Shown here: positions 1 through 64,000 of the stretch, piece after piece
Position numbering within the stretch: the first letter of the stretch is position 1
How the letters are laid out: each line of letters begins with the position of its first letter
DNA from: Pseudomonadota bacterium
Lineage (GTDB): Bacteria; Pseudomonadota; Alphaproteobacteria; Paracaedibacterales; CAIOTO01
Reading direction: 5' to 3'
NCBI GenBank assembly: GCA_040387495.1
Contig: JAZKDQ010000014.1
Location: 9,752 to 73,751, forward strand
Length of the DNA stretch: 64,000 nucleotides
The notes under the pieces: model-generated
Seen by the model: the letters and a program-made list of their open reading frames with translations, nothing else
Told to the model about the DNA's origin: nothing
Databases searched by the model: none
Position numbers and translations under genes: made by a program

Positions 1-458
1 TTAATCAAGTCAACAGTCAATGATTCAGGAATCTCTACTGGTGAACAAACGATTTCTAGTTTATGTACAATCACATTCAATGTACCGCCGCGCTTTACGC
101 CAGGTGATTTTTCTTCATTGATAAAGTTAAGCTGAACATGCACACGTACGCGTGAATCTTTGTCTACACGTTGAAAATCAACATGCAAAGCAACATCAGT
201 TACCGGATGTAATTGCACATCTTTTGCCAATACTTGGTGGCTTTTGCCATTTACGTTAAGTGTGATGATGCGGCTGAAAAATCCAGCAGTGCTGCATTCA
301 GCATCAAGCTGCTTTTTATTAACAGCAACCATGAACGGTTCTGCTGTCCCGCCATAAACAATTGCAGGAACAAGGTCAGAACGACGGATAGCGCGCGCTG
401 AACCTGTACCGGATGCGGTGCGCTCTTGCGCTTCAAGAACATGGGATGATAATGACAT
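1..458 (-). CDS. rplY: 50S ribosomal protein L25/Ctc (partial, runs off window start)
   Basis: Not in the ORF track. My translation from ATG at 458 reads MSLSSHVLEAQERTASGTGSARAIRRSDLVPAIVYGG...KDVQLHPVTDVALHVDFQRV...SPGVKRGGTLN, the L25/Ctc signature. GGAG RBS upstream. Confidence 0.93.
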   Translation of the reverse strand, partial: MSLSSHVLEAQERTASGTGSARAIRRSDLVPAIVYGGTAEPFMVAVNKKQLDAECSTAGFFSRIITLNVNGKSHQVLAKDVQLHPVTDVALHVDFQRVDKDSRVRVHVQLNFINEEKSPGVKRGGTLNVIVHKLEIVCSPVEIPESLTVDLI

Positions 459-659
459 TGGTAAACTCCAGAGATAGTGACTCTATAAAAACATAACTTT
501 TATAACTTAATACACTATCGTGGGTAAAAAATCAATGATTGGTTTTTTTAAATACTCATTTTTGCCATTGTTTGACGCATAGATGCACTCTGCTGCCTAC
601 CTTTTGAATCAAAGAAGGACAGAATATAATTCTACCCTGTTTGATTTTTTAGGATCATG

Positions 660-1292
660 CTAAGAAAGTTTTTTATACTTTTCCAACAATGCTTGAAGAT
701 CTTTTTGGCATTCATTAAAATAATTCGTAACTCCAGATTGCTCTATTGCAAAAACCCCAACGGAATGATCAAAGGTTATCTCGACAACCTTGCCTTTACG
801 CATTTGAAACGTGACCTTAAGATCACCGGCAGAATTTACATCTGACTTAAATGTAGTATTTACAAAGACATATTGACCATCAATATACGAGTTGCCGAGT
901 TGAAGCTTCATTCCATTAAACTTATCAAGAAAATCCTTCTTTGAATATTTTCTAATCATATAATCAGTAAAAACAAGTATGAATTCTTTCTTAAATTGCT
1001 TTATTTTTTCTCTAGCTTCATTACGCCCAATTGTATTGATTAATTCTTTTTGAGGGCCCCTTAACATTTGACCCGAAATTATTTCTGTATAAAAAGATTC
1101 TAGTAAAATCGGTTTAAATTCTTTTTCTCCGCCGCCTGATTTTGAAATTAATTGAATGTCATTAACAAGCTTTGTGATTGCCTGCTCACACTTTTTAGTT
1201 TCATCTTCGCTTGCGTCGCTCCATGCTGGGGCATATGAACTAATTAAAAAGCCAATGAGGAATATAGCTTTTATTTTTCTTACTATTTTCAT
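660..1292 (-). CDS. Exported protein, MlaC/Ttg2D-like phospholipid-binding fold (divergent)
   Basis: Signal peptide, about 210 aa; the pattern F..VF..YMIRKYS...VFVNT.F...VTFQM...KVVEITF..SVGV resembles MlaC. Confidence 0.5.
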   Translation of the reverse strand: MKIVRKIKAIFLIGFLISSYAPAWSDASEDETKKCEQAITKLVNDIQLISKSGGGEKEFKPILLESFYTEIISGQMLRGPQKELINTIGRNEAREKIKQFKKEFILVFTDYMIRKYSKKDFLDKFNGMKLQLGNSYIDGQYVFVNTTFKSDVNSAGDLKVTFQMRKGKVVEITFDHSVGVFAIEQSGVTNYFNECQKDLQALLEKYKKLS

Positions 1293-1356
1293 TTGATGAA
1301 TCTCAACTTAAACTACTTGTTTACTATATTATGAATATAAAAGGTTAATATAAAGT

Positions 1357-1384
1357 AAAAGAGGGCAGATTTTTTTCTGCCCTC
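1357..1384 (-). terminator. Rho-independent terminator after groEL
   Basis: gagggcaga...tctgccctc stem followed by a T-run on the minus strand. Confidence 0.7.
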
Positions 1385-1454
1385 ATATTCACATATATCA
1401 GTCAAAGATGCAAGTTATACTTATTTTACTAATAAGTACAGTTGAAAGAATGGA

Positions 1455-3116
<1,662 letters not shown>

Positions 3117-3134
3117 TTAATAGTTTATTCAAAC

Positions 3135-3162
3135 TGTCATTCCCGCCTACGCGAGAATGACA
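3135..3162. repeat. Palindromic REP/RPE-like hairpin between groES and groEL
   Basis: tgtcattcccgc-ctac-gcgagaatgaca inverted repeat. Confidence 0.65.
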
Positions 3163-3181
3163 AGGGGGAGGAAACTTAAGA

Positions 3182-3472
3182 TTAAGCAGCCAAAATTCCA
3201 ACGATATCAGACTCTTTCATGACAAGATAATCTTCGCCATCGATCTTGATTTCTGTACCTGACCATTTGCCAAACAATACGCGGTCGCCTTTTTTAACTT
3301 CCAAAGCAATTACGTTTCCGGCTTCATTACGTGCGCCAGTTCCAACAGCGACGATTTCGCCTTCCATTGGTTTTTCTTTTGCGGTTTCAGGAATGATAAT
3401 TCCGCTAGCTGTTTTTGCTTCTGACTCAATGCGTTTTACAACAACACGGTCGTGGAGTGGTCTGAAGTTCAT
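3182..3472 (-). CDS. groS: Co-chaperonin GroES
   Basis: [24 protein letters not shown] motifs. Confidence 0.99.
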
Positions 3473-3536
3473 AGTTCCTCCTAATGATTAAGTTTGTTTG
3501 CCCCAGATAATGTGCATAATCTGTTTAATTAGATGA

Positions 3537-3563
3537 TTAGCACTCTCTGTTAATGAGTGCTAA
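3537..3563. promoter_or_regulatory. CIRCE element (HrcA operator)
   Basis: Exact TTAGCACTC-N9-GAGTGCTAA upstream of groES. Confidence 0.97.
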
Positions 3564-3590
3564 TTTAATACGCCAAAGACGTTCTGTCAA
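3562..3590 (-). promoter_or_regulatory. sigma70-type promoter of groESL
   Basis: TTGACA-17 nt-TAAATT on the minus strand, abutting CIRCE. Confidence 0.7.
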
Positions 3591-3682
3591 GTAGGAAGAA
3601 AATGGGAAGTACAAAAAAATACCACAAGAAAAAAGAATCTTGTGGCACATAAGTTCATGCAAAGCAATTAATGTCGATTAGG

Positions 3683-4528
3683 TTATGCAGCCCCTTTGCT
3701 GATTAAAAATGCAACCATTTGATCTTGGCGTGCCTTATCTGTATGTAGAAACATACCAGACGTCGCGGCCATTAGTGGCGTGCGATTATCCTTACCTTTA
3801 GCATTAACATCAAGCTTTAATTCATCAATCAAATATTCTGCGATGTTGATGTGTCCGTGATAACTTGCGGCGTGTAGCAATGTGTCTTCGCCAACTTTTG
3901 CATACTGAGAAACAACTGCCATAACACCTTGTTTGACAAGATATTTTACAAGATCAAGATTTCCGCCAGCACATGCTCTATGCAATGATGTTGGCATTGA
4001 CTCCTTTGCAAAATAGTTGAGGCGAATATCTTTCTCTTCGTGCAGCATTTTAACAAGTACCAAGTTGCCTGCATAGGACGCTTCATGAATGGAATTCTCA
4101 TGCACTTCTGCACCTGCATGTATCAAAAGTTGAGCAACCTCAACATTCCCCTTACCGCATACAATGTTAATTGGTGTAATGCCATTTTGATCACGAAGAT
4201 TTTTTTCAGCACCGAGAGCAACTAAATAACTAATAACCTCAATAGGGGCATTATGCTCACAAGCAATATGTAGAACATTCCTTTTTTGTTTATCCAAAAG
4301 ATTCACCGTTTTAGAAGTAAGCCCTAATGATTGCACAGATTTTAATGTACTCCAATTTTTATGCTCTTGGAGTTTGCTGTAAAAACCAGCATCAAATTGG
4401 TTCACATCATGTTGATCAAAAGTAGGCACATCTGCATAGCATGCAATAGCTGCATTGAGAGCAATCACAACCGCCAATACGTATTTTTTAAAAGTATTCA
4501 TATGATGATTCCTTTTTAGCTTATACAT
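3683..4528 (-). CDS. Ankyrin-repeat protein with signal peptide
   Basis: About 6 ANK repeats (NVLHIACE, GITPINIVC, TSLHRAC, DTLLHAAS, RTPLMAA); hydrophobic N-terminus ending ACYA. Confidence 0.9.
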   Translation of the reverse strand: MYKLKRNHHMNTFKKYVLAVVIALNAAIACYADVPTFDQHDVNQFDAGFYSKLQEHKNWSTLKSVQSLGLTSKTVNLLDKQKRNVLHIACEHNAPIEVISYLVALGAEKNLRDQNGITPINIVCGKGNVEVAQLLIHAGAEVHENSIHEASYAGNLVLVKMLHEEKDIRLNYFAKESMPTSLHRACAGGNLDLVKYLVKQGVMAVVSQYAKVGEDTLLHAASYHGHINIAEYLIDELKLDVNAKGKDNRTPLMAATSGMFLHTDKARQDQMVAFLISKGAA

Positions 4529-4643
4529 TTAATTTCTAAAACCAATATTAAAATAGGAACGAAATAAGCCTTTGTCAATAGTTGTTGAATAAAAATATAT
4601 TTATAATTTACATAAAAAACAATATTCAATAAAAATGATAAGC

Positions 4644-5270
4644 TCACCCCTCCATCGATTCCCACGAATCAAGGGGGATGTATGATTTTTCCGACTCTGA
4701 ATACGTTACAATCTGCCCGGTTTTAATATCAAAAAACCACCTGTGAATGAACATATCGCCTTCATCCATTTTTTTCTTGATCCACGGGAATGTCATGCAA
4801 TTGCTATGTGAATTATGCAGCGCTTGCTTAGCATATTCATCTGCATTTTTAGGCTTGCACGTGTCTGTTTTAATTAAGGATACCCAATTGGTAATAAAGT
4901 CATTCTGATCAAGAATGTCACTATTAATCAATGCTTGAATTCCGCCACACTGGCTGTGCCCAAGTAAAATCAGGTGTTTAATATTTAAAAACGTGACGGC
5001 AAATTCAAGTGCGGCACTGGTACCGTGGTGCGCCTCGTCCTTTTCATACGGTGGTACAATATTCGCTACATTGCGCACAACGAATAAGTCACCGGGGTCG
5101 CATTGTAGGATTAACGCCGGATCAACGCGCGAGTCACAACAGGCCACCACCATAATCTTTGGCTTTTGTCCATGCTGCGAAAGATAATGCATGATCGACT
5201 GATCACCCAGCGCATATTTTTTACGAAAGGCGTGATAACCTTTAAGTATTTTTTTTAAATGCTTTTCCAT
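4644..5270 (-). CDS. can: Beta-class carbonic anhydrase
   Basis: CCDSRV, GDLFVVRNVAN, GHSQCGG zinc ligands. Confidence 0.95.
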   Translation of the reverse strand: MEKHLKKILKGYHAFRKKYALGDQSIMHYLSQHGQKPKIMVVACCDSRVDPALILQCDPGDLFVVRNVANIVPPYEKDEAHHGTSAALEFAVTFLNIKHLILLGHSQCGGIQALINSDILDQNDFITNWVSLIKTDTCKPKNADEYAKQALHNSHSNCMTFPWIKKKMDEGDMFIHRWFFDIKTGQIVTYSESEKSYIPLDSWESMEG

Positions 5271-5536
5271 GATCTCTCAATTGTTAAAGTGATGTTCGGA
5301 CTACGTTATAATATAACCGAATGAGCATTAATGCCAGTGTTGGTTTAATGATGCTTCTTTGGCAAAACTCACTTTTCACTTTCTTTTATATGCAAACAAT
5401 AACATGGCTTAAAAAAATTGTGTGCAGCAGATACACTTACTGGAATTGAACTCCACCACAACTCTAGCAGAGCAATTATATTTCAAAGATAATAAAAAAG
5501 TAAACTATTTATAAATTTTATAGAACTAGATAACAC

Positions 5537-7294
5537 TTGATATCTATAATTAAAACTGATAAATCTAAATTAGATAATTTAAATACAATAATATTCATGT
5601 ATAAATATATAAAAAATAATTTTACGTTAATTTTAGCAATTGCATGCCTTTTCTCTGCTCCAGTTTTGGGTGCGGTAAAGCGTCTACGTGAGTTTAATGC
5701 GATTGATGAAGAGGCTCCTTTATGTAAAGCAAGTCGTATAGAGGCAGATTCGACAGAAGTCCCTGTAATTGTTGAACCACAAAATGACAGCTCCACATTA
5801 GTGCAAACTACACCATCTTTGGACCAAATACTTCATGCAACGGGGGTGAAAATTCGCAAAATGGATGTAGATAAATATTCAAAATGGTTTAGAAATGTCG
5901 AAAAAGAAGTAGAAGCCAGAAAGGAAGGCAAAAGTGCCATAAAGAACTTTGAGAAAATTAACGATGTACAATTTGCAGGTATTGTAAGTTTATTCCGAAA
6001 AGAACAAGAAGCCAGAATCCGAAAAGAACAAGAAGCCAGAAATGGCAAGATATTTGTAAACTTACCAGATGATGTGCTTGAACACGTGTATTTCTTTTTA
6101 GATACGAATCATAAGGAACTCGAATTTTTTAGAACGCTTAAAAATAACCACCCAGCAAGCTTACTTCTTAGTAATTCTGTAAAGTCTTATTATAAACACC
6201 GAAAAAAATTAGAATTATCTGATTTGGATTTAGTGGCAAATCCAAAATACTTTACAAATTTTGATTATTTTTACTTCAAGTTGCATTCACACATTGTGGA
6301 TATAAAAATATCGGATTGTAATAATGTAAGTGAATTTTTGAAAAAAATTCATCTGTTTAAAAAACTTGAACGTCTGGAAATATCCGGATATTGTGACTTC
6401 AATAACATCCCGGACCAGGAAATTGAAATTTCACTGGGGGATAAGTCTCTGGATAATTTGAGAAATTTAGAAAACTTGACATCTTTAAACCTCGAAGTGC
6501 GCATTGTAGATTCTGAGGAAGAGCTTAGTAACGATCCCGATTTTTTGTATGGTTTACCCAAAATAAAAGAATTAGTTATTAAATATTTTAGTTCTAGGGG
6601 ACGGTTATATAACAAACCTGGCAGTATGATTATTGACAAAATATCGAAAAATAAAACTGTAAAAAAACTGCACCTTAAGCATACCTCCATGTCTTTTTCC
6701 TGTTCGTATAATATAAGTTCTCTTATAAAATTATCTGCAAACATACAGCTTGAAGATCTTTACATCCCGCCAACACTTTTTTGTGCTGATTTTCCCTCTT
6801 TTAATAAAGGGGCCGGCAAAAAACTTATGGAAAGTATTTTTCCAGATAAGCATTTTAAGAATGTAGAAGATTTTATTAGTGCCCTATTCTCAAGATTAAC
6901 AAACCTTCGCTCTCTTACAGTTGCAGATTATACCGATGATGATTGGATGGATTCTGTTAATTGCATGAAAGAATATGTTACAAATTTTCTTAAAGATAAT
7001 CTTGTTATAGAAAAGCTTCATCTGCCTAGCCTTTATGTTAATAGATACGGATTGTTGAACATTGTAACATGTAAAAATCTTAAGTATTTTTATTTTCCCT
7101 ATCATCATCTGATTTGTGGACATGATGTAACACCCTCTGAAATCACGTCAATACTTATAAATGGAAAGCTTGAAAAAGATATAAAGTTAACAATTCAGAC
7201 ATCTCAACATAAAGATGATGATTTCGACGTTGATTTACTGAAAACACATTTTCCCAATTTTGAGATAGAGAGAGAATGTGAGATGCCTCACTGA
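5537..7294 (+). CDS. Secreted F-box-like/LRR protein (start probably MYKYIK, about 5597)
   Basis: Signal peptide, NLPDDVLEHVYFFLD F-box-like motif, LxxLxL repeats; 24-bp tandem duplication at 5994-6041. Confidence 0.7.
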   Translation: MISIIKTDKSKLDNLNTIIFMYKYIKNNFTLILAIACLFSAPVLGAVKRLREFNAIDEEAPLCKASRIEADSTEVPVIVEPQNDSSTLVQTTPSLDQILHATGVKIRKMDVDKYSKWFRNVEKEVEARKEGKSAIKNFEKINDVQFAGIVSLFRKEQEARIRKEQEARNGKIFVNLPDDVLEHVYFFLDTNHKELEFFRTLKNNHPASLLLSNSVKSYYKHRKKLELSDLDLVANPKYFTNFDYFYFKLHSHIVDIKISDCNNVSEFLKKIHLFKKLERLEISGYCDFNNIPDQEIEISLGDKSLDNLRNLENLTSLNLEVRIVDSEEELSNDPDFLYGLPKIKELVIKYFSSRGRLYNKPGSMIIDKISKNKTVKKLHLKHTSMSFSCSYNISSLIKLSANIQLEDLYIPPTLFCADFPSFNKGAGKKLMESIFPDKHFKNVEDFISALFSRLTNLRSLTVADYTDDDWMDSVNCMKEYVTNFLKDNLVIEKLHLPSLYVNRYGLLNIVTCKNLKYFYFPYHHLICGHDVTPSEITSILINGKLEKDIKLTIQTSQHKDDDFDVDLLKTHFPNFEIERECEMPH

Positions 7295-7479
7295 GAGTTA
7301 ATTCTAAGGCTGCCTTAGCTATCAACCAATTTTTATCCTCATTCTAAAAGAATAGGGTAGTATCAGAAATAAATCTTCTCATTCACGAGTTTGATAATGA
7401 GCATTCAGATTTTAAGATTAATCCACACCATATTATATTAGGAATAAAAACAATAATTAGTGATTAAAAGGTAGATGAA

Positions 7480-7620
7480 ATGGAAATATTAAAAATTGTT
7501 GGCATTGCTGTATTGGCTATATTTGTTTTCTTAAAAGGAATGAAATTCTTTCTTTATGCTCTCCCCATAATAATAATTGCGACATACCTTTTCTTGAAAT
7601 ACTATTTAAACGTATTTTAA
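7480..7620 (+). CDS. 46-aa small membrane protein
   Basis: Below the ORF-track cutoff: MEILKIVGIAVLAIFVFLKGMKFFLYALPIIIIATYLFLKYYLNVF; two hydrophobic stretches; AAGG upstream. Confidence 0.45.
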   Translation: MEILKIVGIAVLAIFVFLKGMKFFLYALPIIIIATYLFLKYYLNVF

Positions 7621-7827
7621 ATTAGATAAAACTAATATTTGTAAGTTATAAATATTATTAGCGGTTTATTCTTATATTTTTCCTGGTCAAATTTGTATAG
7701 CCATAATTAATACCTGCCCAAAGAAAATGCAACAAGGGGAAGCGTAAGGAATCGCTTCATTCAACTTGATATACGCTATACATTCATTCATAAAAAACTA
7801 TCAAGAAAAAGAAAAATAAGAGCAATT

Positions 7828-8523
7828 GTGATGATCTTTCCTTTAATTTGTGGATTAATTTTTTTTGTAATAACCAGCATCGTTTTTTTCGTGTGTTGGT
7901 GTTTTCCTGATAAGGGAGAAATTTGCGCGGCCTTAATTCAAGGCCTATTTATATTAGCCACGGGTATTCTTGCCCTGATTGCAGGTCACTTTGCATATCA
8001 AACTGCGATGCGGCAAACACGGTTACGTGAACAAAATGAAGAAAAAAGACGTATCGCCTATCGATTTATGATCAAAGAAGTTATTTCAAATTTTATTAAT
8101 AAAATCACGCCGCAGATAGAAAATAAAGGGTCAACAACGGATGGTTCGGGAGATGGAGCAGGAACAGATGGGAGATACGGGAGATACACACCTGAAATAC
8201 TGTTTCCTATTGTTAGAATTCCAGAGCCGCTCACCATAAAAAATTGGGAAAACCTGGCGATGCTGGAAGAAAACGAACTTTCATCGCTTATTCATACGTT
8301 ATCGCTTATTGAAAAAAATAATCTCTTTGCCGCTTTTAGTAAGCTTGAATTTCAAGCAGAAAGTTTAAAACAATCACCCGAAGCATTAGCACTTGAAGAA
8401 GCTGCAGAGTCTGAAATTATTCACGGCATGAACAGAAAAGAGTTTTATCTTAACGCAAACACGATTGTAAGCACACTTAAAGACCTCCATGCAAGTTTAC
8501 GTGAGTCCCCTGTTGTTTCGTGA
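7828..8523 (+). CDS. Hypothetical protein with two N-terminal TM helices
   Basis: 231-aa ORF with hydrophobic N-terminal 60 aa. Confidence 0.65.
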   Translation: MMIFPLICGLIFFVITSIVFFVCWCFPDKGEICAALIQGLFILATGILALIAGHFAYQTAMRQTRLREQNEEKRRIAYRFMIKEVISNFINKITPQIENKGSTTDGSGDGAGTDGRYGRYTPEILFPIVRIPEPLTIKNWENLAMLEENELSSLIHTLSLIEKNNLFAAFSKLEFQAESLKQSPEALALEEAAESEIIHGMNRKEFYLNANTIVSTLKDLHASLRESPVVS

Positions 8524-8728
8524 TATATATAGCTCAGCACGATAGATCCCCGGATCACACCCACTATTGTTTGAGCGTTGCAAAGTTGCAAATCTGCATG
8601 TCATTGTGCTCGACATGTAGACTTTATGATTTTTCTATCAACATACCGTTTTTCCAAAAATATACTTGTAATTCAAAAAAACAATGATTATATAGTGTAT
8701 ATAGATTTAATAATGGTATTTAATAAGA

Positions 8729-10301
8729 ATGAATAAAATGAATTTAATTGGAAAAAAACTAGCTCTACTGATGTTGCTCAGCACATCGTATGTGTCTGCT
8801 ATGGCGCCCAATGCAAATAATGAGCCAGATTCACTTTTGCTTAGATTGCCAACTGATGTAACGGCTGTCTTTTGTAAAGACTGGTTGACACTTGAGGAAG
8901 AAGCTAAAGTTGATTCAGCACTTACGAATCGTAAAGAGCGTAAGTTTCTTGAAGATGCACAAAAGTCGCTTGCTGCTCGCGATATAATAATACTGGACAA
9001 TAAAAATGTTACGGATGATGATTTAAAATCAATTCTGAGTAAATTTCAAAATACTAAAGATTTATCCCTAAAAAACTGCACCAACCTTACGGGTGCTGCT
9101 CTCATCGACATCGCAACACATTGTGCGCACTTAAAGCATTTAAATCTAGAGGGCTGGCACCAATTTAAGCGCCCGGACATTATCACATTGGTGAAGCTTT
9201 GCCCTGAATTAGAAACGATAAATCTTTCATGGAACACAAAGATTGACAAATTCTGGGCAAGCATTAAAAATCCGGGGTTCGTAGAAATTGCAAATAATTG
9301 CCCGAATTTAATAACGGCGGATTTTTGTAGAACTTACATACATGATGAAGGAATCAATGCCTTTCTAAAAAAATGCCTAAAATTAAAAACGCTGAAGGTG
9401 GGTGGACGCGTCTCTATTACAAATGCCGCCTTTAATGGTTTGGAAATAAATGCAATGTTAACACATCTACATATTACAGGTCCTGCTGACATAACAGAGG
9501 AAGGATTTATTGTGATTGCTGTAAGTTTCCCAAATCTAATAATGGCGAATTTTCCTGGTTGCAGGGGACTTACAGATAAAGGTGTTGAGATGCTGGCAAA
9601 GAAGTGTGGGAATTTAGTAAATCTAAATTTTTATGCTTGCACACTTACCGATTTATCAGCTGAGAGCTTAACCATGTATCTCCCTAAACTAGAAAAAATA
9701 AACCTTGGCTACACCGGTATCACAGACATAGCTGTTGATTATTTAGCATCAAGCTACAATCAATCACTAATAGAGGTTGATATTTTTTCTAATTATGGAA
9801 TTACAGATGAAGCTAATAAATCATTAGTAACGCACTGCAAAAACATCACAAAATTAAATGTTAGTGATTGTAAAAATCTTACTGAGGTATCTTTTAAAGC
9901 AATAGCCGAAAATCTCCACAAGCTGATATGGTTGAACTTTTGTGAACTCAGGCGTTTTCAAGAAAGTTCTATTACACTTATGGATATAATGACATTCACA
10001 CAAGATTACGAAGAACTAAAAGAGCTACAGAAGGACGATTCTACTGAAACTACTAATGTAGTTATTAATGAAGTTATTAAGAGATTAAGTAAAAAATTGC
10101 CGCAAGCTAACTAGAATACATATTAGTTTATGCCAACGTCTTAGTAACGCATCTCTAGAAGCATTAACAGAAAATTGCCCCCAGTTAACGTTGTTGGATG
10201 TTTGGGATGTTTCTAAATGTCCTGAATCCGATATTGCTCTAAAAAAAATTAAGCGGATATTTGGGGATAAATTAACACTCGATATACCCTACTATGACTG
10301 A
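8729..10301 (+). CDS. Secreted F-box/cysteine-containing LRR (FBXL-like) protein, frameshifted near the C-terminus
   Basis: ORF 8729-10114 has a signal peptide, LLRLPTDV F-box-like motif and 26-aa LRR_CC units. The LRRs continue in the +1 frame from 10095 to TGA at 10301. Confidence 0.85.
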
Positions 10302-10334
10302 TTAATTTTCTATCTCTTAGACATAAATCTCTCG

Positions 10335-10374
10335 TTTATATAATCACCGGGTCGGTTCCCGGTGATTATATAAA
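10335..10374. terminator. 17-bp perfect inverted repeat, probable terminator
   Basis: tttatataatcaccggg-tcggtt-cccggtgattatataaa. Confidence 0.75.
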
Positions 10375-10396
10375 AAATAAATGAATGACATGTACA

Positions 10397-10498
10397 GCTA
10401 TGCTATCCTTGCCTTACAACCAAGGATTCTCATGTGCCTCATCACTCTAAAAATGTTGTTTTTAGTTGGGTGGTTGTCGCGCACGTACAGCTTTATCG
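10397..10498 (+). pseudogene. Degenerate copy (A) of the ABC permease promoter and 5' end
   Basis: gctatgctatccttgccttacaaccaaggatt...aaaatgttgttt...gttggg..gttgtcgcgcacgtacagcttt matches 12805-12980, with an internal deletion. Confidence 0.8.
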
Positions 10499-10682
10499 TG
10501 AAAACGATATTCTCTACCAAATTTTCTTTCTAAGAAAATCATTTTTGTTGAATACTTAGTTGATGTTCACGTCTCTCTATCTATTTTTTAAATAATATAT
10601 AAAATATTTAAATTTAAAATACAACTACGTTAATTGTGTTAAATTAATCAATTATTCATCTATTTTATGTTAACTTAAATAT

Positions 10683-11072
10683 ATGAAATTATACTTATTT
10701 GGTTTGAAAGCTATGATTTACTACAAATACATTAAACATATTTCATATTTTATTTTGTTAGTATTAATTGTTCTCTTCTTAAGAATGCAATTTTCAAAAA
10801 ATTTTAATGTAGGTATACACAACGAAACTGAAGTGAAATTTTTAACAGATCCTGCAATGACATCGCAAAATAGAGCAAATATTGCACTAATTATTTTGCA
10901 TCGAAATTCACTGGCTCTTTATCATCGAGATGCAGCTACAGCTGGGATAAAGTTCTTAAATGACAAAAATGTAGCTAATGGAATAAAAAATGCTATTGCT
11001 AGTATTGTTATGCATCGCGTTGAATTAAAGGAACATCACCCGGCTGCGCAGCTGTATATAAATAAGCCATAA
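10683..11072 (+). CDS. Hypothetical membrane-anchored protein with two approximately 38-aa helical repeats
   Basis: VKFLTD...IALIILHR..L..YH.DA / IKFLND...IASIVMHR..L..HH.AA. Confidence 0.55.
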   Translation: MKLYLFGLKAMIYYKYIKHISYFILLVLIVLFLRMQFSKNFNVGIHNETEVKFLTDPAMTSQNRANIALIILHRNSLALYHRDAATAGIKFLNDKNVANGIKNAIASIVMHRVELKEHHPAAQLYINKP

Positions 11073-11145
11073 CGCTTCACGTTTATTTTAATCGTGATTG
11101 AATCACAGTCAACAATCAATAAAACGTCCCACTTTTTTCCTTGCG

Positions 11146-11334
11146 GCTATGCTATCCTTGCCTTATAACCCAAGGATTCATATGTACCGCATCGCGCTTA
11201 AAATGTTGTTTGGTGACAAAGGCAAATACATCAGTATGATTGTGGGTATTTCCTTTTCAACGCTGATCATGACGCAGCAACCATCGATTTTGGTTGGGCT
11301 GTTGTCGCGCACATACAGTTTCATTCGCGATATT
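11146..11334 (+). pseudogene. Truncated copy (B) of the ABC permease 5' end
   Basis: About 185 nt, roughly 89% identical (my manual count) to 12805-12989; homology stops after RTYSFIRD. Confidence 0.92.
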
Positions 11335-11351
11335 TTTACTGCCACATATTT

Positions 11352-12605
11352 TTACTGCCACAACGCATGTAATGGTATTGCCCAAAAACCATCACCAAAA
11401 GGGACGCAGTAATTTCCGGAATACAGCACAATACCTGTAAACGGCATATCCAAAGCCATACGTTCCTTAAACCAACGTAAGTGCTTGAAATCATCATTTG
11501 ATACAACTGATCCCGGTTTTACTTCGATGCCAACCAAGGCACCTTGTTCATTTTCGACAATAAAATCAATTTCACGATTTTCGCGATCTCTGTAATGCGA
11601 GAGAATATATCGTTCTGCTTGGCAATCCAACAAAGCCGCTAATTGTGTAAAAGCAAATGTCTCTAACAACATTCCATTGCGCGCACCATCAAATTGAACG
11701 TGTTCAAACGTCCATCCCAGAAGTGCACCTATCATCCCTGTATCAGTCATGAAAAGTTTATCATGTTTACCAACCTTGTCATATGCTGTCTTGGTCCATG
11801 GCGGAACACGCTCCACTAAATACAGTGCTTCAAGTGCATTAATATATGCAGTAAGTGTTGGCCTTGTAAGTGTTAAGCTAGCACCAATACGTGTAAAATC
11901 AATAAATCGTGAAGACCAGCCAGCCATTATTGTGATCAGCTGACGCATTTCATCAATACGTTTTATATTCATTATGTCTTTCAAATCACGATGAATCATG
12001 GCATTGATATAATCTTCAAACCAATCTCGACGGTCGCGTTCTTTTTCAAATTTTAATACTTCAGGATATCCCCCTGTTAGTGCATATGAAATGTATAGAT
12101 CTTTGAAACTAAGTCTAGGCAAATAGTTAAATGTGATGTCTTGCGAAAAAGTATTGTTAAATGCACGTTGTAAAAACGCTGGCGTTAATCCTTCAATTTC
12201 ACCAATCGCCAAAGGTCTCAAACGGATATGCCGCACACGGCCAGCAAGAGACTCTTTAGCTGTTGGAATCGATTCAATATTCGCAGAGCCTGTTAACAAA
12301 AATCGACCTGGTTTAGTATTATTATCAACATCCATCTTAATTGCTTGTAACAGCAAGGGCGCTCTTTGGATTTCATCAATAATCATTAAATTATCCTCAT
12401 GTTTTACAAAACCATGAGGGTCTGTTTGTGCCGCTGACAGCAGAAGGATGTCATCTAATGTTCGGTAGAGGTGTGGGGGAGAGGCAATATCTTTTGCTAA
12501 TGTCGTTTTGCCGCATTGTCTTGATCCGGAAAGCAACAAAACACGTCGTACTTTCAACGATTCATTTATTTTGTTTACTTGCCAACGCTTATAATGTGAT
12601 GTCAT
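11352..12605 (-). CDS. AAA+ ATPase, AAA_14 + DUF4143 family
   Basis: GSRQCGKTT Walker A, IIDEIQR, FLLTGS, C-terminal EIDF...GIEVK nuclease-like motif. Confidence 0.9.
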   Translation of the reverse strand: MTSHYKRWQVNKINESLKVRRVLLLSGSRQCGKTTLAKDIASPPHLYRTLDDILLLSAAQTDPHGFVKHEDNLMIIDEIQRAPLLLQAIKMDVDNNTKPGRFLLTGSANIESIPTAKESLAGRVRHIRLRPLAIGEIEGLTPAFLQRAFNNTFSQDITFNYLPRLSFKDLYISYALTGGYPEVLKFEKERDRRDWFEDYINAMIHRDLKDIMNIKRIDEMRQLITIMAGWSSRFIDFTRIGASLTLTRPTLTAYINALEALYLVERVPPWTKTAYDKVGKHDKLFMTDTGMIGALLGWTFEHVQFDGARNGMLLETFAFTQLAALLDCQAERYILSHYRDRENREIDFIVENEQGALVGIEVKPGSVVSNDDFKHLRWFKERMALDMPFTGIVLYSGNYCVPFGDGFWAIPLHALWQ

Positions 12606-12837
12606 TTTCAGCTAAGAATTAGATTTTCTATTAAAGGAAGTATATCAAAAAAAGACGTTTTGTAAAATAGATAGTCGTCATTTTATAAAATACAATGACG
12701 CCATTCTGTAAAATTGAAGATGCTGTCGAAATAATAAATAATTCTGCAGTGCTTCTTTTGTGAATACCAAGAAGTAAAAAACTACTGACCTAGTTTTCGT
12801 AACCATGCTATCCTTGGCGCGTAACCCAAGGAATCCC

Positions 12838-13992
12838 ATGTACCGCATCGCGCTTAAAATGTTGTTTGGCGACAAAGGTAAATACGCCAGTATGATTGTG
12901 GGTATTTCCTTTTCAACGCTGATTATGACGCAGCAACCATCAATTTTGGTTGGGTTGTTGTCGCGCACGTACAGCTTTGTCCGTGATGTATCGTTGCCTG
13001 ACATCTGGGTAATGGATAATGGCGTTCAATTCGTAGAAGAAAACAAACCCATACGTGATACTGAACTTGGCCGCGTTCGTGGCATTGATGGCATAGCGTG
13101 GGCAGTGCCATTATACAAAGGACTTATGCGGGCAAAATTACCCGACGGGTCGACAAAAACACTGGATATGACCGGCATTGATGATGCGACACTCATTGCA
13201 GCACCGGCAAATATTCTTCAAGGAAGTCTCTCTGACTTTAGACGCCCTGATGCTGTATTCATTAATAAAGAAGCTGCGGATACCAAGCTTCGCGTGAAAA
13301 TTTCTGAAACCCAAACGCGCCCACTTGCTGTTGGTGATGTGATTGAAATCAACGATAAACGCGCGCAGGTCGTAGGGCTTATCAAAGCAACGCGCAATTT
13401 TGTTTTGCAACCACAAGCTTACACAACATATTCAAGGGCTGTGTCTTATTCAGCGCCTGGCAGACGGCATCTTACGTATATCCTTGTTAAAGTCAAAAAA
13501 GGGGAAGACCCCAAGCAAATCTGCACGCGAATTATACAAAAAACGGGTTTACGCGCACAAACAGCTGATGAATTTGCAGACGCAAATCTTGATTATTGGA
13601 TGCGAAGCACTGGTATATTAATTAATTTTGGCATCTCTGTGTTGCTAGGATTCATTGTCGGAACAGCTGTTGTGGGGCAGACATTCTTTAACTTTGTTCA
13701 GGAAAACATCAAACATTACGCCGTGCTTAAAGCCATGGGGCTGCGAAATCGCGTTTTAGCGAAAATGGTTATGTTACAAGCATGTGTTGTTGGCATCATC
13801 GGATACGGTATTGGTGTTGGGCTTGCTAGCCTGTTTGCCCTGAAATTCCAGGATTCTGTGCTGGCCGTTCGCATGCCGCCTATCCTTTTGCTTTTCTCTG
13901 GTTTAGGTGTTTTGTTAATTATTTTGACAGCAGCAATTATCAGTATTAGACGCGTAATTCGGGTTGACCCGGCGCTTGTGTTTAGGGGCTAA
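12838..13992 (+). CDS. ABC exporter permease (MacB/FtsX/DevC-like)
   Basis: TM1, periplasmic domain and 3 C-terminal TMs, YAVLKAMG, RVDPALVFRG. The ATG at 12838 follows AAGGA (track start 12805). Confidence 0.92.
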   Translation: MYRIALKMLFGDKGKYASMIVGISFSTLIMTQQPSILVGLLSRTYSFVRDVSLPDIWVMDNGVQFVEENKPIRDTELGRVRGIDGIAWAVPLYKGLMRAKLPDGSTKTLDMTGIDDATLIAAPANILQGSLSDFRRPDAVFINKEAADTKLRVKISETQTRPLAVGDVIEINDKRAQVVGLIKATRNFVLQPQAYTTYSRAVSYSAPGRRHLTYILVKVKKGEDPKQICTRIIQKTGLRAQTADEFADANLDYWMRSTGILINFGISVLLGFIVGTAVVGQTFFNFVQENIKHYAVLKAMGLRNRVLAKMVMLQACVVGIIGYGIGVGLASLFALKFQDSVLAVRMPPILLLFSGLGVLLIILTAAIISIRRVIRVDPALVFRG

Positions 13993-13994
13993 CT

Positions 13995-14708
13995 ATGAAA
14001 ACTACAAAAGCGCTAAAAACCAGCAACGCAACGTTTGCTGTATCATGCAAAGGAATTAGTAAAGCTTTTATCACGAAAGATGTCGAAGTCACTGCCCTTC
14101 ATAAGGTTGATTTGGATATTAAAACGGGTGAATTCATGATGCTGGTCGGGCCATCGGGGTGCGGTAAAACGACGTTGATTTCAATTATTGCCGGTATTTT
14201 AAAGCCCAGTACAGGTACATGCATTGTTGAGGGCGCGGATCTAAATGCCTTAACAGACACTGAACTGCTTGATTTCAGGGCTAAAAAGATTGGATTTATT
14301 TTTCAATCGTTTAACCTTATTCCGACACTCAGCTTGCTTGAAAACATTGCGATTCCGCTGATCATAAATGGCGCCTTGCGGGATGAAGCCACGACACGCG
14401 CCGAAGTAATGCTGGCTAAAATGGAGCTTGGTGCAAAGGCGGATCGATCGCCAACACAATTATCGGGCGGTGAACAACAACGCATTGCCATCGCACGCGC
14501 CCTTGTGCATCAGCCATCCTTGCTGATTTGTGACGAACCCACCAGTGCCCTGGATCATGCAACGGGCACAACGATTTTAGAGCTGATGAAAGACATCAGT
14601 CGCGAGATGAAAACTACTTTTGTCATCGTCACGCATGATGCCCGTATTTTCAAATATGCCGATCGCATCGCCCATATGAATGATGGCGTTGTGACGCATG
14701 TTGAGTGA
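13995..14708 (+). CDS. ABC transporter ATP-binding protein (LolD/DevA-like)
   Basis: GPSGCGKTT, LSGGEQQR, DEPT, VTHD. Confidence 0.96.
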   Translation: MKTTKALKTSNATFAVSCKGISKAFITKDVEVTALHKVDLDIKTGEFMMLVGPSGCGKTTLISIIAGILKPSTGTCIVEGADLNALTDTELLDFRAKKIGFIFQSFNLIPTLSLLENIAIPLIINGALRDEATTRAEVMLAKMELGAKADRSPTQLSGGEQQRIAIARALVHQPSLLICDEPTSALDHATGTTILELMKDISREMKTTFVIVTHDARIFKYADRIAHMNDGVVTHVE

Positions 14709-14746
14709 AATAGCCAATCATCTTCTTCAAATTACCCACCCATTTT

Positions 14747-17700
14747 TCAGGAAAATTTACCACGCACTGGTAATATTTCACCAGTGTCCAATAAATGTTG
14801 TACGTAGGTTCTTACTTGTCTAAACTCGCATTCTACACCTTTTGAAGTGGCAATATCTGTTAATGGCATGCCTTTAATTCTAAGATTTTTAATGTTGGAC
14901 TTTTGTTTATCTGAAAGTGGGGGTAAAGGAGCATTAATTCGACGCTCAATGTTTCCTTCTTGGATATTTTTAGAACAAAAACTACGAATTTGTCCTAGGC
15001 TGAATTTTCTGTCCTTATACTTTGTTTCTAATACCTGAAGAATTTGTGCTGATAACATGCCTTTCTCTCGACATTCTATAATCGTTTCTTTGTGCGTCTC
15101 CTCGAGAGGTCCTGATGTGGATGAAGGAGCCTGTTTTGAAAGAATTTGACCAGATTCAATTAATTCAGTTACATACGATCTGACTTGTGTAGAACTGCAT
15201 TCTACACCTTTTGAATTGGCAATATCTGTATTTGACAGGCCATTAATTCTAAGTTCTTTAATTTTGTCTTTTTGTTTATCTGAAAGTGGAGTAAAAGCTG
15301 CAACTTGACGCTCAACAGTTCCCTCTTGGATGCTTTTAGAGCAAAACACGTTAACTTGACCAATGCTGAATTTTCTGTCCTTAAACTTTGTTTCTAATTC
15401 TTGAAGAATTTGTGCGTATGACATGTCTTTCTTTCGGCATTCTACAATCGTTTTTTCGTGAGCTTTCTCGAGAGGTCCTGATGTAGATGAGGGAGCATTT
15501 TTAGGAAGAATTTCACCAAGTTTAATTAATTTGCTTACATACGCTTTAATTAAGTTGAGGGTGTACCCTGTGCTTTCTTGAATGTCACCTTTTGTCATTT
15601 TAGGATTTTCTAGTTTAAGCCTTTTAATTTCTGCAAATTTTTCTGGGAATTCAGGAACATAGGGTGCATTATTTGCATTATTCTTTGTGTCTGAACTCTT
15701 GCCCTTTCGAGCAACAATAGGTTTAGCACCTTTTCGTTGTTGGGGGGCAGCAGAATTAGCTCGTGCCTTTTTTACAGGTTTTTTAGCACTTAATTCATCA
15801 TCTGAATCTTCCTCTAAACTATCGTTAGTTATTGAGCGATCAACTAATTTCTTATCTGCCTCTTCATCAGATAGTCCCTCCCATAAAGAACCAACTGACG
15901 ACTCATTATGCGATGAGCTGCTGCCAGAATCATTTGAATCTTCGCTATCGGATGACTGTGAATCATCGCTGTTCTCTTCTGCTATATCTGAATCATCACT
16001 GTCTTTTTCTGCATAGCTAACAGGTTTTGCCGCGGCTTTTCTATGCACAAAGCTATCATTCGAGGAGGCTGGTTTACCCCTTTTCAAATCACGCGTTGTT
16101 TTAGACATTGTTGAGCTAGAGCTCGCCGGCACTGCATTATCATTTTCCTCATCATCAACAGCTGCTATCTTTCTTTTTTTCTGAGATGAGGCATTTGTAG
16201 CTGCAGAGAGTGTGTCAGATCTGCCGAATGGCATCATGTCAAGGGCAGAAGTAGAATGTGAGGCTGGCTTGCGTATAGTTGACGTTTGACTGCCGGTTTT
16301 TGCATGTGGAGTCTTTGTTTGCTTAACCTGTGTATCAGAGGCGTTGTGTGTCGTTGATTTCACAATTTCAGGTGTTTTGGTTGTTGTTAATTTTGATGCT
16401 GTTGATTTAGATGCAACGACATTACGTGACAGCAGAGCAGTCTCATCATTATCTGAATCTGAGTCTGAGTCTGAGTCTGAGTCTGAGTCTGAGTCTGAGT
16501 CTACGCCACGCTCGAGTATTATTTCTCGCTTTCCGATTGGCTTTTGTCGTTCTGTCGGAATTGTTTGTTTTGCTACAGTTGAGATGCTTTTCACCGATGC
16601 TTTGTCCGCATCTTTTAATTTTATGTTCTTATCTTTTACTTTGGTTAATTCTGTTTGCTTAGAGTTATTTTTCTTAACTGCTGAGCCGCCTTTACCAACT
16701 GCTAGTTGGAGTCTTGATTTTGGGGCCTTAGGATTATTTACTATTGCCCTATTATTCACACCCTCTTCCTCAACAGAAGAATTTATATTCTTTCCACCTA
16801 TGGTTAGTGTGCTCGCGGATGTTTGTTTTGAAGCAGATGAACTGCCCATAAATGGTACAGAACTATTATTTGCTGCGTTACCGCTATGTGCTGCTTTCTT
16901 CTTTTTTGTTATGCTTGATACTGCAATTGATGTTGAAGTCTCGTCTTCATCATCTGAATCAATCACAGCCTTCCTTTTGAAAATTTTATTTCCATTTGTT
17001 GTGTTAGTTTTTTCTTGCTCTACTGGGTCTGGGTTGTGTGTGGATAAAGTGCTGTTATCATGTACTGAATCATTCTCTGGGTAGCCGTAGTCATCAGCCC
17101 CCCCTCCTTGATCACCATAATCATCATATGTTAGCGGTGAGAGAGTAGCCTGAACTGCAGGGCTGGCTACAGCTGATGCTGCTTCCTGAGAGCTACTTGC
17201 TCCGCTTGAGGCAATTTCTTTGCTATGCGTTTTTATTTCTTCGAGTGCCCTCCAGAAAACAGCATTTATTTTGCTTAGTGAGTTTGTATTCTTTGGTTCA
17301 TTTATAATTTTGGCTGACTCTAAATCAATGTCTAACAGTAGCTCAAAGGAGTCTTTATTTATTTGTTCAATAACGCTATCTTTTTTTGATTCAAATTCTA
17401 GACCTACATTTTTTTCGAGTATTATTTTTTTTAATACATATTGAAGGACTGAGTTTATTTTTTCAGAAGGGGCCTTCTCGTTTTCTATTATTTCATAGAA
17501 ATCAGAAGTAAAATTATTGAATATTTCACTTGTTGTTAAGCTGCATTCTGTTATTTCTTTTTGTGCCTCTGTAAAAATAGTGTTTAGCTTGTTAAGCAAA
17601 TTCTCGGTGCTTTGCTCGTTTATTAACTTGACCACTTTTAACTTAAGACTTATCAATGATTTTGAAAATTTTTTCTCAAGAATTTCATTTTTGAGTAATT

Positions 17701-20026
17701 CAAAGTCTTGCCCCACATTTGTTTCGTGCATTATTTTTTTTAATACGTCTTGAAGGACTGAGATTATCTTCTCAAAAGAGGTGTTTGATTTCTTTATTAT
17801 TTCATTGAATGCTGAAATAAAACTCACTAATACTTGATTTGTATTCTTTTTCATTTCCTCAAGTGTTTTTGTTGTGGATGTGGCTAAAACTTGTGTTTCC
17901 AACGCAGGTTCTTCTTCAGGCACTATTGTTACTTGTGTCACTGGAGCCGCTAAACTATGTGCAACAGAAACATTGATATTATCTGCATGACCAGCCGTGC
18001 TTGTTTCAACTGCAGTAACCTGCTCTTTTTCCTGAGTTTCCTCACGGGTCAAGGACGGCTCATCATTCGTCACTATTTGTGCGCTAGGTGCAAGGTCTGG
18101 CTGTGGTGCAATGCCTGGCTCGAATGATAGAGAAGAAGAATCTACGTTTACGGGAATCGCCGCTTCACCAGGTTCGCTTTGCACAGCAACTGACCTGGCA
18201 TTTTGATCCCCATGCGCTTTATCAAGTATCCGTGGCATACTTTCCTTCACATATTTTTCGAAAATTTCATATAAATCAGCAATATTAGTTGTGAATTTTA
18301 ATCCTAATTGTTCTATAATTTCTGGCGTTTCTAAAACAGCACTTATTGTTTCAACGGCAACCTCTGGCTCTTTCTGGGGTTCATCATGTGCTGGGTCTGC
18401 TGATAAAAGTAAAGAAGAAGTGTTTGCTTGAACTTGGGGCGCCTCAACTAAGTGAAGAGGTTCTTGTTCATCACTGATTGTTTCCAAATCTTTGTTTATA
18501 GGTAATGGTGCATCGCCTGTTAATTCTGCTTCTTCGCCTGTTATTGTTGCAAGTTCTTTTAAACTACTTGAACTACTTGAGCTAATTGAACTACTTGAAC
18601 TACTTGAGCTATGTTCAGAAGGCAATAAAGCACCATTCAAAGCTGCAACTATATTTATTTTTTTCTGTAATGGTTTTGTCGCAATTCCATTAGATGCTTT
18701 ACTGTTATTTTTGGTATTACCTGTATAGTTAACGGGATTTTTCGTACATGATCTAGGCGCACATATAATATCACCCAGTCTTATATTTTCATTTTCTGAA
18801 TTATTATTTTTATCAATTTCTTTATTCTTTTCTTTTGCCTTTTTTTGTTTCGAAGCAGTTGGAACATTTTGATTTATTAATAATGAAGGATTTGAGGAGG
18901 CAACATTGTCTAAAGTTAAGAATGGTAATTTTTCCCCCGCACGCTTTGGATTGACTATAATGGCTGAAGGGAAAGAAGCAGGCGCTTTTTGAGCAACTGA
19001 TGGTAAACAATCGTTTATATTGTGAGGCAGATCAGTAAGTAAGATCTCATTCTCTGGAGAAAGTATATCACTACAAAGATCGGACAGCACTGCTTGAAAG
19101 TCCTCATCACTCTGAACATTGCCAGAATGTATGCTTGCGGCAGATGAACTCGGTACATTATTACTTTGATATGCTGTGTAATTGGAGTCAGAATATACGC
19201 TTGCGGCGGAAGAACTCGACGCATTATTGTTTTGATCTGCCGGGTAATTGGAGCCAGAATATACATTTTCGGAGGAAGAACTCAGCACATTAGTATTTGG
19301 GTATCCTGAATGATTAGGAACTATATCATCGTTATCAAATACTGAACCAACGTCTACGTCGGGGCTAAATTCTGAGCCTAAGCCTAAGCCTAAGCCTGAG
19401 TCAGCGGCTAAAAAGCTTAAGTTTAAATCAGACACGAACGACAATTTGCTTGACGAAGCATGTGAGACAGCTACATCGGGTGCCTGCTGAACACAAGCTT
19501 GCATAGCAGATGATGCGCTTATAACCTTTTTGGGTCCTTTTCTATAATGAAGAGGATTTGGGTCTTCTTTTCGAAGTTTCTGAAGAATTCCTGAAATCTT
19601 ATTTACGGTCATATGAAGTGTATCTGCAATTTTATATTTTGTGGGTTTTTCTTCGCTGTTGTATAAAGCTATGATCTGTTTGTTTACTTCTGTTCTTTCG
19701 GTTGAGTCTCGTTGAATAAGACTAGAGGATGTTTTACGAGAATGAGAGCGTGATGAATAACATGAATATACAGAATCACTATCACTCATATCATCGCCAC
19801 TGCTATTACCAGATGCATAAGAATGCCCAATGATTAAACTTAAATAACTAAACACCACCAAGGAAGATACTAATTTTTTAAAACATGTTGTTACTAACTG
19901 TAGCGCAGTCGATAGGGATGACTCACCATCCTCATTCATTATAACACCTGAAGATTTCATGCCTGCTTGTACCATTGACGCACCATTTTTTATTATTTGC
20001 ACTCTTTGCATAGGATCACAATTCAT
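14747..20026 (-). CDS. Giant low-complexity protein with N-terminal HTH-like and five C-terminal HTH-like repeats
   Basis: 1759-aa ORF; signal-like segment ending HSYA; Ser/Asp/Lys-rich middle; A-B-A-B-A C-terminal repeats with about 121-aa period. Confidence 0.8.
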   Translation of the reverse strand: MNCDPMQRVQIIKNGASMVQAGMKSSGVIMNEDGESSLSTALQLVTTCFKKLVSSLVVFSYLSLIIGHSYASGNSSGDDMSDSDSVYSCYSSRSHSRKTSSSLIQRDSTERTEVNKQIIALYNSEEKPTKYKIADTLHMTVNKISGILQKLRKEDPNPLHYRKGPKKVISASSAMQACVQQAPDVAVSHASSSKLSFVSDLNLSFLAADSGLGLGLGSEFSPDVDVGSVFDNDDIVPNHSGYPNTNVLSSSSENVYSGSNYPADQNNNASSSSAASVYSDSNYTAYQSNNVPSSSAASIHSGNVQSDEDFQAVLSDLCSDILSPENEILLTDLPHNINDCLPSVAQKAPASFPSAIIVNPKRAGEKLPFLTLDNVASSNPSLLINQNVPTASKQKKAKEKNKEIDKNNNSENENIRLGDIICAPRSCTKNPVNYTGNTKNNSKASNGIATKPLQKKINIVAALNGALLPSEHSSSSSSSSISSSSSSSLKELATITGEEAELTGDAPLPINKDLETISDEQEPLHLVEAPQVQANTSSLLLSADPAHDEPQKEPEVAVETISAVLETPEIIEQLGLKFTTNIADLYEIFEKYVKESMPRILDKAHGDQNARSVAVQSEPGEAAIPVNVDSSSLSFEPGIAPQPDLAPSAQIVTNDEPSLTREETQEKEQVTAVETSTAGHADNINVSVAHSLAAPVTQVTIVPEEEPALETQVLATSTTKTLEEMKKNTNQVLVSFISAFNEIIKKSNTSFEKIISVLQDVLKKIMHETNVGQDFELLKNEILEKKFSKSLISLKLKVVKLINEQSTENLLNKLNTIFTEAQKEITECSLTTSEIFNNFTSDFYEIIENEKAPSEKINSVLQYVLKKIILEKNVGLEFESKKDSVIEQINKDSFELLLDIDLESAKIINEPKNTNSLSKINAVFWRALEEIKTHSKEIASSGASSSQEAASAVASPAVQATLSPLTYDDYGDQGGGADDYGYPENDSVHDNSTLSTHNPDPVEQEKTNTTNGNKIFKRKAVIDSDDEDETSTSIAVSSITKKKKAAHSGNAANNSSVPFMGSSSASKQTSASTLTIGGKNINSSVEEEGVNNRAIVNNPKAPKSRLQLAVGKGGSAVKKNNSKQTELTKVKDKNIKLKDADKASVKSISTVAKQTIPTERQKPIGKREIILERGVDSDSDSDSDSDSDSDSDNDETALLSRNVVASKSTASKLTTTKTPEIVKSTTHNASDTQVKQTKTPHAKTGSQTSTIRKPASHSTSALDMMPFGRSDTLSAATNASSQKKRKIAAVDDEENDNAVPASSSSTMSKTTRDLKRGKPASSNDSFVHRKAAAKPVSYAEKDSDDSDIAEENSDDSQSSDSEDSNDSGSSSSHNESSVGSLWEGLSDEEADKKLVDRSITNDSLEEDSDDELSAKKPVKKARANSAAPQQRKGAKPIVARKGKSSDTKNNANNAPYVPEFPEKFAEIKRLKLENPKMTKGDIQESTGYTLNLIKAYVSKLIKLGEILPKNAPSSTSGPLEKAHEKTIVECRKKDMSYAQILQELETKFKDRKFSIGQVNVFCSKSIQEGTVERQVAAFTPLSDKQKDKIKELRINGLSNTDIANSKGVECSSTQVRSYVTELIESGQILSKQAPSSTSGPLEETHKETIIECREKGMLSAQILQVLETKYKDRKFSLGQIRSFCSKNIQEGNIERRINAPLPPLSDKQKSNIKNLRIKGMPLTDIATSKGVECEFRQVRTYVQHLLDTGEILPVRGKFS
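16458..16502. repeat. (TCTGAG)7 in-frame microsatellite encoding poly-(DS)
   Basis: Directly visible tandem hexamer. Confidence 0.95.
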
Positions 20027-20270
20027 CGTTAATATATAAACATAAAGTTATAATATTATAGATATAGACATTCGCATGCTGTTTTTCAATAGATAATTAA
20101 AAATTATTTTCCATTTATCTTATAGATTATTGTATAAATTTAGACAAATCACCTATATTCGCAATAATACTTAGGTGTCAATTCTATTTGGTGAACGAAA
20201 TCCAATGATTAGCTGTCTAAATGCATGATATAGGTGATGACACATACAGGAAAATAAGAAATAATAAGCA

Positions 20271-21296
20271 ATGCACAACAGGAATAAAACAATGAAATAT
20301 CTCAAGCATCTTGAGCGACACATAAAAACAATAGTAAGCATTGCTAAAACAGCCTTGTTTCTTGCCCGAAGAAATATTCTGGCAACGTGTGGAGTCTTAG
20401 GGCTTTTTATGGCAATTATTGTTAGTTTTTCAAAAGGAAAACTGCCGGAAATCCCCGCAAATCAAATGAGTCTACCAGCGTCATCACCCTTTAAACATGC
20501 TATTTCTGGTATCGGTTTTGTCGAAGCAAATTCAGGGAACATCAGTGTAGGATCATTCACATCCGGCATTGTACAAAAAGTATATGTCCAAGAAGGTGAT
20601 GTGGTTGAAGTAAATGCGCCCTTGTTTGAGCTGGACACCCGGTCCGCACGCTTACAAGTTGCCATTGATGAACACGAAATTAAGGCGTTTGAGCAATGCG
20701 TGGAGGCTGCAAAAGCAACCTTTGGGTATGCAGAAGATTTGTATAACCGGGACAAGAAACTAAAAGATGGTGTCAAAAGCCGTAGTGACCTCAAAAAGGT
20801 CGAGTTTGACTTTCAAAAGACTTTGGCTGATCTTAATACCCAAAAAGTAAAACTAGAGCAAGCACGCACCAAACATGCACTCTCACGTGTTGCACTTGAT
20901 AAGCTTATCGTGAAAGCACCTGTGGCTGGCCTTATTTTAAAAACGCACGTGAATGTGGGTGAATATATTAAAGAAAACACGCAAACCCCAATCATTACCA
21001 TGGGCAACCACAAACCGCTGCACCTGCGTGTTCAAATTGATGAAAATGACGTATGGCGCTATGAACATAGAGCAAAGGCAGCTGGATACCTTCGCAGTAA
21101 TAGTGCCACCGTGTATCCATTGACGTGTGTACGGTTTGAACCATACGCAATGCCAAAAAATCAACTAAGCGGCGATAGTAAAGAACTAGTCGATACACGC
21201 ATCATTGAAATTGTGTACAAGATTGAAGATGCAAAGGACGAGGTGATCATTGGGCAGCAAATGGATGTGTTTATTGAAACATCGAAGATGGGGTGA
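20271..21296 (+). CDS. HlyD-family membrane fusion (periplasmic adaptor) protein
   Basis: N-terminal TM, GIVQKVYVQEGDVVE lipoyl half, coiled coil, VKAPVAGLI, IGQQMDVFI. Confidence 0.92.
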   Translation: MHNRNKTMKYLKHLERHIKTIVSIAKTALFLARRNILATCGVLGLFMAIIVSFSKGKLPEIPANQMSLPASSPFKHAISGIGFVEANSGNISVGSFTSGIVQKVYVQEGDVVEVNAPLFELDTRSARLQVAIDEHEIKAFEQCVEAAKATFGYAEDLYNRDKKLKDGVKSRSDLKKVEFDFQKTLADLNTQKVKLEQARTKHALSRVALDKLIVKAPVAGLILKTHVNVGEYIKENTQTPIITMGNHKPLHLRVQIDENDVWRYEHRAKAAGYLRSNSATVYPLTCVRFEPYAMPKNQLSGDSKELVDTRIIEIVYKIEDAKDEVIIGQQMDVFIETSKMG

Positions 21297-21337
21297 GGGG
21301 GGAGCCTGTTGTATTCCTCTCCGTTTTTTCCTTCTCA

Positions 21338-21425
21338 ATTTTCTTCCGACTTGATCGGAGGATTCACCTTTAATCATGACATGTGCTTAAGCATAGACCC
21401 TTGAATCACGTCCGAGGGAAACTCT
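21338..21425. repeat. Bipartite palindromic element (family X)
   Basis: ttttcttccgacttgatcggaggatt ... gacccttgaatcacgtccgagggaaa, between convergent genes. Confidence 0.6.
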
Positions 21426-21430
21426 ATCCA

Positions 21431-22867
21431 CTAGTTTTCCTTCGCCGTCTCATCCTCAATCTTAGCGACACGCAAAATATTCGTCCCGCCTGCTTCGCCA
21501 AATGGCACGCCGGCCGTCACAATGATATTTTGTCCTGGCTCGGCGAATTGTTCAATACGTGCCCAACGGCATGCTGTTTCAACCATCTGAGAGAAACTAT
21601 ACATATCCTCGACCACCACAGCATGCACACCCCACACGAGCGTTAGAAAACGCGAAGTTCCTTGGTTAGGTGTTAATGCAACGATCGGCGATGCTGGGCG
21701 CTGACGTGCCACACGAAGACTTGTCATGCCACTTTCTGAAAAAGTAACAATCGATGCAACTTCAATGGTGCATGATACTTGCCGCGCGGCTTCTGCAATG
21801 GAATCGGTCACTGTATCAGGTGCGGTTGTATGCGATTCATCTAAAAATTTACGATGCAATGGATCTTGCTCTGTTCGGTGAATGATTCGATTCATCATAG
21901 AAACAGCCTCAACAGGATAGTGCCCTGATGCGGACTCGCCCGACAACATAACGGCATCAACACCATCATACACGGCTGTTGCAACATCAGAAGCCTCGGC
22001 CCGGGTAGGTGTTGGCGCAGTAATCATTGATTCCAACATTTGCGTCGCCACAATAACGGGCTTACCAGCCGACCTGCAGCCACGAATGATTTGACGTTGA
22101 ATTGACGGCACATCTTCAGGCAACATTTCAACACCTAAGTCACCACGCGCAACCATCACGCCATCAGACAAGGCGATGATTTGATCTAAATTGGTAAGCG
22201 CCATTGGCTTTTCAAGTTTTGTTAAAATTTTGGCACGTTTTCCAATGATCTGCTTTGCCTCTAATATATCTTCTGGTCGTTGCACAAAGGAAAGCGCAAT
22301 AAAATCAACACCAAGGCTTAGCGCAAATTCTAAATCAACATGGTCTTTTGCCGTGAATGCTGAAATTGGCAACATTACACCAGGTACGTTAACGCCTTTT
22401 CGATTTGACAGATCACCGCCAGTCACGACTTCGGTTATCGCATGATCCTTTTGAAAGGACAGAACCTTTAATTCTAATTTTCCATCATCTAAAAGCAGCG
22501 CGGTGCCAACTTTAAGGGCATTAAAAATCTCCGGATGCGGCAGATTAACGCGTACAAAGTCACCAGGAGTCGTATCCAAATCAAGACGAAAGCTTTGTCC
22601 TGGCTTAAGATTAACCTTACCATCCGCAAATACACCAACACGTAATTTTGGTCCTTGAAGGTCGGCAATTATGCCAATTGGTCGATTTCGCTTGCGTTCA
22701 ATTTCGCGAATAATACGGAGTTTTTCTTCATGGTCTTTGTGAACGCCATGCGAAAAATTCAAACGAAAAATATCAGCACCTGCTAAAAAGAGGGCTTCAA
22801 TCTGCTCTGCCGTGCTTGAGGAAGGACCAAGAGTTGCGATGATTTTGGCATTACGATTGCGACGCAT
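21431..22867 (-). CDS. pyk: Pyruvate kinase
   Basis: KIIATLGPSS, RLNFSHG, MVARGDLGVE, ATQMLESM. Confidence 0.98.
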   Translation of the reverse strand: MRRNRNAKIIATLGPSSSTAEQIEALFLAGADIFRLNFSHGVHKDHEEKLRIIREIERKRNRPIGIIADLQGPKLRVGVFADGKVNLKPGQSFRLDLDTTPGDFVRVNLPHPEIFNALKVGTALLLDDGKLELKVLSFQKDHAITEVVTGGDLSNRKGVNVPGVMLPISAFTAKDHVDLEFALSLGVDFIALSFVQRPEDILEAKQIIGKRAKILTKLEKPMALTNLDQIIALSDGVMVARGDLGVEMLPEDVPSIQRQIIRGCRSAGKPVIVATQMLESMITAPTPTRAEASDVATAVYDGVDAVMLSGESASGHYPVEAVSMMNRIIHRTEQDPLHRKFLDESHTTAPDTVTDSIAEAARQVSCTIEVASIVTFSESGMTSLRVARQRPASPIVALTPNQGTSRFLTLVWGVHAVVVEDMYSFSQMVETACRWARIEQFAEPGQNIIVTAGVPFGEAGGTNILRVAKIEDETAKEN

Positions 22868-22992
22868 GAAGAGATACCTTAAGTTTATGGCTCGTTATTA
22901 AGTGTATAGAAAACGGGATAAGGTGCAATAGGGAAAAGTGAAGATTTCTATCAATTTTTAACCATTTAAATTTGCATGATATTTTCCTAAGC

Positions 22993-23008
22993 TTAACGAA
23001 TTGTTAAC
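22993..23008 (+). promoter_or_regulatory. CtrA-box match
   Basis: TTAA-cgaattg-TTAAC (TTAA-N7-TTAAC) between pyk and the 23162 ORF. Confidence 0.5.
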
Positions 23009-23161
23009 ACTTTCGGCCTATAGAAAAGAGAATAGATTCAGCAGGAAAAGCAGTCGGGTGTAGGTTACATAAAAAATTAGAGTAATTATAAAACTTTACT
23101 TGAAAATAATAGAATAATAAGTTATCATTAAAATCTAAAATAATAAAAGAAAGATGATTAT

Positions 23162-23548
23162 ATGAAAATTAATCTAAAATACTTAATATTACCTGTGTTG
23201 GTTCCATTGTCGTTGAGTGCTGGTGATTTAGATGGATACGAGACGGATAACGAGGGAGCATCTAAATACAAGGGTACGTATGTTAGAGCGAATAATATTG
23301 GTGATAACGAAAAATTAGAAATAGCTCAAAAGATTCCTAAGTTTACCTCTGAATCTGCTCGGGCATTTTTATGCGCTGGTAATCCTAATGTCCCTGGTAA
23401 TCCTAATGTCCCTAGTGCGTTAAAATATTTATTAGATAATGGGAATGAGGAAGATCATGATTTTGCCGTAAAATATATTTCAAAAGAAAAATCGAAGGAG
23501 CTTGAAAATACAAAACGGTACAATGATAAGACACGAAGTCATCTGTAA
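23162..23548 (+). CDS. Small secreted hypothetical protein
   Basis: Signal peptide ending SLSA; 18-bp tandem duplication at 23378-23413 (GNPNVP x2). Confidence 0.65.
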   Translation: MKINLKYLILPVLVPLSLSAGDLDGYETDNEGASKYKGTYVRANNIGDNEKLEIAQKIPKFTSESARAFLCAGNPNVPGNPNVPSALKYLLDNGNEEDHDFAVKYISKEKSKELENTKRYNDKTRSHL

Positions 23549-23715
23549 AACCCCGCGGTTCTATCTTCGGTCTCCCAGCGATACCGAGGCTATGCCGTGC
23601 TGAGTCGTCAAGAATTTAGGTGAACAAGTGGCTCGAGGACCTGGCTGCTTGATGTGAGTTTCTTATAGCGATTCGAGTTTAAATTAATTATAAAATTGAT
23701 ATAATATCTTCCTCT

Positions 23716-23795
23716 AGTTTCCCTCCGGCTTGACCGGAGGGTCTTAAGTACTGGGAATGCTTAAAGATGGATCATCTGGTCACGCCAGATGAAAA
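23716..23795. repeat. Bipartite palindromic element (family X)
   Basis: tttccctccggcttgaccggagggtc ... gatcatctggtcacgccagatgaaaa. Confidence 0.7.
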
Positions 23796-23894
23796 ATAAA
23801 AAAATTAGCGTACATTTCCTGAACTCTTTGACGTTAGACTTTTAATGTTGATAAATTTCAACGTTCATAACTCTAAGTCCACTTTTAGTGGGAA

Positions 23895-24317
23895 TTAATC
23901 CAAATTTCTTCCATGTGCATTAACAGGCACTGGCGCCCATTTTATCTTTAATCTTTTGATTGTATCGACTATTTCTGTTATTGTTTTTTCATCAACTTGG
24001 TCCCTTTTTACAAATGGAGGCGTCCCTATAGCAGCAGTTAATTCTCTTGATAATGATACTGGTTGGGCAGACTCGTGCTTTTGTGCTACATGTGCTTGCG
24101 TTTCAATTGCTGGTTCTACATGATTTATTGCATGATTTATTGCATTTGTTGGTATCGCATGGTTTGTTGCCTTTCGGCAGCCACAACACTCAAAAATATT
24201 CCAGAAACTCCATGATGATTCTTCTGTTGAGGCAGCCTGAATGTTGCAACTAACTACCATGGAAAATAATATGAAGAAATGTATTCGCGTGCATTTTTTT
24301 AACCGTGACACAGACAT
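23895..24317 (-). CDS. Small secreted hypothetical protein
   Basis: Hydrophobic N-terminus ending IQAA; NHAI micro-repeats. Confidence 0.55.
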   Translation of the reverse strand: MSVSRLKKCTRIHFFILFSMVVSCNIQAASTEESSWSFWNIFECCGCRKATNHAIPTNAINHAINHVEPAIETQAHVAQKHESAQPVSLSRELTAAIGTPPFVKRDQVDEKTITEIVDTIKRLKIKWAPVPVNAHGRNLD

Positions 24318-24427
24318 TCCTTCAAGAAATATTCATATCTTATTATGCAATATTATATATTAAAACTCCATTAATTTGAGCTGATTAGAATTGATTGAAT
24401 TGTGAAAATGCACGCCACCTACTTGTC

Positions 24428-24502
24428 AGTTTTCTTATGGCACGCCCTAGGACTTATTCGATAAGTGAAGCATGGATCCTCGGGTTGTGCCCAAGGAAAA
24501 CT
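24428..24502. repeat. Bipartite palindromic element (family X, degenerate)
   Basis: agttttctta...; ggatcctcgggttgtgcccaaggaaaact. Confidence 0.55.
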
Positions 24503-24538
24503 AAAATGTGGTAGCGATGGAATCGTAGTAAGTTAGTA

Positions 24539-25432
24539 TCACGCAATTCCATCAGGCATAATATACGTCGGCAATGCTTGATACTGCTCGAATAGCTCAG
24601 GCAACATCGCTTGTGTCATACCTGCATGCACGCCAGAAAGCGTAAGCACGCAATCGATTCCATATAAATTTGACCCGCGAATATCTGTTGCTAATGAATC
24701 ACCCAGCATTAACACGCGTGACAATGGTACATCTTCGTGACGTTTTGCATTCGCCAATGCATGTGCCGCTTTGAATAAACCTGTGTTTGGCTTACCGTGT
24801 GTGTATATATTGGTCGCACCCATGCCGCGATAAACATCCGTAATAGTGCCCGCACAAATAACCAACTGATCACCCACTTGAACAAGCTTATCCGCATTGG
24901 CGCAGATAGCTGGCAAATTACGATTAAACGCACGTGTTAGGCGTTCTTTGTATGCATCTGCATTTTTTTCCCAACCATCTGTGCCTGTTATGATCATAAA
25001 ATCAGCATCGTCCACGTTCTCTACTTGTGTATACGGCAGGCCTTCAAATACGGTACGGTCGCGCTCTGGCCCGATATGATACAGCTTATTGCCAAGGTCC
25101 TGGTAAAACGCATTTGACCGATCACGCAAGGCCGCGTAGCATTCAAGACCTGATGTCATCACATCATCAAACATCGCGTCATCAATGCCCATCGCACTTA
25201 AGCGCTCGCGCGTAACTTCAGGCAAACGCGGAGCATTCGATAAAATAACCAATGTTTTACCCATAGCTTTCAGTGCTTCATATGCAGCAATCGCCTTTGA
25301 GAATGGTTTTACGCCGTTATGCGTCACGCCCCATACATCAATCAAAATGACGTCGTATTGGTCAGCGATGGATGCTAATGATGGAATTTCATTTAAATGA
25401 CGAGTGATTGATTGTTTTAATTCTACAGGCAT
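24539..25432 (-). CDS. HAD-superfamily subfamily IIA hydrolase
   Basis: IDVWGV, LSNAPR, HGKP, MLGDSLATDI. Confidence 0.92.
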   Translation of the reverse strand: MPVELKQSITRHLNEIPSLASIADQYDVILIDVWGVTHNGVKPFSKAIAAYEALKAMGKTLVILSNAPRLPEVTRERLSAMGIDDAMFDDVMTSGLECYAALRDRSNAFYQDLGNKLYHIGPERDRTVFEGLPYTQVENVDDADFMIITGTDGWEKNADAYKERLTRAFNRNLPAICANADKLVQVGDQLVICAGTITDVYRGMGATNIYTHGKPNTGLFKAAHALANAKRHEDVPLSRVLMLGDSLATDIRGSNLYGIDCVLTLSGVHAGMTQAMLPELFEQYQALPTYIMPDGIA

Positions 25433-25483
25433 TTGGTTTCCTAACGTTGGGACGGTTTTTAAGGTGGTAATGCAAATTATAAC

Positions 25484-26608
25484 TTACAAAGTATTTACTT
25501 TCGTCGCATAACCATTCAGTAGCTCCACCAAGTAACCAAAAACCTTGCTTGGTGTCAATTCCTGTTCAACCACGTGCCGTGTGCGCATGGCCATTTCTTT
25601 CATTTCAATATCATGCGTTTTAGCGCCAATTAGCACGGTATCAAGATTGCTCAAATCACGTGCGACTGTTAAATAGTGTACATTCGGTTTAAACAAATCG
25701 TAAAACCACTGCTCATTTTTTGAATCTTGCTTGATATTAACGCAACCAGAACCCATGCGCCAAATATAGCCAGGGAACGTTGCCGTTACACCATCTAACG
25801 TGATTTGATACTTATAGGGCAAATGTTCACGTATTGAGGCAAAGGGCACAGGTTCGCCGCATAACTCTTTCACTTGTGTTATTTGGGCGGCATCCGTTGA
25901 TAAAATTTTTGTCAACCGAGCATCGTAACGATCAGGAAATTGCTTTGTTAGTTTTACTAAACTAACACGGGGTGAATTCAAACGAATTTCGGTTATATCA
26001 ACACTGTCTGTTGTCTTTCCGCGCCAAAAGAGTTTATTTTCTTTTTTCTCCCACGGGTGTGATTTTAGGCCTTTTTCAAGCGTCTTATACATTTCACACC
26101 AAAATTTTAACGTGAACGAATCAACGATCAAAAGCTGAATCGTGCTTGGCTTGCTCGCCATATCTTTAGCGAAAACAAACAGCGGAACATGCGCAACTTC
26201 AGGCGGTAATGCGATGCTATCGGGTTTATCACTAAGTACAACAAGAAAGTCATTATTGGTTAAACGCTTTTGCTGGGCAAGCTTTGTTACGACGTAATTC
26301 ATAACTTTAAACTGTGTCGTCTTTTTTACATTTTTTTCTGGAATATGAACTGTTGCTTTGCCATTTCTAATCGCAAAATAAATAATATTTTTGTTAGCTG
26401 AGTGTGCACTTAAATAACCATATGCCTTTTTCACATCAAGTACTGTTATGGGCTTTGTGAGGGTTGCAAGTTGTTGTTGTACTTTTCCTTTTGCCCAAGG
26501 TGTAACCTCAATCGTCTTTGGCATGGTGTAGCGGTTAGCGTCATAATACCAATAACTGCCGCCAACAAGGCTGGCGATTAAAACGAATAATGTTATTTTT
26601 GCTTTCAT
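25484..26608 (-). CDS. Glycosyltransferase family 90 (CAP10/KDELC-like), membrane-anchored
   Basis: LFWRGKTT, HLPYKYQITLDG, EQWFYDLFKPNVHY motifs. The start is moved to MKAKITLF because the upstream extension lies in a repeat. Confidence 0.85.
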   Translation of the reverse strand: MKAKITLFVLIASLVGGSYWYYDANRYTMPKTIEVTPWAKGKVQQQLATLTKPITVLDVKKAYGYLSAHSANKNIIYFAIRNGKATVHIPEKNVKKTTQFKVMNYVVTKLAQQKRLTNNDFLVVLSDKPDSIALPPEVAHVPLFVFAKDMASKPSTIQLLIVDSFTLKFWCEMYKTLEKGLKSHPWEKKENKLFWRGKTTDSVDITEIRLNSPRVSLVKLTKQFPDRYDARLTKILSTDAAQITQVKELCGEPVPFASIREHLPYKYQITLDGVTATFPGYIWRMGSGCVNIKQDSKNEQWFYDLFKPNVHYLTVARDLSNLDTVLIGAKTHDIEMKEMAMRTRHVVEQELTPSKVFGYLVELLNGYATKVNTL

Positions 26609-26624
26609 ACACTTTTCCTGTTTA

Positions 26625-26780
26625 CTATCTTTTGGGCTCCCGGCTACGCCCAAGGCTACGGCCGTGGCCAGGTGACCCGAAGATCTATAAAGTTCATGAG
26701 GCAAACTCTTAATAACATTATATACAAAATATATGCAGCTTCAACTGTAGAGATCCTCGGGCCATGCCCTAGGATAACAA
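26625..26780. repeat. Family X palindromic element with nested approximately 34-bp hairpin insert
   Basis: tatcttttgggct[cccggctacgcccaaggctacggccgtggccagg]tgacccgaagatcta ... gatcctcgggccatgccctaggataac. Confidence 0.65.
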
Positions 26781-26812
26781 AAAGAGAGGAATAAAAATGG
26801 TAACTAATCCCC

Positions 26813-28054
26813 CTACACAACTTCTAACACAAGATGTTTTTTCTTCCCCGATGAAATTTTCGAACGTCCGTTAGCGTTAAAATCGGCAGTCGCTAGCACA
26901 GCCTTGATATCACTTACAACTTGATCATTCACCCGAACAGCGCCGCCTTGAATCAGACGTTTTGCTTCACCTTTGCTGGCGCTTAGGTTATAACGCACAA
27001 ACAGATCATCGATCATCATTGGCAAATCAGTTGCTGCAATAGGCTCGGCCGGTAGTGTTGAAATGTCACCATGTGCAGCTTCGAACAACTGTTTGGCCTT
27101 TTCATGAATCGCTGATAGCTCATGAGCTCCGTGTGCAAGGGTTGTCGCTTCATCTGCCAAAATTTTCTTAGCTTCATTCAATTCCGCATCTTTAAGCACT
27201 TCTAGTTTTTCAATTTCAGACAGTGGTAATTCCGTAAAGATACGCAAGAAACGCCCAACATCAGCATCTCCAGCATTTCGCCAGAATTGCCAGAAATCAT
27301 ACGGACTCAGCATATCACCGTTGAGCCAAACCGCACCGCCTTCAGTTTTGCCCATTTTCGCACCACTTGCCGTTGTCAGCAGAGGGGCGGTCAGACCATA
27401 AACGGTTTTATTGGCAGCACGGCGCGTCAGCTCAACACCATTAATAATGTTACCCCATTGATCAGAACCCGCCATTTGAAGCATGCAATTATTTGTTTTG
27501 CTAAGATGGAGGAAGTCAAATGCCTGCATAATCATGTAATTGAATTCAAGTAGGTTCAGCGGTTGTTCACGTTCAAGTCTGGTGCGCACACTATCAAGGG
27601 TGAGCATACGATTAACTGAAAAATGCGGCCCATGATCGCGCAAGAATTCAATATAATTAAGCTTTGACAGCCAATCGTTGTTGTTCACCACAATGGCATC
27701 TGTTGGGCTGAAATTGATATAACGTTCAAACACACGCGCAAGGCTTGTGATATTTTCATTCACTGTTTCAACGGTCAGCAGTGGGCGCTGTGTGTCTTTT
27801 CCGGTTGGATCACCAATCAAACTAGTCGCGCCGCCCATCAACACAATTGGTTTGTGACCATGCTTTTGCAGCAAACGAAGCCACATAATTGGCATCAAAT
27901 GTCCCACATGAAGGCTAGGGCCGGTGGGGTCAAATCCTGTATATGCCGTAATCGTACCAGCGCTGAGCGCTGCATCAAGCCCGTCAAGGTCAGTGCATTG
28001 GTGGATAAAACCACGAGCTTTTGATTCGTTTAGAAAATCAGATTTGAATGACAT
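26813..28054 (-). CDS. tyrS: Tyrosine--tRNA ligase
   Basis: GFDPTGPSLHVGH, GSDQWGNI, KMGKT, C-terminal S4 domain. Confidence 0.99.
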   Translation of the reverse strand: MSFKSDFLNESKARGFIHQCTDLDGLDAALSAGTITAYTGFDPTGPSLHVGHLMPIMWLRLLQKHGHKPIVLMGGATSLIGDPTGKDTQRPLLTVETVNENITSLARVFERYINFSPTDAIVVNNNDWLSKLNYIEFLRDHGPHFSVNRMLTLDSVRTRLEREQPLNLLEFNYMIMQAFDFLHLSKTNNCMLQMAGSDQWGNIINGVELTRRAANKTVYGLTAPLLTTASGAKMGKTEGGAVWLNGDMLSPYDFWQFWRNAGDADVGRFLRIFTELPLSEIEKLEVLKDAELNEAKKILADEATTLAHGAHELSAIHEKAKQLFEAAHGDISTLPAEPIAATDLPMMIDDLFVRYNLSASKGEAKRLIQGGAVRVNDQVVSDIKAVLATADFNANGRSKISSGKKKHLVLEVV

Positions 28055-28278
28055 AAGTGCTTTCTTTTGACTTTTTTATGGCGATATTATTCATTTTTAT
28101 CATAAACGTGCATTAAATTCAGCAAGATTCGAATAAAGGATTCGTGAATGATTTTTAAGTCATTGTGGATTAGATTCAAATAAACATTTTTTAAAAAAAA
28201 TAAACTTGCAAAATACAAATTTGATGCATATATCTATATATGTACACATAAGAATAGTTTACTATAAAGGGATATCTA

Positions 28279-29394
28279 ATGAAAATATTATCAAAAGGCC
28301 TAACAACTCGTTTTTTCCTGGCAGCAGCACTAAGCACATCATTTGCCAGTTTTTCCTACGGGATGATACCTAACTTGGCTCTGCCTTCTGAAACAGGTGA
28401 TTTACGTGTTTCCAGCAGTGAAGTAGTGCTTGATGAACCAAAACTACCTCACGAAATACTCGCTAAATACAATATGAGTAACGTAGAAACAGCTGATGCA
28501 GCGTGTCAAAAAGTAGCGGCATACTTTCTTCAAAGAAGAGAAAGTCTAGCCAATGAAATTGCTGGTTTAAAAATTGCTGGCTTGAGCATAAGTGAGCTTG
28601 AAAAAAATTATGAGGATGCACTTAATAGTGTTAACTCACTGTTAAATCTAGAGTCTGATGAAATTAGGTCTGGTGAAATTAGAATAACTGAAAATTTTAA
28701 ATTAAAAGAAGGAGTGGATCTGCCAGAAGATCACTCTATCTTTGAAACGCAATGTGAAGAAGGAAGAATAAAGAAAAGGTTGTTTGATTTTGCTTGTTCC
28801 GAAAAAGAAAGTCTTGAGGAACAGGCAATTGAGGCCAATAAAATGTATCTGTTTTTTGGCAGAGCAATTGATCCCCTTAATGCTCTTTTGACGTTAAAAG
28901 ATTTAATAATAACAAAGGAAATGCAGATGCCTGATGATTCTGAGAATAGGCGTCATGGTTATTATTGTGATTACCATTGCCTCAAAGAGGCGCCTGCTTT
29001 AGCTTTCATGGCACGTGTGAGAATAGATAAAAATACTGGAAGAAATATAATATTTTTGGATACTAGTCCTAAAAAAAATATTTTCAAATGGGTTCCAAAA
29101 TATGAAGAAATTAATGCATTCTTAGAGGATATCACTAACACTATCAATAACCCAGGCCTGGAAATTAATAAATGGTTTGAAGATTTTCCATCTATTTCAG
29201 AAAAAGTTCTGATAAATTTAAGGATAAAACAGTCAGAATCAACAAATCTTAGAAAATTCGGCACCATTGAAGCGGCTATGAATGCAAGTGAAGAGCAAGT
29301 GATATGGAAGAAGGCACAAGAAGCCATAGATAGTTTTAAAGAGTTTGCAAACGAAACTATGGACTATTTAAAGAAAAATTCTAGAATTAGTTAA
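28279..29394 (+). CDS. Secreted hypothetical protein
   Basis: 371-aa ORF with RBS and signal peptide ending SYG/M; TTGCAA promoter-like element upstream. Confidence 0.75.
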   Translation: MKILSKGLTTRFFLAAALSTSFASFSYGMIPNLALPSETGDLRVSSSEVVLDEPKLPHEILAKYNMSNVETADAACQKVAAYFLQRRESLANEIAGLKIAGLSISELEKNYEDALNSVNSLLNLESDEIRSGEIRITENFKLKEGVDLPEDHSIFETQCEEGRIKKRLFDFACSEKESLEEQAIEANKMYLFFGRAIDPLNALLTLKDLIITKEMQMPDDSENRRHGYYCDYHCLKEAPALAFMARVRIDKNTGRNIIFLDTSPKKNIFKWVPKYEEINAFLEDITNTINNPGLEINKWFEDFPSISEKVLINLRIKQSESTNLRKFGTIEAAMNASEEQVIWKKAQEAIDSFKEFANETMDYLKKNSRIS

Positions 29395-29425
29395 TTGTGT
29401 AGTTGCTCTACTTTTATTTTTTTGT

Positions 29426-29495
29426 GTATTGCCCGGGCGTGACCCGGGCATCTTATTTAAAAAGGCAGATAACTGGGTCACGTCAGGTGAATACA
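29426..29495. repeat. Bipartite palindromic element (family X)
   Basis: gtattgcccgggcgtgacccgggcatc ... gataactgggtcacgtcaggtgaatac. Confidence 0.65.
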
Positions 29496-29557
29496 CATGA
29501 AAATAAAAAATACTGGCGTGAATATATGCGGATATTAGAAATCCGAAAATAACAAAA

Positions 29558-30910
29558 ATGAAGCCGCAGGAAGAAACAGAAAAAATGATTGAGCAGTATA
29601 AATTGATTAAAAATCTTTTTTCCTTTGAAACCTTTTTTGTTCTATTTTTGTTTTCGTCGCAATTCAAAGATGCTTATCCTTTTTTTCTGATCCCCCATAT
29701 TACCCTTTTATTAACCGCCATTTTGATTCCATGGTTTATCATCCTTTACCGCAAAAACGTCAACGCTAAATTTTTAACCGTTGAAACAATGTCATTTCTA
29801 TTATTTAGTATATGGTGCTTGATTAGCGCATGTTGGGTGGAACGTACTACGTATTCAATCAGCAAAGCGTTATGTTTTGGGGTATACACAGTTCCAGCCT
29901 TTTTTATGGCGTATTCTATTATTGGTGCCAATCAGGAAAGACTAAAACGATTCTTGTATGCTATAGGGATTCTTTCTTTTTGGGTGCATCTAGAGGCCTA
30001 TAAAGAATGTGTCTTGTCTCACTGGCAATGGGTAGATGTACTTGGCAGTAATTATTTGGTTACCGGGCAAACCTTAGGTTTTGGGCTTATTTTGCTTAGC
30101 CTTGTTTCTTTTTTTGTCATGAAAACGCTTGAAAAAGATGATAGCGACGAAAAGATAGCGTTGAAACACTGCATCTTATTTTGGTCGTTGATGTTCTTGT
30201 GTGGAAGTTATGCGTACATCCAACTTCATTTAGGCGGACGAGGCCCTGTAATAGGCGTCATACTAACGGCCCTCTATTTTTATATCTATGGAGTTTATAA
30301 GGGGGAGTCTAAGTTGTGTGCTAAGCATTTTCTGCATATTAGTTTATGCTGTATCTCAATTTATTTTTTCTTTGATTGGATTTTTGAAGCACACACGTGC
30401 CATTTTTTATCGCGCATGACTAAAATGATCGTTCCCAACGAAATATCACCTCATACATTTGAGGTGGATGAATCATTAGGCCTTCGGCTTGAATATTATG
30501 AATCAGCACTTTCAGCATTTCTAAAGCATCCACTGTTGGGGCTAGGTCTAGGGGGATGGGCACAATTTCATGATACGCTTTATCACTACATGCCAGAGGC
30601 GCATGACTTACGGGAAGTCTTTTGGCGGCATCCACATAATATCGGCCTTGAAGTGCTCGCCGAAACCGGCATAATTGGCGGCATGCTTGGGATATGGTCT
30701 GGAATTCTTATTTTTAGAAAGATTCTCTTTAAACAGCTCACCCGTTCTTTTTTAGATGCAGCGCCTATTTTGTTGCTTGCTTTTAGCTTTTTTAATGCCC
30801 TCAAATCTGGAGACTTAAACGATAACATCTTGTTCTTTGTTATGGCAGGCATTAGTGCTGGAAAAAGAAAACATGGATCTCCGCTCAAACCTAGGGATAA
30901 CGCAGGTTAG
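29558..30910 (+). CDS. O-antigen ligase/polymerase (Wzy_C/WaaL) family membrane protein
   Basis: About 12 TMs, GGRG, HPLLGLGLGG, HPHNIGLEVLAETGIIG. Confidence 0.88.
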   Translation: MKPQEETEKMIEQYKLIKNLFSFETFFVLFLFSSQFKDAYPFFLIPHITLLLTAILIPWFIILYRKNVNAKFLTVETMSFLLFSIWCLISACWVERTTYSISKALCFGVYTVPAFFMAYSIIGANQERLKRFLYAIGILSFWVHLEAYKECVLSHWQWVDVLGSNYLVTGQTLGFGLILLSLVSFFVMKTLEKDDSDEKIALKHCILFWSLMFLCGSYAYIQLHLGGRGPVIGVILTALYFYIYGVYKGESKLCAKHFLHISLCCISIYFFFDWIFEAHTCHFLSRMTKMIVPNEISPHTFEVDESLGLRLEYYESALSAFLKHPLLGLGLGGWAQFHDTLYHYMPEAHDLREVFWRHPHNIGLEVLAETGIIGGMLGIWSGILIFRKILFKQLTRSFLDAAPILLLAFSFFNALKSGDLNDNILFFVMAGISAGKRKHGSPLKPRDNAG

Positions 30911-30917
30911 AAGATGT

Positions 30918-31430
30918 CTAATCCTCGTACATTTTCATACGCTTAACTTTGTTGATAAACATTTGACGTTTCAGCGATGACAGATAATCGATATACAGCT
31001 TACCATCCAAATGATCAATTTCATGCTGAATGCACGTTGCCAAAATATCGTCTGATTCAATATGCTGCAACGTACCATTTTCATCTAAATAGTGCATCTT
31101 AATGGCTTTTGGGCGCGATACTTCGGCACGCAATTCTGGTACAGAAAGACACCCTTCATTACACACGCTTAGTTCATCTGATCGCCAAGTAATCTCTGGG
31201 TTGATCATTTTAAAAATACTCGTCCCAGGGCTGCTATCTGAGACATCAATCACAACAAGGCGCATATCAATACCAACTTGCGGTGCAGCAAGGCCGGCAC
31301 CATCTTCAGCGTACATTGTTTCGATCATATCATCGAAAATTGCGCGAATTTTATCGTCCACAACAGAAACAGACTTCGCTTTGATACGGAGTCTTGAATC
31401 TGGAACGGTGAGTACGTTTAGTAAAGCCAT
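30918..31430 (-). CDS. def: Peptide deformylase
   Basis: GLAAPQVG, EGCLS, QHEIDHLDG. Confidence 0.98.
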   Translation of the reverse strand: MALLNVLTVPDSRLRIKAKSVSVVDDKIRAIFDDMIETMYAEDGAGLAAPQVGIDMRLVVIDVSDSSPGTSIFKMINPEITWRSDELSVCNEGCLSVPELRAEVSRPKAIKMHYLDENGTLQHIESDDILATCIQHEIDHLDGKLYIDYLSSLKRQMFINKVKRMKMYED

Positions 31431-31461
31431 TTTGGTGTTCTCTTAGTTTTTCTGTTTTGTC

Positions 31462-31570
31462 TTCATCACAGCCTGCCAGGCCGTAGCTTTAGCGAAGGAT
31501 GGAGGAGCCGGTAGCGACGTGGTAATCCAGTTGTTCTAGATGGCCACATCCTTCGGATTCGCCATGACGG
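31462..31570. repeat. RPE-like palindromic element (family Y) with nested hairpin insert
   Basis: tcatcaca[gcctgccaggccgtagctttagcgaaggatg]gaggagc..cgacgtggtaatcc...gatggccac...tcgccatgacgg. Confidence 0.65.
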
Positions 31571-31583
31571 TAGTGGAGAAAGC

Positions 31584-33113
31584 CTAATTATTCCCGCGAC
31601 GCAAAAACGCTGGTATATCCAACAATTCATTATCTTCTTCGATGCGATTCGATGTCGTATTCTTAATCACTTGTTCAGTCACAGGCTGCGGTTGAACACG
31701 ATTACGACTGACACCTGTAAACCGTTCAAACAAGGATGGTGAACGACGAGCCGCTTTGCTTTCGTTCGCTGATTCTTTCTCAGCAAAAGGATTCGAACCT
31801 GTAAATGGTGTAAGGTCTGGTCTACCATATGAATTTTCTGTCTGCCCGCCAAAATCATTTGATGATACTTGCGCATATGGATTCACAGGCGTTTCATTCG
31901 TTGCAGCGTTTGCATCAAGTGAAGATCCGCCGTTAGATGACATTTCATTCATTCCGCTATAGGATTCTATATCTGAATCGCCATACGAATTTGTTGATGC
32001 AGCCGCTTGACCAGCAATTGTGGAATATGCATGGGTCATACCTGGCATTGCAGGGCCTGCATAACTATTATTTGAAGCTCCCGCTGTCGAACGATCTGGA
32101 TTTGCTGCTGCTGCGCTTGCTTTCCAGCTGGCGGTCCCTGGCGCACCAATACCTGTTGCAACAACAGATACACGAATGCGACCATTGAGTTTCTCATCAA
32201 AGGTTGAACCGAAAATGATGTTTGCTTCTGATTCAACGTCTTCACGAATACGGTTCGCTGCTTCATCAACTTCGTACAAGGTCATGTCATAACCACCGGT
32301 AATGTTGATCAATACGCCTTTCGCGCCTTTCATTGACACATCGTCAAGCAATGGATTTGAAATAGCTGCTTCAGCTGCATCCAATGCACGACGTTCGCCT
32401 TCGGCCTCGCCTGTACCCATCATTGCCTTACCCATTTCAGCCATAACAGCACGAATGTCAGCAAAGTCGAGGTTGATCAAACCAGGCATAATCATCAAGT
32501 CGGTCACACCGCGAACACCCGAATAAAGCACATCGTCCGCCATTTTAAAAGCATCCGCAAAGGTTGTGCGTTCATTGGCAAGACGGAACAAGTTTTGGTT
32601 TGGGATAATAATTAATGTATCAACGTATTGATGGAGCTCTTCAATGCCTTTCTCAGCGGATCGCATACGATGCGTTCCTTCGAAATGGAATGGCTTTGTC
32701 ACAACACCAACAGTTAAAATACCGCTTTCACGTGCTGCACGTGCAATTACTGGCGCCGCGCCTGTACCGGTACCACCGCCCATACCGGCAGTGATAAACA
32801 CCATGTTGCTACCCTGAATAAGCGAAATGACTTCTTCTAACGATTCTTCAGCAGAAGCACGACCAACATCAGGTTTTGAACCCGCACCAAGCCCTTGGGT
32901 GATATTCAGCCCCAACTGCAAGCGCTTTTCTGGTTCAACAAGTGATTGTTCGATTGCTTGCGCATCAGTGTTGGCAATAATAAAGTCCACACCTTCCAAT
33001 TTTGCACGAATCATATTGTTTACAGCGTTTCCACCTGCGCCACCAACTCCAATAACGGAAATGCGTGGGCGTAAATCTGATCCTGCCGGTGGGGTAGTGC
33101 TTGCTTTTGCCAT
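31584..33113 (-). CDS. ftsZ: Cell division protein FtsZ
   Basis: [20 protein letters not shown], long alphaproteobacterial linker, LDIPAFLRR. Confidence 0.99.
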
Positions 33114-33512
33114 GTTTATATATCCATTCTTTATTTAAAAACTGAAAAGGTCATTTTATTTTTATATCGTATACGTGCATCGTTAACGCAGCGTCAGAAT
33201 TTGTTAACTCATTATAGTTTAAATCTATTAAAATGAATCAATCAACCCTTTATAGTGCGATTTTATATCATTGATGGTATACGTTCGCTATCATTGTAAT
33301 GTGTAAAATGAATCTAACCAACAAAATAATGGATGCTTTCTTAATTTTTGTAGTGTTTTTACACAATGAAAATGAAGGTGATCGCATTGACCATTAGAAA
33401 AAAATATAGCACAACTTATCTCAAAGCATTTCTTAGAAAATCAAGATTATCATGCTGTGCCGTCTAGGACAACGGGAAGCCCCTCGTAATGATGTGGGGG
33501 CTTTCTTCCTGG

Positions 33513-34286
33513 TTACTGCTGCTGCCACCAGTACCGTAATGGATAAAATACATAAAAGAAAAGCACGCATATTGATAAGTCAATTGGCATATTATCCATA
33601 CGCCTTTCTAATTCAGATAACTTATCGTGCATGTCTTGACATGTCAAATCAAGGCACATATTGTTTAAGCTTGCACCACACTACGTTATACAATTTTCTG
33701 CATACCCTGCAATCTGTGATGTAAGCTCATTAATTTGGATGTTTGTTTCGTACTTTGGATCGTTTGCATTTTTTACGATGTTATTGCACACACGCCATGC
33801 ACAAAGAAACGCAACGACAAGGTATGCGGCTTCAACCACCATCTTTCTTCTTTTGTCATTATAATAAGGCACTGTATTAGTGGAATAAACAAGATCCCAG
33901 CAATGCACCCCAAAAGGAAGGATATAGGGTGCTGTTATCCACAATGTATCCCTCAGTACCTGTTCAGGGTATACAATAGCGTCCTTGCATGCATAAAAAG
34001 CCTCAAAAGTTGTGCCTAGCCACACACCTATTGGCAATAAACCCGCACAGTTTGAGTTCTGTTTGTTGGATAAACAGTTTTTATCACTCTCAAGGTCGCG
34101 ATGGGTATCCACACTGTAAATATCAGCTGTTGTAGAATTTTCTGTCATTTCAATGCTATAAGAATTAGGCTGAAAATGCTGACTTTCCTCATCGTCAATC
34201 GTCATAGCATTTAAGCTACCACCCTCTATCACACAACACGAAAACGCAAACAAACAAAAACGGATAAATTTTATAAAAAACAACAT
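33513..34286 (-). pseudogene. Multi-TM hypothetical protein with an internal TAG at 33681-33683
   Basis: The ORF 33681-34286 continues in frame past the TAG for 55 sense codons, including a further TM-like segment. Confidence 0.55.
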
Positions 34287-34434
34287 TAATATATTTTACT
34301 TCAGAAAAATTATATTATTAATATCAAAACATCCATATGAATGCAACAAATAATTCAAATTATTTCATTTACAAAAATGGCACCCCCTAAAGAGATGCCG
34401 TTGGTCGGTAAAATCCCCTTAATGAGAATTCTTA

Positions 34435-34770
34435 TTAAGATACCTGGGCATGCACTTCCTGCTTGGCAAGCATACATGCTTCGTGACTATTGATCGCGTT
34501 CATATACGCATTGATATAATTAACGATTGCATCGGCACGGCTCATGAATTTATCACGCATGTCATGGTCAAAAGATTGATACAAAAGAATATGACGCATA
34601 TCCAGCAAAAGGACTTTCGATTTATAAATATGTTGGCGCATTTGGCGTACATTCATGCATGAACTTTGTATTAATTCCTGAAAGCGAAATTCAAGATTTT
34701 GAAGCATCCCCTTTTGAAAAACACGAGATGGCCTGGAAATTTTTGATGTGATCATATTTGCGTACTTCAT
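34435..34770 (-). CDS. Hypothetical protein
   Basis: 111 aa, AGG upstream, hairpin downstream (about 34377-34401), several GGTTAA half-sites upstream. Confidence 0.6.
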   Translation of the reverse strand: MKYANMITSKISRPSRVFQKGMLQNLEFRFQELIQSSCMNVRQMRQHIYKSKVLLLDMRHILLYQSFDHDMRDKFMSRADAIVNYINAYMNAINSHEACMLAKQEVHAQVS

Positions 34771-35286
34771 TTTTTTACCTATGCGGTTAAATGGTTAAGC
34801 TTATAATTAGTGTCTGAAAATGAGAAGGTTAATGTGAGGCTTTTGTTTTTCAACAAATGTGATTAACAGTTGAAATTATTGATTGGGAGAACAACTTAGT
34901 GCCTAACGCACCCAAAAGCAAAATATAGTAAATTTAATTTTTACTCATAATGAATTCACCATTACTTATGTGACTATGCTCCGTCAAAATTAGAAAGGCA
35001 ACATGTTTGACATATTTATTTAATATTTACGTAAAATAAATCATTAAAAGACTTTTTGGCGTGTTAAAAAATAATTTTAAGATGTTTTTTAATGAAATTT
35101 AAACAAAACACACCTGTAATAAAATAAAACTATGGTGAATTCGTGTTTATCACGCATGAATAACGGTCAATCGATTCCCAAATGCTTGCTTTAATCGTTA
35201 GCTGTTTTAGATTTTTACAGTTTTTAAATATTTCAGTGAATTTTAAAAAGTGACAATTAGCAAAATTTAAAGTTAATATTCAAATG

Positions 35287-35874
35287 CTAATCAGTTGCTT
35301 TTTTCTTTTTGCAATAATGCCGTATTTTAAAAAATGCAAAAATCAACGCCAGCAGCCCCAAAACGCCAAATATAAAATATTTCTGCACAGTTTCAAAATT
35401 CTCAAAGACTTCTAAGACTACATGCCCTAATAAATATCCAGCAGTACAGCTAACCGCCGCCCATATTGCTGCGGATAAAAAATTAAGCGGGATAAAACGC
35501 CATGGCTTAACACCCGCCGCACCAATAATAATAGAACTGGTCACTCGAATACCATATATAAAACGGCACGCAATAATAAACGCCGCATCATATTTGTGTA
35601 ATAATTCAAATGTTCGTGCAGATTTTTTCTTTAAGGATGGAAAGCGTTCAAAGATCGCGTCACCATAGTACCAGCCTACAAAATAAAGCACTTGATCGGC
35701 AATCAAGGTACCCATAAAGGCAATAACACCAACCTTAACTATTGATAAATGACCAAGACGTGCCATGGCACTGGCTGTTAAAATGACAGACTCTCCCTCA
35801 ACAAGAGAACCTAAGAAAACGGCTAAATAGCCCCATTCTTCAACGAATTTAACAAGTACTGCATATGCTTCCAA
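35287..35874 (-). CDS. DedA family membrane protein
   Basis: FLGSLVEGE, CRFIYGIR, F..LNFLSAAIWA. Confidence 0.92.
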   Translation of the reverse strand: MEAYAVLVKFVEEWGYLAVFLGSLVEGESVILTASAMARLGHLSIVKVGVIAFMGTLIADQVLYFVGWYYGDAIFERFPSLKKKSARTFELLHKYDAAFIIACRFIYGIRVTSSIIIGAAGVKPWRFIPLNFLSAAIWAAVSCTAGYLLGHVVLEVFENFETVQKYFIFGVLGLLALIFAFFKIRHYCKKKKATD

Positions 35875-36018
35875 GACATGTCCTTTTCAAATCATTTCGT
35901 GTATTTTACCTTATAAACCCTCAGGTCACCCCCAAGAGAAATAAGTAAAGACCGTAAACACCTATGGTGTTAAGCCAGGGGTGACTGCAACAAAATCCAA
36001 TTCATAGCAGTATTGACT

Positions 36019-37440
36019 TTAACCAACAACCGGCTGTGATGTTTGTGCTTTATTTTCTGGCAAATAAGCAATGGTGTTGGGTTGCGCAAGTGCAACTAAA
36101 TGCGTATCGATTTCACTTCTAGCTTTATTGAATTTTTGTAAATCTTTACCCACAAGCTGTACGCTTGGCATTTTTTTAACAGACATTGGATTAATGTTTG
36201 AGCCCTTATAAATGACTTCATAGTGAAGGTGCGGCCCGGTTGCAGACCCTGTAGCGCCAACATATCCGATAATTTGATTTTGTGAAACACGACTACCCAC
36301 TGCAAGGCCTTTTTCATAACGGCTTAAGTGTCCATAAGCAGTCTCATAACCATTACTATGTCTGATTTTAACAAAATTACCATACTCACCATAATAACCG
36401 TACTTAATAATAATCCCATCGCCAGCAGCTTTGATGGCTGTTCCTGTTGGGGCACCTAAATCAACACCTTTGTGATATTTGTTATAACCTTTAATAGGAT
36501 GCAAACGCATTCCGTACCCTGATGTAATACGCATTTTACTTGCGTCAAGTGGTGTCTGTAGCAACCCTCTTACAATGCTGCGTCCCTTATCGTCATAATA
36601 ACTAACTTGCCCATTATTTACGTGACGATAGATGCGATGTTGTGTTTTTCCGGCTGTAAAGGATACATAGCGCAGATCCCCAGCTTTAACAACTTTACCG
36701 TACCGATCCTGCTTTTCTTCAAATAGAATTTCAAAAGCATCGCCTTTTTTAATGCCATGCTGGAAGTTCATCACATATGTCAGACTGGCAATGGCTTCTT
36801 GTACAATATTTCTTGGCACACCTTGCCTTAGCGCTGTTGAATAAAAGCTTGATTGAATGCATCCATCCACACGTCTTAAAACTGATTTAAGGTTAAGTGA
36901 CTCAACCTTTGCTTCATATGTGCCTTGAGCCGTTCGCACAACAGTCAAAACAGATTTGTCATTGATGTTGAATTCAATGTTTTTTAATTGGAATGGTTGT
37001 GATTCAGTTGCATTTTGCGTAGTGACAATAAATGCTTGTCCCGTTTTCATACGACGTAAATTATATTTTGATTGAACAGAAGCGATAACTTGATCGATAT
37101 CTGCTTTTGAAGCGCCTGATTCAGCCAAAAGAGATTGCAGTGTATCGCCTTTGCTTAACTGAAGTGTGCGCATGTGTGGTTGAGATGGTGTTGCTGGATT
37201 TGTTGCAACAGTTCCAGTCATTAACGTAACGCCGCCTTCAGCGTCTAGACTTAATGGATTGGTATCAGGGGTAAAGCCATTTATGACAGAACCTTCACCT
37301 TGCATAAGATCATCATTGTTGATTTTTTGCAAAAAGGTGTGTTCTTTACGATATTCACGAACCGAAATCACACATGCTGTCATCATGAAAAACAGACTGA
37401 CTAAATGTGAATGGCGCTTTAAGTGTGAATGGTGTCGCAA
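36019..37440 (-). CDS. M23 family peptidoglycan DD-endopeptidase (MepM-like)
   Basis: HKGVD and HLHYE zinc motifs, LysM/OapA-like segment (KGDTL). Confidence 0.93.
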   Translation of the reverse strand: MRHHSHLKRHSHLVSLFFMMTACVISVREYRKEHTFLQKINNDDLMQGEGSVINGFTPDTNPLSLDAEGGVTLMTGTVATNPATPSQPHMRTLQLSKGDTLQSLLAESGASKADIDQVIASVQSKYNLRRMKTGQAFIVTTQNATESQPFQLKNIEFNINDKSVLTVVRTAQGTYEAKVESLNLKSVLRRVDGCIQSSFYSTALRQGVPRNIVQEAIASLTYVMNFQHGIKKGDAFEILFEEKQDRYGKVVKAGDLRYVSFTAGKTQHRIYRHVNNGQVSYYDDKGRSIVRGLLQTPLDASKMRITSGYGMRLHPIKGYNKYHKGVDLGAPTGTAIKAAGDGIIIKYGYYGEYGNFVKIRHSNGYETAYGHLSRYEKGLAVGSRVSQNQIIGYVGATGSATGPHLHYEVIYKGSNINPMSVKKMPSVQLVGKDLQKFNKARSEIDTHLVALAQPNTIAYLPENKAQTSQPVVG

Positions 37441-37488
37441 TGTTAAACTCCAAAAATGTATCCAACCTATATATTAAGACTGCAAACG

Positions 37489-37504
37489 GTTAACAAATAA
37501 TTAA
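37489..37504 (-). promoter_or_regulatory. CtrA-box match upstream of the M23 peptidase
   Basis: gttaa-caaataa-ttaa, which reads TTAA-N7-TTAAC on the minus strand, about 50 nt upstream of the start. Confidence 0.6.
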
Positions 37505-37926
37505 TTGAGCACCTTTATAATGTGCCCAAGAAAGAGGCCGTTTGTCAATGGGAATGCTTAGAAAGAGTTCTCGATTTGAATTGAACGGCAGTAGAAGGCC
37601 ATGCTGAGCATTAGATTCATCAAGGGTCAAAGAGCTCAGGTTGCTGAGAAAATCAGCTTTTTTATAAACGAACGCAGGTTTAAATTGAAACCTTGGCGCA
37701 AATCAATTACAGTTATATGTGTAGACATTTCTTGCAAGTGGTTATCAAGCTAACCTTGTCAATAAAAACAATCGGTTTGATGGCTTTTAATGATCATTTG
37801 CAGACATAAAACAATATTTATATCAATTACAACGCAGAGGCAGTTTTTCAGAGTCATGGTTATTTATGAAATAAACAGTGATACGACCTGGCACTTCCTC
37901 TTCGCGTTTAGGGAGTTTTTAAGACA

Positions 37927-40524
37927 ATGGTTAAGCGTCTTCTTATCGATGCCACCCACAATGAAGAGGTGCGTGTCGCAGTCGTCAATACTCATTCGCT
38001 GGAAGAATTTGATTCTGAAACAGCGAACAAACGACTCACAAAGAGTAATATTTACCTAGCAAGGGTTGTTCGCGTTGAACCTTCTTTGCAAGCAGCATTT
38101 GTGGAATATAATAACGGGCGACATGGTTTTTTACCGTTTGCCGAAATTCATCCGGATTATTATCGCATTCCGGTTGCTGATCGCAAGATGCTTGAACAAA
38201 GCCTGGCGTTACAAGCTGCAGAGGCTAATGGTGAATTGTCCGGTGATGATGCCCTGGAATCTAATGTAGCAGAAGATGAAAGCACGAAGACTGTATCTGA
38301 ATCTACTGGATTTGAATCCAATGGATTTTCAGAACTCATCGATGATAAGAATCAAGAGAGCCCTGAAGAGAGCGCCAATCAAAACGTGTCAGAGGATGAG
38401 GAATCTGCTGATGTAGATGAGTCTTTGCTTGCAGATCGTCGAGATCAAACAACGGACATTGGTGGTGATTATGCCGTAGGTGCCGATGATCTGTTAGAAC
38501 CAGAGGCAATTGCTAATAATGAAAAACGTAATTTAAGATTCCGTTACAAAATCCAAGAAGTTATCAAACGTCGTCAAATTATGTTGGTGCAAGTTGTTAA
38601 GGAAGAGCGCGGTAATAAAGGCGCAGCGTTAACAACATATCTATCTTTGCCAGGCCGTTATTGCGTATTGATGCCCAATGCTGGTCATCGTGCAGGCGGC
38701 GTATCACGTAAAATTAGTGACAATGATGATCGTCGTCGTTTGCGTAGCCTAATGAAAGAATTCGAAATTCCTGAAGGCATGTCACTTATTGTGCGTACCG
38801 CTGGACAAGAGCGTAACAAATCTGAAATCAAACGCGACTATGAGTACCTGCTGCGTGTGTGGGATGATATTCGTGAAAAGACGATTATTTCCACAGCGCC
38901 TGATCTTGTGTATGCCGAAGGTGATTTAGTCAAACGCGCTATACGTGATATCTATGATCGCGATATCGAAGAAGTTCTGGTTGAAGGTGAAGAAGCCTAC
39001 AAAGCCGCAAAGAATTTCATGAAGAGCCTGATCCCAAGTCATGCTAAAAAAGTAAAATTGTACAAAGACTTGCTGCAGCCAATTTTTCATCGTTTTGGCG
39101 TTGAAGAACAAATTGAGAAAATGCACCAACCTGTTGTGACATTGCCATCCGGTGGATCAATCGTGATCAATCACACCGAAGCCTTAGTTGCAATTGACGT
39201 GAACTCTGGCAAATCCACGCGCGAGCGCAATATTGATGATACGGCTGTTAAAACAAACCTTGAAGCCGCTGCCGAAATTGGTCGTCAGCTTCGCCTTCGT
39301 GATATCGGCGGCATTGTTGTTATCGACTTTATTGATATGCATGATAGCGGCCATATTGCCAATGTTGAACGTAAAGTCCGTGATGCTCTAAAATCCGATC
39401 GTGCGCGCATCCAAGTGGGTCGCATTAGTCAATTTGGTTTATTGGAATTATCACGTCAACGTCTTCGTCCTAGCATGCTTGAAAGCCATTCTATGCCATG
39501 TACGCATTGTAGTGGGACTGGCCTTGTACGCTCTGTTGATTCATTGGCACTGCAAGCATTACGTGAAATTGAACGTACAGTGATTTCAGGCAATGCCTAT
39601 GAGGTTCTTGTGACTGTACCCCTTGGCGTAGATTTGTTCTTGCTCAATCAAAAACGAAACGCAATTGTTGCCATTGAAAATCGTTATGGTGTTGTCATTC
39701 AAATCATTCATGACACAACAATGCTGTCACCAAACTTTGTTGTGGAAGTACTGTCAGAACGCCCACGAACACTTAAAATTGCTGCAAGCACAGTGAATTA
39801 TGATGAAGTGCAACAACCATCTGTTGATGATAGTGATGATGAAGAGTCAGAAGATACGGATACGGATCAAGAAACAACCGACGATGCATCGAGACTTAAG
39901 AAAAAATCACGCCGTCATAACAATCGCCGCCGTCGTAACAATCGCCGCGATCAAGGTGAGGCGGGTGCTGAATTGGCAGAAGGCAGCACAAGTGACGAGA
40001 CGACAAGCACTGAATCTATAGCTAACGAATCTGAATCGACGGAACAAAATACCACAACGAATAGAAGCCCTAGAAGACCAATACATAGGCACGAAAAGAG
40101 AGCTGTTACTGAAGATACAGTAGCTGCATCTGATGCCATTCAACCGAGTGAGAGCGCGTCCGAAGAAACACCTTCTGAAGAAGGGCAAACAGAAAAGCGG
40201 TTTACAAACAATCGTCGTCGTCGTCATCCATACCAACGTCGTCAGCATAATAAAACATATGATAATAAGGCCGATGGTGTGTCAGAGAGACCTCCTTTCG
40301 AACCAAAAATCATTGAACCAAGACTTATTGATGGGACAACACCTACAGCTGCGCCCTCGGTTATTCCAATGAAGCGTGAAGCGTCAAGAGGTCAGCAAGC
40401 TCCACGACCACCACGTGAAAGTGGCAAAGTGGAAGGTGCTGATTCAGCAGCTGCAGTAGCACCTGCTAAAAAGAAAGAGCCAAAACAATCAAAGAGTTGG
40501 TTAAGGCGTTTGTTAGATAATTAA
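37927..40524 (+). CDS. rne: Ribonuclease E
   Basis: RVEPSLQAAFV, acidic S1 insertion, AIDVNSG, IDFIDM, CxxC, Arg-rich disordered tail. Confidence 0.97.
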   Translation: MVKRLLIDATHNEEVRVAVVNTHSLEEFDSETANKRLTKSNIYLARVVRVEPSLQAAFVEYNNGRHGFLPFAEIHPDYYRIPVADRKMLEQSLALQAAEANGELSGDDALESNVAEDESTKTVSESTGFESNGFSELIDDKNQESPEESANQNVSEDEESADVDESLLADRRDQTTDIGGDYAVGADDLLEPEAIANNEKRNLRFRYKIQEVIKRRQIMLVQVVKEERGNKGAALTTYLSLPGRYCVLMPNAGHRAGGVSRKISDNDDRRRLRSLMKEFEIPEGMSLIVRTAGQERNKSEIKRDYEYLLRVWDDIREKTIISTAPDLVYAEGDLVKRAIRDIYDRDIEEVLVEGEEAYKAAKNFMKSLIPSHAKKVKLYKDLLQPIFHRFGVEEQIEKMHQPVVTLPSGGSIVINHTEALVAIDVNSGKSTRERNIDDTAVKTNLEAAAEIGRQLRLRDIGGIVVIDFIDMHDSGHIANVERKVRDALKSDRARIQVGRISQFGLLELSRQRLRPSMLESHSMPCTHCSGTGLVRSVDSLALQALREIERTVISGNAYEVLVTVPLGVDLFLLNQKRNAIVAIENRYGVVIQIIHDTTMLSPNFVVEVLSERPRTLKIAASTVNYDEVQQPSVDDSDDEESEDTDTDQETTDDASRLKKKSRRHNNRRRRNNRRDQGEAGAELAEGSTSDETTSTESIANESESTEQNTTTNRSPRRPIHRHEKRAVTEDTVAASDAIQPSESASEETPSEEGQTEKRFTNNRRRRHPYQRRQHNKTYDNKADGVSERPPFEPKIIEPRLIDGTTPTAAPSVIPMKREASRGQQAPRPPRESGKVEGADSAAAVAPAKKKEPKQSKSWLRRLLDN

Positions 40525-40693
40525 TCCCAACGCTTTCTGTTCATTCGACTTGATCTATATTTCCCTCTGGTCATACCAGAGGGAATTTAATAGAGAGAAT
40601 GTTTTTAAAAGTAATGAATAGCATGCCCCCCTATGACGAGAAACAAATCAGTGGTACAATGATCCTGAAAACTATGCTTGGATACACCCTCTC

Positions 40694-41419
40694 ATGTCAT
40701 TCATACCGTTACTAATTTTTTTTGTCGTCTTAAACACCGCAGCACGTCTTTGCATGGCAGACAGTCAAATAGTACCAATGTCACAGCTTCTTTTAAATAG
40801 TTCCCAAAAACCTCACGAAAAAACATCACTATCTACTGATAAAAAAACGGTGGATAGCAAAACAATAGCTACTGAAAACGCCAACAATAAATCTTTGTCT
40901 AACCCTTTGCGTAAAATAGCAGAGAATGTTAGGGATATGATTGAAGAATACACAAAGCGTCGGAACCTCGCGGAAAAACGTGGGGATCTAAATCGATATG
41001 ATGAATTACTTAAAGACGCCAATGATTTAGCGAAAGAAATCGAAGCTGCATCAAATGAACATGATATGCGCATGGAACAATATCAAAAAGGGGACATTAA
41101 ATCTGGAGAACAAGCGGTTCGTCTCACTGAACTTATTCAAAGCCGCACTGAACCGTTTAATTCACTTTTATGGCGGATGGATCAGGTAATTGCTGAAATT
41201 AAACATGATGATACAACCATGCCGGAACGCACTGCGTATGAAGGAATTCCTCCAACATCCAAATTAGTGCCCTTGACATCGCGCACACAACAAGAAGAGC
41301 CCCTCTCAACAAAGCGCAAATTATGCGATGACGAGGAAGAGGACGAAGTTATACAGAAGCATAAATCTCTCCAGCCATTAAAAACAAAAGATGAAGACCT
41401 GGAGAATATGGGGGCTTAG
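40694..41419 (+). CDS. Secreted coiled-coil hypothetical protein
   Basis: Signal peptide, helical core, KRK followed by an acidic patch. Confidence 0.7.
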   Translation: MSFIPLLIFFVVLNTAARLCMADSQIVPMSQLLLNSSQKPHEKTSLSTDKKTVDSKTIATENANNKSLSNPLRKIAENVRDMIEEYTKRRNLAEKRGDLNRYDELLKDANDLAKEIEAASNEHDMRMEQYQKGDIKSGEQAVRLTELIQSRTEPFNSLLWRMDQVIAEIKHDDTTMPERTAYEGIPPTSKLVPLTSRTQQEEPLSTKRKLCDDEEEDEVIQKHKSLQPLKTKDEDLENMGA

Positions 41420-41670
41420 GTGCCCGTCGACGAAGTATAACCGCTCAATAATAGCTTGAAGGCAATCAAGGATCAGAGCGTTTCCTGCCCTACTGCAAAT
41501 CACCTCTTAGCTTTACTTCGACTCCCCGCCAGCGCCTTGATTATGACGTAGCTTTGACGAATTTGAAAGATTATGCCGTGGCGTGTGATTGGTGGATCCA
41601 GAAAAATATGACCTTATGGTCCGACGTATGAAAACTGAGAAAAGTATCGAAGATCAACGCCATAATCAAA

Positions 41671-42414
41671 TCATAGGGAAGTAGCTATATTAGTCCGCAG
41701 CGCATTCAGTGTATCAACCGTCGACAAATCACACCACGCACCATCAAAAACGTGCCCTGCTAACCGGCCATTAGCCTCGGCAATATCAAAACAATCTTTA
41801 AACGAAAAACAAACCCCTTTGGTTGGCTGGAGAATATCTGCACAACGACGCATAAAAGCTGGCATAACAACGCGGTGCCCAATAAACACATAAGGGGCTG
41901 ACAGGCCGTTGGGGCGATAATCAAGTTGTTTGTCTGTTAATTCGTAATCTCCTGCTCCAATGAAGGCAATTCCATTGCTTTTGGCGCCGATACTAAGCAA
42001 CATATCCTCAGCATCTGAGTTAAAATTGGCAAGCATATTCAAACCCAATTGATCCGCAGAATCCCCCTCAATATACGTGTCACTACTAACGACAAAAACA
42101 GGAGCATCTCTTTCAAAATGCGGCAGTGCGTAGATGAATCCACCGCCTGTTTCAAGGGGTTCAGGCTCTCGGCTAACAATGACATTGGGATAATTGGTGT
42201 GCACAAAATCTTCAATCACATCCGCTAAATGAAAAGCATTCACAACAATGCGATCTATCTTTTGCCGGTGCAAACGATCAAGCACAAGGCTGAGGCAAGT
42301 CGTGCCATCATCCATGATGGATAGCAAAGGCTTTGGTGTATCACGTGTGAGAGGCAGCAATCGCGACCCTAAACCAGCCGCCATCACCATCGCTTGTTTT
42401 GGGTGTTGGGTCAT
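41671..42414 (-). CDS. murU: Nucleotidyltransferase, MurU-like
   Basis: AMVMAAGLGSRLLPLT..TPKPL, LETGGG; ATGA overlap with the upstream kinase. Confidence 0.8.
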   Translation of the reverse strand: MTQHPKQAMVMAAGLGSRLLPLTRDTPKPLLSIMDDGTTCLSLVLDRLHRQKIDRIVVNAFHLADVIEDFVHTNYPNVIVSREPEPLETGGGFIYALPHFERDAPVFVVSSDTYIEGDSADQLGLNMLANFNSDAEDMLLSIGAKSNGIAFIGAGDYELTDKQLDYRPNGLSAPYVFIGHRVVMPAFMRRCADILQPTKGVCFSFKDCFDIAEANGRLAGHVFDGAWCDLSTVDTLNALRTNIATSL

Positions 42415-43523
42415 TGTGTTTTTTCTTTTCCCTTTTGCACCACCGCATGCTGAGCTGACAATGGAAAATACTCTGCAAACCAACGGGCAATCGGTGCAAA
42501 AAGCGGGTCTTTAAAGTGCTGCTCTAGATAGCGCCACAACCTCGGCAAATGTTCACATTTCGAATCATTATGTTGACGAAGCGCATAACGGGTAAAGACA
42601 CCAATCACTTTCACATGACGCCCGGCACCCAGTACTTTCGCTGTAATTTCTAATGCCTCATGCTGTTCTTTCGGATAAGCAGACAAAAATTGCTGAGAGC
42701 ATTGATGAACAACGTCAGGCGAAACATCGCGGCGCGCGTCCTCTAGTAATGAAACAAAGTCATATACCACCGACCCCCATAACGCATCTTGGAAATCCAA
42801 TACGCCGCAGGTTTTAACAGATAAGGGCTTTTCAATAATCATTAAATTATCAACATGAAAATCACGCAATACAACGGTTTTTGGTGTGCGGGGCAGGGCA
42901 TTAAACAAATCTTCCCACAATGCCATAAATGGTTTCTTTGCGATCGCTGGTGCTTGCACACCCTTTGCGTATGGCCAATACCAGTCAATGAACACTTCGA
43001 CTTCGGCGAGCAATTTTACGGTTGTATACTCTTCGATCACCATAGGACGCGGGCAATTTTTTAATGATTGCAAGATTTGTGTCGCCGTGTGGTAAAGACG
43101 TTTTTCAATTGTTTCTTTAATAGCATCACTTTTGACCGCTGCCGCATCAATAACACGTGTAAACGTTTTATCACCAAAATCTTCTAAAAGAACAAAACCA
43201 TTTTCTTCGTCAAACCCCAAAATCTTTGGCGCACGCACCCCTTGTTTTGTTAAATAATCCGCCATTAGAACAAACTGTGTGGGCTTTTCAGGGGCAGGGG
43301 CATCCATCACGACATACGATTGCGTGCCGACTTGCAAACGATAGTACTGACGATTCGACATGTCTTTGGCAAAAGGACTAAGCTTGCCAATCAACCCTTG
43401 TTGATGAATGAATGCCTTAAGCAACGTGAAACGGCTGGTGTGCGCGATTTCCAGTGCTGGCATTGGCGATATGGCTGAATCGTTTACTAATGTTTCTTTT
43501 GTCGATTTTATTTGTTGTTTCAT
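42411..43523 (-). CDS. amgK: Aminoglycoside-phosphotransferase-family anomeric MurNAc/GlcNAc kinase, AmgK-like
   Basis: DMSNRQYYR, LLEDFGD, RDFHVDNL, LDFQDA; coupled to murU. Confidence 0.8.
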   Translation of the reverse strand: MKQQIKSTKETLVNDSAISPMPALEIAHTSRFTLLKAFIHQQGLIGKLSPFAKDMSNRQYYRLQVGTQSYVVMDAPAPEKPTQFVLMADYLTKQGVRAPKILGFDEENGFVLLEDFGDKTFTRVIDAAAVKSDAIKETIEKRLYHTATQILQSLKNCPRPMVIEEYTTVKLLAEVEVFIDWYWPYAKGVQAPAIAKKPFMALWEDLFNALPRTPKTVVLRDFHVDNLMIIEKPLSVKTCGVLDFQDALWGSVVYDFVSLLEDARRDVSPDVVHQCSQQFLSAYPKEQHEALEITAKVLGAGRHVKVIGVFTRYALRQHNDSKCEHLPRLWRYLEQHFKDPLFAPIARWFAEYFPLSAQHAVVQKGKEKTQ

Positions 43524-43530
43524 CGTTATT

Positions 43531-43655
43531 ATACCATTTTCAGAAATGATTAGGCTGTGAGGCCTCAAGATTTAAGCAGCAGAGTTTACTGAAGCACACT
43601 CGCCGCACAGATATCGCCGAGGGCTGCACTAACTGATTATTAATGAAATTGGTAT
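43531..43655. mobile_element. About 125-bp MITE/RPE-like element with imperfect terminal inverted repeats
   Basis: ataccattttcagaaatgattag ... ctgattattaatgaaattggtat (18/23 match by eye), GC-rich core. Confidence 0.65.
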
Positions 43656-43660
43656 TAATT

Positions 43661-43732
43661 ACACTAAACTCTCACTTTTGATCATCTACAGTATTGATAG
43701 ATATGTCAATTCGATTATTGAGTAAATGGCCT
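43661..43732 (-). pseudogene. Remnant 3' end of tsaE
   Basis: Translates GHLLNNRIDISINTVDDQK*EFSV versus intact TsaE GPYLPKNRIDIHINTIDEHSRELII. Confidence 0.75.
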
Positions 43733-44007
43733 GTATCCCCCCGTGTGAGGGGATAATAGAAAAAAGGAATTATTAATTTGGCTCTTATGCAGATTAAGTG
43801 GGTAACCTTTATCAGACCTAAAAATGTATCATCCTCGGGTTTGATGCAAGGATCTATATAGGTTTAAAGGCAAGCACTAAGTGTGACTTGACAAGCTAGA
43901 TGCCACTTCGATGATAGATATTATCGTGTCAAGCGATAATACACTGGGAGCAAGGATTGTACATACCCACTCGTTTCCTACAAGAGCCATTGATTTTTTA
44001 GGTATAG

Positions 44008-44697
44008 TTATTCAGCATCATTTTCTAGGTACAATTTTTTTTGTTCTTTTTCACGTTTCCTGCGGTCATTTTCTAAAATCCGCTGATCAGCCTTTTTAAT
44101 CAAGATTTTTATAAACTGTTCGTATGCAAATTTCTGACCAATATCTTCTTTGTAATCGTCAAAACGGGAGCAAACCTCATTTATTTCGTTTTTGTACGTT
44201 TCTGAATCAATTTTTTGATCTGTTACTAAATACGTCCGTCGTTTCTTCTTAATTTTTTCAATAGTTTCGGTGGTCCAAAGGTTATTAACAGTAATTTTTG
44301 CTAGGTCCCCCTTAATGCTTTTTATTAACCAGTTTGCAAAGAAATGTGGACCACATTGTAGATGATAGTGGTAGTAAAATTTGCATTTCCTCTTGCTAGC
44401 CAGGATTGCAGATTCTTCTGTCTCATCTCTGTGTGATTGTGTGGCTAATATTTCATAGGATCGATGAATGTCGTTATATTCTTCTTTAACTTTCGCACGT
44501 TTATACTGCTTAGTATCAAAAATTATTACTGAACGAGCAGGATTAAATCTTGAACCTTGGACTTGCTCCTCATATGCACTCATCGTCCGTTTAAAAGGCA
44601 ATTGGACTTGCTCCCCACCCGACTCCCCATCCGAACCCATCGCCAGGTTAAAAGGAAAAAGCGCCAAAAAAGCTATAATTTTAATATTTTTAATCAT
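44008..44697 (-). CDS. Secreted protein, FPFNLAM-leader family member 3
   Basis: MIKNIKIIAFLALFPFNLAMGSD leader; Lys/Arg-rich body. Confidence 0.8.
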   Translation of the reverse strand: MIKNIKIIAFLALFPFNLAMGSDGESGGEQVQLPFKRTMSAYEEQVQGSRFNPARSVIIFDTKQYKRAKVKEEYNDIHRSYEILATQSHRDETEESAILASKRKCKFYYHYHLQCGPHFFANWLIKSIKGDLAKITVNNLWTTETIEKIKKKRRTYLVTDQKIDSETYKNEINEVCSRFDDYKEDIGQKFAYEQFIKILIKKADQRILENDRRKREKEQKKLYLENDAE

Positions 44698-44801
44698 TAT
44701 TTATATCCTGATATATTTTGATTATTGGGTGAATGAACTATATCCCCCCGGTTTGGGGGGATTACAGATAGAATTGAATTGGGGAAAAAGTGTGTTTTAA
44801 T

Positions 44802-45602
44802 TTATTTTACATTATTTGTGGATAATTCAGTTAAAGTATTTGCAGCTTGAGTTATTTCAAAGGCAATGATTAAAGGCCTAATATATTTATCATATTTAAC
44901 ATCAAAAGTGAGAAGCAAGCTTTGAAGATTCCTAAGATGCAGACATGGAGTTTCATTATAATATTCATACAACGAAAATATTACATGATTCCTAAATTCT
45001 AGCCTAATATCATCGATAGGACTTTCTGAATTAATTTCGCGCTTTATTAATTCGTCTGCAATTTGCAGGGAATTTCTTGCAGGATCATAGTGCCATAAAA
45101 AATTTTTCCAGGTCCTTTTACCTGAATTTGTGGATAATTCAGTTGAAGCATTTGCGACTTGAGTTATTTCATAGGCAATGATTAAAGGCCTAATATATTT
45201 ATCATATTTAACATCAAAAGTGAGAAGCAAGCTTTGAAGATTCCTAAGATGCAGACATGGAGTTTCATTATAATATTCATACAACGAAAATATTACATGA
45301 TTCCTAAATTCTAGCCTAATATCATCGATAGGACTTTCTGAATTAATTTCGCGCTTTATTAATTCGTCTGCAATTTGCAGGGAATTTCTTGCAGGATCAT
45401 AGTGCCATAAAAAATTTTTCCAGGTCCTTCCTCCTGAATCATTCAACATGTCTACTGCTGTTATTGGGAGCATAGGCAGCATAACAGTTTCAGATGGAGC
45501 AGAATTAAATCTTGAATCTTGGTCTTGTTGTCCATCCGAACTCATCGCCAGATTAAATGGAAAAAGTGCTAAAATTGCAATAATTTTAATATTCTTATTC
45601 AT
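44802..45602 (-). CDS. Secreted protein, FPFNLAM-leader family member 2, with a 104-aa internal duplication
   Basis: MNKNIKIIAILALFPFNLAMSSD leader (start reassigned to 45602). Confidence 0.8.
   Translation of the reverse strand: MNKNIKIIAILALFPFNLAMSSDGQQDQDSRFNSAPSETVMLPMLPITAVDMLNDSGGRTWKNFLWHYDPARNSLQIADELIKREINSESPIDDIRLEFRNHVIFSLYEYYNETPCLHLRNLQSLLLTFDVKYDKYIRPLIIAYEITQVANASTELSTNSGKRTWKNFLWHYDPARNSLQIADELIKREINSESPIDDIRLEFRNHVIFSLYEYYNETPCLHLRNLQSLLLTFDVKYDKYIRPLIIAFEITQAANTLTELSTNNVK
44814..45427. repeat. 312-bp near-perfect tandem direct repeat
   Basis: ccaggtcc at 45108 and 45420; the units are identical except near one end. Confidence 0.95.
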
Positions 45603-45680
45603 TGTTAACATCCTGATATACATATAATTACACAAAAAGATAATTTTATTTTTAAATAAAATTATCTTGATTTGTACGTA

Positions 45681-45703
45681 CATAACTAATTTCAACCTGT
45701 CAA
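45681..45703 (-). promoter_or_regulatory. Repeated promoter cassette (also at 46600-46622, partial at 49668-49683)
   Basis: Identical TTGACAGGTTGAAATTAGTTATG on the minus strand. Confidence 0.75.
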
Positions 45704-45789
45704 CGAAAGATTTAAGTATTTTCAACCTCAAAGAGAAAATCATTTGAATCTGTGCTGCACATTAGTCGATGTTTAGGAGAGAAGAATTT

Positions 45790-46509
45790 CTAATAAGTAA
45801 ATCTATGTGCTTTAGCTTTTTTAGCTTTTATTTTCTTAATTTTTTTAGCCTTTAATTTAGCTTTAACTTTTGCCTTTGCTTTTTTATTAGCATTATTAAT
45901 GGAAACTTTATGCATATCGCAGGCAGTGAAAAGAATTCTATTAATTTGGCTCTCATAAGTCGCTGGATCTTTTTTATTTTTTTTCATCAATGCATGTAGA
46001 TAACTTTTGCATACATGCTTAAATTTTTCAGGATTGAGTTTGATTGCATTAATTCTTACTTCTATTAAAAATTCATTCAATGATAATAAGTTTACAGCAA
46101 GATGTTCTATGTAATAAACCCCTCGATTACTAAAAATACCACTAAGTAGAGCTTCTTCTCCATTTGATAACTTGCTTAGTTTACCAATATTCCTTTTGTC
46201 AAATTCTAATTCTTTGTATTTTTCAAGACTATCACGTCGTACAGGGGACTTAGGTTCTGGCTCTGCAAAATGCACAGACTTTTTAGGCTTTGACTCTGAA
46301 ATTGTGTGTTTTTCTGGTTCTTGTGTTAACTCTGGCCTCACAATGACATCATTGCGTTCAACTATACTACCACGTCGTTCACGTTTAAATTCAGAGTAAG
46401 ATGGCCTGCACATCATATTAGGTTCTAGATTTACATCCCTATCTGCGCTCATGGCCAGGTTAAACGGAAAAAGAAAGCAGGAAGTTATCGAAATTATTTT
46501 TTTATTCAT
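45790..46509 (-). CDS. Secreted protein, FPFNLAM-leader family member 1, with RVxF-like motif and polybasic tail
   Basis: MNKKIISITSCFLFPFNLAMSAD; KKSVHF; KKAKAKVKAKLKAKKIKKIKAKK. Confidence 0.8.
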   Translation of the reverse strand: MNKKIISITSCFLFPFNLAMSADRDVNLEPNMMCRPSYSEFKRERRGSIVERNDVIVRPELTQEPEKHTISESKPKKSVHFAEPEPKSPVRRDSLEKYKELEFDKRNIGKLSKLSNGEEALLSGIFSNRGVYYIEHLAVNLLSLNEFLIEVRINAIKLNPEKFKHVCKSYLHALMKKNKKDPATYESQINRILFTACDMHKVSINNANKKAKAKVKAKLKAKKIKKIKAKKAKAHRFTY

Positions 46510-46787
46510 TATTTACATCCATATATACATATAATTATACAAAATTAAAAAAATTACTTTGTTTATTTTTAAGTAAAATTGTTTTAACGTGCAAAAATAC
46601 ATAACTAATTTCAACCTGTCAATGAAAAATAGAGATTACTTCAACCTATTGGTGAAAATATAACGTGTTTTTTTATGATTTAATGAATTGTGGATTTGCC
46701 GTTGAAATTTTATGAACCCTGAGATTACGGCATAACAACTTCTGGGGATAACACTTAAATTCAGTCGTTGTTACTTCTACTTATTTT

Positions 46788-47814
46788 TTACTTCCTTACT
46801 CCACCAGTAAATGAAAAGTCAGCAGCAGGTATTTTTCCCTGCGTAATTTCCATTTTCTTAGGCAACGTATATATAGGCTTATGGCTCTCTGTTGGATCAG
46901 CATGAGCAGAATTACTTTCCTGATTCGCTTGATGTTACACGTGTGTTAGACATTGATGCTTTTTTAAGTATGTTAGCATAAGGGTTAGGTTTACTTTCTG
47001 TAGACGAAACGGGCAGTTTGACATAAGAAGAGGCTTTTAAACTTTTCCGTGAATTATTTATCATATCTAACAAAATTGGTTCTGCATTTTTTTGTGAATT
47101 ATTTCCTTTAATGTTATTAACAACAAGCTGTCGTATTGTTTTTTCTTCTGGAGCTATTTCTAAAGTGCCGAAGTTCTGAGTGACACTTAAGCTGAGACTC
47201 GTCTTCGCTTTTGCTTCTGTCGTATCTGCTTTTTTTAGTAGAGAACCCGCTTTAATAGCATCCAAGAAAGATGGTCGCATTGTTGTTTCCGCACTTTTTA
47301 CAGGCTGTTGTGTTGTCTTTTTTTCAGGGACTATTTTTTCTGAGGAAACGAGTTTCTGAGTGAAACTTAAGCTAAGATTCGCATTCGCTGTCGTTTCTGC
47401 AATATCAGCTTTTTTTAACTGGGGACGCACGCTAATATCATTCAAGAATGACGGTCGAGCTCTTGAGTTAGATGTCGTGCTAGCTCTCTCTGTCGCTTTG
47501 GTGGATGCAAAACTATCTCTATCTGTTGCTCCACTGTCTGTAGATGCAAAACTGTATCTGCCATCATGGGGGGTGCTAAGTAAATCATGCGATGGAGTAA
47601 TTTGATTTTCTGTTTGAGCGTTTACTTCTGTGTCATCTGGTTCTTGATAGTCTAAATAAATGATTTTTTCTTGGGTAGAGGTGTGACTGATTTTTGCTGG
47701 GGCATAGGAATTACCTATTCCTAGTTTTTTTCTCATGTTATCTAGTGAATAAGCATTATTTGATAAAAAACATAAACTGATACTAAATATTGATAATTGT
47801 AGTATGATTTTCAT
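46788..47814 (-). CDS. Secreted multi-WH2-like protein, frameshifted near the C-terminus
   Basis: RPSFLDAIKAGSLLKKA and RPSFLNDISVRPQLKKA. The ORF stops at 46912, but a shifted frame to 46788 matches the paralog's C-terminus. Confidence 0.75.
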
Positions 47815-47847
47815 TTTAAAACTCACTTTCATTAGGTTTAAGCATTA

Positions 47848-47965
47848 TTAAAATCTATATGCGACACCAATCATTATTCCATGATCAGAATACGACGCAT
47901 TATCAAACCCAGAAGTTTGTGATTTATTACTATTTATTGAAATATTTTTACCTGGATTATATATA
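47848..47965 (-). pseudogene. Duplicated 3' fragment of the outer-membrane beta-barrel gene
   Basis: YNPGKNI...SGFDNASYSDHGIMIGVAYRF versus YNPGKKI...SGYANASYSDHRLMIGVAYKF. Confidence 0.88.
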
Positions 47966-48131
47966 TTCACTGCGGAATATGATTTGATCACATGAACCAA
48001 AGGATAGCGTAAATGCACCTTATTCTTGTTTTTCAATGATTTAACACTTCACGCGTTTGTCTTTTGAATTTTATAAATCCCCGGAGCGCGGCATAACCAC
48101 ATCCGGGGGTAATACTTGATTTCAGTTGCTG

Positions 48132-48794
48132 TTATTTTTTACTATCATTTGGTGTTACAGGTGCGGAAATAAGATTTTTACTAACCAGCCTTTGTCCACC
48201 AACGAATCGAATTTCTTCATCGTGTAGTTTTTGATTAATTGCTTCCGTTTTGATGGACGGTTCTTTTGTAAGTTTATGTCTAGCTGTTATATTGGTGCCA
48301 GAGGCAGAATCATCCTCCACACTGCTACTTGACGTTATAGACGTGTTGTTATTATGTAAATCATCGTAACTATAAGTATAAGAAGAAGAAGGCCGTTTTT
48401 TTAAACTCATACGTGCCATTTGCAAGGCAGTTGGTTCTACCTTCTTTTCAAGAATTTGCGCTGTGTTCTCTTTGGAAACTATTTTTAAAGAAGCAAGCTG
48501 CTGAGTAATACTTAAGCTTGAGTCCACCACCGAAACTGGCAATTGTTCGGATTGAGATGAGACAGACGCGATGGATGTTCTATCTGTTACACCGGATGAA
48601 AAACTGTCTCTTTCGCTTTCCTCGTTTTTTGGCGGAGCGGGACGTGTTGGTGGGGGGGGTTGTCTTTGTGTGACGACAAGTTTTGGCGGACTTCCCCTTA
48701 ATTCATCTCTAGCAGCACTACCCATTGAACAAGCATTTGTTGCGATAAAACTTACACAAACGCTAAGCGTTGATAATTGTAATATATTTTTCAT
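48132..48794 (-). CDS. Secreted proline-rich, single WH2-like protein (paralog of the 47814 gene)
   Basis: MKNILQLS leader, QPPPPTRPAPP, TALQMARMSLKKR, shared SLS.TQ motif. Confidence 0.75.
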   Translation of the reverse strand: MKNILQLSTLSVCVSFIATNACSMGSAARDELRGSPPKLVVTQRQPPPPTRPAPPKNEESERDSFSSGVTDRTSIASVSSQSEQLPVSVVDSSLSITQQLASLKIVSKENTAQILEKKVEPTALQMARMSLKKRPSSSYTYSYDDLHNNNTSITSSSSVEDDSASGTNITARHKLTKEPSIKTEAINQKLHDEEIRFVGGQRLVSKNLISAPVTPNDSKK

Positions 48795-48825
48795 TTTAGA
48801 TTTACTTCCTTTAGATTTAATATTT

Positions 48826-49572
48826 TTAAAATTTATACGCAACGCCAATCATCAGACGATGATCAGAGTACGATGCATTGGCATATCCAGAAATATGTCC
48901 ATCGTCAGTAGGTATGAAAATCTTTTTACCTGGGTTATAACTATATTCGCCGCGTACTAAAATACGGCCAAGTGCTTTTTCGTAACCAAAAGCTGGCGTA
49001 AAGACAATATTTGTTTTACGAACAGACTCAGAAACCGATACGTTCCTATCAGGTCTTACACTGTTGGTTCCATTGTATGTTACCGTAGCCTGATCTCGGC
49101 TAACCTCAAATCCTGGCTTAATATAAATCAAATTATTACCAAAAACGTAACCGAACCGCGGCGCAACACCAAAAGCAATTCCGCGTTTATTTTTTATTTT
49201 TGCCTCATAATGTTGCTCGGAATGTATAGGATCTGCATTATTTAATAAATTAATATGTCGATTAGCAAAATCACCTAAAATTGATAATTCACCCCCAACA
49301 TAAAAGTTATTCAAATTTTTGCCATAACCTGCATATAAGCCCAAAAGTAATCCATTTGATGTGTTATTTGTGTTAAAATGCATCCCTATACTTTTTAGGA
49401 AACCTGCAGTATTCATGAGATCATTAGTTGTTTCATTCACTTCTGTTTTTGTTTTACTTCTGACACCTCCCGCGCCTGCACCCACATAGAAACCATTAAA
49501 CCCCGTTGATGTCGCGTTTGCTGTAATTGAGACCGCAGCCATAACGGTGGACACTAATAATAACTTTTTCAT
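48826..49572 (-). CDS. Outer-membrane beta-barrel protein (Omp25/surface-antigen-like)
   Basis: Signal peptide, FNGFYVGAGAG, amphipathic strands, terminal VAYKF. Confidence 0.9.
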   Translation of the reverse strand: MKKLLLVSTVMAAVSITANATSTGFNGFYVGAGAGGVRSKTKTEVNETTNDLMNTAGFLKSIGMHFNTNNTSNGLLLGLYAGYGKNLNNFYVGGELSILGDFANRHINLLNNADPIHSEQHYEAKIKNKRGIAFGVAPRFGYVFGNNLIYIKPGFEVSRDQATVTYNGTNSVRPDRNVSVSESVRKTNIVFTPAFGYEKALGRILVRGEYSYNPGKKIFIPTDDGHISGYANASYSDHRLMIGVAYKF

Positions 49573-49884
49573 AATAAATACCTTTCATATATTTATGTTA
49601 AAATATATACATTTGTTTAAATTAATGTATAAACTTCTTTGTTTGATAAAAATTTGGTTTATTATATTAATTTCAACCTGTCATTTAATACAAAATACTT
49701 TTCATGCATTTAAAACATGAATTAATCACATGTAAAGTCAAACTTTCATATTAACTACTTTACATATACAACAAACCTTCCTCTCAATGTCAATAACACT
49801 AGGCTTATATTTCGGTTGAAATAATTTGGATTTATCGCATCTGTAAATATTAAGTAAAATGGCTCTAGATAATTTTGGGATACG

Positions 49885-50319
49885 TTATAATGAGCTCTTG
49901 ATAATAAGCTCTCGACTGTGCTCGTCGATTGTATTGATGTGGATATCAATTCGGTTTTTGGGTAGGTACGGCCCCATGCGCTCTGGCCATTCGATAAAAC
50001 AAAGGTGTGTGTGCAGCGCTTCGATCAGGCCAAGTTCCAAGCATTCATCCGGAGACGTCAATCGATATAAATCACAATGCCAAAGTGTGCCTTTAGGTAA
50101 GGTGTATTCCTGCACCAATGTGAATGTTGGACTGGGCACAATTAAATCAAGATCGCCCGCAAAGGCTTGGATCACCCGCCGGATAAACGTAGTTTTACCA
50201 GCCCCAAGGTCACCCCATAAAGCAACAATCCCAGTAGGTGGAAGCGTTTTTGCAAAGCTGTCTGCGAAGGCAAGCAATTCTGGTTCGGTCAATTGGTGCG
50301 TCATAGTACTATTCGTCAT
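49885..50319 (-). CDS. tsaE: tRNA t6A biosynthesis ATPase TsaE
   Basis: GDLGAGKTT, VPSPTFTLVQEY, HCDLYRL, IEWPE. Confidence 0.97.
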   Translation of the reverse strand: MTNSTMTHQLTEPELLAFADSFAKTLPPTGIVALWGDLGAGKTTFIRRVIQAFAGDLDLIVPSPTFTLVQEYTLPKGTLWHCDLYRLTSPDECLELGLIEALHTHLCFIEWPERMGPYLPKNRIDIHINTIDEHSRELIIKSSL

Positions 50320-50322
50320 GAA

Positions 50323-50649
50323 TCAAAACCCAAAACAATACGCTAAAATGAAAAACCCAATGGAAATCACAAAGCTTTTCGCAAGGGACGACGTGTTCCA
50401 CATAATCACAGCAGCAAGACTAAGCGTCATTACACAAATAGCAAATATGGTAACGTAGTGCGACGACGTTTTTGGAATTTCTCGAAAAGCCACCGTATAG
50501 ATAACCTCACCTGTAATAAGACAAATGGTGTAATCCAAAAACTTATTCAGCTTTGGATAATCATTTAACTTACTGATGTGTTTAATAAATGCAGGGGACG
50601 CCCTTAAAAGAAAAGATGTCAGGCCAGCCGTTGCTATCATTTTCCACAT
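50323..50649 (-). CDS. AzlD-like small membrane protein
   Basis: Overlaps the azlC-like gene end; T..LR..P motif; 3-4 TMs. Confidence 0.65.
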   Translation of the reverse strand: MWKMIATAGLTSFLLRASPAFIKHISKLNDYPKLNKFLDYTICLITGEVIYTVAFREIPKTSSHYVTIFAICVMTLSLAAVIMWNTSSLAKSFVISIGFFILAYCFGF

Positions 50650-51329
50650 AATGCATCCTTTATTCGGTCTTCTATATGCACACATACAAAGGCGATCAAA
50701 AACCATGCTAAAATAAGTAATTGTTTACTAATATACATTTCTAAAAGAGGTGTCGCAAGAATGCCTAATAACGATATTGCAAGGATCATTGGCTCGGCTT
50801 TGCGCTTTACAATCAAACAAATAAAGTGCGTTGGCAACACGATATGCGCAAGCCCGTTTAAAAATTTTCGGCAATCCAGCACAGCATCCCATGCCATGTG
50901 GCCAACAATCGTAAATACAATTGCCACGATATAAGCAGCAATGACGACGCCCATATAAAAGCTCCATGGGTCTTTTACATTTTTTTGCGTCGAACAAACC
51001 AAATAAGCACTACTGCACATAAAATACAACGCGGGGACTTTTAATCGCTTGCCCTGATTCCAAAGAGGGATCGCCATGGCTGACATTAATACAAATTTAA
51101 AATTGAGAACGAATATATTTAAAGCAAGAACCCATAACGATAAGTCTTTATTTTCCATGAGAAACACTTGCGCAGGGCCAGCAAAAACGGTCGCCGTCAA
51201 AGTAGCTGATTCTAACAACGTTAAGCCATGGGAATTTGCGAGTAATCCTAGGGATGAAAATAGCAATGTAAATGCCACACAAATAGGGATTGATCCATAA
51301 AGGCCATCTGTGAAGCTTTTTTTATCCAT
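50637..51329 (-). CDS. AzlC-family branched-chain amino acid exporter permease
   Basis: F..GL..SIPI, VFAGPAQ, LNFKFVLMS. Confidence 0.85.
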   Translation of the reverse strand: MDKKSFTDGLYGSIPICVAFTLLFSSLGLLANSHGLTLLESATLTATVFAGPAQVFLMENKDLSLWVLALNIFVLNFKFVLMSAMAIPLWNQGKRLKVPALYFMCSSAYLVCSTQKNVKDPWSFYMGVVIAAYIVAIVFTIVGHMAWDAVLDCRKFLNGLAHIVLPTHFICLIVKRKAEPMILAISLLGILATPLLEMYISKQLLILAWFLIAFVCVHIEDRIKDALCGK

Positions 51330-51450
51330 TATGGATTCTCATGCAGGGTTATTATGATATTATATAGTGCAACTATTGTTTAAAAAATAGCAAGAATGAA
51401 TCGATTTTTTGGATGATTTTGTAAAATCATCCTACATTATTTATCGATTT

Positions 51451-52431
51451 CTAACTCAATGATATTATAAGTTCCTGAATTGCAGAAGCAGCTAGTATGC
51501 GATACTCGCTCATTGCACCATAAGATTGTAAACGAGTGATATAACTTTGCAATTTAGAAATAATAAACACTTTTTCTTGGGGAGATGTTCGAACAGAATA
51601 TCGTTTGGAAATACCCTCCGCATCAGGCAGAAGCTTTATCTTAATTTTTTTTAATTTATTGCGGTTTTCTGACTTCAAAACTGCTTCAATTGGTTTAGGT
51701 ACTTCGTCCAAGTATTGAGCTTCAATCTCACCAAAAAACATAGCTGGATAATCAAGACGGGTAGCATGATCTGGATCTACTGCATAATGTTCTACACTGT
51801 CTAACATAAACATGGCATCTCTGTCATTTTCACCCATAGCTCTTACATATATACCATAATTGGGGTTGCAGCCATCGTCATCCGGGTATCCTTCGACCAT
51901 GCCTAACAAAAATTCTATAATATAGAAAAGGCCTCCGCCATGAGAAATATCTTGAATTTCTTGGGGTTCTATGTCTAATTTCTTATCATAAGAGCGTCTC
52001 GGTAATGATTTTTTTGTTTCCTGTATCTTATCCCCATTTTCCGCACTAACTGACCGCTTTTTAAGTTCTTTCACCTTCATACTTTTTAATACCGTTACAA
52101 TGTCAGATGCAATTTCTTCTATTTCTTTTTCTTCTTGAAATTTTTGCGCGATTTTACGAATATCACTGCGTTTGTACTTTTCTGACACTGCAAATATTTT
52201 TTCACGAGCCATCTCCTTTAGGAGGGGCCTATCACCATCAGAAGCAGCCTTATCAATATCTTCAAAAATTTTTTCACTATTGTTTAAAAAATTCTCAATT
52301 TTTTCAGCTCTTGTGTAGCCTGGCAAAATAGACCTATCAAGTTCCAAATCACAATCTAAGTGGCTTTCGCTCGCAAAAGTTGACACTGATATCATAGAAA
52401 TAAATATTATTGATTTAAACATGCTTTTCAT
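51451..52431 (-). CDS. Secreted protein, possible ADP-ribosyltransferase-fold effector
   Basis: Signal peptide; SHGGG..YI..FL.G..EGY, GIYV, DYPA...GEIEA.YL, IEAVL. Confidence 0.5.
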   Translation of the reverse strand: MKSMFKSIIFISMISVSTFASESHLDCDLELDRSILPGYTRAEKIENFLNNSEKIFEDIDKAASDGDRPLLKEMAREKIFAVSEKYKRSDIRKIAQKFQEEKEIEEIASDIVTVLKSMKVKELKKRSVSAENGDKIQETKKSLPRRSYDKKLDIEPQEIQDISHGGGLFYIIEFLLGMVEGYPDDDGCNPNYGIYVRAMGENDRDAMFMLDSVEHYAVDPDHATRLDYPAMFFGEIEAQYLDEVPKPIEAVLKSENRNKLKKIKIKLLPDAEGISKRYSVRTSPQEKVFIISKLQSYITRLQSYGAMSEYRILAASAIQELIISLS

Positions 52432-52734
52432 TGAATTAAACCTTATGTTTTATATATTAAAAATGAATTAATAAATTATATATAATCACATAAATCTAAA
52501 ATTTCAATACCCATTAAAAAAATATGTTGTAAAAAACATCTTGTTCGCGTTACTATAAACTAGGTTCGGATGATAAAAAACTAAATTGGGTTTAACTTAC
52601 CCGTTATCATTCTTGAGAATCCTGTAATAGGATCACCTTACATAGCCATTAAAAATAAAAATATTAATTTTTAAAATAGCTAAGAATACCCCGTAAATAA
52701 TAGTGTAAAACCTTAACCTAAGCGAATTGTTATA

Positions 52735-53445
52735 TTGATGATTAAACGTAATCGACCACGTCCTAATAATGGTGGCATGCGCCCACACCGCCCACACCAA
52801 AATGGTTATTCTTCGAATCCAAATTTAAAGAATGACGACAGCTCTGAGGTTCGCCTTAAGAACCGTGGTTATTATCAGCAAATGTATGATAAATACTCCA
52901 CCGCCGCACGTGAATCGTTGAGCCTTGGCGAACGTATCGAAGCCGAAGGACACTTTCAACACGCTGAGCATTACTTGCGTCAATTGAATGATCGCATCCG
53001 TTATGATAACGAGGCGCAGCAACAGCAGCAGCAACGGTTCCAAGCGCAGCAAGCACAACAGCATGCTCAGTTACTTGCACAGCAAAATCAACAAGCAGCT
53101 CAGGCACAACAAGCGCAAACACAGCCTGATCAATCACAACAAGCGCAAACACAGCCTGCTCAGCCACAACCAACTCAGCCACAAGCTCCCAAGCCACAAC
53201 ACGTTCATCGCAGGCCTACGGTTAAAGCTGCTCAGCCTTCCGTTGCAAGCGACGCTACTGAACACAACGGTGCAACGTTGGAGGGTGATGTAAATCCAGA
53301 TGCTCCAGTACAAGAAAAGCGCCCTTACCGTAAGCGTGTATTGCGCACACCGCACAGAAGGCACACCCCACAAGACGGCGCATCACAAAGCGCAACGCCA
53401 AGTGCTGCTCAAAGCGCACCACAAAACGATTCGGTAACATCATGA
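52735..53445 (+). CDS. DUF4167 family protein with Gln/Pro-rich tail
   Basis: RG..QQMYDKY...ARE....G.RI.AE...QHAEHYLR. Confidence 0.85.
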   Translation: MMIKRNRPRPNNGGMRPHRPHQNGYSSNPNLKNDDSSEVRLKNRGYYQQMYDKYSTAARESLSLGERIEAEGHFQHAEHYLRQLNDRIRYDNEAQQQQQQRFQAQQAQQHAQLLAQQNQQAAQAQQAQTQPDQSQQAQTQPAQPQPTQPQAPKPQHVHRRPTVKAAQPSVASDATEHNGATLEGDVNPDAPVQEKRPYRKRVLRTPHRRHTPQDGASQSATPSAAQSAPQNDSVTS

Positions 53446-54380
53446 GCATAGAAACAAACAACCTAAACACACATGACAATGCCGATAACACTGCGCAAGC
53501 ACTTGCTAGACACTGTGGCTACGTTGCTGTCCTTGGCAGACCAAACGCTGGTAAGTCGACTCTGGTTAATAAAATCACTGGCCACAAGGTGTCGATTGTA
53601 TCCCCAAAGGTGCAAACCACACGCCGCCGGGTACTTGGTATACAAATCAAAGGTGATACACAGTTGATCTTGGTTGATACACCTGGGCTATTTGCACCAA
53701 AGCGCGCACTTGAAAAAGCTATCGTGCAAGAGGCCTGGAAAGCACCAAAAGACGCAGATCTTGTGGTTTATATGGTTGACGTAACCGCACGCAATCACCA
53801 TGAAGATTTGGAACTCATTGAAAAACTTCCAACAGATATCCCGCTGTACATTGTGTTCAACAAAGTTGATTTACTTAACAAAGAAAAGCTATTTCAAGTT
53901 GCAGAACCATTCAACCAGCTAAACAAAGCCAAAGAGTTCTTCATGATCTCTGCCAGCAAAGGCAGCGGTGTGGATGATCTTGTTGCAAAGATGGTGTCTG
54001 AACTTCCCCAAGGGCCATGGCTATTCGATGAAGATCAAATTTCAGATGCACCAAAAAAACTATGGGCGGCTGAAATTACACGCGAACAGCTATACCTGCA
54101 ATTGGAAAATGAATTACCATACGAGACGTTTGTTGAAACTGAAAAGTACGAAGTGTTCAAGAATGGATCCGTCAAGATTTCGCAAGCCATTGTGGTCGCA
54201 CGTGACAGCCAGAAATCTATTGTTGTGGGCAAAGGCGGCCAGCGTATTAAAGACATCAGCATGCGCGCGCGCCATGAAATGGAACGCTATCTAGAGCAAA
54301 AAGTGCATCTATTTCTGTTCGTGAAAATCGAAGAAAATTGGATGAGCAAAGAACGTTTCTTGCGTGAGATTTTTTATTAA
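53442..54380 (+). CDS. era: GTPase Era
   Basis: GRPNAGKSTL, QTTR, DTPG, NKVD, KH domain. Confidence 0.98.
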   Translation: MSIETNNLNTHDNADNTAQALARHCGYVAVLGRPNAGKSTLVNKITGHKVSIVSPKVQTTRRRVLGIQIKGDTQLILVDTPGLFAPKRALEKAIVQEAWKAPKDADLVVYMVDVTARNHHEDLELIEKLPTDIPLYIVFNKVDLLNKEKLFQVAEPFNQLNKAKEFFMISASKGSGVDDLVAKMVSELPQGPWLFDEDQISDAPKKLWAAEITREQLYLQLENELPYETFVETEKYEVFKNGSVKISQAIVVARDSQKSIVVGKGGQRIKDISMRARHEMERYLEQKVHLFLFVKIEENWMSKERFLREIFY

Positions 54381-54415
54381 AGATCCCACTGAAAACAAAC
54401 AACACAATCACACTA

Positions 54416-54454
54416 TATAAAACACCAGTTTAGTACATAAGCTGGTGTTTTATA
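54416..54454. terminator. Long inverted repeat after era
   Basis: tataaaacaccagttta-gtaca-taagctggtgttttata. Confidence 0.7.
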
Positions 54455-54475
54455 ATGTATAAAGAAGTGTAAAAA

Positions 54476-54813
54476 ATGAAAATTTTAAAAGAATAATTTA
54501 TGAAACAACCTTTTCACTTATATCAAGCATCTATGCCAGCGAGATTTTTCACCTCAATGAACTAAAAGACTTAGCAGAAAAATACGGACAGCAAGAAAAG
54601 AGCATCCCAGCTATCAATAGAAATAAGTGTAAACTGCCAAGTCCGACTCTCCAAGGTCAGCATATTGTCATGGCACTGTGCAGGTCCAACCTCTTGACAA
54701 AGGAGGAAGCCCGGCAGAAACTAAAGTATCTATTAATGGAAGAACTTGCGCACCGAGTTCAGCAAGAAATTCAGCGACTTAATAAATTTACTCTAATTAC
54801 CATACAACAATAG
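54476..54813 (+). pseudogene. Frameshifted small secreted-protein gene
   Basis: MKILK, then a shifted frame open for about 107 codons: RIIYETTFSLISSIYASEIFHLNELKDLAEKYG...; stop at 54811-54813. Confidence 0.4.
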
Positions 54814-55040
54814 CAGGTAGATTATCCCATACAGTTTCGTCGCCAATAGGTGTCCATTGGGGCTCTGCTATTTGCTCGTCAGCAGGATTTAAACGACGAC
54901 GAATGGCAACATTACGGCCATTAGATGTCAGGTTTTCGGTAAAAGGCCTACTTTGGTCAAACCGCCGACATTACCGGTGTAAGTAAATAAAAAAAAGTTA
55001 TATGTTACTTATAGATTTTTATTCTAAATGAATATGTATT

Positions 55041-55127
55041 TTGAATAAAACAATGAAATTCTTGGCTCTTATATCCTGAAAAATATACAAATTTTAACCG
55101 TGTTGCACTTGCATCTTGAATGGAGCC
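55041..55127 (+). mobile_element. IS30-family right-end remnant
   Basis: gtgttgcacttgcatcttgaatggagc resembles an IS30-type IRR overlapping the VALAS* terminus; decayed LN..MK.L upstream. Confidence 0.5.
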
Positions 55128-55135
55128 CCCCCAAA

Positions 55136-55402
55136 TTAGTAATATTTTGATATTTCCTTGATGATATCATCTATCAAACAATCAATAGACTCATAAAGAC
55201 TAGAACTATCCATTGTAAATTGGAACGAATCAATATTTGCTTCGCTACTCATTAAAAAATCACGAAGTGGCTTTTCTTCTAAAGCAATAATTTCTTGAGA
55301 AGTTTTCCATATTATACTTTTTAGAATATCAATATTTATCCTCCGATTTTTAAATTCGTCGCAAGCTGCTTTCAAAGCAGTTATAATTTCTGGATATATC
55401 AC
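55136..55402 (-). CDS. Putative cognate immunity protein
   Basis: 88-aa, AT-rich, acidic/helical ORF starting 1 nt after the toxin stop. Confidence 0.75.
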   Translation of the reverse strand: MIYPEIITALKAACDEFKNRRINIDILKSIIWKTSQEIIALEEKPLRDFLMSSEANIDSFQFTMDSSSLYESIDCLIDDIIKEISKYY

Positions 55403-55403
55403 T

Positions 55404-58400
55404 CTATTTCCCTCTAAATGGATTAACGGTTACTACAATTTTGCTATTAAATTCAGTTACAACCTCAGCCGTTCCTAATGAATGGACTACTCTTTCAACT
55501 CCATTGAATGACACTGTTGTTTTACTACCACTCATTATAACTTCTTCTATTAGTGATGGTGGAAAGCTTCTTCCTGCTCCTATGGAACCTGCAGGAGCTC
55601 CCAACCCAGATGGCTGCATTCTATCAACAGCGTGTTGTGTATATAATCTGTTACCTATTTGTGCATATTGTGTTTCACCAATGCTAGTTTTAGGATAATT
55701 AGTCCAGCTTTCCCATAATAATCCTTCTCTATTTGCAATACCAACTTCAGCTTCTAAAACTCCACCTGCAACACCACCAAAAGTCGGCAGATTCGCCCCT
55801 CGAACTTTTAAGTAATTCGCCCCAGCCAGCAAACCAGCCAGATTGGCGCCATCACCAATCAACTGTCTGATGGCGGCTTTTTCTTGTGCCGTATCGCCTA
55901 AATGATCAGCAGAGATGTTTCCTAGCTGTCTTACTCCTTCGGTAAGGAGTGCTTCAATGGAAGGTTCAACCATCAAAGCGGTTGCCGCCAGGGATGTTGC
56001 TCCACCTAATAATGCACAGGTGCGAAGACCTGCAATGTTCTTGATGCCGCTTGCTGCACATAAGCCCGTTCCACCTGCCGCACCTAAGACAGCCATATCA
56101 ATATACAGCATTGCCCGTACACAGTCCCCAAATAGGTGCACGCTAGATGTCAGAGTTTTTTCTGCCCAGGGATGTTCCCTTAGGATCTGATGTATGTTTT
56201 CATTGGCACCTGCAATTTTCTGAACATAGCCTTTGATTACACTTTTTTGGGTGGCTTCTAGGGCTTCTGGCGAACTTGGCATTTCAGTAATAAGCTCAGC
56301 CGCTGTTGGTGTTTTTCCTAAACTCTCATTGGAAAGGTGCTGAAGTTTTGTGCGCACCAAGGCTTGTTCCTCTGGGCTGATTCCATTTGCTTCAGCATCA
56401 GATTTTAATGCGGATTCATCGACAATTTCATCTTTTGTATCTGTCTTCACACCAATATGATTTGCCGCACTTGCCCCAAAATTATGATCCAACGACGTAT
56501 TCGCACTGAATATCGCCATGCCAATGTCATCGGCGCTCATTCCCACCGCAAAGGCAATTGCGCCGGTAACAATGCGTGCAGCAGCTTGGGTTTGACGAAT
56601 GCGTGTGCGATCATAGCCTTTATCCCCAATTCCGCCGGTGGGTGTAAAGATATCCGCTGTTGTTTCAGCGATCAGGGCTCCAGCAGCACCAGCAACGGCT
56701 TTGCCCAACATGTCAGCATTCATGCCTTTTGCAGAACCAACGATGATGCCTTCACCCGCACCTTTTAATGCGTGCAATAATTTGTGACTGATCGCATCAA
56801 CTGCTGCCCCTTCGGAGCCTTTATACCACGTACCAATCTTGGTCGACACATAACCACCGATCGTACCTGCGACTGCACCTAAGGTAGCTGCGACTCCGTC
56901 TGTGCGCCTGGTAAAGGCAAGGTCCGTTGACATCTTAACAGCCATATTGACGCCTTGATTCGCTGCTTGTCCTTCCAAGGTCGTGAGTGTTGATACATCT
57001 GTTGCTAGTTCAAAATGTTCCAATATCCCATGTGTCATTCCTGCCAGCAGCATTGACATACCAACGGATTGTAATGTTTCTGTACTGGCAAATGCTTTGG
57101 CTGATTTTTGTGGATCGAATCCATTGTTTGCAAGGGAGAGAGCAGCTGAGGTGCAGACGGATGTGAACCCAGCTGCAAACGCGGTAGAGGCAATGCCTTC
57201 GGCAGCAAATCCGAACGTTGTCGCCATAGAACCGCCCACCGATGCGGCAGCACCTGTACCAAACGTTACCGCACCAACGGCAATAGCAATCAGTGCGCCA
57301 CATGCAGCGGTTATGCCGCCTGCTTTTTGATTGACTTCATTATGCACTTCGTCCCAGAACAGTTGTGTAACCTGTCCGTGATCCATTTCGATTCGTTTGA
57401 GAAACTCTGCGGTTCTGCCGCGCACCTCTTCAATGAGCAGGGTAACAGGTGCATCCTTGGTGGTAATGACTTTGAGATTGCCAATCCTGGATTGTGTGCC
57501 CGTTTGATGTTCAGACATGTGCATCGATTGCGATTTATACCACATCCCTTCAGACTTTTCTGAACGCTGAAAACTTTCATAACTCTTACTAAGATGAAAT
57601 GTAATTGTGCCACCCTTTGGATCAATGACAAGGTCTTTGATGTTGGCACCTGTAATATCAACCGAACCTCGTTGCCCAAGAATAATTTCGACGGGTGTGT
57701 CGCCGGCATCCATACCAACTGAGTTTATCCGTTGGCAGGAAGAATAGATTTCGCTATCTTTGCCGCCGAAAAGACCTCCACAGGAGCTTTTGCCTTTTGT
57801 ATGCTCTTTCGTGGCACAGCTGTATGAATTTTGCACATCATGTATGCGAACTCCTTCACCCGCTAATAATTGCAACAGTTTCGCACGTACCTTGGTTGCG
57901 TACGTATCAATGCGTCCATCGGCCTTAAACACAACCGCACCTTTGCAGGTATAGTTGGACGTTGCCGCGTGCGACCAATGTTCTTCGATGATTTTTGTGC
58001 TACGGCGATTGTGCTCAACTGTAGTACGTGCGCCCTCAAGCATCAACGGAATGTCAAAGATGTTCCCGGTCGTTTCAAACAGGATGCTTGTATCTGAATG
58101 TGCCTCAATCGCTTGTAGATAAAGATCGTGCTGTGCTTTAACAGTGATCGGCCCTTTGGATCGCATTGAAAAACGCTCAATCACATCTTGAAAACCACCA
58201 TCAATTGACATGCGCTTTGTTTTTGAGCCTAAGAATCCGCCTTTTTCGTTAGTTAAATTAAGTCTTCCATCGGATATGAATTTCGCACCTCGTGCATCGA
58301 GAGAGCCAAAATTAAGCGTTGCAGAACCTGCTTCTTTTTTTGCCTTTGGTTTTCTGACTTTGGTTTTTGGTGCGCTTAAATCAACGTCCTTATCTGGATC

Positions 58401-61400
58401 ATCGTCGCGTGCAGCGCGTGCGGTTAAGATGTGCTCTTCCTCTGGATCAGTTATGTCTTCAAGCGGGGCCTCCTGTACAATGACTCCCTCATCGATATAT
58501 GTTTCGTTTGCATTAAGAGTGACGTTTTGTCCATAAAACCCTGGCCCTATATTTTTCAGAATCTCAGTATAAGGGATATACTCCCTCATTAAATAATGTG
58601 GCCGGATTCTTTTATCTAAAATCCATTGTTCAGGAATCAATTGCCACAAAAGAATGCTTTTAGTTACGTTGTCTAAATCAGATAATGTAATGGTATCTTG
58701 ATGCGGAAAAAAGTTTTGTGTTCGACGGACAAGAACATTTGCCAAATCTCCTCGGTGATCAGCTGTATAAGGGTCATACATACGTCCAGTCGCACCACCA
58801 TGCATGTTCATAAATGCAAATCGCTCAAATGCAGGGTGAATATAAAATGGAACTCCTGGTTTAAAGCCACGTTCGGATTGACCAAGAATAAGTGCGTCTT
58901 TTGGTTTTACGATTGCATGACGATTGGATATTTTTTCCCTTGGAACAACGAAACCTTCGTCTGTTTCATTTGCTATGCCCCCAATTAGCTGTGTTTTATA
59001 AGATGCAGCTGTCGTTAATATGCCATTAGGTAATAAAAACCCTGACATATGAGATGGCCCACGCTGAGTGTTCCCGCCACCTAGATTTAATATATTTGTT
59101 GCAGCATCAATAGTTCGTGCAGAGAGAAAACCGTGATTTATTAATTCTTTTTGTAAATCAGTTAAAAAATCTTTTCCTATAAAAATTTGTCCACCAAATG
59201 TATGAGAAACTTCATGATGAATACCTTCATGAGATTGGCCATTACACGTACCCCCACCTCTGCATTCTCCAGGTTTAATTGTCAGCCTTGTTGTGATTTC
59301 TGCTTCTGTGGTCATGCTATGATGATTTTTAAAAACACTTCCAAGGACGTTCAAATTATTTCCTGCAATTGAAACGTCATCAACATCAAAATGAACGTCA
59401 CCTATGCACTGCAGATAAGCAATTGGAGAGATATTTATTTCATTCCACATACCATACCAACCACCTGAATGACCAAATTTAAAAGAACTTGGTAGATATC
59501 TATCATATTTTAAAGTTGATCCTTTGAAATAAATAGACCCACTTAAATTAATTTGGGTTGATCTAAGATGAATTTGTTGACCGGTTTTTTCTAAAATTAA
59601 ATAGAGCGATGATCCACTATATAAAGAACCATAATTCCCTAAAATATCTCCGGTTTTGGAAAGTATAGTAAGAACATCATTGGATGAAAATCCCGATCGA
59701 TTGCTTTCATATCCATCAACGTTCTTCCATACATTTCCAGTGCGATCACCGTATATGTGATCTTCAGTTCCAGGGCCATACGAGCAAAACTGTGGGCCTG
59801 TGTTGTATGAAAAATGGCGATATTTTTTTGTATTTTTAGGTATAAGTACAGAATCTCCCCATTTGATATTACCTTTAGATGAAATTATATTTGTTTTTCC
59901 GCAGCTATGAACGTAACCATATCGATTATCCACATCCCCCTCAACGGTGACATTCATGTGATACTTATGTGCAGGAACAGGTGGCCTTCGCTGACCTTCG
60001 ATGTGTTCAGGTTCTAGTGTTTTCAATGACCCCATTTCATCATTGCTTTTGCCATTTCGAAAGGTCTTGGCGAATAAATCCAACGCGCTAAAAGCCGCAA
60101 AATAACAATCATTTTTGTAGTCATCCACGTGCATTTCAATGTGCTGACCGAGCTTTAAATCTGCTGCCGGAATAAATGATTTTCCATAAATGAGAAGCTT
60201 TCCAGCAGCATGAAAATTGCTATGATATTGCTGAAGAAAGGGGGCTACATTACGTCCAGGCAATGTAAGAATAAAATTCTTTTTCGTTTTTATCATTCCC
60301 AATTGACTTATCTTGGACAAAGGCGTTGCATAATTTGAATCATACACAATCGTCAACGAACTACCTTCTAATGCATCGTTCTTCAGTAAGCTATTCGATG
60401 CCAAAGGAAACTTTGCTTTGTTCTTATTAAAAACTTCTTTAAACCAGCTTGAAAACGTATCAAATCGCACTTTGCAATGCCCATAAAACGCAACAAAATC
60501 TTCACTGACTGGGCTTAACGCTTCATTGATAGATTCATAATCATATTCACCAATATATTCAACAAGCTCATGTGCCATCTTTTCAGCTAAGCGTAAAACT
60601 TCAAAATGTCCAAAAAGTGCATCACCTTTTGGATAGGTTGGAAATTGGGATAAAAATATGGTCGGTTTTTTGCCTATTCGTTGATTTTCAATATGAGTCG
60701 TGATTTGATGTTCCATCACGATTTGTAGAAAATGTTTTTTTTCCTCATCTGTTGCTTGCCTTTTGGTATCCACGTTACTTTTTCTAAGCTGATCGATAGA
60801 TGTTATTGTGGGCTGACTTACGTGAGTAGCAGATGCTTTATCAACAGAATTAGTAGTTACATTCAATGTTGCAGCAGCAGTAATGGGGGATACTTGTGCA
60901 GTAGCATCAGAAGAAAGGCTTCTTTTGAATTTAATTGCTAGATTATGTAATGAGTGAATATCGCCAACATTATCAATATCCGCAGCAATGATAACATGCG
61001 CTTGATCCAATAAAACGAGCTTGCGACCCTCATTAATTTTTAACTTTCCGATCTCATACTTTCCTTTTCCTAAAATGAGATTATGTTCATTGGTTAAGCT
61101 TTCTGTTTCAAATTTTCCAGACCGAATTGTCGTTGGCCCTTTAATGAACATTGTTTTGTAAGATCCGTATGTCCCTTTAAAATGGGTAACATCCAATTTC
61201 CCTTCAAGTGTTAGGTTGTTTGGAGCAATGTAAAGCTGGTCAATATGGGCAATTCCATCGAGATTATCCCAACGCGTGAGCACTGTATAATCACCATCGA
61301 GTAATGAAAGGTTTCCTTGATTCTTAACTGTTGCTATAGAAAATCCACCTTTTCGAAGTGTCATATCCCCATCGTTTTGCAAGAGAGCAAGCCAAGAATG

Positions 61401-63185
61401 AACTTTGCTACCCTTATCAAGATGTTTCGTACGTCGGTGATAATTAGCCTCAATAACACTTGCCTTTCTATTGACGAGCCTCTTACCTTCATAACCCAGT
61501 TCATCCACATCAATTTTATTGTGGTTGGTAAGCTCGCCATCAAACGTTGTTTTGCCGGTTTCACTGCGAACTTTCGCATGATTATCAATGGTTGGTGCCG
61601 TGAATGTTGAGCCCTGCTCAAGATCAATGCGTCCTCGCAGCACAAGTGGATCTGTGATTATAAGTTCAATCGGTTTAATCGCATAAAAGTAGGACGTATC
61701 TGTGGTTAAAAAAGTTTTTCCCTGATATTTAAAATCATCGGATAAGCGCAACTTGCCTGTATTCGAAAACTGAATACCTGTGAGCGCTGTTTTACCCTTT
61801 GTGATAAAGCCACCTGTGTTTGTTACGTGACCAATGCGACCGTTCAGAGTGCCATTAAATATTAATGTTCCTTGGTTATCAATAGCCTCACTATCCATCG
61901 TAGCAGCTTCGTCTATTACAAACTCCGCACCATCAGCATTGTGAACATTCCTTGCGTGATGATCCCATGTCTTTACATGAACATCACCCTCATTCCTGAA
62001 AAGCTGACCTTCACTGCTTAAATGTCTGACTGTTATGGCGCCATTACCCTCATTGGTAAAAGAACCACGTGTTGTAAGAGCTAAAACAGGTGAGGTAATA
62101 TTTCCTCGGTTAACGGCAATCTGATCACTTCCCCCAACGGTTAAGTGACCACTTCCACGAATAACGCCAGATTCACCATTAACGAACGCTTGAACAACAA
62201 CATCATTAAAACCACCCTTTGCGTCAACTGTTCCTGTGTTGAGCAATGCTTTAAATGTTCCCTCCATCCCTGCGGTACTTTTTAAAATACCTGTGTTGAT
62301 GAGTATACCGTCTTGAATAGATGCATCATCCAGCGTCATCGTTCCGTTGTTTTCGACTCTACCATGAAAGGAAAAGCTTGTTTTTCCGTGTGTTGTGAAC
62401 TGTCCATCATTTTGAATCATGCAGGCGCCCGTGATGCTTAAATCCTGTCCTTCAAAGTGCCCTTCACGTGTATTTACAAACAGCTGAAGGGGCGCCGCGT
62501 TCCTTTCGGCATATCCAATGTCATCAAATAAAAGCTCAGAGACCGACATAAAACCACTGTTAATTAACTTACCTGCGACTTTCGTTGTTAACGAGCGAGC
62601 CTTCAGATTCCCATGTTGCACAACATCCTTTGTATCAAGGCTAAGTGTGTCAAAATCTAAGTTGCCTTCAAGAAAAATAGCCCCATGAGGATTGGAAAGT
62701 TTTAAATTACGTGAAAGCTCAAGTCCTGCTGTATTGGCAGAGACAGACATATGACCCGAATTATGCATATGATAGTTGTAGCCATGCGCTGTCCATTTGA
62801 TGCCGTCTTCACTAATTTTGATCCCTTCGTAAATGGATCCTTTGTATATATGATCAAGTGATTCTTGTGTTTTATCGAGTGATTCTTCGAATGGAATAAA
62901 CAAATCCGTTGTTTGCTGCAACATATCAGCATAGATATCAAGCTGTTTGCCATCACTCAAAGGATCAGGATGCGTAGCATCTGCTGCAGAATCAAAGCTC
63001 TGAATACCAATATTTAAGCGAATTGTTTTTAAAGCGCCCGCTTCTCTTTCAAGAGAAGCATGTTCAGGGATTACACGTTCAAACTCTGCAAACGCAATCG
63101 TTTGAAATAACGTTGTGCAAAGAAAGCAGGTCAGTACGAAGGAACTAAACAAACGACGAATAAATGGGAAAATAACAGCGCACAT
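55404..63185 (-). CDS. CdiA/filamentous-hemagglutinin-like polymorphic toxin with DUF637-like region and C-terminal RNase-like domain
   Basis: Signal peptide, N.G beta-helix repeats, DUF637-like ALIAIAVGAVTFG...SLANNG, VENN-like LDHN, C-terminal YTQHAVDRMQP..GRS.PPS.IEEVI..G. Confidence 0.85.
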   Translation of the reverse strand: MCAVIFPFIRRLFSSFVLTCFLCTTLFQTIAFAEFERVIPEHASLEREAGALKTIRLNIGIQSFDSAADATHPDPLSDGKQLDIYADMLQQTTDLFIPFEESLDKTQESLDHIYKGSIYEGIKISEDGIKWTAHGYNYHMHNSGHMSVSANTAGLELSRNLKLSNPHGAIFLEGNLDFDTLSLDTKDVVQHGNLKARSLTTKVAGKLINSGFMSVSELLFDDIGYAERNAAPLQLFVNTREGHFEGQDLSITGACMIQNDGQFTTHGKTSFSFHGRVENNGTMTLDDASIQDGILINTGILKSTAGMEGTFKALLNTGTVDAKGGFNDVVVQAFVNGESGVIRGSGHLTVGGSDQIAVNRGNITSPVLALTTRGSFTNEGNGAITVRHLSSEGQLFRNEGDVHVKTWDHHARNVHNADGAEFVIDEAATMDSEAIDNQGTLIFNGTLNGRIGHVTNTGGFITKGKTALTGIQFSNTGKLRLSDDFKYQGKTFLTTDTSYFYAIKPIELIITDPLVLRGRIDLEQGSTFTAPTIDNHAKVRSETGKTTFDGELTNHNKIDVDELGYEGKRLVNRKASVIEANYHRRTKHLDKGSKVHSWLALLQNDGDMTLRKGGFSIATVKNQGNLSLLDGDYTVLTRWDNLDGIAHIDQLYIAPNNLTLEGKLDVTHFKGTYGSYKTMFIKGPTTIRSGKFETESLTNEHNLILGKGKYEIGKLKINEGRKLVLLDQAHVIIAADIDNVGDIHSLHNLAIKFKRSLSSDATAQVSPITAAATLNVTTNSVDKASATHVSQPTITSIDQLRKSNVDTKRQATDEEKKHFLQIVMEHQITTHIENQRIGKKPTIFLSQFPTYPKGDALFGHFEVLRLAEKMAHELVEYIGEYDYESINEALSPVSEDFVAFYGHCKVRFDTFSSWFKEVFNKNKAKFPLASNSLLKNDALEGSSLTIVYDSNYATPLSKISQLGMIKTKKNFILTLPGRNVAPFLQQYHSNFHAAGKLLIYGKSFIPAADLKLGQHIEMHVDDYKNDCYFAAFSALDLFAKTFRNGKSNDEMGSLKTLEPEHIEGQRRPPVPAHKYHMNVTVEGDVDNRYGYVHSCGKTNIISSKGNIKWGDSVLIPKNTKKYRHFSYNTGPQFCSYGPGTEDHIYGDRTGNVWKNVDGYESNRSGFSSNDVLTILSKTGDILGNYGSLYSGSSLYLILEKTGQQIHLRSTQINLSGSIYFKGSTLKYDRYLPSSFKFGHSGGWYGMWNEINISPIAYLQCIGDVHFDVDDVSIAGNNLNVLGSVFKNHHSMTTEAEITTRLTIKPGECRGGGTCNGQSHEGIHHEVSHTFGGQIFIGKDFLTDLQKELINHGFLSARTIDAATNILNLGGGNTQRGPSHMSGFLLPNGILTTAASYKTQLIGGIANETDEGFVVPREKISNRHAIVKPKDALILGQSERGFKPGVPFYIHPAFERFAFMNMHGGATGRMYDPYTADHRGDLANVLVRRTQNFFPHQDTITLSDLDNVTKSILLWQLIPEQWILDKRIRPHYLMREYIPYTEILKNIGPGFYGQNVTLNANETYIDEGVIVQEAPLEDITDPEEEHILTARAARDDDPDKDVDLSAPKTKVRKPKAKKEAGSATLNFGSLDARGAKFISDGRLNLTNEKGGFLGSKTKRMSIDGGFQDVIERFSMRSKGPITVKAQHDLYLQAIEAHSDTSILFETTGNIFDIPLMLEGARTTVEHNRRSTKIIEEHWSHAATSNYTCKGAVVFKADGRIDTYATKVRAKLLQLLAGEGVRIHDVQNSYSCATKEHTKGKSSCGGLFGGKDSEIYSSCQRINSVGMDAGDTPVEIILGQRGSVDITGANIKDLVIDPKGGTITFHLSKSYESFQRSEKSEGMWYKSQSMHMSEHQTGTQSRIGNLKVITTKDAPVTLLIEEVRGRTAEFLKRIEMDHGQVTQLFWDEVHNEVNQKAGGITAACGALIAIAVGAVTFGTGAAASVGGSMATTFGFAAEGIASTAFAAGFTSVCTSAALSLANNGFDPQKSAKAFASTETLQSVGMSMLLAGMTHGILEHFELATDVSTLTTLEGQAANQGVNMAVKMSTDLAFTRRTDGVAATLGAVAGTIGGYVSTKIGTWYKGSEGAAVDAISHKLLHALKGAGEGIIVGSAKGMNADMLGKAVAGAAGALIAETTADIFTPTGGIGDKGYDRTRIRQTQAAARIVTGAIAFAVGMSADDIGMAIFSANTSLDHNFGASAANHIGVKTDTKDEIVDESALKSDAEANGISPEEQALVRTKLQHLSNESLGKTPTAAELITEMPSSPEALEATQKSVIKGYVQKIAGANENIHQILREHPWAEKTLTSSVHLFGDCVRAMLYIDMAVLGAAGGTGLCAASGIKNIAGLRTCALLGGATSLAATALMVEPSIEALLTEGVRQLGNISADHLGDTAQEKAAIRQLIGDGANLAGLLAGANYLKVRGANLPTFGGVAGGVLEAEVGIANREGLLWESWTNYPKTSIGETQYAQIGNRLYTQHAVDRMQPSGLGAPAGSIGAGRSFPPSLIEEVIMSGSKTTVSFNGVERVVHSLGTAEVVTEFNSKIVVTVNPFRGK

Positions 63186-63348
63186 AATAAAATACTCCGC
63201 GGAGTGTTGGCTATTATTAACCCAGTAAAGAGTTGTTATGATTTTGTCAACTTTTTTATATTTAAAATTTTAAATAAATAAAATAAAAACCCATCATTTT
63301 TGATAGGTGTTTTATGTAATAAAAAAAATAACAGATTAGATGTGCATT

Positions 63349-64000
63349 CTACTCAATCAGAACATTTTCAATAATATCTTCAATATCGATTGATTCTTTA
63401 TCACTATAAAAGACAAAGTGACCTGTGAAATGTATGTGGCACCATGCGACGGGCGATGATTTCTTTAGGAATTTCAACATTTTTTTGCTCTTGGGACTCC
63501 TCTCAAGCAAGCTTGATTGAATCGAAGCATTGTAATAGATAATTGCATTGGCAATTAAGCGCCCACATTCATTACTAATTTCCATTTCAAGATCAGTTTG
63601 TCCGAGCAAAGCCTTTCGGCCTGTAACTTTTGCAATGGCAGCTCTTAATCCATGGTAGGATTCAATACGATTTTGCGAGCGCTGTACATTCTCGAGTATG
63701 GTTGGATCGAGGATACATTTAAGGGTGTAAATACTTCGAATAAGTTTGTCGTATTCAAAAACGGCATTAAGCGTAGCGTTGTTTTGTGGCAGAGCGCACA
63801 ATTTTTGGATGAGCACGCTTTGGCTTATTTCTTTGAGTGAAAGAGTTGCTATGATGTGGTCAATATTTTCTTTTTCATCCAAAATCAATTGTTTATCAAT
63901 TGCCTTGGTTGGTTTTAGCCAAAATGAATTGTAGGTTGAGGTGTCGTTTGCACCACAGACTTTTTTAAGTTCACTTTTAAGATTTGCAAAACGCGGTCTG
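63349..64000 (-). mobile_element. tnpA: Tn3-family transposase, C-terminal part (continues beyond window)
   Basis: Frame open to the window edge (RPRFANL...); QNRIESYH.LR.AIA, RLIANAIIYYN, SPVAW.HIHF.G. Confidence 0.93.

Follow-up and report, generated by a model that had tools for sequence, protein, structure and literature searches.

Three successive copies of the 5' end of one gene, an ABC permease of the DevC/MacB type, lie in the window (the whole 64,000-nt stretch of DNA that was analysed), with a different cargo between each neighbouring pair. This arrangement, first described in the first-pass annotation, was confirmed by repeat finder, BLAST and profile search, and 10 clear scars consisting of a gene-end fragment, a cargo and an intact gene end were found in this genome, with similar ones in two congeners. 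The reading preferred here is tentative and is given somewhat less than an even chance: DNA of relatives diverged by ~10% would have been inserted without an integrase, with homology in the gene end as the anchor on one side and an illegitimate join on the other. The findings suggest that a small endosymbiont-like genome gains genes by recombining with diverged relatives, not through integrases.

Table 1. Features of the permease locus, with positions counted in the window.
Feature	Position	Strand	Evidence
Inverted repeat (arms of 30 nt with 80% complementarity), close to copy A on its upstream side, where the LRR-gene region ends	10322..10387		repeat finder
Copy A, decayed permease 5' end in two pieces (10400-10461 and 10461-10498)	10400..10498	+	repeat finder, alignment, BLAST, profile
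Cargo 1, AT-rich DNA (~25% GC at 10600-10999) holding ORF 10683-11072	10499..11146	+	ORF list, family searches, DNA searches
Copy B, allele-like 5' end with RBS, start codon at 11182 and ~51 codons in frame	11147..~11335	+	repeat finder, BLAST, alignment
Exact 16-nt tandem duplication at the B/cargo 2 junction, includes the AAA gene stop codon	11330..11361		direct sequence reading
Cargo 2, AAA_14 + DUF4143 ATPase, 417 aa	11352..12605	-	Pfam, PADLOC
Cargo-2 upstream region	12606..12802		promoter scan
Copy C, repeated segment joined to the intact gene	12803..12990	+	repeat finder, BLAST, alignment
Intact DevC/MacB-type ABC permease, MacB_PCD and FtsX domains	12838..13992	+	Pfam, NCBIfam
ABC ATPase, same operon as the permease	13995..14708	+	Pfam, comparison with G001

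The permease locus and its cargos

The permease 5' end occurs three times in the 1.66-Mb genome, each time at this locus (Table 1). The repeat finder paired B with C (11149-11331 with 12805-12987, 89% over 183 nt) and also returned two three-copy families with A as a member. Whole-genome BLAST gave 90.8% over 173 nt for B and C (E 1e-64), 86.4% over 66 nt for A and B (E 1e-14) and 90.7% over 43 nt for A and C (E 3e-9), with no further copy of the segment; the ~89% identity originally claimed for B was measured as 89-91%. At E<=0.001, a profile search of the genome with the segment recovered B, C and both parts of A and nothing else; the next match stood at E 0.068. In the alignment, copy A shows a 78-nt internal deletion and 1-nt indels together with 8 substitutions, distributed 2/3/3 over the codon positions by manual count, and its BLAST pattern is a mosaic, B-like upstream and C-like downstream. 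With A decayed, B resembling a working allele and C intact, the three copies fit the age-ordered stack that had been proposed for them.

The repeat was initially thought to comprise the promoter, the RBS and ~50 codons, of which the RBS and ~51 codons stand. Upstream of the likely start ATG at 12838 it extends for ~35 nt only, covering the RBS and 5' UTR, and a promoter scan returned 15 sites against 11.2 expected, none of them inside 12803-12837 and hence none within the repeat. Ahead of the permease gene, plus-strand promoter-like sites are confined to the cargo-2 upstream region, where the AAA gene also has a promoter-like site of its own on the minus strand (12666-12639). The best NCBIfam match of the permease is devC, below the cut-off of that family.

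A and B have inner ends only ~1-12 nt apart, and at the outer boundary five different upstream contexts (A, B, C and the assemblies G001 and G003) adjoin the repeat within ~3 nt. A hairpin at the RBS was considered for this outer boundary and dropped, its stem not being conserved in G003 by eye. The direct repeats flanking the inserts exceed 30 bp, at 183 nt for B/C and 43-66 nt for A. The 16-nt duplication between B and cargo 2 is absent from the corresponding junction of a related strain, as judged from sample contigs. Templated duplications of this kind are seen at illegitimate joins.

Both inserts are short (0.65 and 1.46 kb, <20 kb) and hold no mobility gene according to Pfam. Behind A, where a repeat-protein gene had been reported, an ORF is indeed present; its repeat nature is suggested by just two similar stretches of ~20 aa seen by eye, and the 129-aa product has no family match in Pfam, PADLOC or NCBIfam. 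No homologue of the cargo-1 DNA was found in 61 other genomes of the order, five of which gave chance matches of 23-42 nt. The AAA-DUF4143 ATPase reported behind B is also there, with its orientation corrected, as it lies on the minus strand and converges on B. It retains its native C-terminus and matches the PADLOC defence candidate PDC-S01 over its full length. A search for its donor found no such genome; it gave AAA homologues in the order of at most 57% protein identity and, among metagenome contigs, two loci at 34%.

Between 660 and 20026, the scanned ORFs gave no hit to an integrase or transposase domain, in agreement with the earlier claim that none is adjacent, and the sole tyrosine-recombinase match (PF00589) genome-wide is weak (28.4 bits) and located on contig C15, far from the locus. 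A recombinase acting in trans near gtcgcgcac.tacag had also been put forward; this candidate was rejected, as GTCGCGCACNTACAG occurs three times in the genome, in A, B and C only, and is conserved coding sequence in orthologues. A search for a shared crossover motif found no enriched 6-mer at 76 scar boundaries, where the top count was 8 and the random-window null had a mean maximum of 7.6 and a highest of 12. By gene presence alone, the genome encodes RecA (486 bits), ComEC (203 bits) and DprA (225 bits); it also encodes MutS, which should impede recombination at 10% divergence. As for a GTA or conjugation route, the genome, rated 99.9% complete, yielded neither an HK97 capsid nor VirB4.

The junctions of the locus are real, each being bridged by contigs from two samples. 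The genome is a 20-contig assembly whose closest runs are metagenomes, and the junctions were checked with contigs of an independent assembler. In run X1, probably the source sample, such contigs match 9500-11211, 11238-12867 and 12894-14200 without a single difference, break only within B/C-identical stretches of 32 and 36 nt (manual count) and are alike in depth (13.6 for the cargo, 12.6 and 10.6 for the flanks). Contigs of sample X2 bridge both sides of A as well as the B|AAA and AAA|C junctions, again with 0 differences. Runs X3 and X4, which are probably one data set filed twice given their equal size and identical results, have only four 151-nt contigs on the stretch; one of these joins a C-like segment (5 differences over 81 nt) to the AAA 3' end, its loose end being aligned by eye (23/30).

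Divergence of the copies and scars at other gene ends

Within codons 1-51, an alignment of B with C shows 15 base differences, 11 synonymous and 4 non-synonymous; the trend in the original count (~10 of 14) holds, and its exact numbers are replaced. When 11 scar comparisons are pooled, codon position 3 accounts for 148 of the 207 coding differences (binomial p = 1e-14 against an expectation of 0.45, our own estimate for one decaying copy), the differences divide into 150 synonymous and 57 non-synonymous, and indels are nearly absent. The position-3 share is 0.69-0.84 for stranded copies against congener orthologues and 0.77-0.87 for orthologues against each other, and stranded and intact copies are ~88% identical, equal to the between-species distance in the genus. 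Because the differences are so strongly concentrated at position 3, the stranded copies resemble alleles that worked in another lineage more than local duplicates in decay, and divergence as a functional allele is also what had been claimed for B. In four of the 11 comparisons the synonymous bias is slight or lacking (C13_51985, 3:8; C14_94161, 3:4; C9_24384, 1:3; C1_14456, 18:14).

The scars found elsewhere in the genome, whose existence had been named as a check on the idea, involve ~ten different gene ends, 5' ends as well as 3' ends; the repeats are 60-600 nt long, and many scars cluster at 88-92% identity. Most carry other cargos, namely Sel1 proteins, a Gp49-like gene and orphan proteins with N-termini that resemble signal peptides by eye. 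Two of the three AAA-DUF4143 genes of the genome are single-gene cassettes of ~1.44-1.46 kb flanked by repeats of neighbouring gene ends. At C14 95586/96541, repeats identical at 78/78 positions surround a toxin-antitoxin-like cargo, and in a second triple (C14 95469/96541/99257) the inner boundaries lie 112 nt apart, the nearer copy being 100% and the farther copy 96% identical.

Scars of the same kind are held by the separate assemblies G001 and G003; in G001, the last 107 nt of the ABC ATPase gene are duplicated behind a 415-aa cargo ORF. This genome and G001 have a Sel1-repeat cargo at a corresponding gene end, with stranded pieces of 180 and 131 nt, respectively. Each stranded piece is closer to the intact copy of its own genome (92% here, 83.5% in G001) than to the copies of the other species (81-84%), a pattern that fits junctions which may have formed anew in each lineage. 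Under a uniform filter, raw repeat pairs, which include tandem paralogues and within-gene repeats and were counted in small samples, number 35 in 1.66 Mb here, 3 in 134 kb of G003, 2 in 400 kb of G002, 0 in 399 kb of G008 and 3 in 400 kb of G057. By these densities the trait is enriched in this genome and G003, yet it is also found outside both. In G057, a restriction-modification unit has 101-nt repeats, one of which overlaps the 3' end of a neighbouring ORF, and a serine-recombinase-like ORF alongside (both named by eye).

Comparison of the locus with relatives, proposed together with the original claim, yielded single-copy or empty states: the permease 5' end is single-copy in G001 and G003, and for two other scars the gene is single-copy and without adjoining cargo in 6/6 congeners. 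Copy B aligns with the G001 orthologue at 89% over 205 nt, the alignment reaching 11351. The intact 5' end had been taken as the incoming one, which agrees with four loci (the focal one, two other scars and the ATPase scar of G001) where the stranded copy is closer to congeners, but not with three further scars that are mixed, the stranded copy being nearer in 1/3, 2/4 and 1/5 (one tie) of the comparisons. Outgroup polarising of B/C and two other scars left most third positions ambiguous, and branch lengths and gene-body trees were indecisive as a test of which copy is resident and which foreign.

Possible origins of the scars

In the preferred reading, two successive integrase-independent insertions at the permease 5' end would have built the age-ordered stack. 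Each incoming DNA would have carried its cargo beside the gene end as it functioned in a ~10% diverged relative. One side would have entered by homologous recombination within the gene, which would require RecA, and the other by an illegitimate join at ~codon 50-55 of a second gene-end copy; with one side homologous and the other illegitimate, each event would keep one intact gene and strand one 5' fragment. Homology-facilitated illegitimate recombination would be expected to give this outcome, as would break repair templated by foreign DNA and completed by end-joining, and the same process may have marked the ~ten gene ends here and more in congeners. We infer the one-sided homology mechanism, the identity of the incoming copy and the route by which DNA enters the cell. 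The scar boundaries are sharp, and the B|AAA junction has its 16-nt duplication. Illegitimate joins placed at random would not lead one to expect the close inner ends of A and B or the common outer boundary. A broader proposal is rather doubtful, namely that this alphaproteobacterial, endosymbiont-like genus owes the bulk of its accessory gene content (defence genes and effector-like repeat proteins) to integrase-free break, copying from a diverged relative and joining, each capture leaving a gene-end scar by which it might be dated; in it, preferred break points would exist, on account of the near-coincident A/B inner ends and the five contexts that share one outer boundary.

One of two serious rivals, though judged fairly unlikely, is integration of the Campbell type, in which a circle (a plasmid fragment, or one looped out between scar repeats) carrying the ~190-nt segment and a cargo would enter through a single homologous crossover, leaving the segment duplicated around the cargo. 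The topology is exactly that of insertion-duplication, the shared outer boundary of A, B and C and the near-equal inner boundaries of A and B are as for a discrete module, and the mosaic structure of A also points this way. The X1 contigs, with their breaks in B/C-identical stretches, are by themselves compatible with a 1656-bp circle; however, the depths of cargo and flank contigs are similar. Also speaking against a circle are the differing inner boundaries of the C14 triple, the unequal stranded pieces of the Sel1 scar common to G001 and the absence of VirB4 in the sole search for plasmid or conjugation genes, and this route does not account for how the first circle arose.

The other serious rival, of about equal weight, is local insertion with long target duplication; here, the genome's own gene end would be duplicated when the cargo inserts, and the copies would later be overwritten by imports from relatives or by gene conversion. 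The identical repeats at C14 95586/96541 argue for it, as does the X3/X4 contig, where a C-like segment joined to the AAA 3' end is as expected from B converted by C. Copies within a genome are also more alike than positional counterparts between this genome and G001, and the insertion class has already been described, going by the account in PMC2853133. However, an extra import into a fragment of 60-600 nt would be required at most scars, and a stranded fragment should decay between imports, whereas indels are nearly absent and the position-3 bias is like that of working orthologues. The clustering of many scars at 88-92% identity is also unexplained by this route.

There is little reason to expect that the scars are what is left of site-specific integrative elements whose attachment sites brought a replacement gene end with them and whose integrases were lost or act in trans. 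Direct repeats with exact common stretches of 32-36 nt and the common outer boundary would suit such elements, and gene-end replacement with synonymous differences is known for e14 and phage 21 in icd. These points are opposed by the single weak tyrosine-recombinase match on another contig, by the range of targets (~ten gene ends, repeats of 60-600 nt, no common motif) and by focal cargos that are single genes of 0.6-1.5 kb without phage or transfer genes. The chance is equally slight that the AAA-DUF4143 (PDC-S01) gene drives its own insertion, as proposed for restriction-modification genes, with the other scars unrelated. Its two repeat-flanked cassettes in this genome and the position of 4/11 orthologue loci of other genomes at contig ends are in favour; however, flanking repeats were found at 0/7 orthologue loci with 1.5 kb on both sides, the third copy in this genome is unflanked, and most scars hold other cargos. 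Least credible is an assembly or binning artefact stringing together alleles of two co-occurring species: the assembly is fragmented into 20 contigs with metagenomes as closest runs, the copies differ to a between-species degree and the junctions were checked by contigs, not raw reads, yet an independent assembler's contigs bridge every junction in two samples with 0 differences, allele switching would not yield sharp junctions between truncated fragments and cargo, and other assemblies hold similar scars.

Comparison with known systems

Insertion with long target duplication was reportedly described by Nobusato et al. in 2000. In the account of Furuta et al. 2010 (PMC2853133), it is recognised by a short insert without mobility genes, direct repeats >30 bp and a target that is single-copy in a relative, and was reported mostly from naturally competent species. 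The scars described here share repeats >30 bp, a single copy in relatives, inserts <20 kb without a mobility gene and a defence-type cargo (PDC-S01). The repeats published in that account are near-identical (e.g. 44/46), whereas those here are 4-20% different, mostly at synonymous positions, and correspond to alleles; the near-identity expected of a fresh duplication of the genome's own target is absent at B/C and seen only at C14 95586/96541. Cargos here are also mostly unrelated to restriction-modification, and the scars are dense and in some cases stacked in threes. Long target duplication would in this way be extended beyond restriction-modification genes.

With e14 and phage 21 in icd, the inserted DNA brings a diverged gene end, different mainly at synonymous positions, and leaves the old end stranded. 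These insertions are integrase-driven and occur at one specific site, whereas here no integrase is nearby and many sites are involved.

Homology-facilitated illegitimate recombination in transformable bacteria is said to have been described by de Vries and Wackernagel in 2002 and by Prudhomme et al. in 2002. It combines a one-sided anchor with an illegitimate join and depends on RecA and DNA uptake; in laboratory events, recipient DNA is usually deleted and the anchor is not duplicated. The presence of RecA, ComEC and DprA genes is a point of likeness; the one-sided anchor would be another under the preferred reading, and the allele-level divergence of the copies fits foreign DNA as its source. 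The focal locus duplicates its anchor where laboratory events usually delete. Transformation can create duplications via interchromatid integration, according to the account of Johnston et al. 2013 (PMC3784515). Homology-anchored illegitimate recombination has been shown mostly in the laboratory, with few traces in natural genomes, and a literature search found no report of natural genome-wide traces in an endosymbiont-like lineage. Little is documented of the means by which obligate or host-associated bacteria poor in mobile-element genes still acquire genes for effectors and defence. The ~ten scars, each with both gene-end alleles around a captured gene, would be a direct record of inter-lineage recombination that can be ordered as in the stack, and their signature, a local direct repeat of a gene end that is 80-96% identical with mostly synonymous differences, can be screened for.

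The T6SS effector-immunity arrays, as presented in Kirchberger et al. 2017 (PMC5361080), arise without an integrase: part of a conserved gene serves as homologous anchor, the other end is proposed to be joined illegitimately and older pieces are pushed outward; that account names displacement of Rhs C-termini as comparable. The permease locus resembles both in its gene-part anchor, its lack of an integrase and its age-ordered orphan pieces beside a conserved anchor, from decayed A through allele-like B to intact C. As described there, T6SS arrays form at toxin gene 3' ends and their immunity genes are kept under selection, whereas here ordinary 5' and 3' gene ends are affected (that of an ABC permease at the focal locus), with no function evident for the stranded pieces and with cargos that bear no relation to the anchor gene.

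Repeated permease 5' ends at the focal locus

The source genome (G000; 1.66 Mb in 20 contigs, 39% GC, with the window at G000:C14:9752-73751) is rated 99.9% complete. Because its related records, at 66-68% protein identity, are alphaproteobacterial MAGs and Caedimonas/Caedibacter, the lineage is Holosporales-like and, on these protein comparisons, probably host-associated.

The repeated unit at the focal locus is ~190 nt long, running from 35 nt 5' of the permease ATG to about codon 51, and occurs in three plus-strand copies. Copies B and C share 89-91% identity (E 1e-64), and copy A matches in two pieces (E 1e-14 and 3e-9). BLAST and profile searches of the whole of G000 returned no fourth copy, and the three successive permease 5' ends with different cargo that were described in the first-pass annotation were recovered by BLAST as the sole copies in the genome. 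Over its full length, the AAA_14-DUF4143 protein of cargo 2 matches PDC-S01, a defence candidate in PADLOC (E 4e-136), and it retains the C-terminus of its homologues; an exact 16-nt tandem duplication at the B/AAA junction includes the AAA stop codon.

Features of the focal locus (window coordinates)
Feature	Position	Strand	Basis or remark
Copy A	10400-10498	+	two matching pieces around a 78-nt deletion
Cargo 1: AT-rich DNA with 129-aa ORF	between A and B		ORF matched to no family in family searches
Copy B	11147 to ~11335	+	repeat of permease 5' end
Cargo 2: AAA_14-DUF4143 gene	between B and C	-	
Copy C	from 12803	+	joined to intact permease gene
DevC/MacB-type ABC permease, MacB_PCD and FtsX domains	12838-13992	+	domain matches
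ABC ATPase, directly after permease	13995-14708	+	domain match

Between B and C there are 15 base differences in codons 1-51, 11 of them synonymous (the earlier count was about 10 of 14), which fits the proposal that B is a functional allele. Between A and C, a hand count on the alignment gave 8 base differences, 2/3/3 by codon position; this evenness, together with indels, indicates that A is decaying. Coding differences from the orthologues in the congeners G001 and G003 number 13-16 for B and 20 for C, with position-3 shares of 0.67-0.81, equal to those of working orthologue pairs. By their substitution patterns, the stranded copies (the fragments left apart from the intact gene) appear to be alleles rather than products of local decay.

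An AT-rich zone at 5400-11000 (25-37% GC, versus 42-48% in the transporter genes) contains LRR-protein genes, and an ankyrin-repeat gene at 3683-4528 adjoins the genes for GroEL and carbonic anhydrase, so that a zone of eukaryote-like repeat proteins abuts the permease 5' end. Downstream, a 1759-aa ORF (14747-20026, minus strand) whose internal direct repeats recur every 366-369 nt separates the ABC ATPase gene from a gene at 20271-21296; in G003 the counterparts of these two genes lie ~490 bp apart, and nothing resembling the ORF was found there.

Scars across the genome and its relatives

Self-comparison of G000 gave 152 local direct-repeat pairs, and ORF maps were drawn for 27 of these, chosen by eye. 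At nine loci (10 pairs) besides the focal one, a long ORF has one copy at its end, and at least one unrelated gene lies between this copy and a stranded one. Another 9 or so of the mapped pairs are ambiguous, being intergenic or paralogue-linked, and 5 comprise IS6-transposase-like pieces (by eye), a whole-gene duplicate and within-gene repeats. The scar cargo includes two Sel1-repeat proteins, orphan proteins with signal-peptide-like N-termini (by eye), a Gp49-like gene paired with a small ORF, and a second AAA-DUF4143 gene. When 11 comparisons are pooled, position 3 accounts for 148 of 207 coding differences, synonymous changes outnumber non-synonymous ones by 150 to 57, and indels are nearly absent; four comparisons are without clear synonymous bias (C13_51985 3:8, C14_94161 3:4, C9_24384 1:3, C1_14456 18:14). 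Scars like the focal one were thus present elsewhere, as had been anticipated, in these nine loci and in G001 and G003; the suggested common crossover motif was not borne out, as the scar boundaries are sharp and no shared motif was found at them.

Two further repeats in G000 were recorded. A 108-nt segment outside the window (G000:C14:85877-85984 and 90878-90984, 90% identity) flanks a 1538-aa ORF and carries two TTATCCACA-type boxes, recognised by eye as DnaA-box-like. In the second case (G000:C6:84565-85379 and 87447-88261) the duplicate is an entire 250-aa gene with a putative TatC-like N-terminus (by eye); its copies, 99% identical, enclose 93-aa and 435-aa ORFs.

The comparison of empty and filled states was informative: at the two longest 3'-end scars the gene is single and the cargo does not adjoin it in 6/6 congeners, and intact and stranded copies are ~88% identical, which equals the distance between species of the genus. 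A separate scar in G001 lies at the ATPase gene 3' end of the permease operon, where 107 nt (85% identity, stop codon retained, position 3 holding 12 of 16 differences) are stranded behind a 415-aa ORF without a Pfam match. One gene end carries Sel1 cargo in both G000 and G001, with stranded pieces of 180 and 131 nt, and there the within-genome copies are closer to each other than the cross-species copies are. Raw local-repeat counts under one uniform filter were 35 pairs in G000 (1.66 Mb searched), 3 in G003 (134 kb) and 2 in G002 (400 kb) of the same genus, 0 in the sister-genus genome G008 (399 kb) and 3 in G057 of another family (400 kb).

One of the three G057 pairs consists of 101-nt repeats around an RM unit. 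By eye, this unit (G057:C1 ~406020-410480) has a cytosine-methyltransferase-like ORF and two more ORFs between direct repeats of 95% identity, one of which overlaps the neighbouring gene 3' end, and a serine-recombinase-like ORF adjoins. In G003, two contig ends (C3:52-705 and C39:49-645) each carry half of one AAA-DUF4143 homologue of 57-58% identity, as if assembly broke within the gene, and several orthologues in other genomes lie <=310 nt from a contig end. An element of ~45-115 nt with 77-91% identity occurs at several sites in both G000 and G001 (L088 1109-1223 on G001:C55; window ~26718-26781; G000:C6:33610-33724; G000:C9:5922-5965).

Proposed recombination with diverged relatives and its alternatives

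On the evidence above, each scar brings together two copies that shortly beforehand were working alleles of separate lineages. The scar targets are numerous and unrelated, and no integrase lies nearby; beside the focal stack, its reported absence was upheld in the ORFs scanned from 660 to 20026. Recombination with DNA of relatives ~10% diverged, with a homology anchor on one side and an illegitimate join on the other, is therefore tentatively favoured. Homology in the gene end would anchor one side of the incoming DNA and the opposite side would be joined illegitimately, either by homology-facilitated illegitimate recombination, perhaps between sister chromatids, or by break repair that copies a foreign template and is followed by end joining. 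The attached copy is indicated as the foreign one at four loci, and the direction is mixed at three. ComEC, DprA, RecA and MutS are all present in G000, and HK97 capsid and VirB4 were not found; of the com and tyrosine-recombinase genes that were to be looked for elsewhere, the former are represented by ComEC, and the latter by a sole, weak PF00589 match (C15:69442-69981, 28.4 bits), with no clear XerC/XerD pair seen in this single family search.

The homology start of A, B, C and the G001 and G003 genes agrees within ~3 nt, with different DNA upstream in all five, and the upstream neighbour of the permease differs in each of three congeneric genomes. On the inner side, the ends of A and B are ~1-12 nt apart, a range set by the parsing of the 16-nt duplication. 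This closeness, with one outer boundary in five contexts, is left unexplained by the favoured recombination. Boundaries common to the copies at the focal locus would suit Campbell-type integration of a circle bearing the segment, likewise integrase-free; stranded lengths are unequal at other scars, however, and this route is considered unlikely. A local long target duplication with later imports or gene conversion, also integrase-free, draws on a scar with 78/78 identity and on a C-like copy in the metagenome run X3, and is rated improbable.

An assembly artefact as the source of the stack is very hard to credit: at contig level, in an independent assembler's contigs, those of X1 (the likely source sample) cover 9500-11211, 11238-12867 and 12894-14200 with 0 differences and break only in exact B/C-identical stretches of 32 and 36 nt, those of X2 (a second sample) bridge both sides of A and the B/AAA and AAA/C junctions with 0 differences, and the same type of scar occurs in the separate assemblies G001 and G003. 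The misassembly that might have undone the first reading was accordingly not seen in these contigs, as distinct from raw reads. X3 and X4, from other studies and probably one data set filed twice, hold a related strain whose AAA pieces differ at 2 and 5 positions per 151 nt; another contig matches 12918-12998 with 5 differences, and its remainder agrees with the AAA 3' end at 23/30 positions (aligned by eye), without the 16-nt duplication.

Relation to described systems

No description of such scars in Holosporales-like bacteria was found in the literature searched, which is thin evidence of absence. The closest described class is the "insertion with long target duplication" (PMC2853133), followed by sequential displacement at toxin loci by homology-facilitated illegitimate recombination (PMC5361080); interchromatid integration leading to transformation-driven duplication (PMC3784515) offers a mechanistic precedent. 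Unlike the described classes, this case has diverged, allele-like repeats, ordinary gene ends (both 5' and 3') as anchors, mostly non-RM cargos, and dense scars that are in some cases stacked.

Follow-up and report, generated by a model that had tools for sequence, protein, structure and literature searches.

Relic of a tsaE 3' end upstream of amgK and a proposed gene-end displacement between housekeeping genes

Results

Gene content of the locus

The analysed stretch of 64,000 nt (the window; genome G000) carries tsaE, six further ORFs on the minus strand, a second tsaE 3' end, and genes for an AmgK-like kinase and a MurU-like nucleotidyltransferase (Table 1). The tsaE product exceeded the profile cut-offs (TIGR00150, 105.1 bits against 60.1; Pfam TsaE, 118.7 bits against 26.6). 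AmgK and MurU were only the best-matching NCBIfam families for the other two products and stayed under the equivalog cut-offs (AmgK, 183 against 500 bits; MurU, 102 against 370 and 94 against 250), so these are named AmgK-like and MurU-like. The ATG of the MurU-like gene overlaps the amgK stop codon (ATGA). The likely amgK start is the ATG at 43523 (MKQQIKS), which agrees with the orthologue of the sister species G001. The assembly is a 20-contig draft, and the sequencing runs in which the stretch occurs are labelled watershed and peat metagenomes.

Table 1. Features between the MurU-like gene and tsaE (positions in the window).
Feature	Position	Strand	Remarks
MurU-like nucleotidyltransferase	41671..42414	-	Pfam NTP_transferase E=5.3e-14; MurU best NCBIfam match, below cut-off
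AmgK-like kinase, APH family	42411..43523	-	Pfam APH E=6.8e-23; NCBIfam AmgK 183 bits
Dispersed short repeat copy, 121 nt	43532..43652	.	between relic and amgK start
Relic of last ~24 tsaE codons	43661-43732	-	in-frame TGA 43674-43672; upstream of AmgK-like gene
Promoter-like TTGACA-17-GATGAT	43681..43709	-	inside relic; consensus scan, 10/12 matches
Junction piece: relic 5' part and short G+C hairpin	43710..43752	.	repeat family D11, 77%
Cargo i229	44008..44697	-	orphan; signal-peptide-like N-terminus with FPFNLAM
Cargo i313	44802..45602	-	likely start MNKNIKII
Cargo i239	45790..46509	-	third member of FPFNLAM signal-peptide family
Cargo i306	46912..47814	-	orphan; two WH2-like motifs (RPSFL..I....LKK)
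Relic of outer-membrane-protein gene 3' end	47848..47966	-	ends in NASYSDHGIMIGVAYRF and stop; tblastn 62% over 37 aa, E=1.7e-8
Cargo i238	48132..48794	-	paralogue of i306
Cargo omp248	48826..49572	-	multi-copy outer-membrane-protein family member
Intact tsaE	49885-50319	-	144 aa; Pfam TsaE E=2.1e-34; TIGR00150 above cut-off

Homology of the relic

The 3' end of tsaE is present as a direct repeat at both borders of the 6-kb stretch. Read on the minus strand (43732-43661), the relic translates as GHLLNNRIDISINTVDDQK followed by a stop, and the corresponding tsaE tail is MGPYLPKNRIDIHINTIDEHSRELIIKSSL. Within G000 alone the similarity was marginal: the relic was the best non-self tblastn match genome-wide with E=0.08, and E=3e-4 when only the 6-kb stretch was searched. 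For a shuffle test, the last 45 aa of tsaE were scored against the 300 nt upstream of amgK with 2000 shuffles. The G000 score of 59 was reached by 0 of 2000 shuffles (maximum 45). Scores also exceeded the shuffle maximum in G001 (72, maximum 40), G003 (46, maximum 44) and G002 (43, maximum 39); in G004 a relic was not detectable by this test (119 of 2000 shuffles reached the score). The relic was thus significant in four of five species, and it was also found upstream of amgK in a metagenome contig (L089). By these comparisons the diverged copy of the last ~24 tsaE codons with its stop, which had been reported in an initial annotation of this DNA, is genuinely homologous to the 3' end of tsaE.

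Logan contigs of run X1 matched positions 43300-44890 and 45400-50400 with 0 differences. They span both borders, so the borders were assembled independently (X1 may itself be the source sample of the genome). The sole stretch that Logan contigs did not bridge was a 312-nt tandem repeat within i313. Chance similarity, or an assembly artefact joining two strain variants, could be suspected from the marginal genome-wide E value in G000, the 20-contig draft and the watershed and peat metagenome runs, but is extremely improbable given the same relic position in four species that were assembled independently and in a further metagenome contig, and Logan contigs identical across both borders.

Ancestral gene order and age of the split

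The contiguity of tsaE and amgK in relatives, on which the initial annotation had relied, was found in 20 of 28 genomes outside the genus, where overlap is usual: in 18 of the 20 outgroup loci with adjacent genes, the amgK frame has a candidate start that lies no further downstream than the tsaE stop codon. In the sister genus (G009) tsaE, amgK and murU are still contiguous; in G012 (L027) one gene separates tsaE and amgK, without a relic. These comparisons support tsaE-amgK(-murU) contiguity as the ancestral arrangement within the order.

Within the genus, the relic directly abuts the amgK ATG in G001, and in G002 its frame stops at a TAA 2 nt before the amgK ATG. The 121-nt repeat that lies between relic and amgK in G000 is missing at the corresponding G001 position (a gap in blastn); elsewhere it has 3 other copies in G000, 10 matches in G001, 15 in G003 and one partial match in G002.

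The relic is shared at the same place by the sister species G001, G002 and G003, and on this distribution the split of tsaE and amgK is older than the divergence of at least four species. In a 60-column tree the relics fell on one side of a branch with weak support (70/58), and the three closest relics clustered at 85/87. A relic resembled the tsaE tail from the same genome no more closely than tails from other genomes, hence gene conversion is not maintaining the likeness.

Constraint and a candidate promoter

Between species, relic identity was 0.81, 0.72 and 0.64, against 0.50, 0.43 and 0.32 at four-fold sites of amgK, tsaE and azlC (Fisher p between 3e-6 and 3e-5). The relic therefore evolves more slowly than synonymous sites, with the apparent constraint inflated because detectability favours conserved relics. 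Two blocks of the relic, ATTGACAT and TGTnGATGATCA, were invariant across the four species, and both hexamers of the promoter-like element fall in them. As the invariant blocks form this element, the relic was probably recruited as amgK promoter. Intact tsaE copies have TTGATA or worse at the TTGACA position. In 700 nt the scan picked out 5 promoter-like sites, where chance would give 2.3, and no consistent promoter was found at the corresponding place among 20 outgroups.

Cargo genes and filling of the gap

The interval between relic and tsaE has a G+C content of 0.342 against 0.393 for the genome, within the lowest 0.4% of 3085 genomic windows of 6.3 kb. All six ORFs have signal-peptide-like N-termini by our own hydropathy heuristic, not a dedicated predictor (best 12-aa hydropathy 2.0-2.4; three cytosolic controls did not exceed 1.41), and Pfam searches of the six detected no integrase or other mobility domain. 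The earlier description of AT-rich, co-oriented secreted-protein cargo without an integrase agrees with these data. Its designation of the cargo as effectors is not supported; the products are orphan proteins with signal-peptide-like N-termini. For i306, only 4 distant homologues besides itself were found among 5.8 billion proteins. Its WH2-like motif is conserved in an alignment of these four and matched Pfam WH2 under the gathering score (E=0.007; 16.5 bits against 23.1), so a WH2 actin-binding motif is a lead only. Paralogues of omp248 (50%, 45% and 41%) lie on contigs C18 and C3; no close orthologue was found in G001-G005 (best 48%), and the match to Rickettsia Adr was weak (E=0.002).

Repeat families D2, D3, D5 and D11 record local growth of the filling. 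Family D2 comprises the 5' UTR and signal peptide in three copies spaced by ~905 nt, and i313 contains two ~300-nt units that are 98% alike (44814-45113 and 45126-45425). A second copy of the junction piece at 44717-44759, immediately in front of the following cargo gene, shows that a tandem duplication had one of its ends within the relic. The alignment of the outer-membrane-protein relic extends through the intergenic spacer into the signal peptide of the following gene. A repeat that runs past a gene end into the next gene, as expected of tandem duplication, was seen for this relic with i238/i306 and for i229/i313/i239; for the tsaE relic it was not, no amgK or murU relic being present in the 6-kb stretch. 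Judged by its repeats, the G000 filling was built largely by local tandem duplication.

When cargo was surveyed at this site across species, the genus mates had the relic in common but unrelated DNA at both borders, and the 6-kb stretch was not present or absent as one unit among close relatives. The single 6-kb island bounded by a repeat that had been proposed is thus contradicted by a split predating at least four species, border DNA that differs per species, and local tandem duplication in G000.

The same footprint at other loci

In G037, a member of another family, intact tsaE is followed by a 1663-nt insert with one 471-aa gene, a 205-nt repeat and intact amgK. The repeat is 95% identical and comprises the tsaE tail and the first ~17 amgK codons. 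The site is empty and contiguous in 4 of 4 sister genomes, and on this comparison the G037 split of the junction is independent and recent. In G000, the series of intact gene end, insert and relic was found at at least six further loci, known from one assembly, with three copies each at a TLC transporter and an FtsX permease locus. The tsaE locus, G037 and these other loci have the same topology: an intact end, foreign DNA, and a same-orientation displaced end contiguous with native downstream DNA. The initial annotation had regarded tsaE as a second case of an insertion at 10.4-13 kb and had suggested a general route. Generality of the displaced-end pattern is borne out by G037 and the further loci; at 10.4-13 kb, however, the duplicated part is a 5' end instead of a 3' end, in three copies.

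Differences between relics and intact copies

In seven recent relic/intact pairs, 95 of 134 differences lay at third codon positions (p=8e-19 against one third), and 96 were synonymous against 38 non-synonymous. Differences by codon position were [3,3,30] at a dicarboxylate-symporter locus and [4,2,21] at a PmbA/TldD locus. For tsaE in the genus, the consensus relic and the consensus intact copy differed by [3,3,12]; relic-to-relic differences between species were evenly spread over codon positions. With differences mostly at third positions, the copies look like diverged coding alleles and not like decayed in-place duplicates, in line with the gene-end replacement proposed initially. For tsaE in the genus, the two-allele reading is suggestive, at 18 consensus differences.

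A duplication in place, in which ~70-200 nt with the tsaE/amgK overlap were copied (as a small tandem or, during insertion, a long target duplication), the genes became uncoupled, unrelated DNA came in then or later and the spare copy beside amgK decayed, would draw on a process demonstrably active in the same stretch. It would also fit the consideration that overlapping genes are viably separable only if the overlap is duplicated, and the equal distance of the two G037 copies from the sister species (80.8% and 81.3%). We nevertheless consider it unlikely: a decaying spare should change evenly by codon position, whereas 71% of the differences in recent pairs are at third positions; such counts, those at the symporter and PmbA/TldD loci included, would need the copy under selection to have greatly outpaced the unconstrained one; and the 6-kb stretch holds no amgK or murU relic. 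For tsaE, [3,3,12] could also arise from in-place duplication if the stem branch was long and the relic constrained. Third-position bias is equally compatible with an integrase-borne gene-end mimic.

Recombinases and junctions

A Pfam scan of 23 target, flanking and cargo ORFs at the other loci revealed no integrase. None was seen beside the tsaE/amgK site of the sister species and G037 in ORF listings inspected by eye, where the single G037 insert gene was the one Pfam-scanned. Genome-wide, G000 has one weak Phage_integrase match (28.4 bits) and one resolvase, both away from the site, as well as RecA (486 bits) and ComEC (203 bits). No shared motif was found among 18 junctions.

These data bear on an integrase-mediated island, in which an element whose attP had a tsaE 3'-end mimic integrated site-specifically into tsaE, in the manner of e14 at icd, and the integrase and original cargo were later lost. 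Its topology would be identical, the insert supplying the intact end and the native relic lying at the far border. Most of the 8 other-locus junctions listed have a repeat that stops at the stop codon or close to it, as expected of a gene-end mimic; third-position bias would be expected too, and the stretch is AT-rich. Yet Pfam scans and inspected ORF listings showed no integrase at or next to the site for G000, G001, G002, G003, G004 and G037, and the targeting of seven or more distinct genes within one genome would call for as many specificities. Together with inserts down to 0.9-1.7 kb with one cargo gene, a single weak tyrosine-recombinase match and one resolvase in the genome, and junctions without a common core, this makes such an island quite improbable.

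Discussion

Proposed mechanism

The best explanation overall, which we hold to be probable, is that homology-anchored additive recombination split tsaE and amgK, that the relic is native and was kept, and that the gap was filled species by species. In the genus ancestor, tsaE and amgK would have overlapped or abutted, as in most of the order. Recombination would then have placed new DNA behind tsaE, bringing a complete, slightly different tsaE 3' end, while the resident last ~25-30 tsaE codons were displaced downstream and left attached to amgK. As the resident end was pushed downstream in this replacement, the relic would be the native end, and the tail now carried by tsaE would have arrived with the insert; the resident-type allele had 0 matches in the metagenome contigs searched. 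Most likely, incoming DNA from a diverged relative pairs inside a conserved housekeeping gene, and the distal end of this DNA, which lacks homology, is joined illegitimately within that gene's resident copy. This 'end displacement' would be a type of homology-facilitated illegitimate recombination (HFIR), for which no site-specific integrase is needed.

The relic would subsequently have been retained, probably because it supplied the amgK promoter, and the gap would have become a free zone, with a turnover of content particular to each species. In G000, it was filled and enlarged as two families of orphan secreted proteins and a paralogue from the outer-membrane-protein family were duplicated in tandem.

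Implications

Gain of new secreted proteins is poorly understood in host-associated bacteria without integrases and plasmids. We suggest, tentatively and short of confidence, that recombinase-free gene-end displacement from diverged relatives may be the main entry route for new secreted-protein genes in this order of Alphaproteobacteria with small genomes, with relics that can be dated and recruited as promoters. If so, relics would be a genome-wide, time-stamped record of gene gain. G000 alone has at least eight footprints of what would be one process, and a further one lies at the tsaE-amgK junction in another family of the order; each is readable from sequence for the anchor gene, what came in and the rough timing. 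An overlapping gene pair would be separable without loss of either gene, and a pseudogene fragment was seemingly kept as a promoter. The codon-position test of relic against intact copy is simple and could separate imported gene ends from in-place duplicates in any genome.

Comparison with known systems

In genomic islands at tRNA and tmRNA genes, a direct repeat of the gene 3' end flanks the insert, as here; these islands are integrase-dependent and reuse few RNA-gene targets. No tRNA gene was found in the 64,000-nt window. For prophage e14 at icd/icdC of Escherichia coli K-12, PMC13626634 (citing Hill et al. 1989) describes inserted DNA that supplies the icd 3' end, a native C-terminal fragment left as a pseudogene at the far border, and two ends differing mainly by synonymous changes. 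Likewise, the intact tsaE end runs into the insert, the native end appears displaced to the far border and synonymous differences dominate. Unlike e14, which has its own site-specific recombination and excises, the tsaE-type loci have no integrase, many targets, very small inserts and no sign of excision.

At rhs and T6SS effector-immunity loci, HFIR is given in PMC5361080, which cites Jackson 2009, de Vries & Wackernagel 2002, Prudhomme 2002 and Meier & Wackernagel 2003, as the explanation of C-terminal displacement: a conserved stretch anchors, the other end joins illegitimately, and old 3' ends are shifted downstream and accumulate as orphan arrays. The anchor there is a conserved toxin-gene core and the new tip a different toxin, whereas at the loci described here housekeeping genes serve as anchors, the end that comes in is another allele of the resident sequence, and separate cargo genes make up what is new. 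No description of end displacement at housekeeping genes was found in the literature searched. As in the rhs/T6SS arrays, displaced ends pile up in G000, at the TLC transporter and FtsX permease loci with their three copies.

Layout of the locus

The genome under study (G000) comprised 1.66 Mb on 20 contigs, with the window at C14:9752-73751, and the sequencing runs containing the stretch were recorded as watershed and peat metagenomes. Both borders of the 6-kb island, on the relic side and on the tsaE side, were recovered with 0 differences in Logan contigs of one run (X1), possibly the source sample. Read along the minus strand, azlC and azlD were followed by tsaE, six ORFs (the island), a tsaE-like stretch (the relic), a 121-nt repeat and the AmgK-like and MurU-like genes (see table). 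tsaE scored above curated family cut-offs. AmgK and MurU were the best family matches of their genes with scores well under the cut-offs, hence the names AmgK-like and MurU-like (amgK and murU in the following). No tRNA genes were found within the window, and Rfam at a permissive threshold (40000-53000) gave a tmRNA match at chance level and nothing else.

The repeat in front of amgK (about 85-120 nt) had no Rfam match and was dispersed, with 3 other copies in G000 and 10, 15 and 1 partial matches in the congeneric genomes G001, G003 and G002, respectively; one G003 copy lay directly 3' of the tsaE stop. The sole resolvase-family gene of G000 (113.5 bits) was located about 2.5 kb past the right window end, and Phage_integrase gave a single weak match, on contig C15.

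Coordinates of features (window positions unless a G000 contig is given)
Feature	Position	Strand
tsaE, intact	49885-50319	-
tsaE relic	43732-43661	-
Promoter-like TTGACA-17-GATGAT	43709-43681	-
Dispersed repeat	43532-43652	
AmgK-like gene (start)	43523	-
i306	46912-47814	
i238	48132-48794	
OMP gene-end relic	47848-47966	
Permease region with three 5'-end copies	10397-12987	
Permease 5'-end copy 1	10397-10496	
Permease 5'-end copy 2	11146-11331	
Permease, intact copy	from 12805	
Leucine-rich-repeat protein	8729-10114	
Resolvase-family gene	C14:76261-76698	
Relic locus outside window	C1:28550-31167	
Relic locus outside window	C1:154288-155666	
Relic locus outside window	C1:248444-252339	
Relic locus outside window	C14:95469-99446	
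Relic locus outside window	C17:32606-33858	
Relic locus outside window	C4:48956-50862	

The tsaE relic and the ancestral junction

In frame, the relic read GHLLNNRIDISINTVDDQK followed by a stop, versus MGPYLPKNRIDIHINTIDEHSRELIIKSSL and stop at the end of intact tsaE, and it was the best non-self tblastn match to tsaE when G000 alone was searched, though at only E=0.08. The 300 nt upstream of amgK were scored against the last 45 aa of tsaE of the same species, using 2000 shuffles. The real score exceeded all shuffles in G000, G001, G003 and G002; in G004 it did not. No relic was seen in the 249 nt upstream of amgK that G005 offers before its contig end. A degenerate pattern search of metagenome contigs found RIDISVNTVDDQHKMFIL directly preceding an amgK in L089; the other two contigs found (L088, L090) were without amgK and were rejected as chance matches. 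The diverged tsaE 3'-end copy of the initial annotation is therefore genuine, being shuffle-significant in four of five species and present in L089, with position and recurrence as the deciding evidence. Within the island, no relic of amgK, of murU or of the genes flanking them was found.

Contiguity of tsaE and amgK in relatives, presumed at the outset, was found in 20 of 28 genomes examined outside the genus, among them the sister genus (G009), where murU also follows; in one genome beyond these 20 (G037, of another family) amgK was 1.9 kb from tsaE. Starts in the amgK frame, taken as candidates only, were present at or before the tsaE stop (-137 to +1) in 18 of the 20 adjacent loci. In G001-G004, tsaE and amgK were on separate contigs, and tsaE was not found in G005. 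The relic directly abutted the amgK ATG in G001, and in G002 its frame stopped at a TAA 2 nt before the ATG. Together with the outgroup adjacency, this places the relic at the exact former position of the native tsaE end.

In G001, a short tandem repeat (L035 1-160, period about 24 nt) occupies the start of the contig immediately 5' of the relic and probably explains the assembly break. The amgK-murU link, an ATGA overlap in G000, was also broken in G001 (L035, L070) and G003 (L031, L071), and no amgK 3' relic was found upstream of murU in either. In the genome G012, a 304-aa ORF lay between tsaE and amgK (L027) with no detectable tsaE relic, so the junction can also open leaving no footprint.

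Relics resembled each other (identity 0.59-0.81) more than intact tails (0.34-0.64) and showed no extra similarity to the tsaE tail of their own genome, which argues that gene conversion does not act on them. In a 60-column tree, relics fell on one side of a branch with weak support (70/58), and those of G000, G001 and G003 were grouped (85/87). The split is therefore older than these species of the genus and younger than the divergence from the sister genus.

Constraint on the relic

Relic identity between G000 and G001, G003 and G002 was 55/68, 48/67 and 41/64, versus 130/259, 105/242 and 60/187 at four-fold sites of amgK, tsaE and azlC (Fisher p between 3e-6 and 3e-5). Relics were conserved even more than intact tails, conserved relics being easier to find at all. 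Since they contain stops and lack a start codon, this constraint is not protein-coding. The invariant blocks ATTGACAT and TGTnGATGATCA coincided with a promoter-like element, defined by consensus match only (5 sites versus 2.3 expected in a scan of 700 nt), which in G001 precedes the amgK ATG by about 30 nt. In intact tails, the first hexamer was TTGATA or a poorer match and the second GACGAG or a similar sequence, and no consistent pre-existing promoter was found there in outgroup tsaE tails. We infer that, once the operon had been cut, the relic came to serve as a putative promoter of amgK.

An independent case at the same junction

In G037, intact tsaE was followed by an insert of 1663 nt, whose single gene (471 aa) is encoded on the opposite strand; next came a 205-nt repeat with 95% identity and then intact amgK. 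The repeat consisted of the last ~55 tsaE and the first ~17 amgK codons, the amgK ATG lying 38 nt before the tsaE stop. The site was empty and contiguous in 4/4 sister genomes, and the two copies were equidistant from the nearest sister genome (80.8% and 81.3%). This split is independent and young. A 29-nt motif, AACTAGCGTATTTTTACGGTATTGCAAAA, preceded the inserted gene by about 100-170 nt and was placed likewise at no fewer than five other genes of G037 (L072 6967-7015; L074-L078), whose products had signal-peptide-like N-termini; these genes may share it as a regulatory site.

Gene-end relics elsewhere in G000

Comparing G000 with itself revealed 78 pairs of local direct repeats. ORFs were mapped around 15 of these, picked for high identity; many of the other 63 were plain tandem paralogues. 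At six loci outside the window, an insert of 0.9-3.6 kb separated the 3' end of an intact housekeeping gene from a relic of that end (78-318 nt, 81-100% identical). Targets were a Na:dicarboxylate symporter, MutL, cytochrome b561, a TLC ATP/ADP transporter (three copies), TypA/BipA and PmbA/TldD. Cargo included two Sel1-repeat proteins, orphans with N-termini judged signal-peptide-like by eye, a toxin-antitoxin-like pair, and an MFS transporter together with an IS30-like gene. With G037, these loci support and extend the proposal that gene-end replacement is a general route. In most of the junctions compared at the other loci, the end of the repeat lay no further than about 10 nt from the stop codon. 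The other relic loci yielded no integrase, their inserts had no high-identity source copy in the rest of G000, and 18 junctions shared no motif beyond AT-rich 7-8-mers.

For the companion case proposed at 10.4-13 kb, displaced gene-end copies were confirmed in an FtsX-type ABC permease gene, but they represent the 5' end, not the 3' end, and are serial: three copies, all beginning at ATG, with a 129-aa ORF and, in the opposite orientation, a DUF4143/AAA_14 ATPase gene between them. A leucine-rich-repeat protein (461 aa, signal-peptide-like N-terminus) adjoins these relics.

Origin of the displaced ends

If the relic were a spare copy decaying after duplication in place, changes should be spread evenly over codon positions. 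Differences at positions 1, 2 and 3 were instead 3, 3, 30 in the dicarboxylate symporter pair, 4, 2, 21 in PmbA/TldD, 5, 4, 17 in cytochrome b561, 2, 0, 7 in G037 tsaE, and 23, 16, 95 over all seven recent pairs (third-position share, p=8e-19 versus one third and p=7e-7 versus 0.5), with 96 synonymous versus 38 nonsynonymous differences. This excess indicates divergence while both copies were coding, so that relic and intact copy are probably alleles from two lineages, the relic being the resident end and the intact end having been brought in by the insert. For tsaE of this genus, consensus relic and consensus intact end differed by 3, 3 and 12, a count to which stem-branch changes of the selected copy add; here the two-allele reading is only suggestive. 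The resident-type allele of the dicarboxylate symporter relic had 0 matches in metagenome contigs.

The third-position bias is predicted by homology-anchored import and by an integrase-borne gene-end mimic alike. Homology-anchored import is preferred on four grounds: the targets are many, the inserts are tiny, recombinases and core motifs are missing, and G000 has RecA and ComEC. The mechanism at the joint itself is an inference.

Open-access literature yielded rhs/T6SS and e14 analogues and no account of cargo flanked by relics of housekeeping-gene ends. The topology matches that of e14 at icd/icdC (PMC13626634). What sets the present case apart from known analogues is the use of housekeeping genes as anchors, a displaced end that is an allele of the same sequence, a genome-wide distribution and the link to secreted-protein cargo; in addition, one relic appears to have been turned into a promoter.

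Island contents

The initial annotation described a single 6-kb island. This was not borne out: DNA beside tsaE and beside the relic was different in every species of the genus compared, and the G000 content was built by local duplication. After tsaE, G002 had an ORF resembling triose-phosphate isomerase, judged by its first residues only, and G003 and G004 had different ORFs with hydrophobic N-termini. In the suggested comparison of cargo, G003 was the only species to share an FPFNLAM signal-peptide family member, which lay next to the relic. Matches to island DNA were almost absent from G001-G005: besides the relic and some short pieces, they comprised two short repeats of the dispersed type and, in G003, the 5' region of i239.

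A unit of 5' UTR and signal peptide was present three times in the island, at i229, i313 and i239, with a spacing of about 905 nt; i313 had an internal 312-nt repeat (98%), and a copy of the relic junction lay upstream of i229. The terminal ~37 codons of the OMP gene recurred as a second gene-end relic (codon-position differences 6, 8, 15). Its alignment continued through the spacer into the signal peptide of the next gene, indicating duplication of the whole unit.

The cargo genes were orphans, two small families of which occurred only here in G000; designating them effectors is a guess. Pfam and NCBIfam gave nothing above cut-offs on the cargo, and an ESM Atlas search with i313 gave no usable match. 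i306, which has the paralogue i238, had 4 distant homologues among 5.8 billion proteins. It carried two WH2-like motifs, RPSFLNDISVRPQLKKA and RPSFLDAIKAGSLLKKA (Pfam WH2 E=0.007, below cut-off); the motif was conserved in the four metagenomic homologues, and i306 may be an actin-binding secreted protein.

Follow-up and report, generated by a model that had tools for sequence, protein, structure and literature searches.

A small outer-membrane barrel gene coupled to a gene for a putatively exported, disordered protein of marginal WH2 likeness in a member of the Paracaedibacterales

WH2 motifs consist of an amphipathic helix with hydrophobic residues at positions i, i+1, and i+4, followed after five residues by LKK[VTA], a consensus that we checked against the repeats of N-WASP. 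The tandem-WH2 nucleators include Spire, Cordon-bleu, and the Vibrio proteins VopL and VopF, and Rickettsia Sca2 and Chlamydia TARP are bacterial actin assemblers; tandem nucleators carry at least three WH2 repeats joined by short linkers, or combine such repeats with a dimerisation domain. In proteins of the WASP/RickA (VCA) type, the WH2 motif is followed by a C (connector) helix and an acidic tail with Trp. RickA has WH2 plus CA and no Sec signal, and BimA is a trimeric autotransporter. Autotransporters (type Va; Sca2, BimA-like) combine a passenger and a 12-strand beta domain in one polypeptide, while two-partner secretion (TpsB/TpsA) pairs a 16-strand Omp85-type transporter with POTRA domains and an exported partner with a TPS domain. 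A Sec signal alone delivers a protein to the periplasm only. Small barrels of the OmpA/OmpX/Ail kind are recognized by a signal peptide, an antiparallel barrel of ~8 strands, and a C-terminal aromatic residue; we know of no export role for barrels of the OmpA/Ail kind. RickA and Sca2 are treated in PMC11077975.

The window analyzed here is a stretch of 64,000 nt from the genome of an alphaproteobacterial symbiont of the Paracaedibacterales, in which two cassettes follow one another on the minus strand (all coordinates below refer to that strand). Cassette 1 comprises a gene for a small beta-barrel outer-membrane protein (OMP; 48826..49572; 248 aa with a signal-like N-terminus), the gene of partner A (48132..48794; 220 aa), whose ATG at 48794 lies 31 nt behind the OMP stop, and a hairpin 3′ of partner A (48079..48108). 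In cassette 2, the barrel gene is reduced to its last ~38 codons and its stop (47848..47970), followed after 33 nt by the gene of partner B (46912..47814; 300 aa, again with a signal-like N-terminus), by an out-of-frame family C-terminal signature (...IPAADFSFTGGVRK; 46791..46934), located by translation and with a tail HMM, and by a decayed copy of the hairpin (46717..46747) that aligns with the first. The first-pass annotation had read this order correctly: an OMP gene with a secreted poly-proline protein after about 30 nt (QPPPPTRPAPP is present, at 48630..48659), then a copy of the OMP 3′ end and a paralog. Barrel and partner genes probably share one transcript.

The two units can be aligned in DNA from the OMP 3′ end to past the hairpin, with a mean column identity of 70%, and the A and B proteins are ~31–34% identical. 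By these alignments, the A-type and B-type cassettes are two old paralogous units. Of the tandem duplication proposed earlier, the homology of the units stands, but the event is an old one, and each unit has suffered damage in this genome. The same annotation had both units ending in related hairpins; they are homologous in sequence, but only the first folds well (48108..48079; −22.6 kcal/mol, z = −3.3; two out of 200 shuffles fold equally well), the second doing no better than shuffled sequence (about 46747..46717; z = −1.0; 26 out of 200). A simple terminator scan reported neither hairpin, and no T-run follows the cassette-1 hairpin, which is probably a terminator-like stem-loop.

The AlphaFold2 model of the 248-aa OMP is an all-beta barrel (pLDDT 78.5, pTM 0.71), whose best Foldseek matches are the OmpA transmembrane domain (E = 2e-8), NspA, Ail, and OmpX. 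The protein ends in ...GVAYKF, with the C-terminal ...YKF of these small barrels. A Pfam search gave no match at E ≤ 1, and an OMP profile had no match among PDB sequences at E ≤ 1 either; on the modeled fold, and not on a sequence match, it is a small OmpA/OmpX/Ail-like outer-membrane barrel. Its strands and loops are longer than those of OmpA, OmpX, Ail, and NspA, and a partner gene is coupled to it downstream, an arrangement not known for those barrels. Three close OMP paralogs lie elsewhere in the genome, at 45%–53% identity. The cassette-2 remnant is 61% identical to residues 211–248 of the cassette-1 OMP and 78% identical (29/37) to the C-terminus of an intact OMP in a metagenome locus, L012.

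Neither of the established two-component or fused export designs fits the pair. An autotransporter was rejected, barrel and partner being separate genes 31–33 nt apart and the barrel most like the 8-strand OmpA/Ail proteins; two-partner secretion was rejected as well, the OMP having only 248 aa, no Pfam match, and a small-barrel fold, and the partner no Pfam domain except a weak WH2 match. Nothing supports the earlier suggestion that the barrel anchors or translocates its partner, its fold being that of a small OmpA/Ail-like barrel; a complex prediction for barrel residues 22–248 and partner A residues 24–220, run with alignments, scored 0.00, which is uninformative either way.

Relatives of the partners are few. 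A search of a 5.8-billion protein set returned four proteins at E ≤ 0.01, the query itself included, and 12 clusters were found at E ≤ 0.001 among 1.84 billion representatives, two of them the window's own. None of 61 other genomes of the order has the family, a first contig scan with B as query found no relative, phmmer with B against PDB sequences gave nothing at E ≤ 10, and a protein atlas search gave no usable feature match and structure matches of TM 0.14–0.21. On this sequence comparison the partner family is true, narrow, and lineage-restricted, and both the family and an internal duplication in B are far beyond chance. In the two related metagenome loci that have context (L012 and L011), 32 nt separate the end of a barrel gene from the partner gene downstream, so the adjacency of OMP and partner, central to the first reading, is conserved in both.

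Family members are assembled from a signal peptide, an optional poly-proline run, RDSF-type Ser-rich motifs, a WH2-like motif, two LKK-type blocks, and a C-terminal tail, VPEADFSYVGxARIVKNKK, in which G and R are near-invariant; in P0009, for example, the order is signal, poly-proline, WH2. The repeated R.SF.S motifs reported earlier are indeed in both window proteins (RYSFAS and RDSFAS in B, RDSFSS in A). Since the motif content varies among members (at the homologous position, P0011, P0014, and P0015 are without the WH2-like motif), the conserved family core is the signal peptide plus the tail rather than the WH2-like motif. The data support the partners being exported by a Sec signal and intrinsically disordered. 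A lipoprotein reading was set aside because the family does not conserve the Cys that precedes the cleavage region, and a PEP-CTERM/GlyGly-CTERM tail because the hydrophobic stretch of ~10 residues is, by eye, too short for a membrane helix.

Partner A has the signal-like N-terminus, the poly-proline run, and an intact family tail (...EIRFVGGQRLV...; tail HMM E = 3e-12, A itself being in the training set). It had been credited with one WH2-like motif, but no canonical motif is there, only the weaker TALQMARMSLKK type. The metagenome protein P0009, 47% identical to partner A, has SALLDAIKAHSLLKKT at the site where A shows a gap.

Partner B carries the better motifs. Motif 1, RPSFLNDISVRPQLKKA (47407..47457), has the canonical spacing [FL]LxxIxxxxxLKK[AV] and lies at the position homologous to the motif of P0002–P0012 in the family alignment; motif 2, RPSFLDAIKAGSLLKKA (47227..47277), is a subthreshold match to Pfam WH2. 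As annotated, the two are exactly 60 residues apart, and an internal duplication of ~60 aa holds both (27/53 identical, E = 3e-13). The WH2 spacing is followed in B by FLNDISVRPQLKKA and FLDAIKAGSLLKKA. The two weaker motifs of the first pass are likewise present: ILLDMINNSRKSLKA (47032..47076), a conserved family block, and YANILKKA (46957..46980), part of the conserved block PNPYANILKK[TA]S. AlphaFold2 predicts B to be disordered (pLDDT 52.9), with helices at residues 2–31 and 248–257 only; neither WH2-like motif is predicted to be helical, and apart from the signal peptide, ILLDMINNSRKSLKA alone is predicted to form a helix. A profile of the ILLDMINNSRKSLKA block did not pick the WH2 motifs of the order over decoys.

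How far do these motifs resemble WH2? The Pfam model PF02205 matches B at motif 2 with 16.6 bits (E = 0.0064 per protein), and when all six frames of the 1.66-Mb genome are searched, that motif is the sole match (18.7 bits, E = 0.0037). Motif 1 is not reported by Pfam WH2, and no family member reaches the gathering score of 23.1 bits. At the homologous position, P0009 (16.5 bits, E = 0.0066) and P0006 (15.6 bits, E = 0.013) match WH2, which is their only Pfam match at E ≤ 5; altogether three out of 15 family members have a WH2 match at E ≤ 1, and 12 have none. An HMM built from 14 WH2 motifs of the order places B as top match (E = 0.0069), the next ORF of its own genome following at E = 4.4. 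A search of 9,675 six-frame ORFs with a strict WH2 pattern, written post hoc, gave two occurrences where 0.31 would be expected; both lie in B. The canonical spacing and the hydrophobic and LK positions are kept in nine out of the 10 family rows having the motif, and B motif 2 is identical to an N-WASP WH2 at seven out of 14 positions.

Tests at the level of the family are less favorable. In hhalign, the family motif falls in register with the WH2 column of the order as a single match, at a P-value of 0.063 and a probability under 1%. The family profile finds nothing at E ≤ 10 among 177,635 PDB sequences, and so no WH2 chain and no N-WASP or WAVE, while a profile of the order's VCA proteins, used as a positive control against PDB sequences, finds N-WASP at E = 2e-14. 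In the reciprocal test with an HMM of the family motif, the best WH2 of the order ranks 20th (E = 11) among 9,901 ORFs and does not beat decoys. The family motif shares with the WH2s of N-WASP, WAVE, WIP, and Spire a length of ~17 residues, the arrangement of [FL]L-x-x-I, five residues, and LKK[AVT], and a disordered setting; in A-type members it lies downstream of the poly-proline run. In most members, the linker contains Pro/Ser/Arg, where canonical WH2s carry Gly-Lys/Gln. The WH2 reading of the first pass therefore holds insofar as B motif 2 is the sole WH2-HMM match of the genome, but the match is below the cut-off and the PDB and reciprocal tests are negative; on present sequence evidence, the WH2 likeness of the partner family is marginal.

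We tentatively regard host actin manipulation at or near the bacterial surface as the most likely role of this narrow, lineage-restricted cassette of a barrel and an exported, disordered protein. Actin binding, a surface location, and any role of the barrel are what we infer from sequence, and the partner may act on host actin in the following way. The WH2-like motifs would bind actin monomers, and the poly-proline would have profilin, SH3, or EVH1 proteins as its ligands; the protein would then work independently of Arp2/3, by binding monomers, by nucleation, or by elongation, or it would sequester actin. Since C and A regions are missing, Arp2/3 activation would not be possible for it. To leave the periplasm, the partner might be held by its C-tail to the outer membrane or the barrel, or might use the single secretin system.

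With the tandem-WH2 nucleators, the family would share several WH2-type motifs in a disordered chain, poly-proline in relatives, and the absence of CA. In contrast to them, B has two good motifs, 60 residues apart, plus two weak ones, no dimerisation or formin-like domain, and no predicted folded domain, and most of its relatives have one motif. B would leave by a Sec signal, in contrast to type III secretion for VopL/F and TARP or the autotransporter passenger of Sca2. The likeness to RickA, BimA, and ActA lies in an intracellular bacterium and a proposed surface actin assembly factor; unlike in those systems, a small barrel is encoded by a gene of its own ahead of the partner, and there is no CA. 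A more specific version, in which a CA-less WH2-like protein is held by the small barrel via the C-tail and drives Arp2/3-independent actin assembly in a protist host, strikes us as unlikely; such a barrel-display design would be novel, differing from the autotransporters (Sca2, BimA), the signal-less RickA, and the type III effectors (VopL/F, TARP). If the motifs do bind actin, the cassette would offer a case of host-actin mimicry among protist endosymbionts that is small and tractable, without an Arp2/3-activating region and with a Sec signal plus a coupled small barrel as its candidate export route.

An alternative without any part for actin is that the partner works together with the barrel as a disordered protein of the envelope or surface, specific to this lineage, a possibility that we take seriously while thinking it somewhat doubtful. 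The partner might, for example, be an adhesin, belong to an antigen-like coat, or act as a tether in the periplasm that its C-tail holds in place, the WH2 likeness then being a chance feature of Lys-, Leu-, and Ser-rich low-complexity sequence. The better conservation of signal peptide and C-tail than of the WH2-like motif is what such a protein would lead one to see, as are the 12 members with no WH2 match at E ≤ 1, the failure of the family profile in the PDB and of the reciprocal test, and the tight, conserved coupling to an OmpA/Ail-like barrel. Chance fits less well with the retention of canonical spacing and hydrophobic/LK positions in nine out of 10 rows, or with the only WH2-HMM match of the genome falling in a B motif; moreover, poly-proline runs and motifs of the RDSF kind are what one typically finds among host-directed linear motifs, and true secreted WH2 proteins abound in the order. 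Should the motifs not bind actin, the cassette would be one more orphan envelope pair of local interest only.

Both cassettes are damaged in this genome. In cassette 2, the barrel gene is lost but for its 3′ remnant, and B as encoded is without the family C-tail: its stop is at 46914..46912, and the tail lies behind that stop in another reading frame, shifted on by one base. The tail HMM detects it on 46791..46934 at E = 0.0043 among 34,877 six-frame ORFs, with no other ORF below E = 0.6, and the same out-of-frame tail sequence appears in a contig of a second sequencing run (46786–46936); the reads gave only short contigs, and the probable source run is the sole one that spans the region. Programmed frameshifting at the B stop was considered, but no slippery site was seen by eye in 46934..46912. 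In cassette 1, the barrel, partner A with its tail, and the strong hairpin are intact, and the canonical WH2-like motif is missing from A.

Such damage raises the alternative that the cassettes are decaying remnants without current function, in a variable low-GC island of orphan secreted genes, with B and its barrel gene pseudogenes. The reduction of the second barrel gene, the displaced tail found in two runs, the decayed second hairpin, and the lack in A of a motif present in its closest relative all point this way, as do the difference of the region after tsaE in all three same-genus genomes examined and the GC content of 32%–36% at the cassettes against about 39%–43% on the flanks. Against it, B retains an open frame of 300 codons, both motifs, and a ribosome-binding region, and cassette 1 is intact in barrel, tail, and hairpin; the paralogs are also old, the remnant being closer to the L012 barrel (78%) than to its neighbor (61%), so that both have been kept for long. 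On balance we consider loss of function improbable and retain a role in host actin manipulation as the preferred reading.

That the partners activate Arp2/3 as nucleation-promoting factors of the WASP/RickA type, as the frequency of such proteins with a signal-like N-terminus in the order and the poly-proline upstream of the WH2-like motif in A-type members might suggest, is very improbable indeed and close to refuted by sequence: A and B have no Trp and, in agreement with the first-pass annotation, no acidic-Trp tail, the one Trp-containing protein among 15 aligned members (P0013) is without an acidic tail, and the family profile does not match N-WASP VCA or WAVE.

VCA proteins that are clearly WASP-like and carry signal peptides occur commonly in the order. 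WH2 matches above the Pfam cut-off occur in 10 out of 62 genomes of the order and in none of 14 control genomes. Because 11 out of 12 inspected loci have a signal-like N-terminus (by eye), mostly with poly-proline upstream, Sec-signal WH2 proteins are a theme of the order; the acidic-Trp tail is absent in five of the 12. The Sec-signal VCA proteins (L027, L029, L030, L032, L033, L035, and L036) resemble the window family in their signal, poly-proline, and WH2-type motif(s), and share with it the bacterial order and presumably the same host compartment problem. Unlike it, they carry a WH2 above the cut-off together with a C helix and a Trp-containing acidic tail, and their match to N-WASP VCA has E = 2e-14. 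No barrel gene lies beside the VCA genes in the loci inspected, and no homology to the window family is detectable (0/61 genomes). A literature search found no report of widespread actin manipulation in this symbiont group, which the cassette, if its partners bind actin, and the VCA proteins together would suggest.

A weak WH2 match in a same-genus genome (G003; E = 0.015) was discarded, since its frame of 67 aa contains a stop and no gene related to the family is there. The genome of the window has three to four TLC ATP/ADP translocase genes, which indicates an energy parasite of the obligate intracellular type; this way of life, like the clear WH2 proteins of the order, favors the WH2 reading. 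Its nearest named relatives are metagenome-assembled genomes labeled Candidatus Paracaedibacteraceae, and DNA of the window is seen in freshwater and watershed metagenomes.

The gene layout reported by the first-pass annotation (an outer-membrane protein gene, a secreted partner, a copy of the OMP 3′ end, and a paralog of the partner) is real, and every feature of both cassettes lies on the minus strand, from 49572 to about 46700. In cassette 1, a 248-aa barrel gene (49572..48826) with a signal-like N-terminus and the C-terminal end ...GVAYKF is followed after 31 nt by partner A (220 aa; ATG 48794 to 48132) and then by a strong hairpin (48108..48079; -22.6 kcal/mol, z -3.3). Of the second barrel gene, cassette 2 retains just the final ~38 codons (47970..47848), and partner B (300 aa; ATG 47814 to 46912) begins 33 nt after this remnant. 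The related hairpins said to end both units are indeed related in sequence, but the copy 3′ of partner B (about 46747..46717) no longer folds well (z -1.0). A DNA alignment of the cassettes runs from the 3′ end of the barrel gene to the hairpin and takes in the ribosome-binding region, the signal peptide, several internal blocks, and the C-terminal region. Since the remnant shares 78% identity with the intact barrel encoded at the metagenome locus L012 and only 61% with the cassette-1 barrel, the cassette duplication is old. Within partner B, about 60 residues are also duplicated (27 of 53 identical, E = 3e-13), which accounts for the distance of 60 residues between its WH2-like motifs, of which there are two.

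Partners A and B are distant paralogs (31-34% identity in alignment). Single-sequence searches of 60 related genomes turned up no relatives, nor did a profile built on 15 members when run against the order's 61 other genomes. A search of 5.8 billion proteins gave three metagenome relatives of partner B, and an exhaustive search of 1.84 billion representatives returned 12 clusters at E ≤ 0.001, two of which represent proteins of the window itself. The family shares a signal peptide (MK.I.QLS...), RDSF/RDSL motifs, the blocks [RS]PSFLD[AS]IK..QLK.., LD.I...R..LK, and PNPYANILKKTS, and a C-terminal tail (VPEADFSYVGxARIVKNKK) whose Gly and Arg are the only near-invariant residues; a poly-proline run is optional. 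There are two lineages, an A type (P0009, P0012, P0011, and P0014) in which poly-proline is present, and a B type (P0002-4, P0006-8, P0010, and P0013).

Adjacency to the barrel, which the first-pass annotation had proposed as a check, is conserved, although the sample is small: The barrel lies upstream in every partner copy with visible context, that is, in the window's own two cassettes and, among partner relatives, at L011 and L012 only. L012 has a full 248-aa barrel gene ending 32 nt 5′ of the partner; the L011 contig begins inside the barrel gene, whose end is again 32 nt 5′ of the partner. The source genome has three close barrel paralogs (45-53% identity) plus weaker ones, with no partner-like gene 3′ of them. 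Barrel relatives occur at 13 loci in public genomes (MAGs labelled Alphaproteobacteria and Candidatus Paracaedibacteraceae), and no partner-like gene lies downstream at the six inspected (L013-L018). One barrel paralog (G000:C3:133391-135123; locus L005 1501-3233) precedes a 245-aa signal-bearing protein of KSKAGDAIDAGKEKSKELY-type repeats, another pairing of a barrel with an exported repeat protein, with no sequence relationship to partners A and B.

The cassette-1 barrel has no Pfam match at E ≤ 1 and only weak N-terminal matches in NCBIfam. Modelled with AlphaFold2 from five sequences, it is an all-beta barrel (pLDDT 78.5, pTM 0.71); in Foldseek this model comes closest to the OmpA transmembrane domain (E = 2e-8), NspA, Ail, and OmpX. 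No export role is known for barrels of the OmpA/OmpX/Ail fold, and the suggestion that this one is a translocon found no support; that the conserved C-terminal tail might be an anchor is a guess.

Our leading reading, held tentatively and at slightly less than even confidence, is that the partners are Sec-exported, disordered, host-directed proteins. Their WH2-like motifs would engage actin monomers and their poly-proline would bind profilin, SH3, or EVH1 proteins; this action would be independent of Arp2/3 activation, and the partner would be coupled in some way to the small barrel. The cassette would then join the bacterial WH2-type actin effectors. The main rival, which we think possible while leaning against it, is that the partners serve the barrel at the envelope or surface and resemble WH2 by chance, leaving an orphan envelope pair.

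The evidence on WH2 likeness is divided. Pfam WH2 matches motif 2 of partner B at 16.6 bits (E = 0.0064). When the full 1.66-Mb genome was searched in six frames, this motif was the sole match at E ≤ 10 (18.7 bits, E = 0.0037); eight of 14 control genomes also match at this loose threshold, without passing the cut-off. P0009 (E = 0.0066) and P0006 (E = 0.013) match WH2 at the homologous position, each without another Pfam match at E ≤ 5. Of 9,675 six-frame ORFs, partner B scores best (E = 0.0069) with an HMM of 14 distinct WH2 motifs from the order, and the next ORF of its own genome follows at E = 4.4. A strict WH2 pattern, composed after the motif had been seen, occurs twice in these ORFs, both times in partner B (0.31 expected from composition), and hhalign of the family profile with the order's VCA alignment gives one hit, in which the motif lines up with the WH2 column. 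The WH2 signature claimed for partner B survives as the genome's only match to the WH2 HMM, but it stays below the 23.1-bit cut-off, which no score in the family reaches, and the reciprocal and PDB tests are negative. No WH2 match at E ≤ 1 is seen in 12 of the 15 family members, and the P-value of the hhalign hit is 0.063. In the reciprocal direction, the family-motif HMM fails to separate the order's true WH2s from decoys (the best ranks 20th, E = 11, among 9,901 ORFs), and a second-block HMM finds them no better. AlphaFold2 predicts partner B to be disordered, with no helix at either motif, a weak objection to the WH2 reading, since motifs of this kind take up their fold when they bind.

Both cassettes are damaged. 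Partner A is 47% identical to P0009 over the whole length and gapped where P0009 carries SALLDAIKAHSLLKKT. Partner B stops at 46914..46912, and the family tail (...IPAADFSFTGGVRK) is encoded out of frame, shifted by one base, in a reading frame open from 46934 to 46791; a tail HMM run on 34,877 six-frame ORFs detects it (E = 0.0043), with no other ORF of the source genome below E = 0.6. This break is probably real, at low depth, since a 151-nt contig from another run of that study shows no difference across 46786-46936. The intact cassette therefore lacks the canonical motif, and the motif-bearing cassette lacks the barrel gene and the tail. Functionless decay in the source genome, which overlaps both the actin and the envelope readings, seems unlikely to us.

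The partners are almost certainly not WASP-type factors. At E ≤ 10 no PDB sequence matches the family profile, a result that also counts against the WH2 reading, whereas N-WASP is detected by the VCA profile of the order (E = 2e-14). Pfam WH2 is over the cut-off in 10 of 62 genomes of the order (G026, G021, G046, G041, G011, G033, G034, and others), compared with 0 of 14 controls. A complete WASP-like VCA region is present at seven of 12 inspected loci (L027, L029, L030, L032, L033, L035, and L036; the others are L028, L031, L034, L037, and L038). These VCA proteins have a signal-like N-terminus, an N-terminal part with Cys, and poly-proline, followed by one to four WH2 repeats, a C helix, and a Trp-containing acidic tail.

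A literature search returned no report of WASP-like VCA proteins for Holosporales or Paracaedibacter-type symbionts and no match for WH2 together with Paracaedibacter; among the matches listed, literature naming Holosporales-type taxa does not mention WH2. The available part of a 2025 Holosporales review contains neither "Arp2" nor "WASP," and refers to actin only for Holospora proteins and in a cited paper on Holospora obtusa actin-based trafficking. A 2017 paper on Acanthamoeba-endosymbiont genomics, supplements aside, lacks "actin," "Wiskott," "WASP," "Arp2," and "proline-rich." RickA and Sca2 are treated in PMC11077975, and two papers on Cardinium symbionts mention WH2. The actin interpretation is a reasonable lead, as yet unproven.

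The source genome has three to four TLC ATP/ADP translocases (0 of 14 control genomes match), one secretin, and no VirB4, and this gene content fits obligate intracellular life in a eukaryote. The TLC genes are at G000:C8:53033-56164 and C14:94182-99439; a TAA lies within one of them, and another is a fragment of 72 aa. Source DNA was detected in watershed and freshwater metagenome runs. GC at the cassettes is 32-36% compared with about 39-43% on the flanks. The stretch after tsaE (window 49885-50319; loci L052, L053, and L054) differs in all three same-genus genomes examined, none of which has the cassette. The genes there mostly bear signal peptides, in one genome tpiA follows directly, and the stretch has the look of a variable site for genes of exported proteins. 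Three minus-strand orphan ORFs in 44008-46509 (45790..46509, 44802..45743, and 44008..44697), without a Pfam or NCBIfam family, share a signal-like N-terminus ending ...FPFNLAMS/G, and the middle one carries a stretch of about 100 residues twice, in nearly identical copies (SGGRTWKNFLWHYDPARNSL...). Another minus-strand orphan (51451-52431; 326 aa), likewise without a Pfam or NCBIfam match, has a signal-like N-terminus, and 44000-52500 as a whole is a low-GC (32-39%) island of exported orphans.
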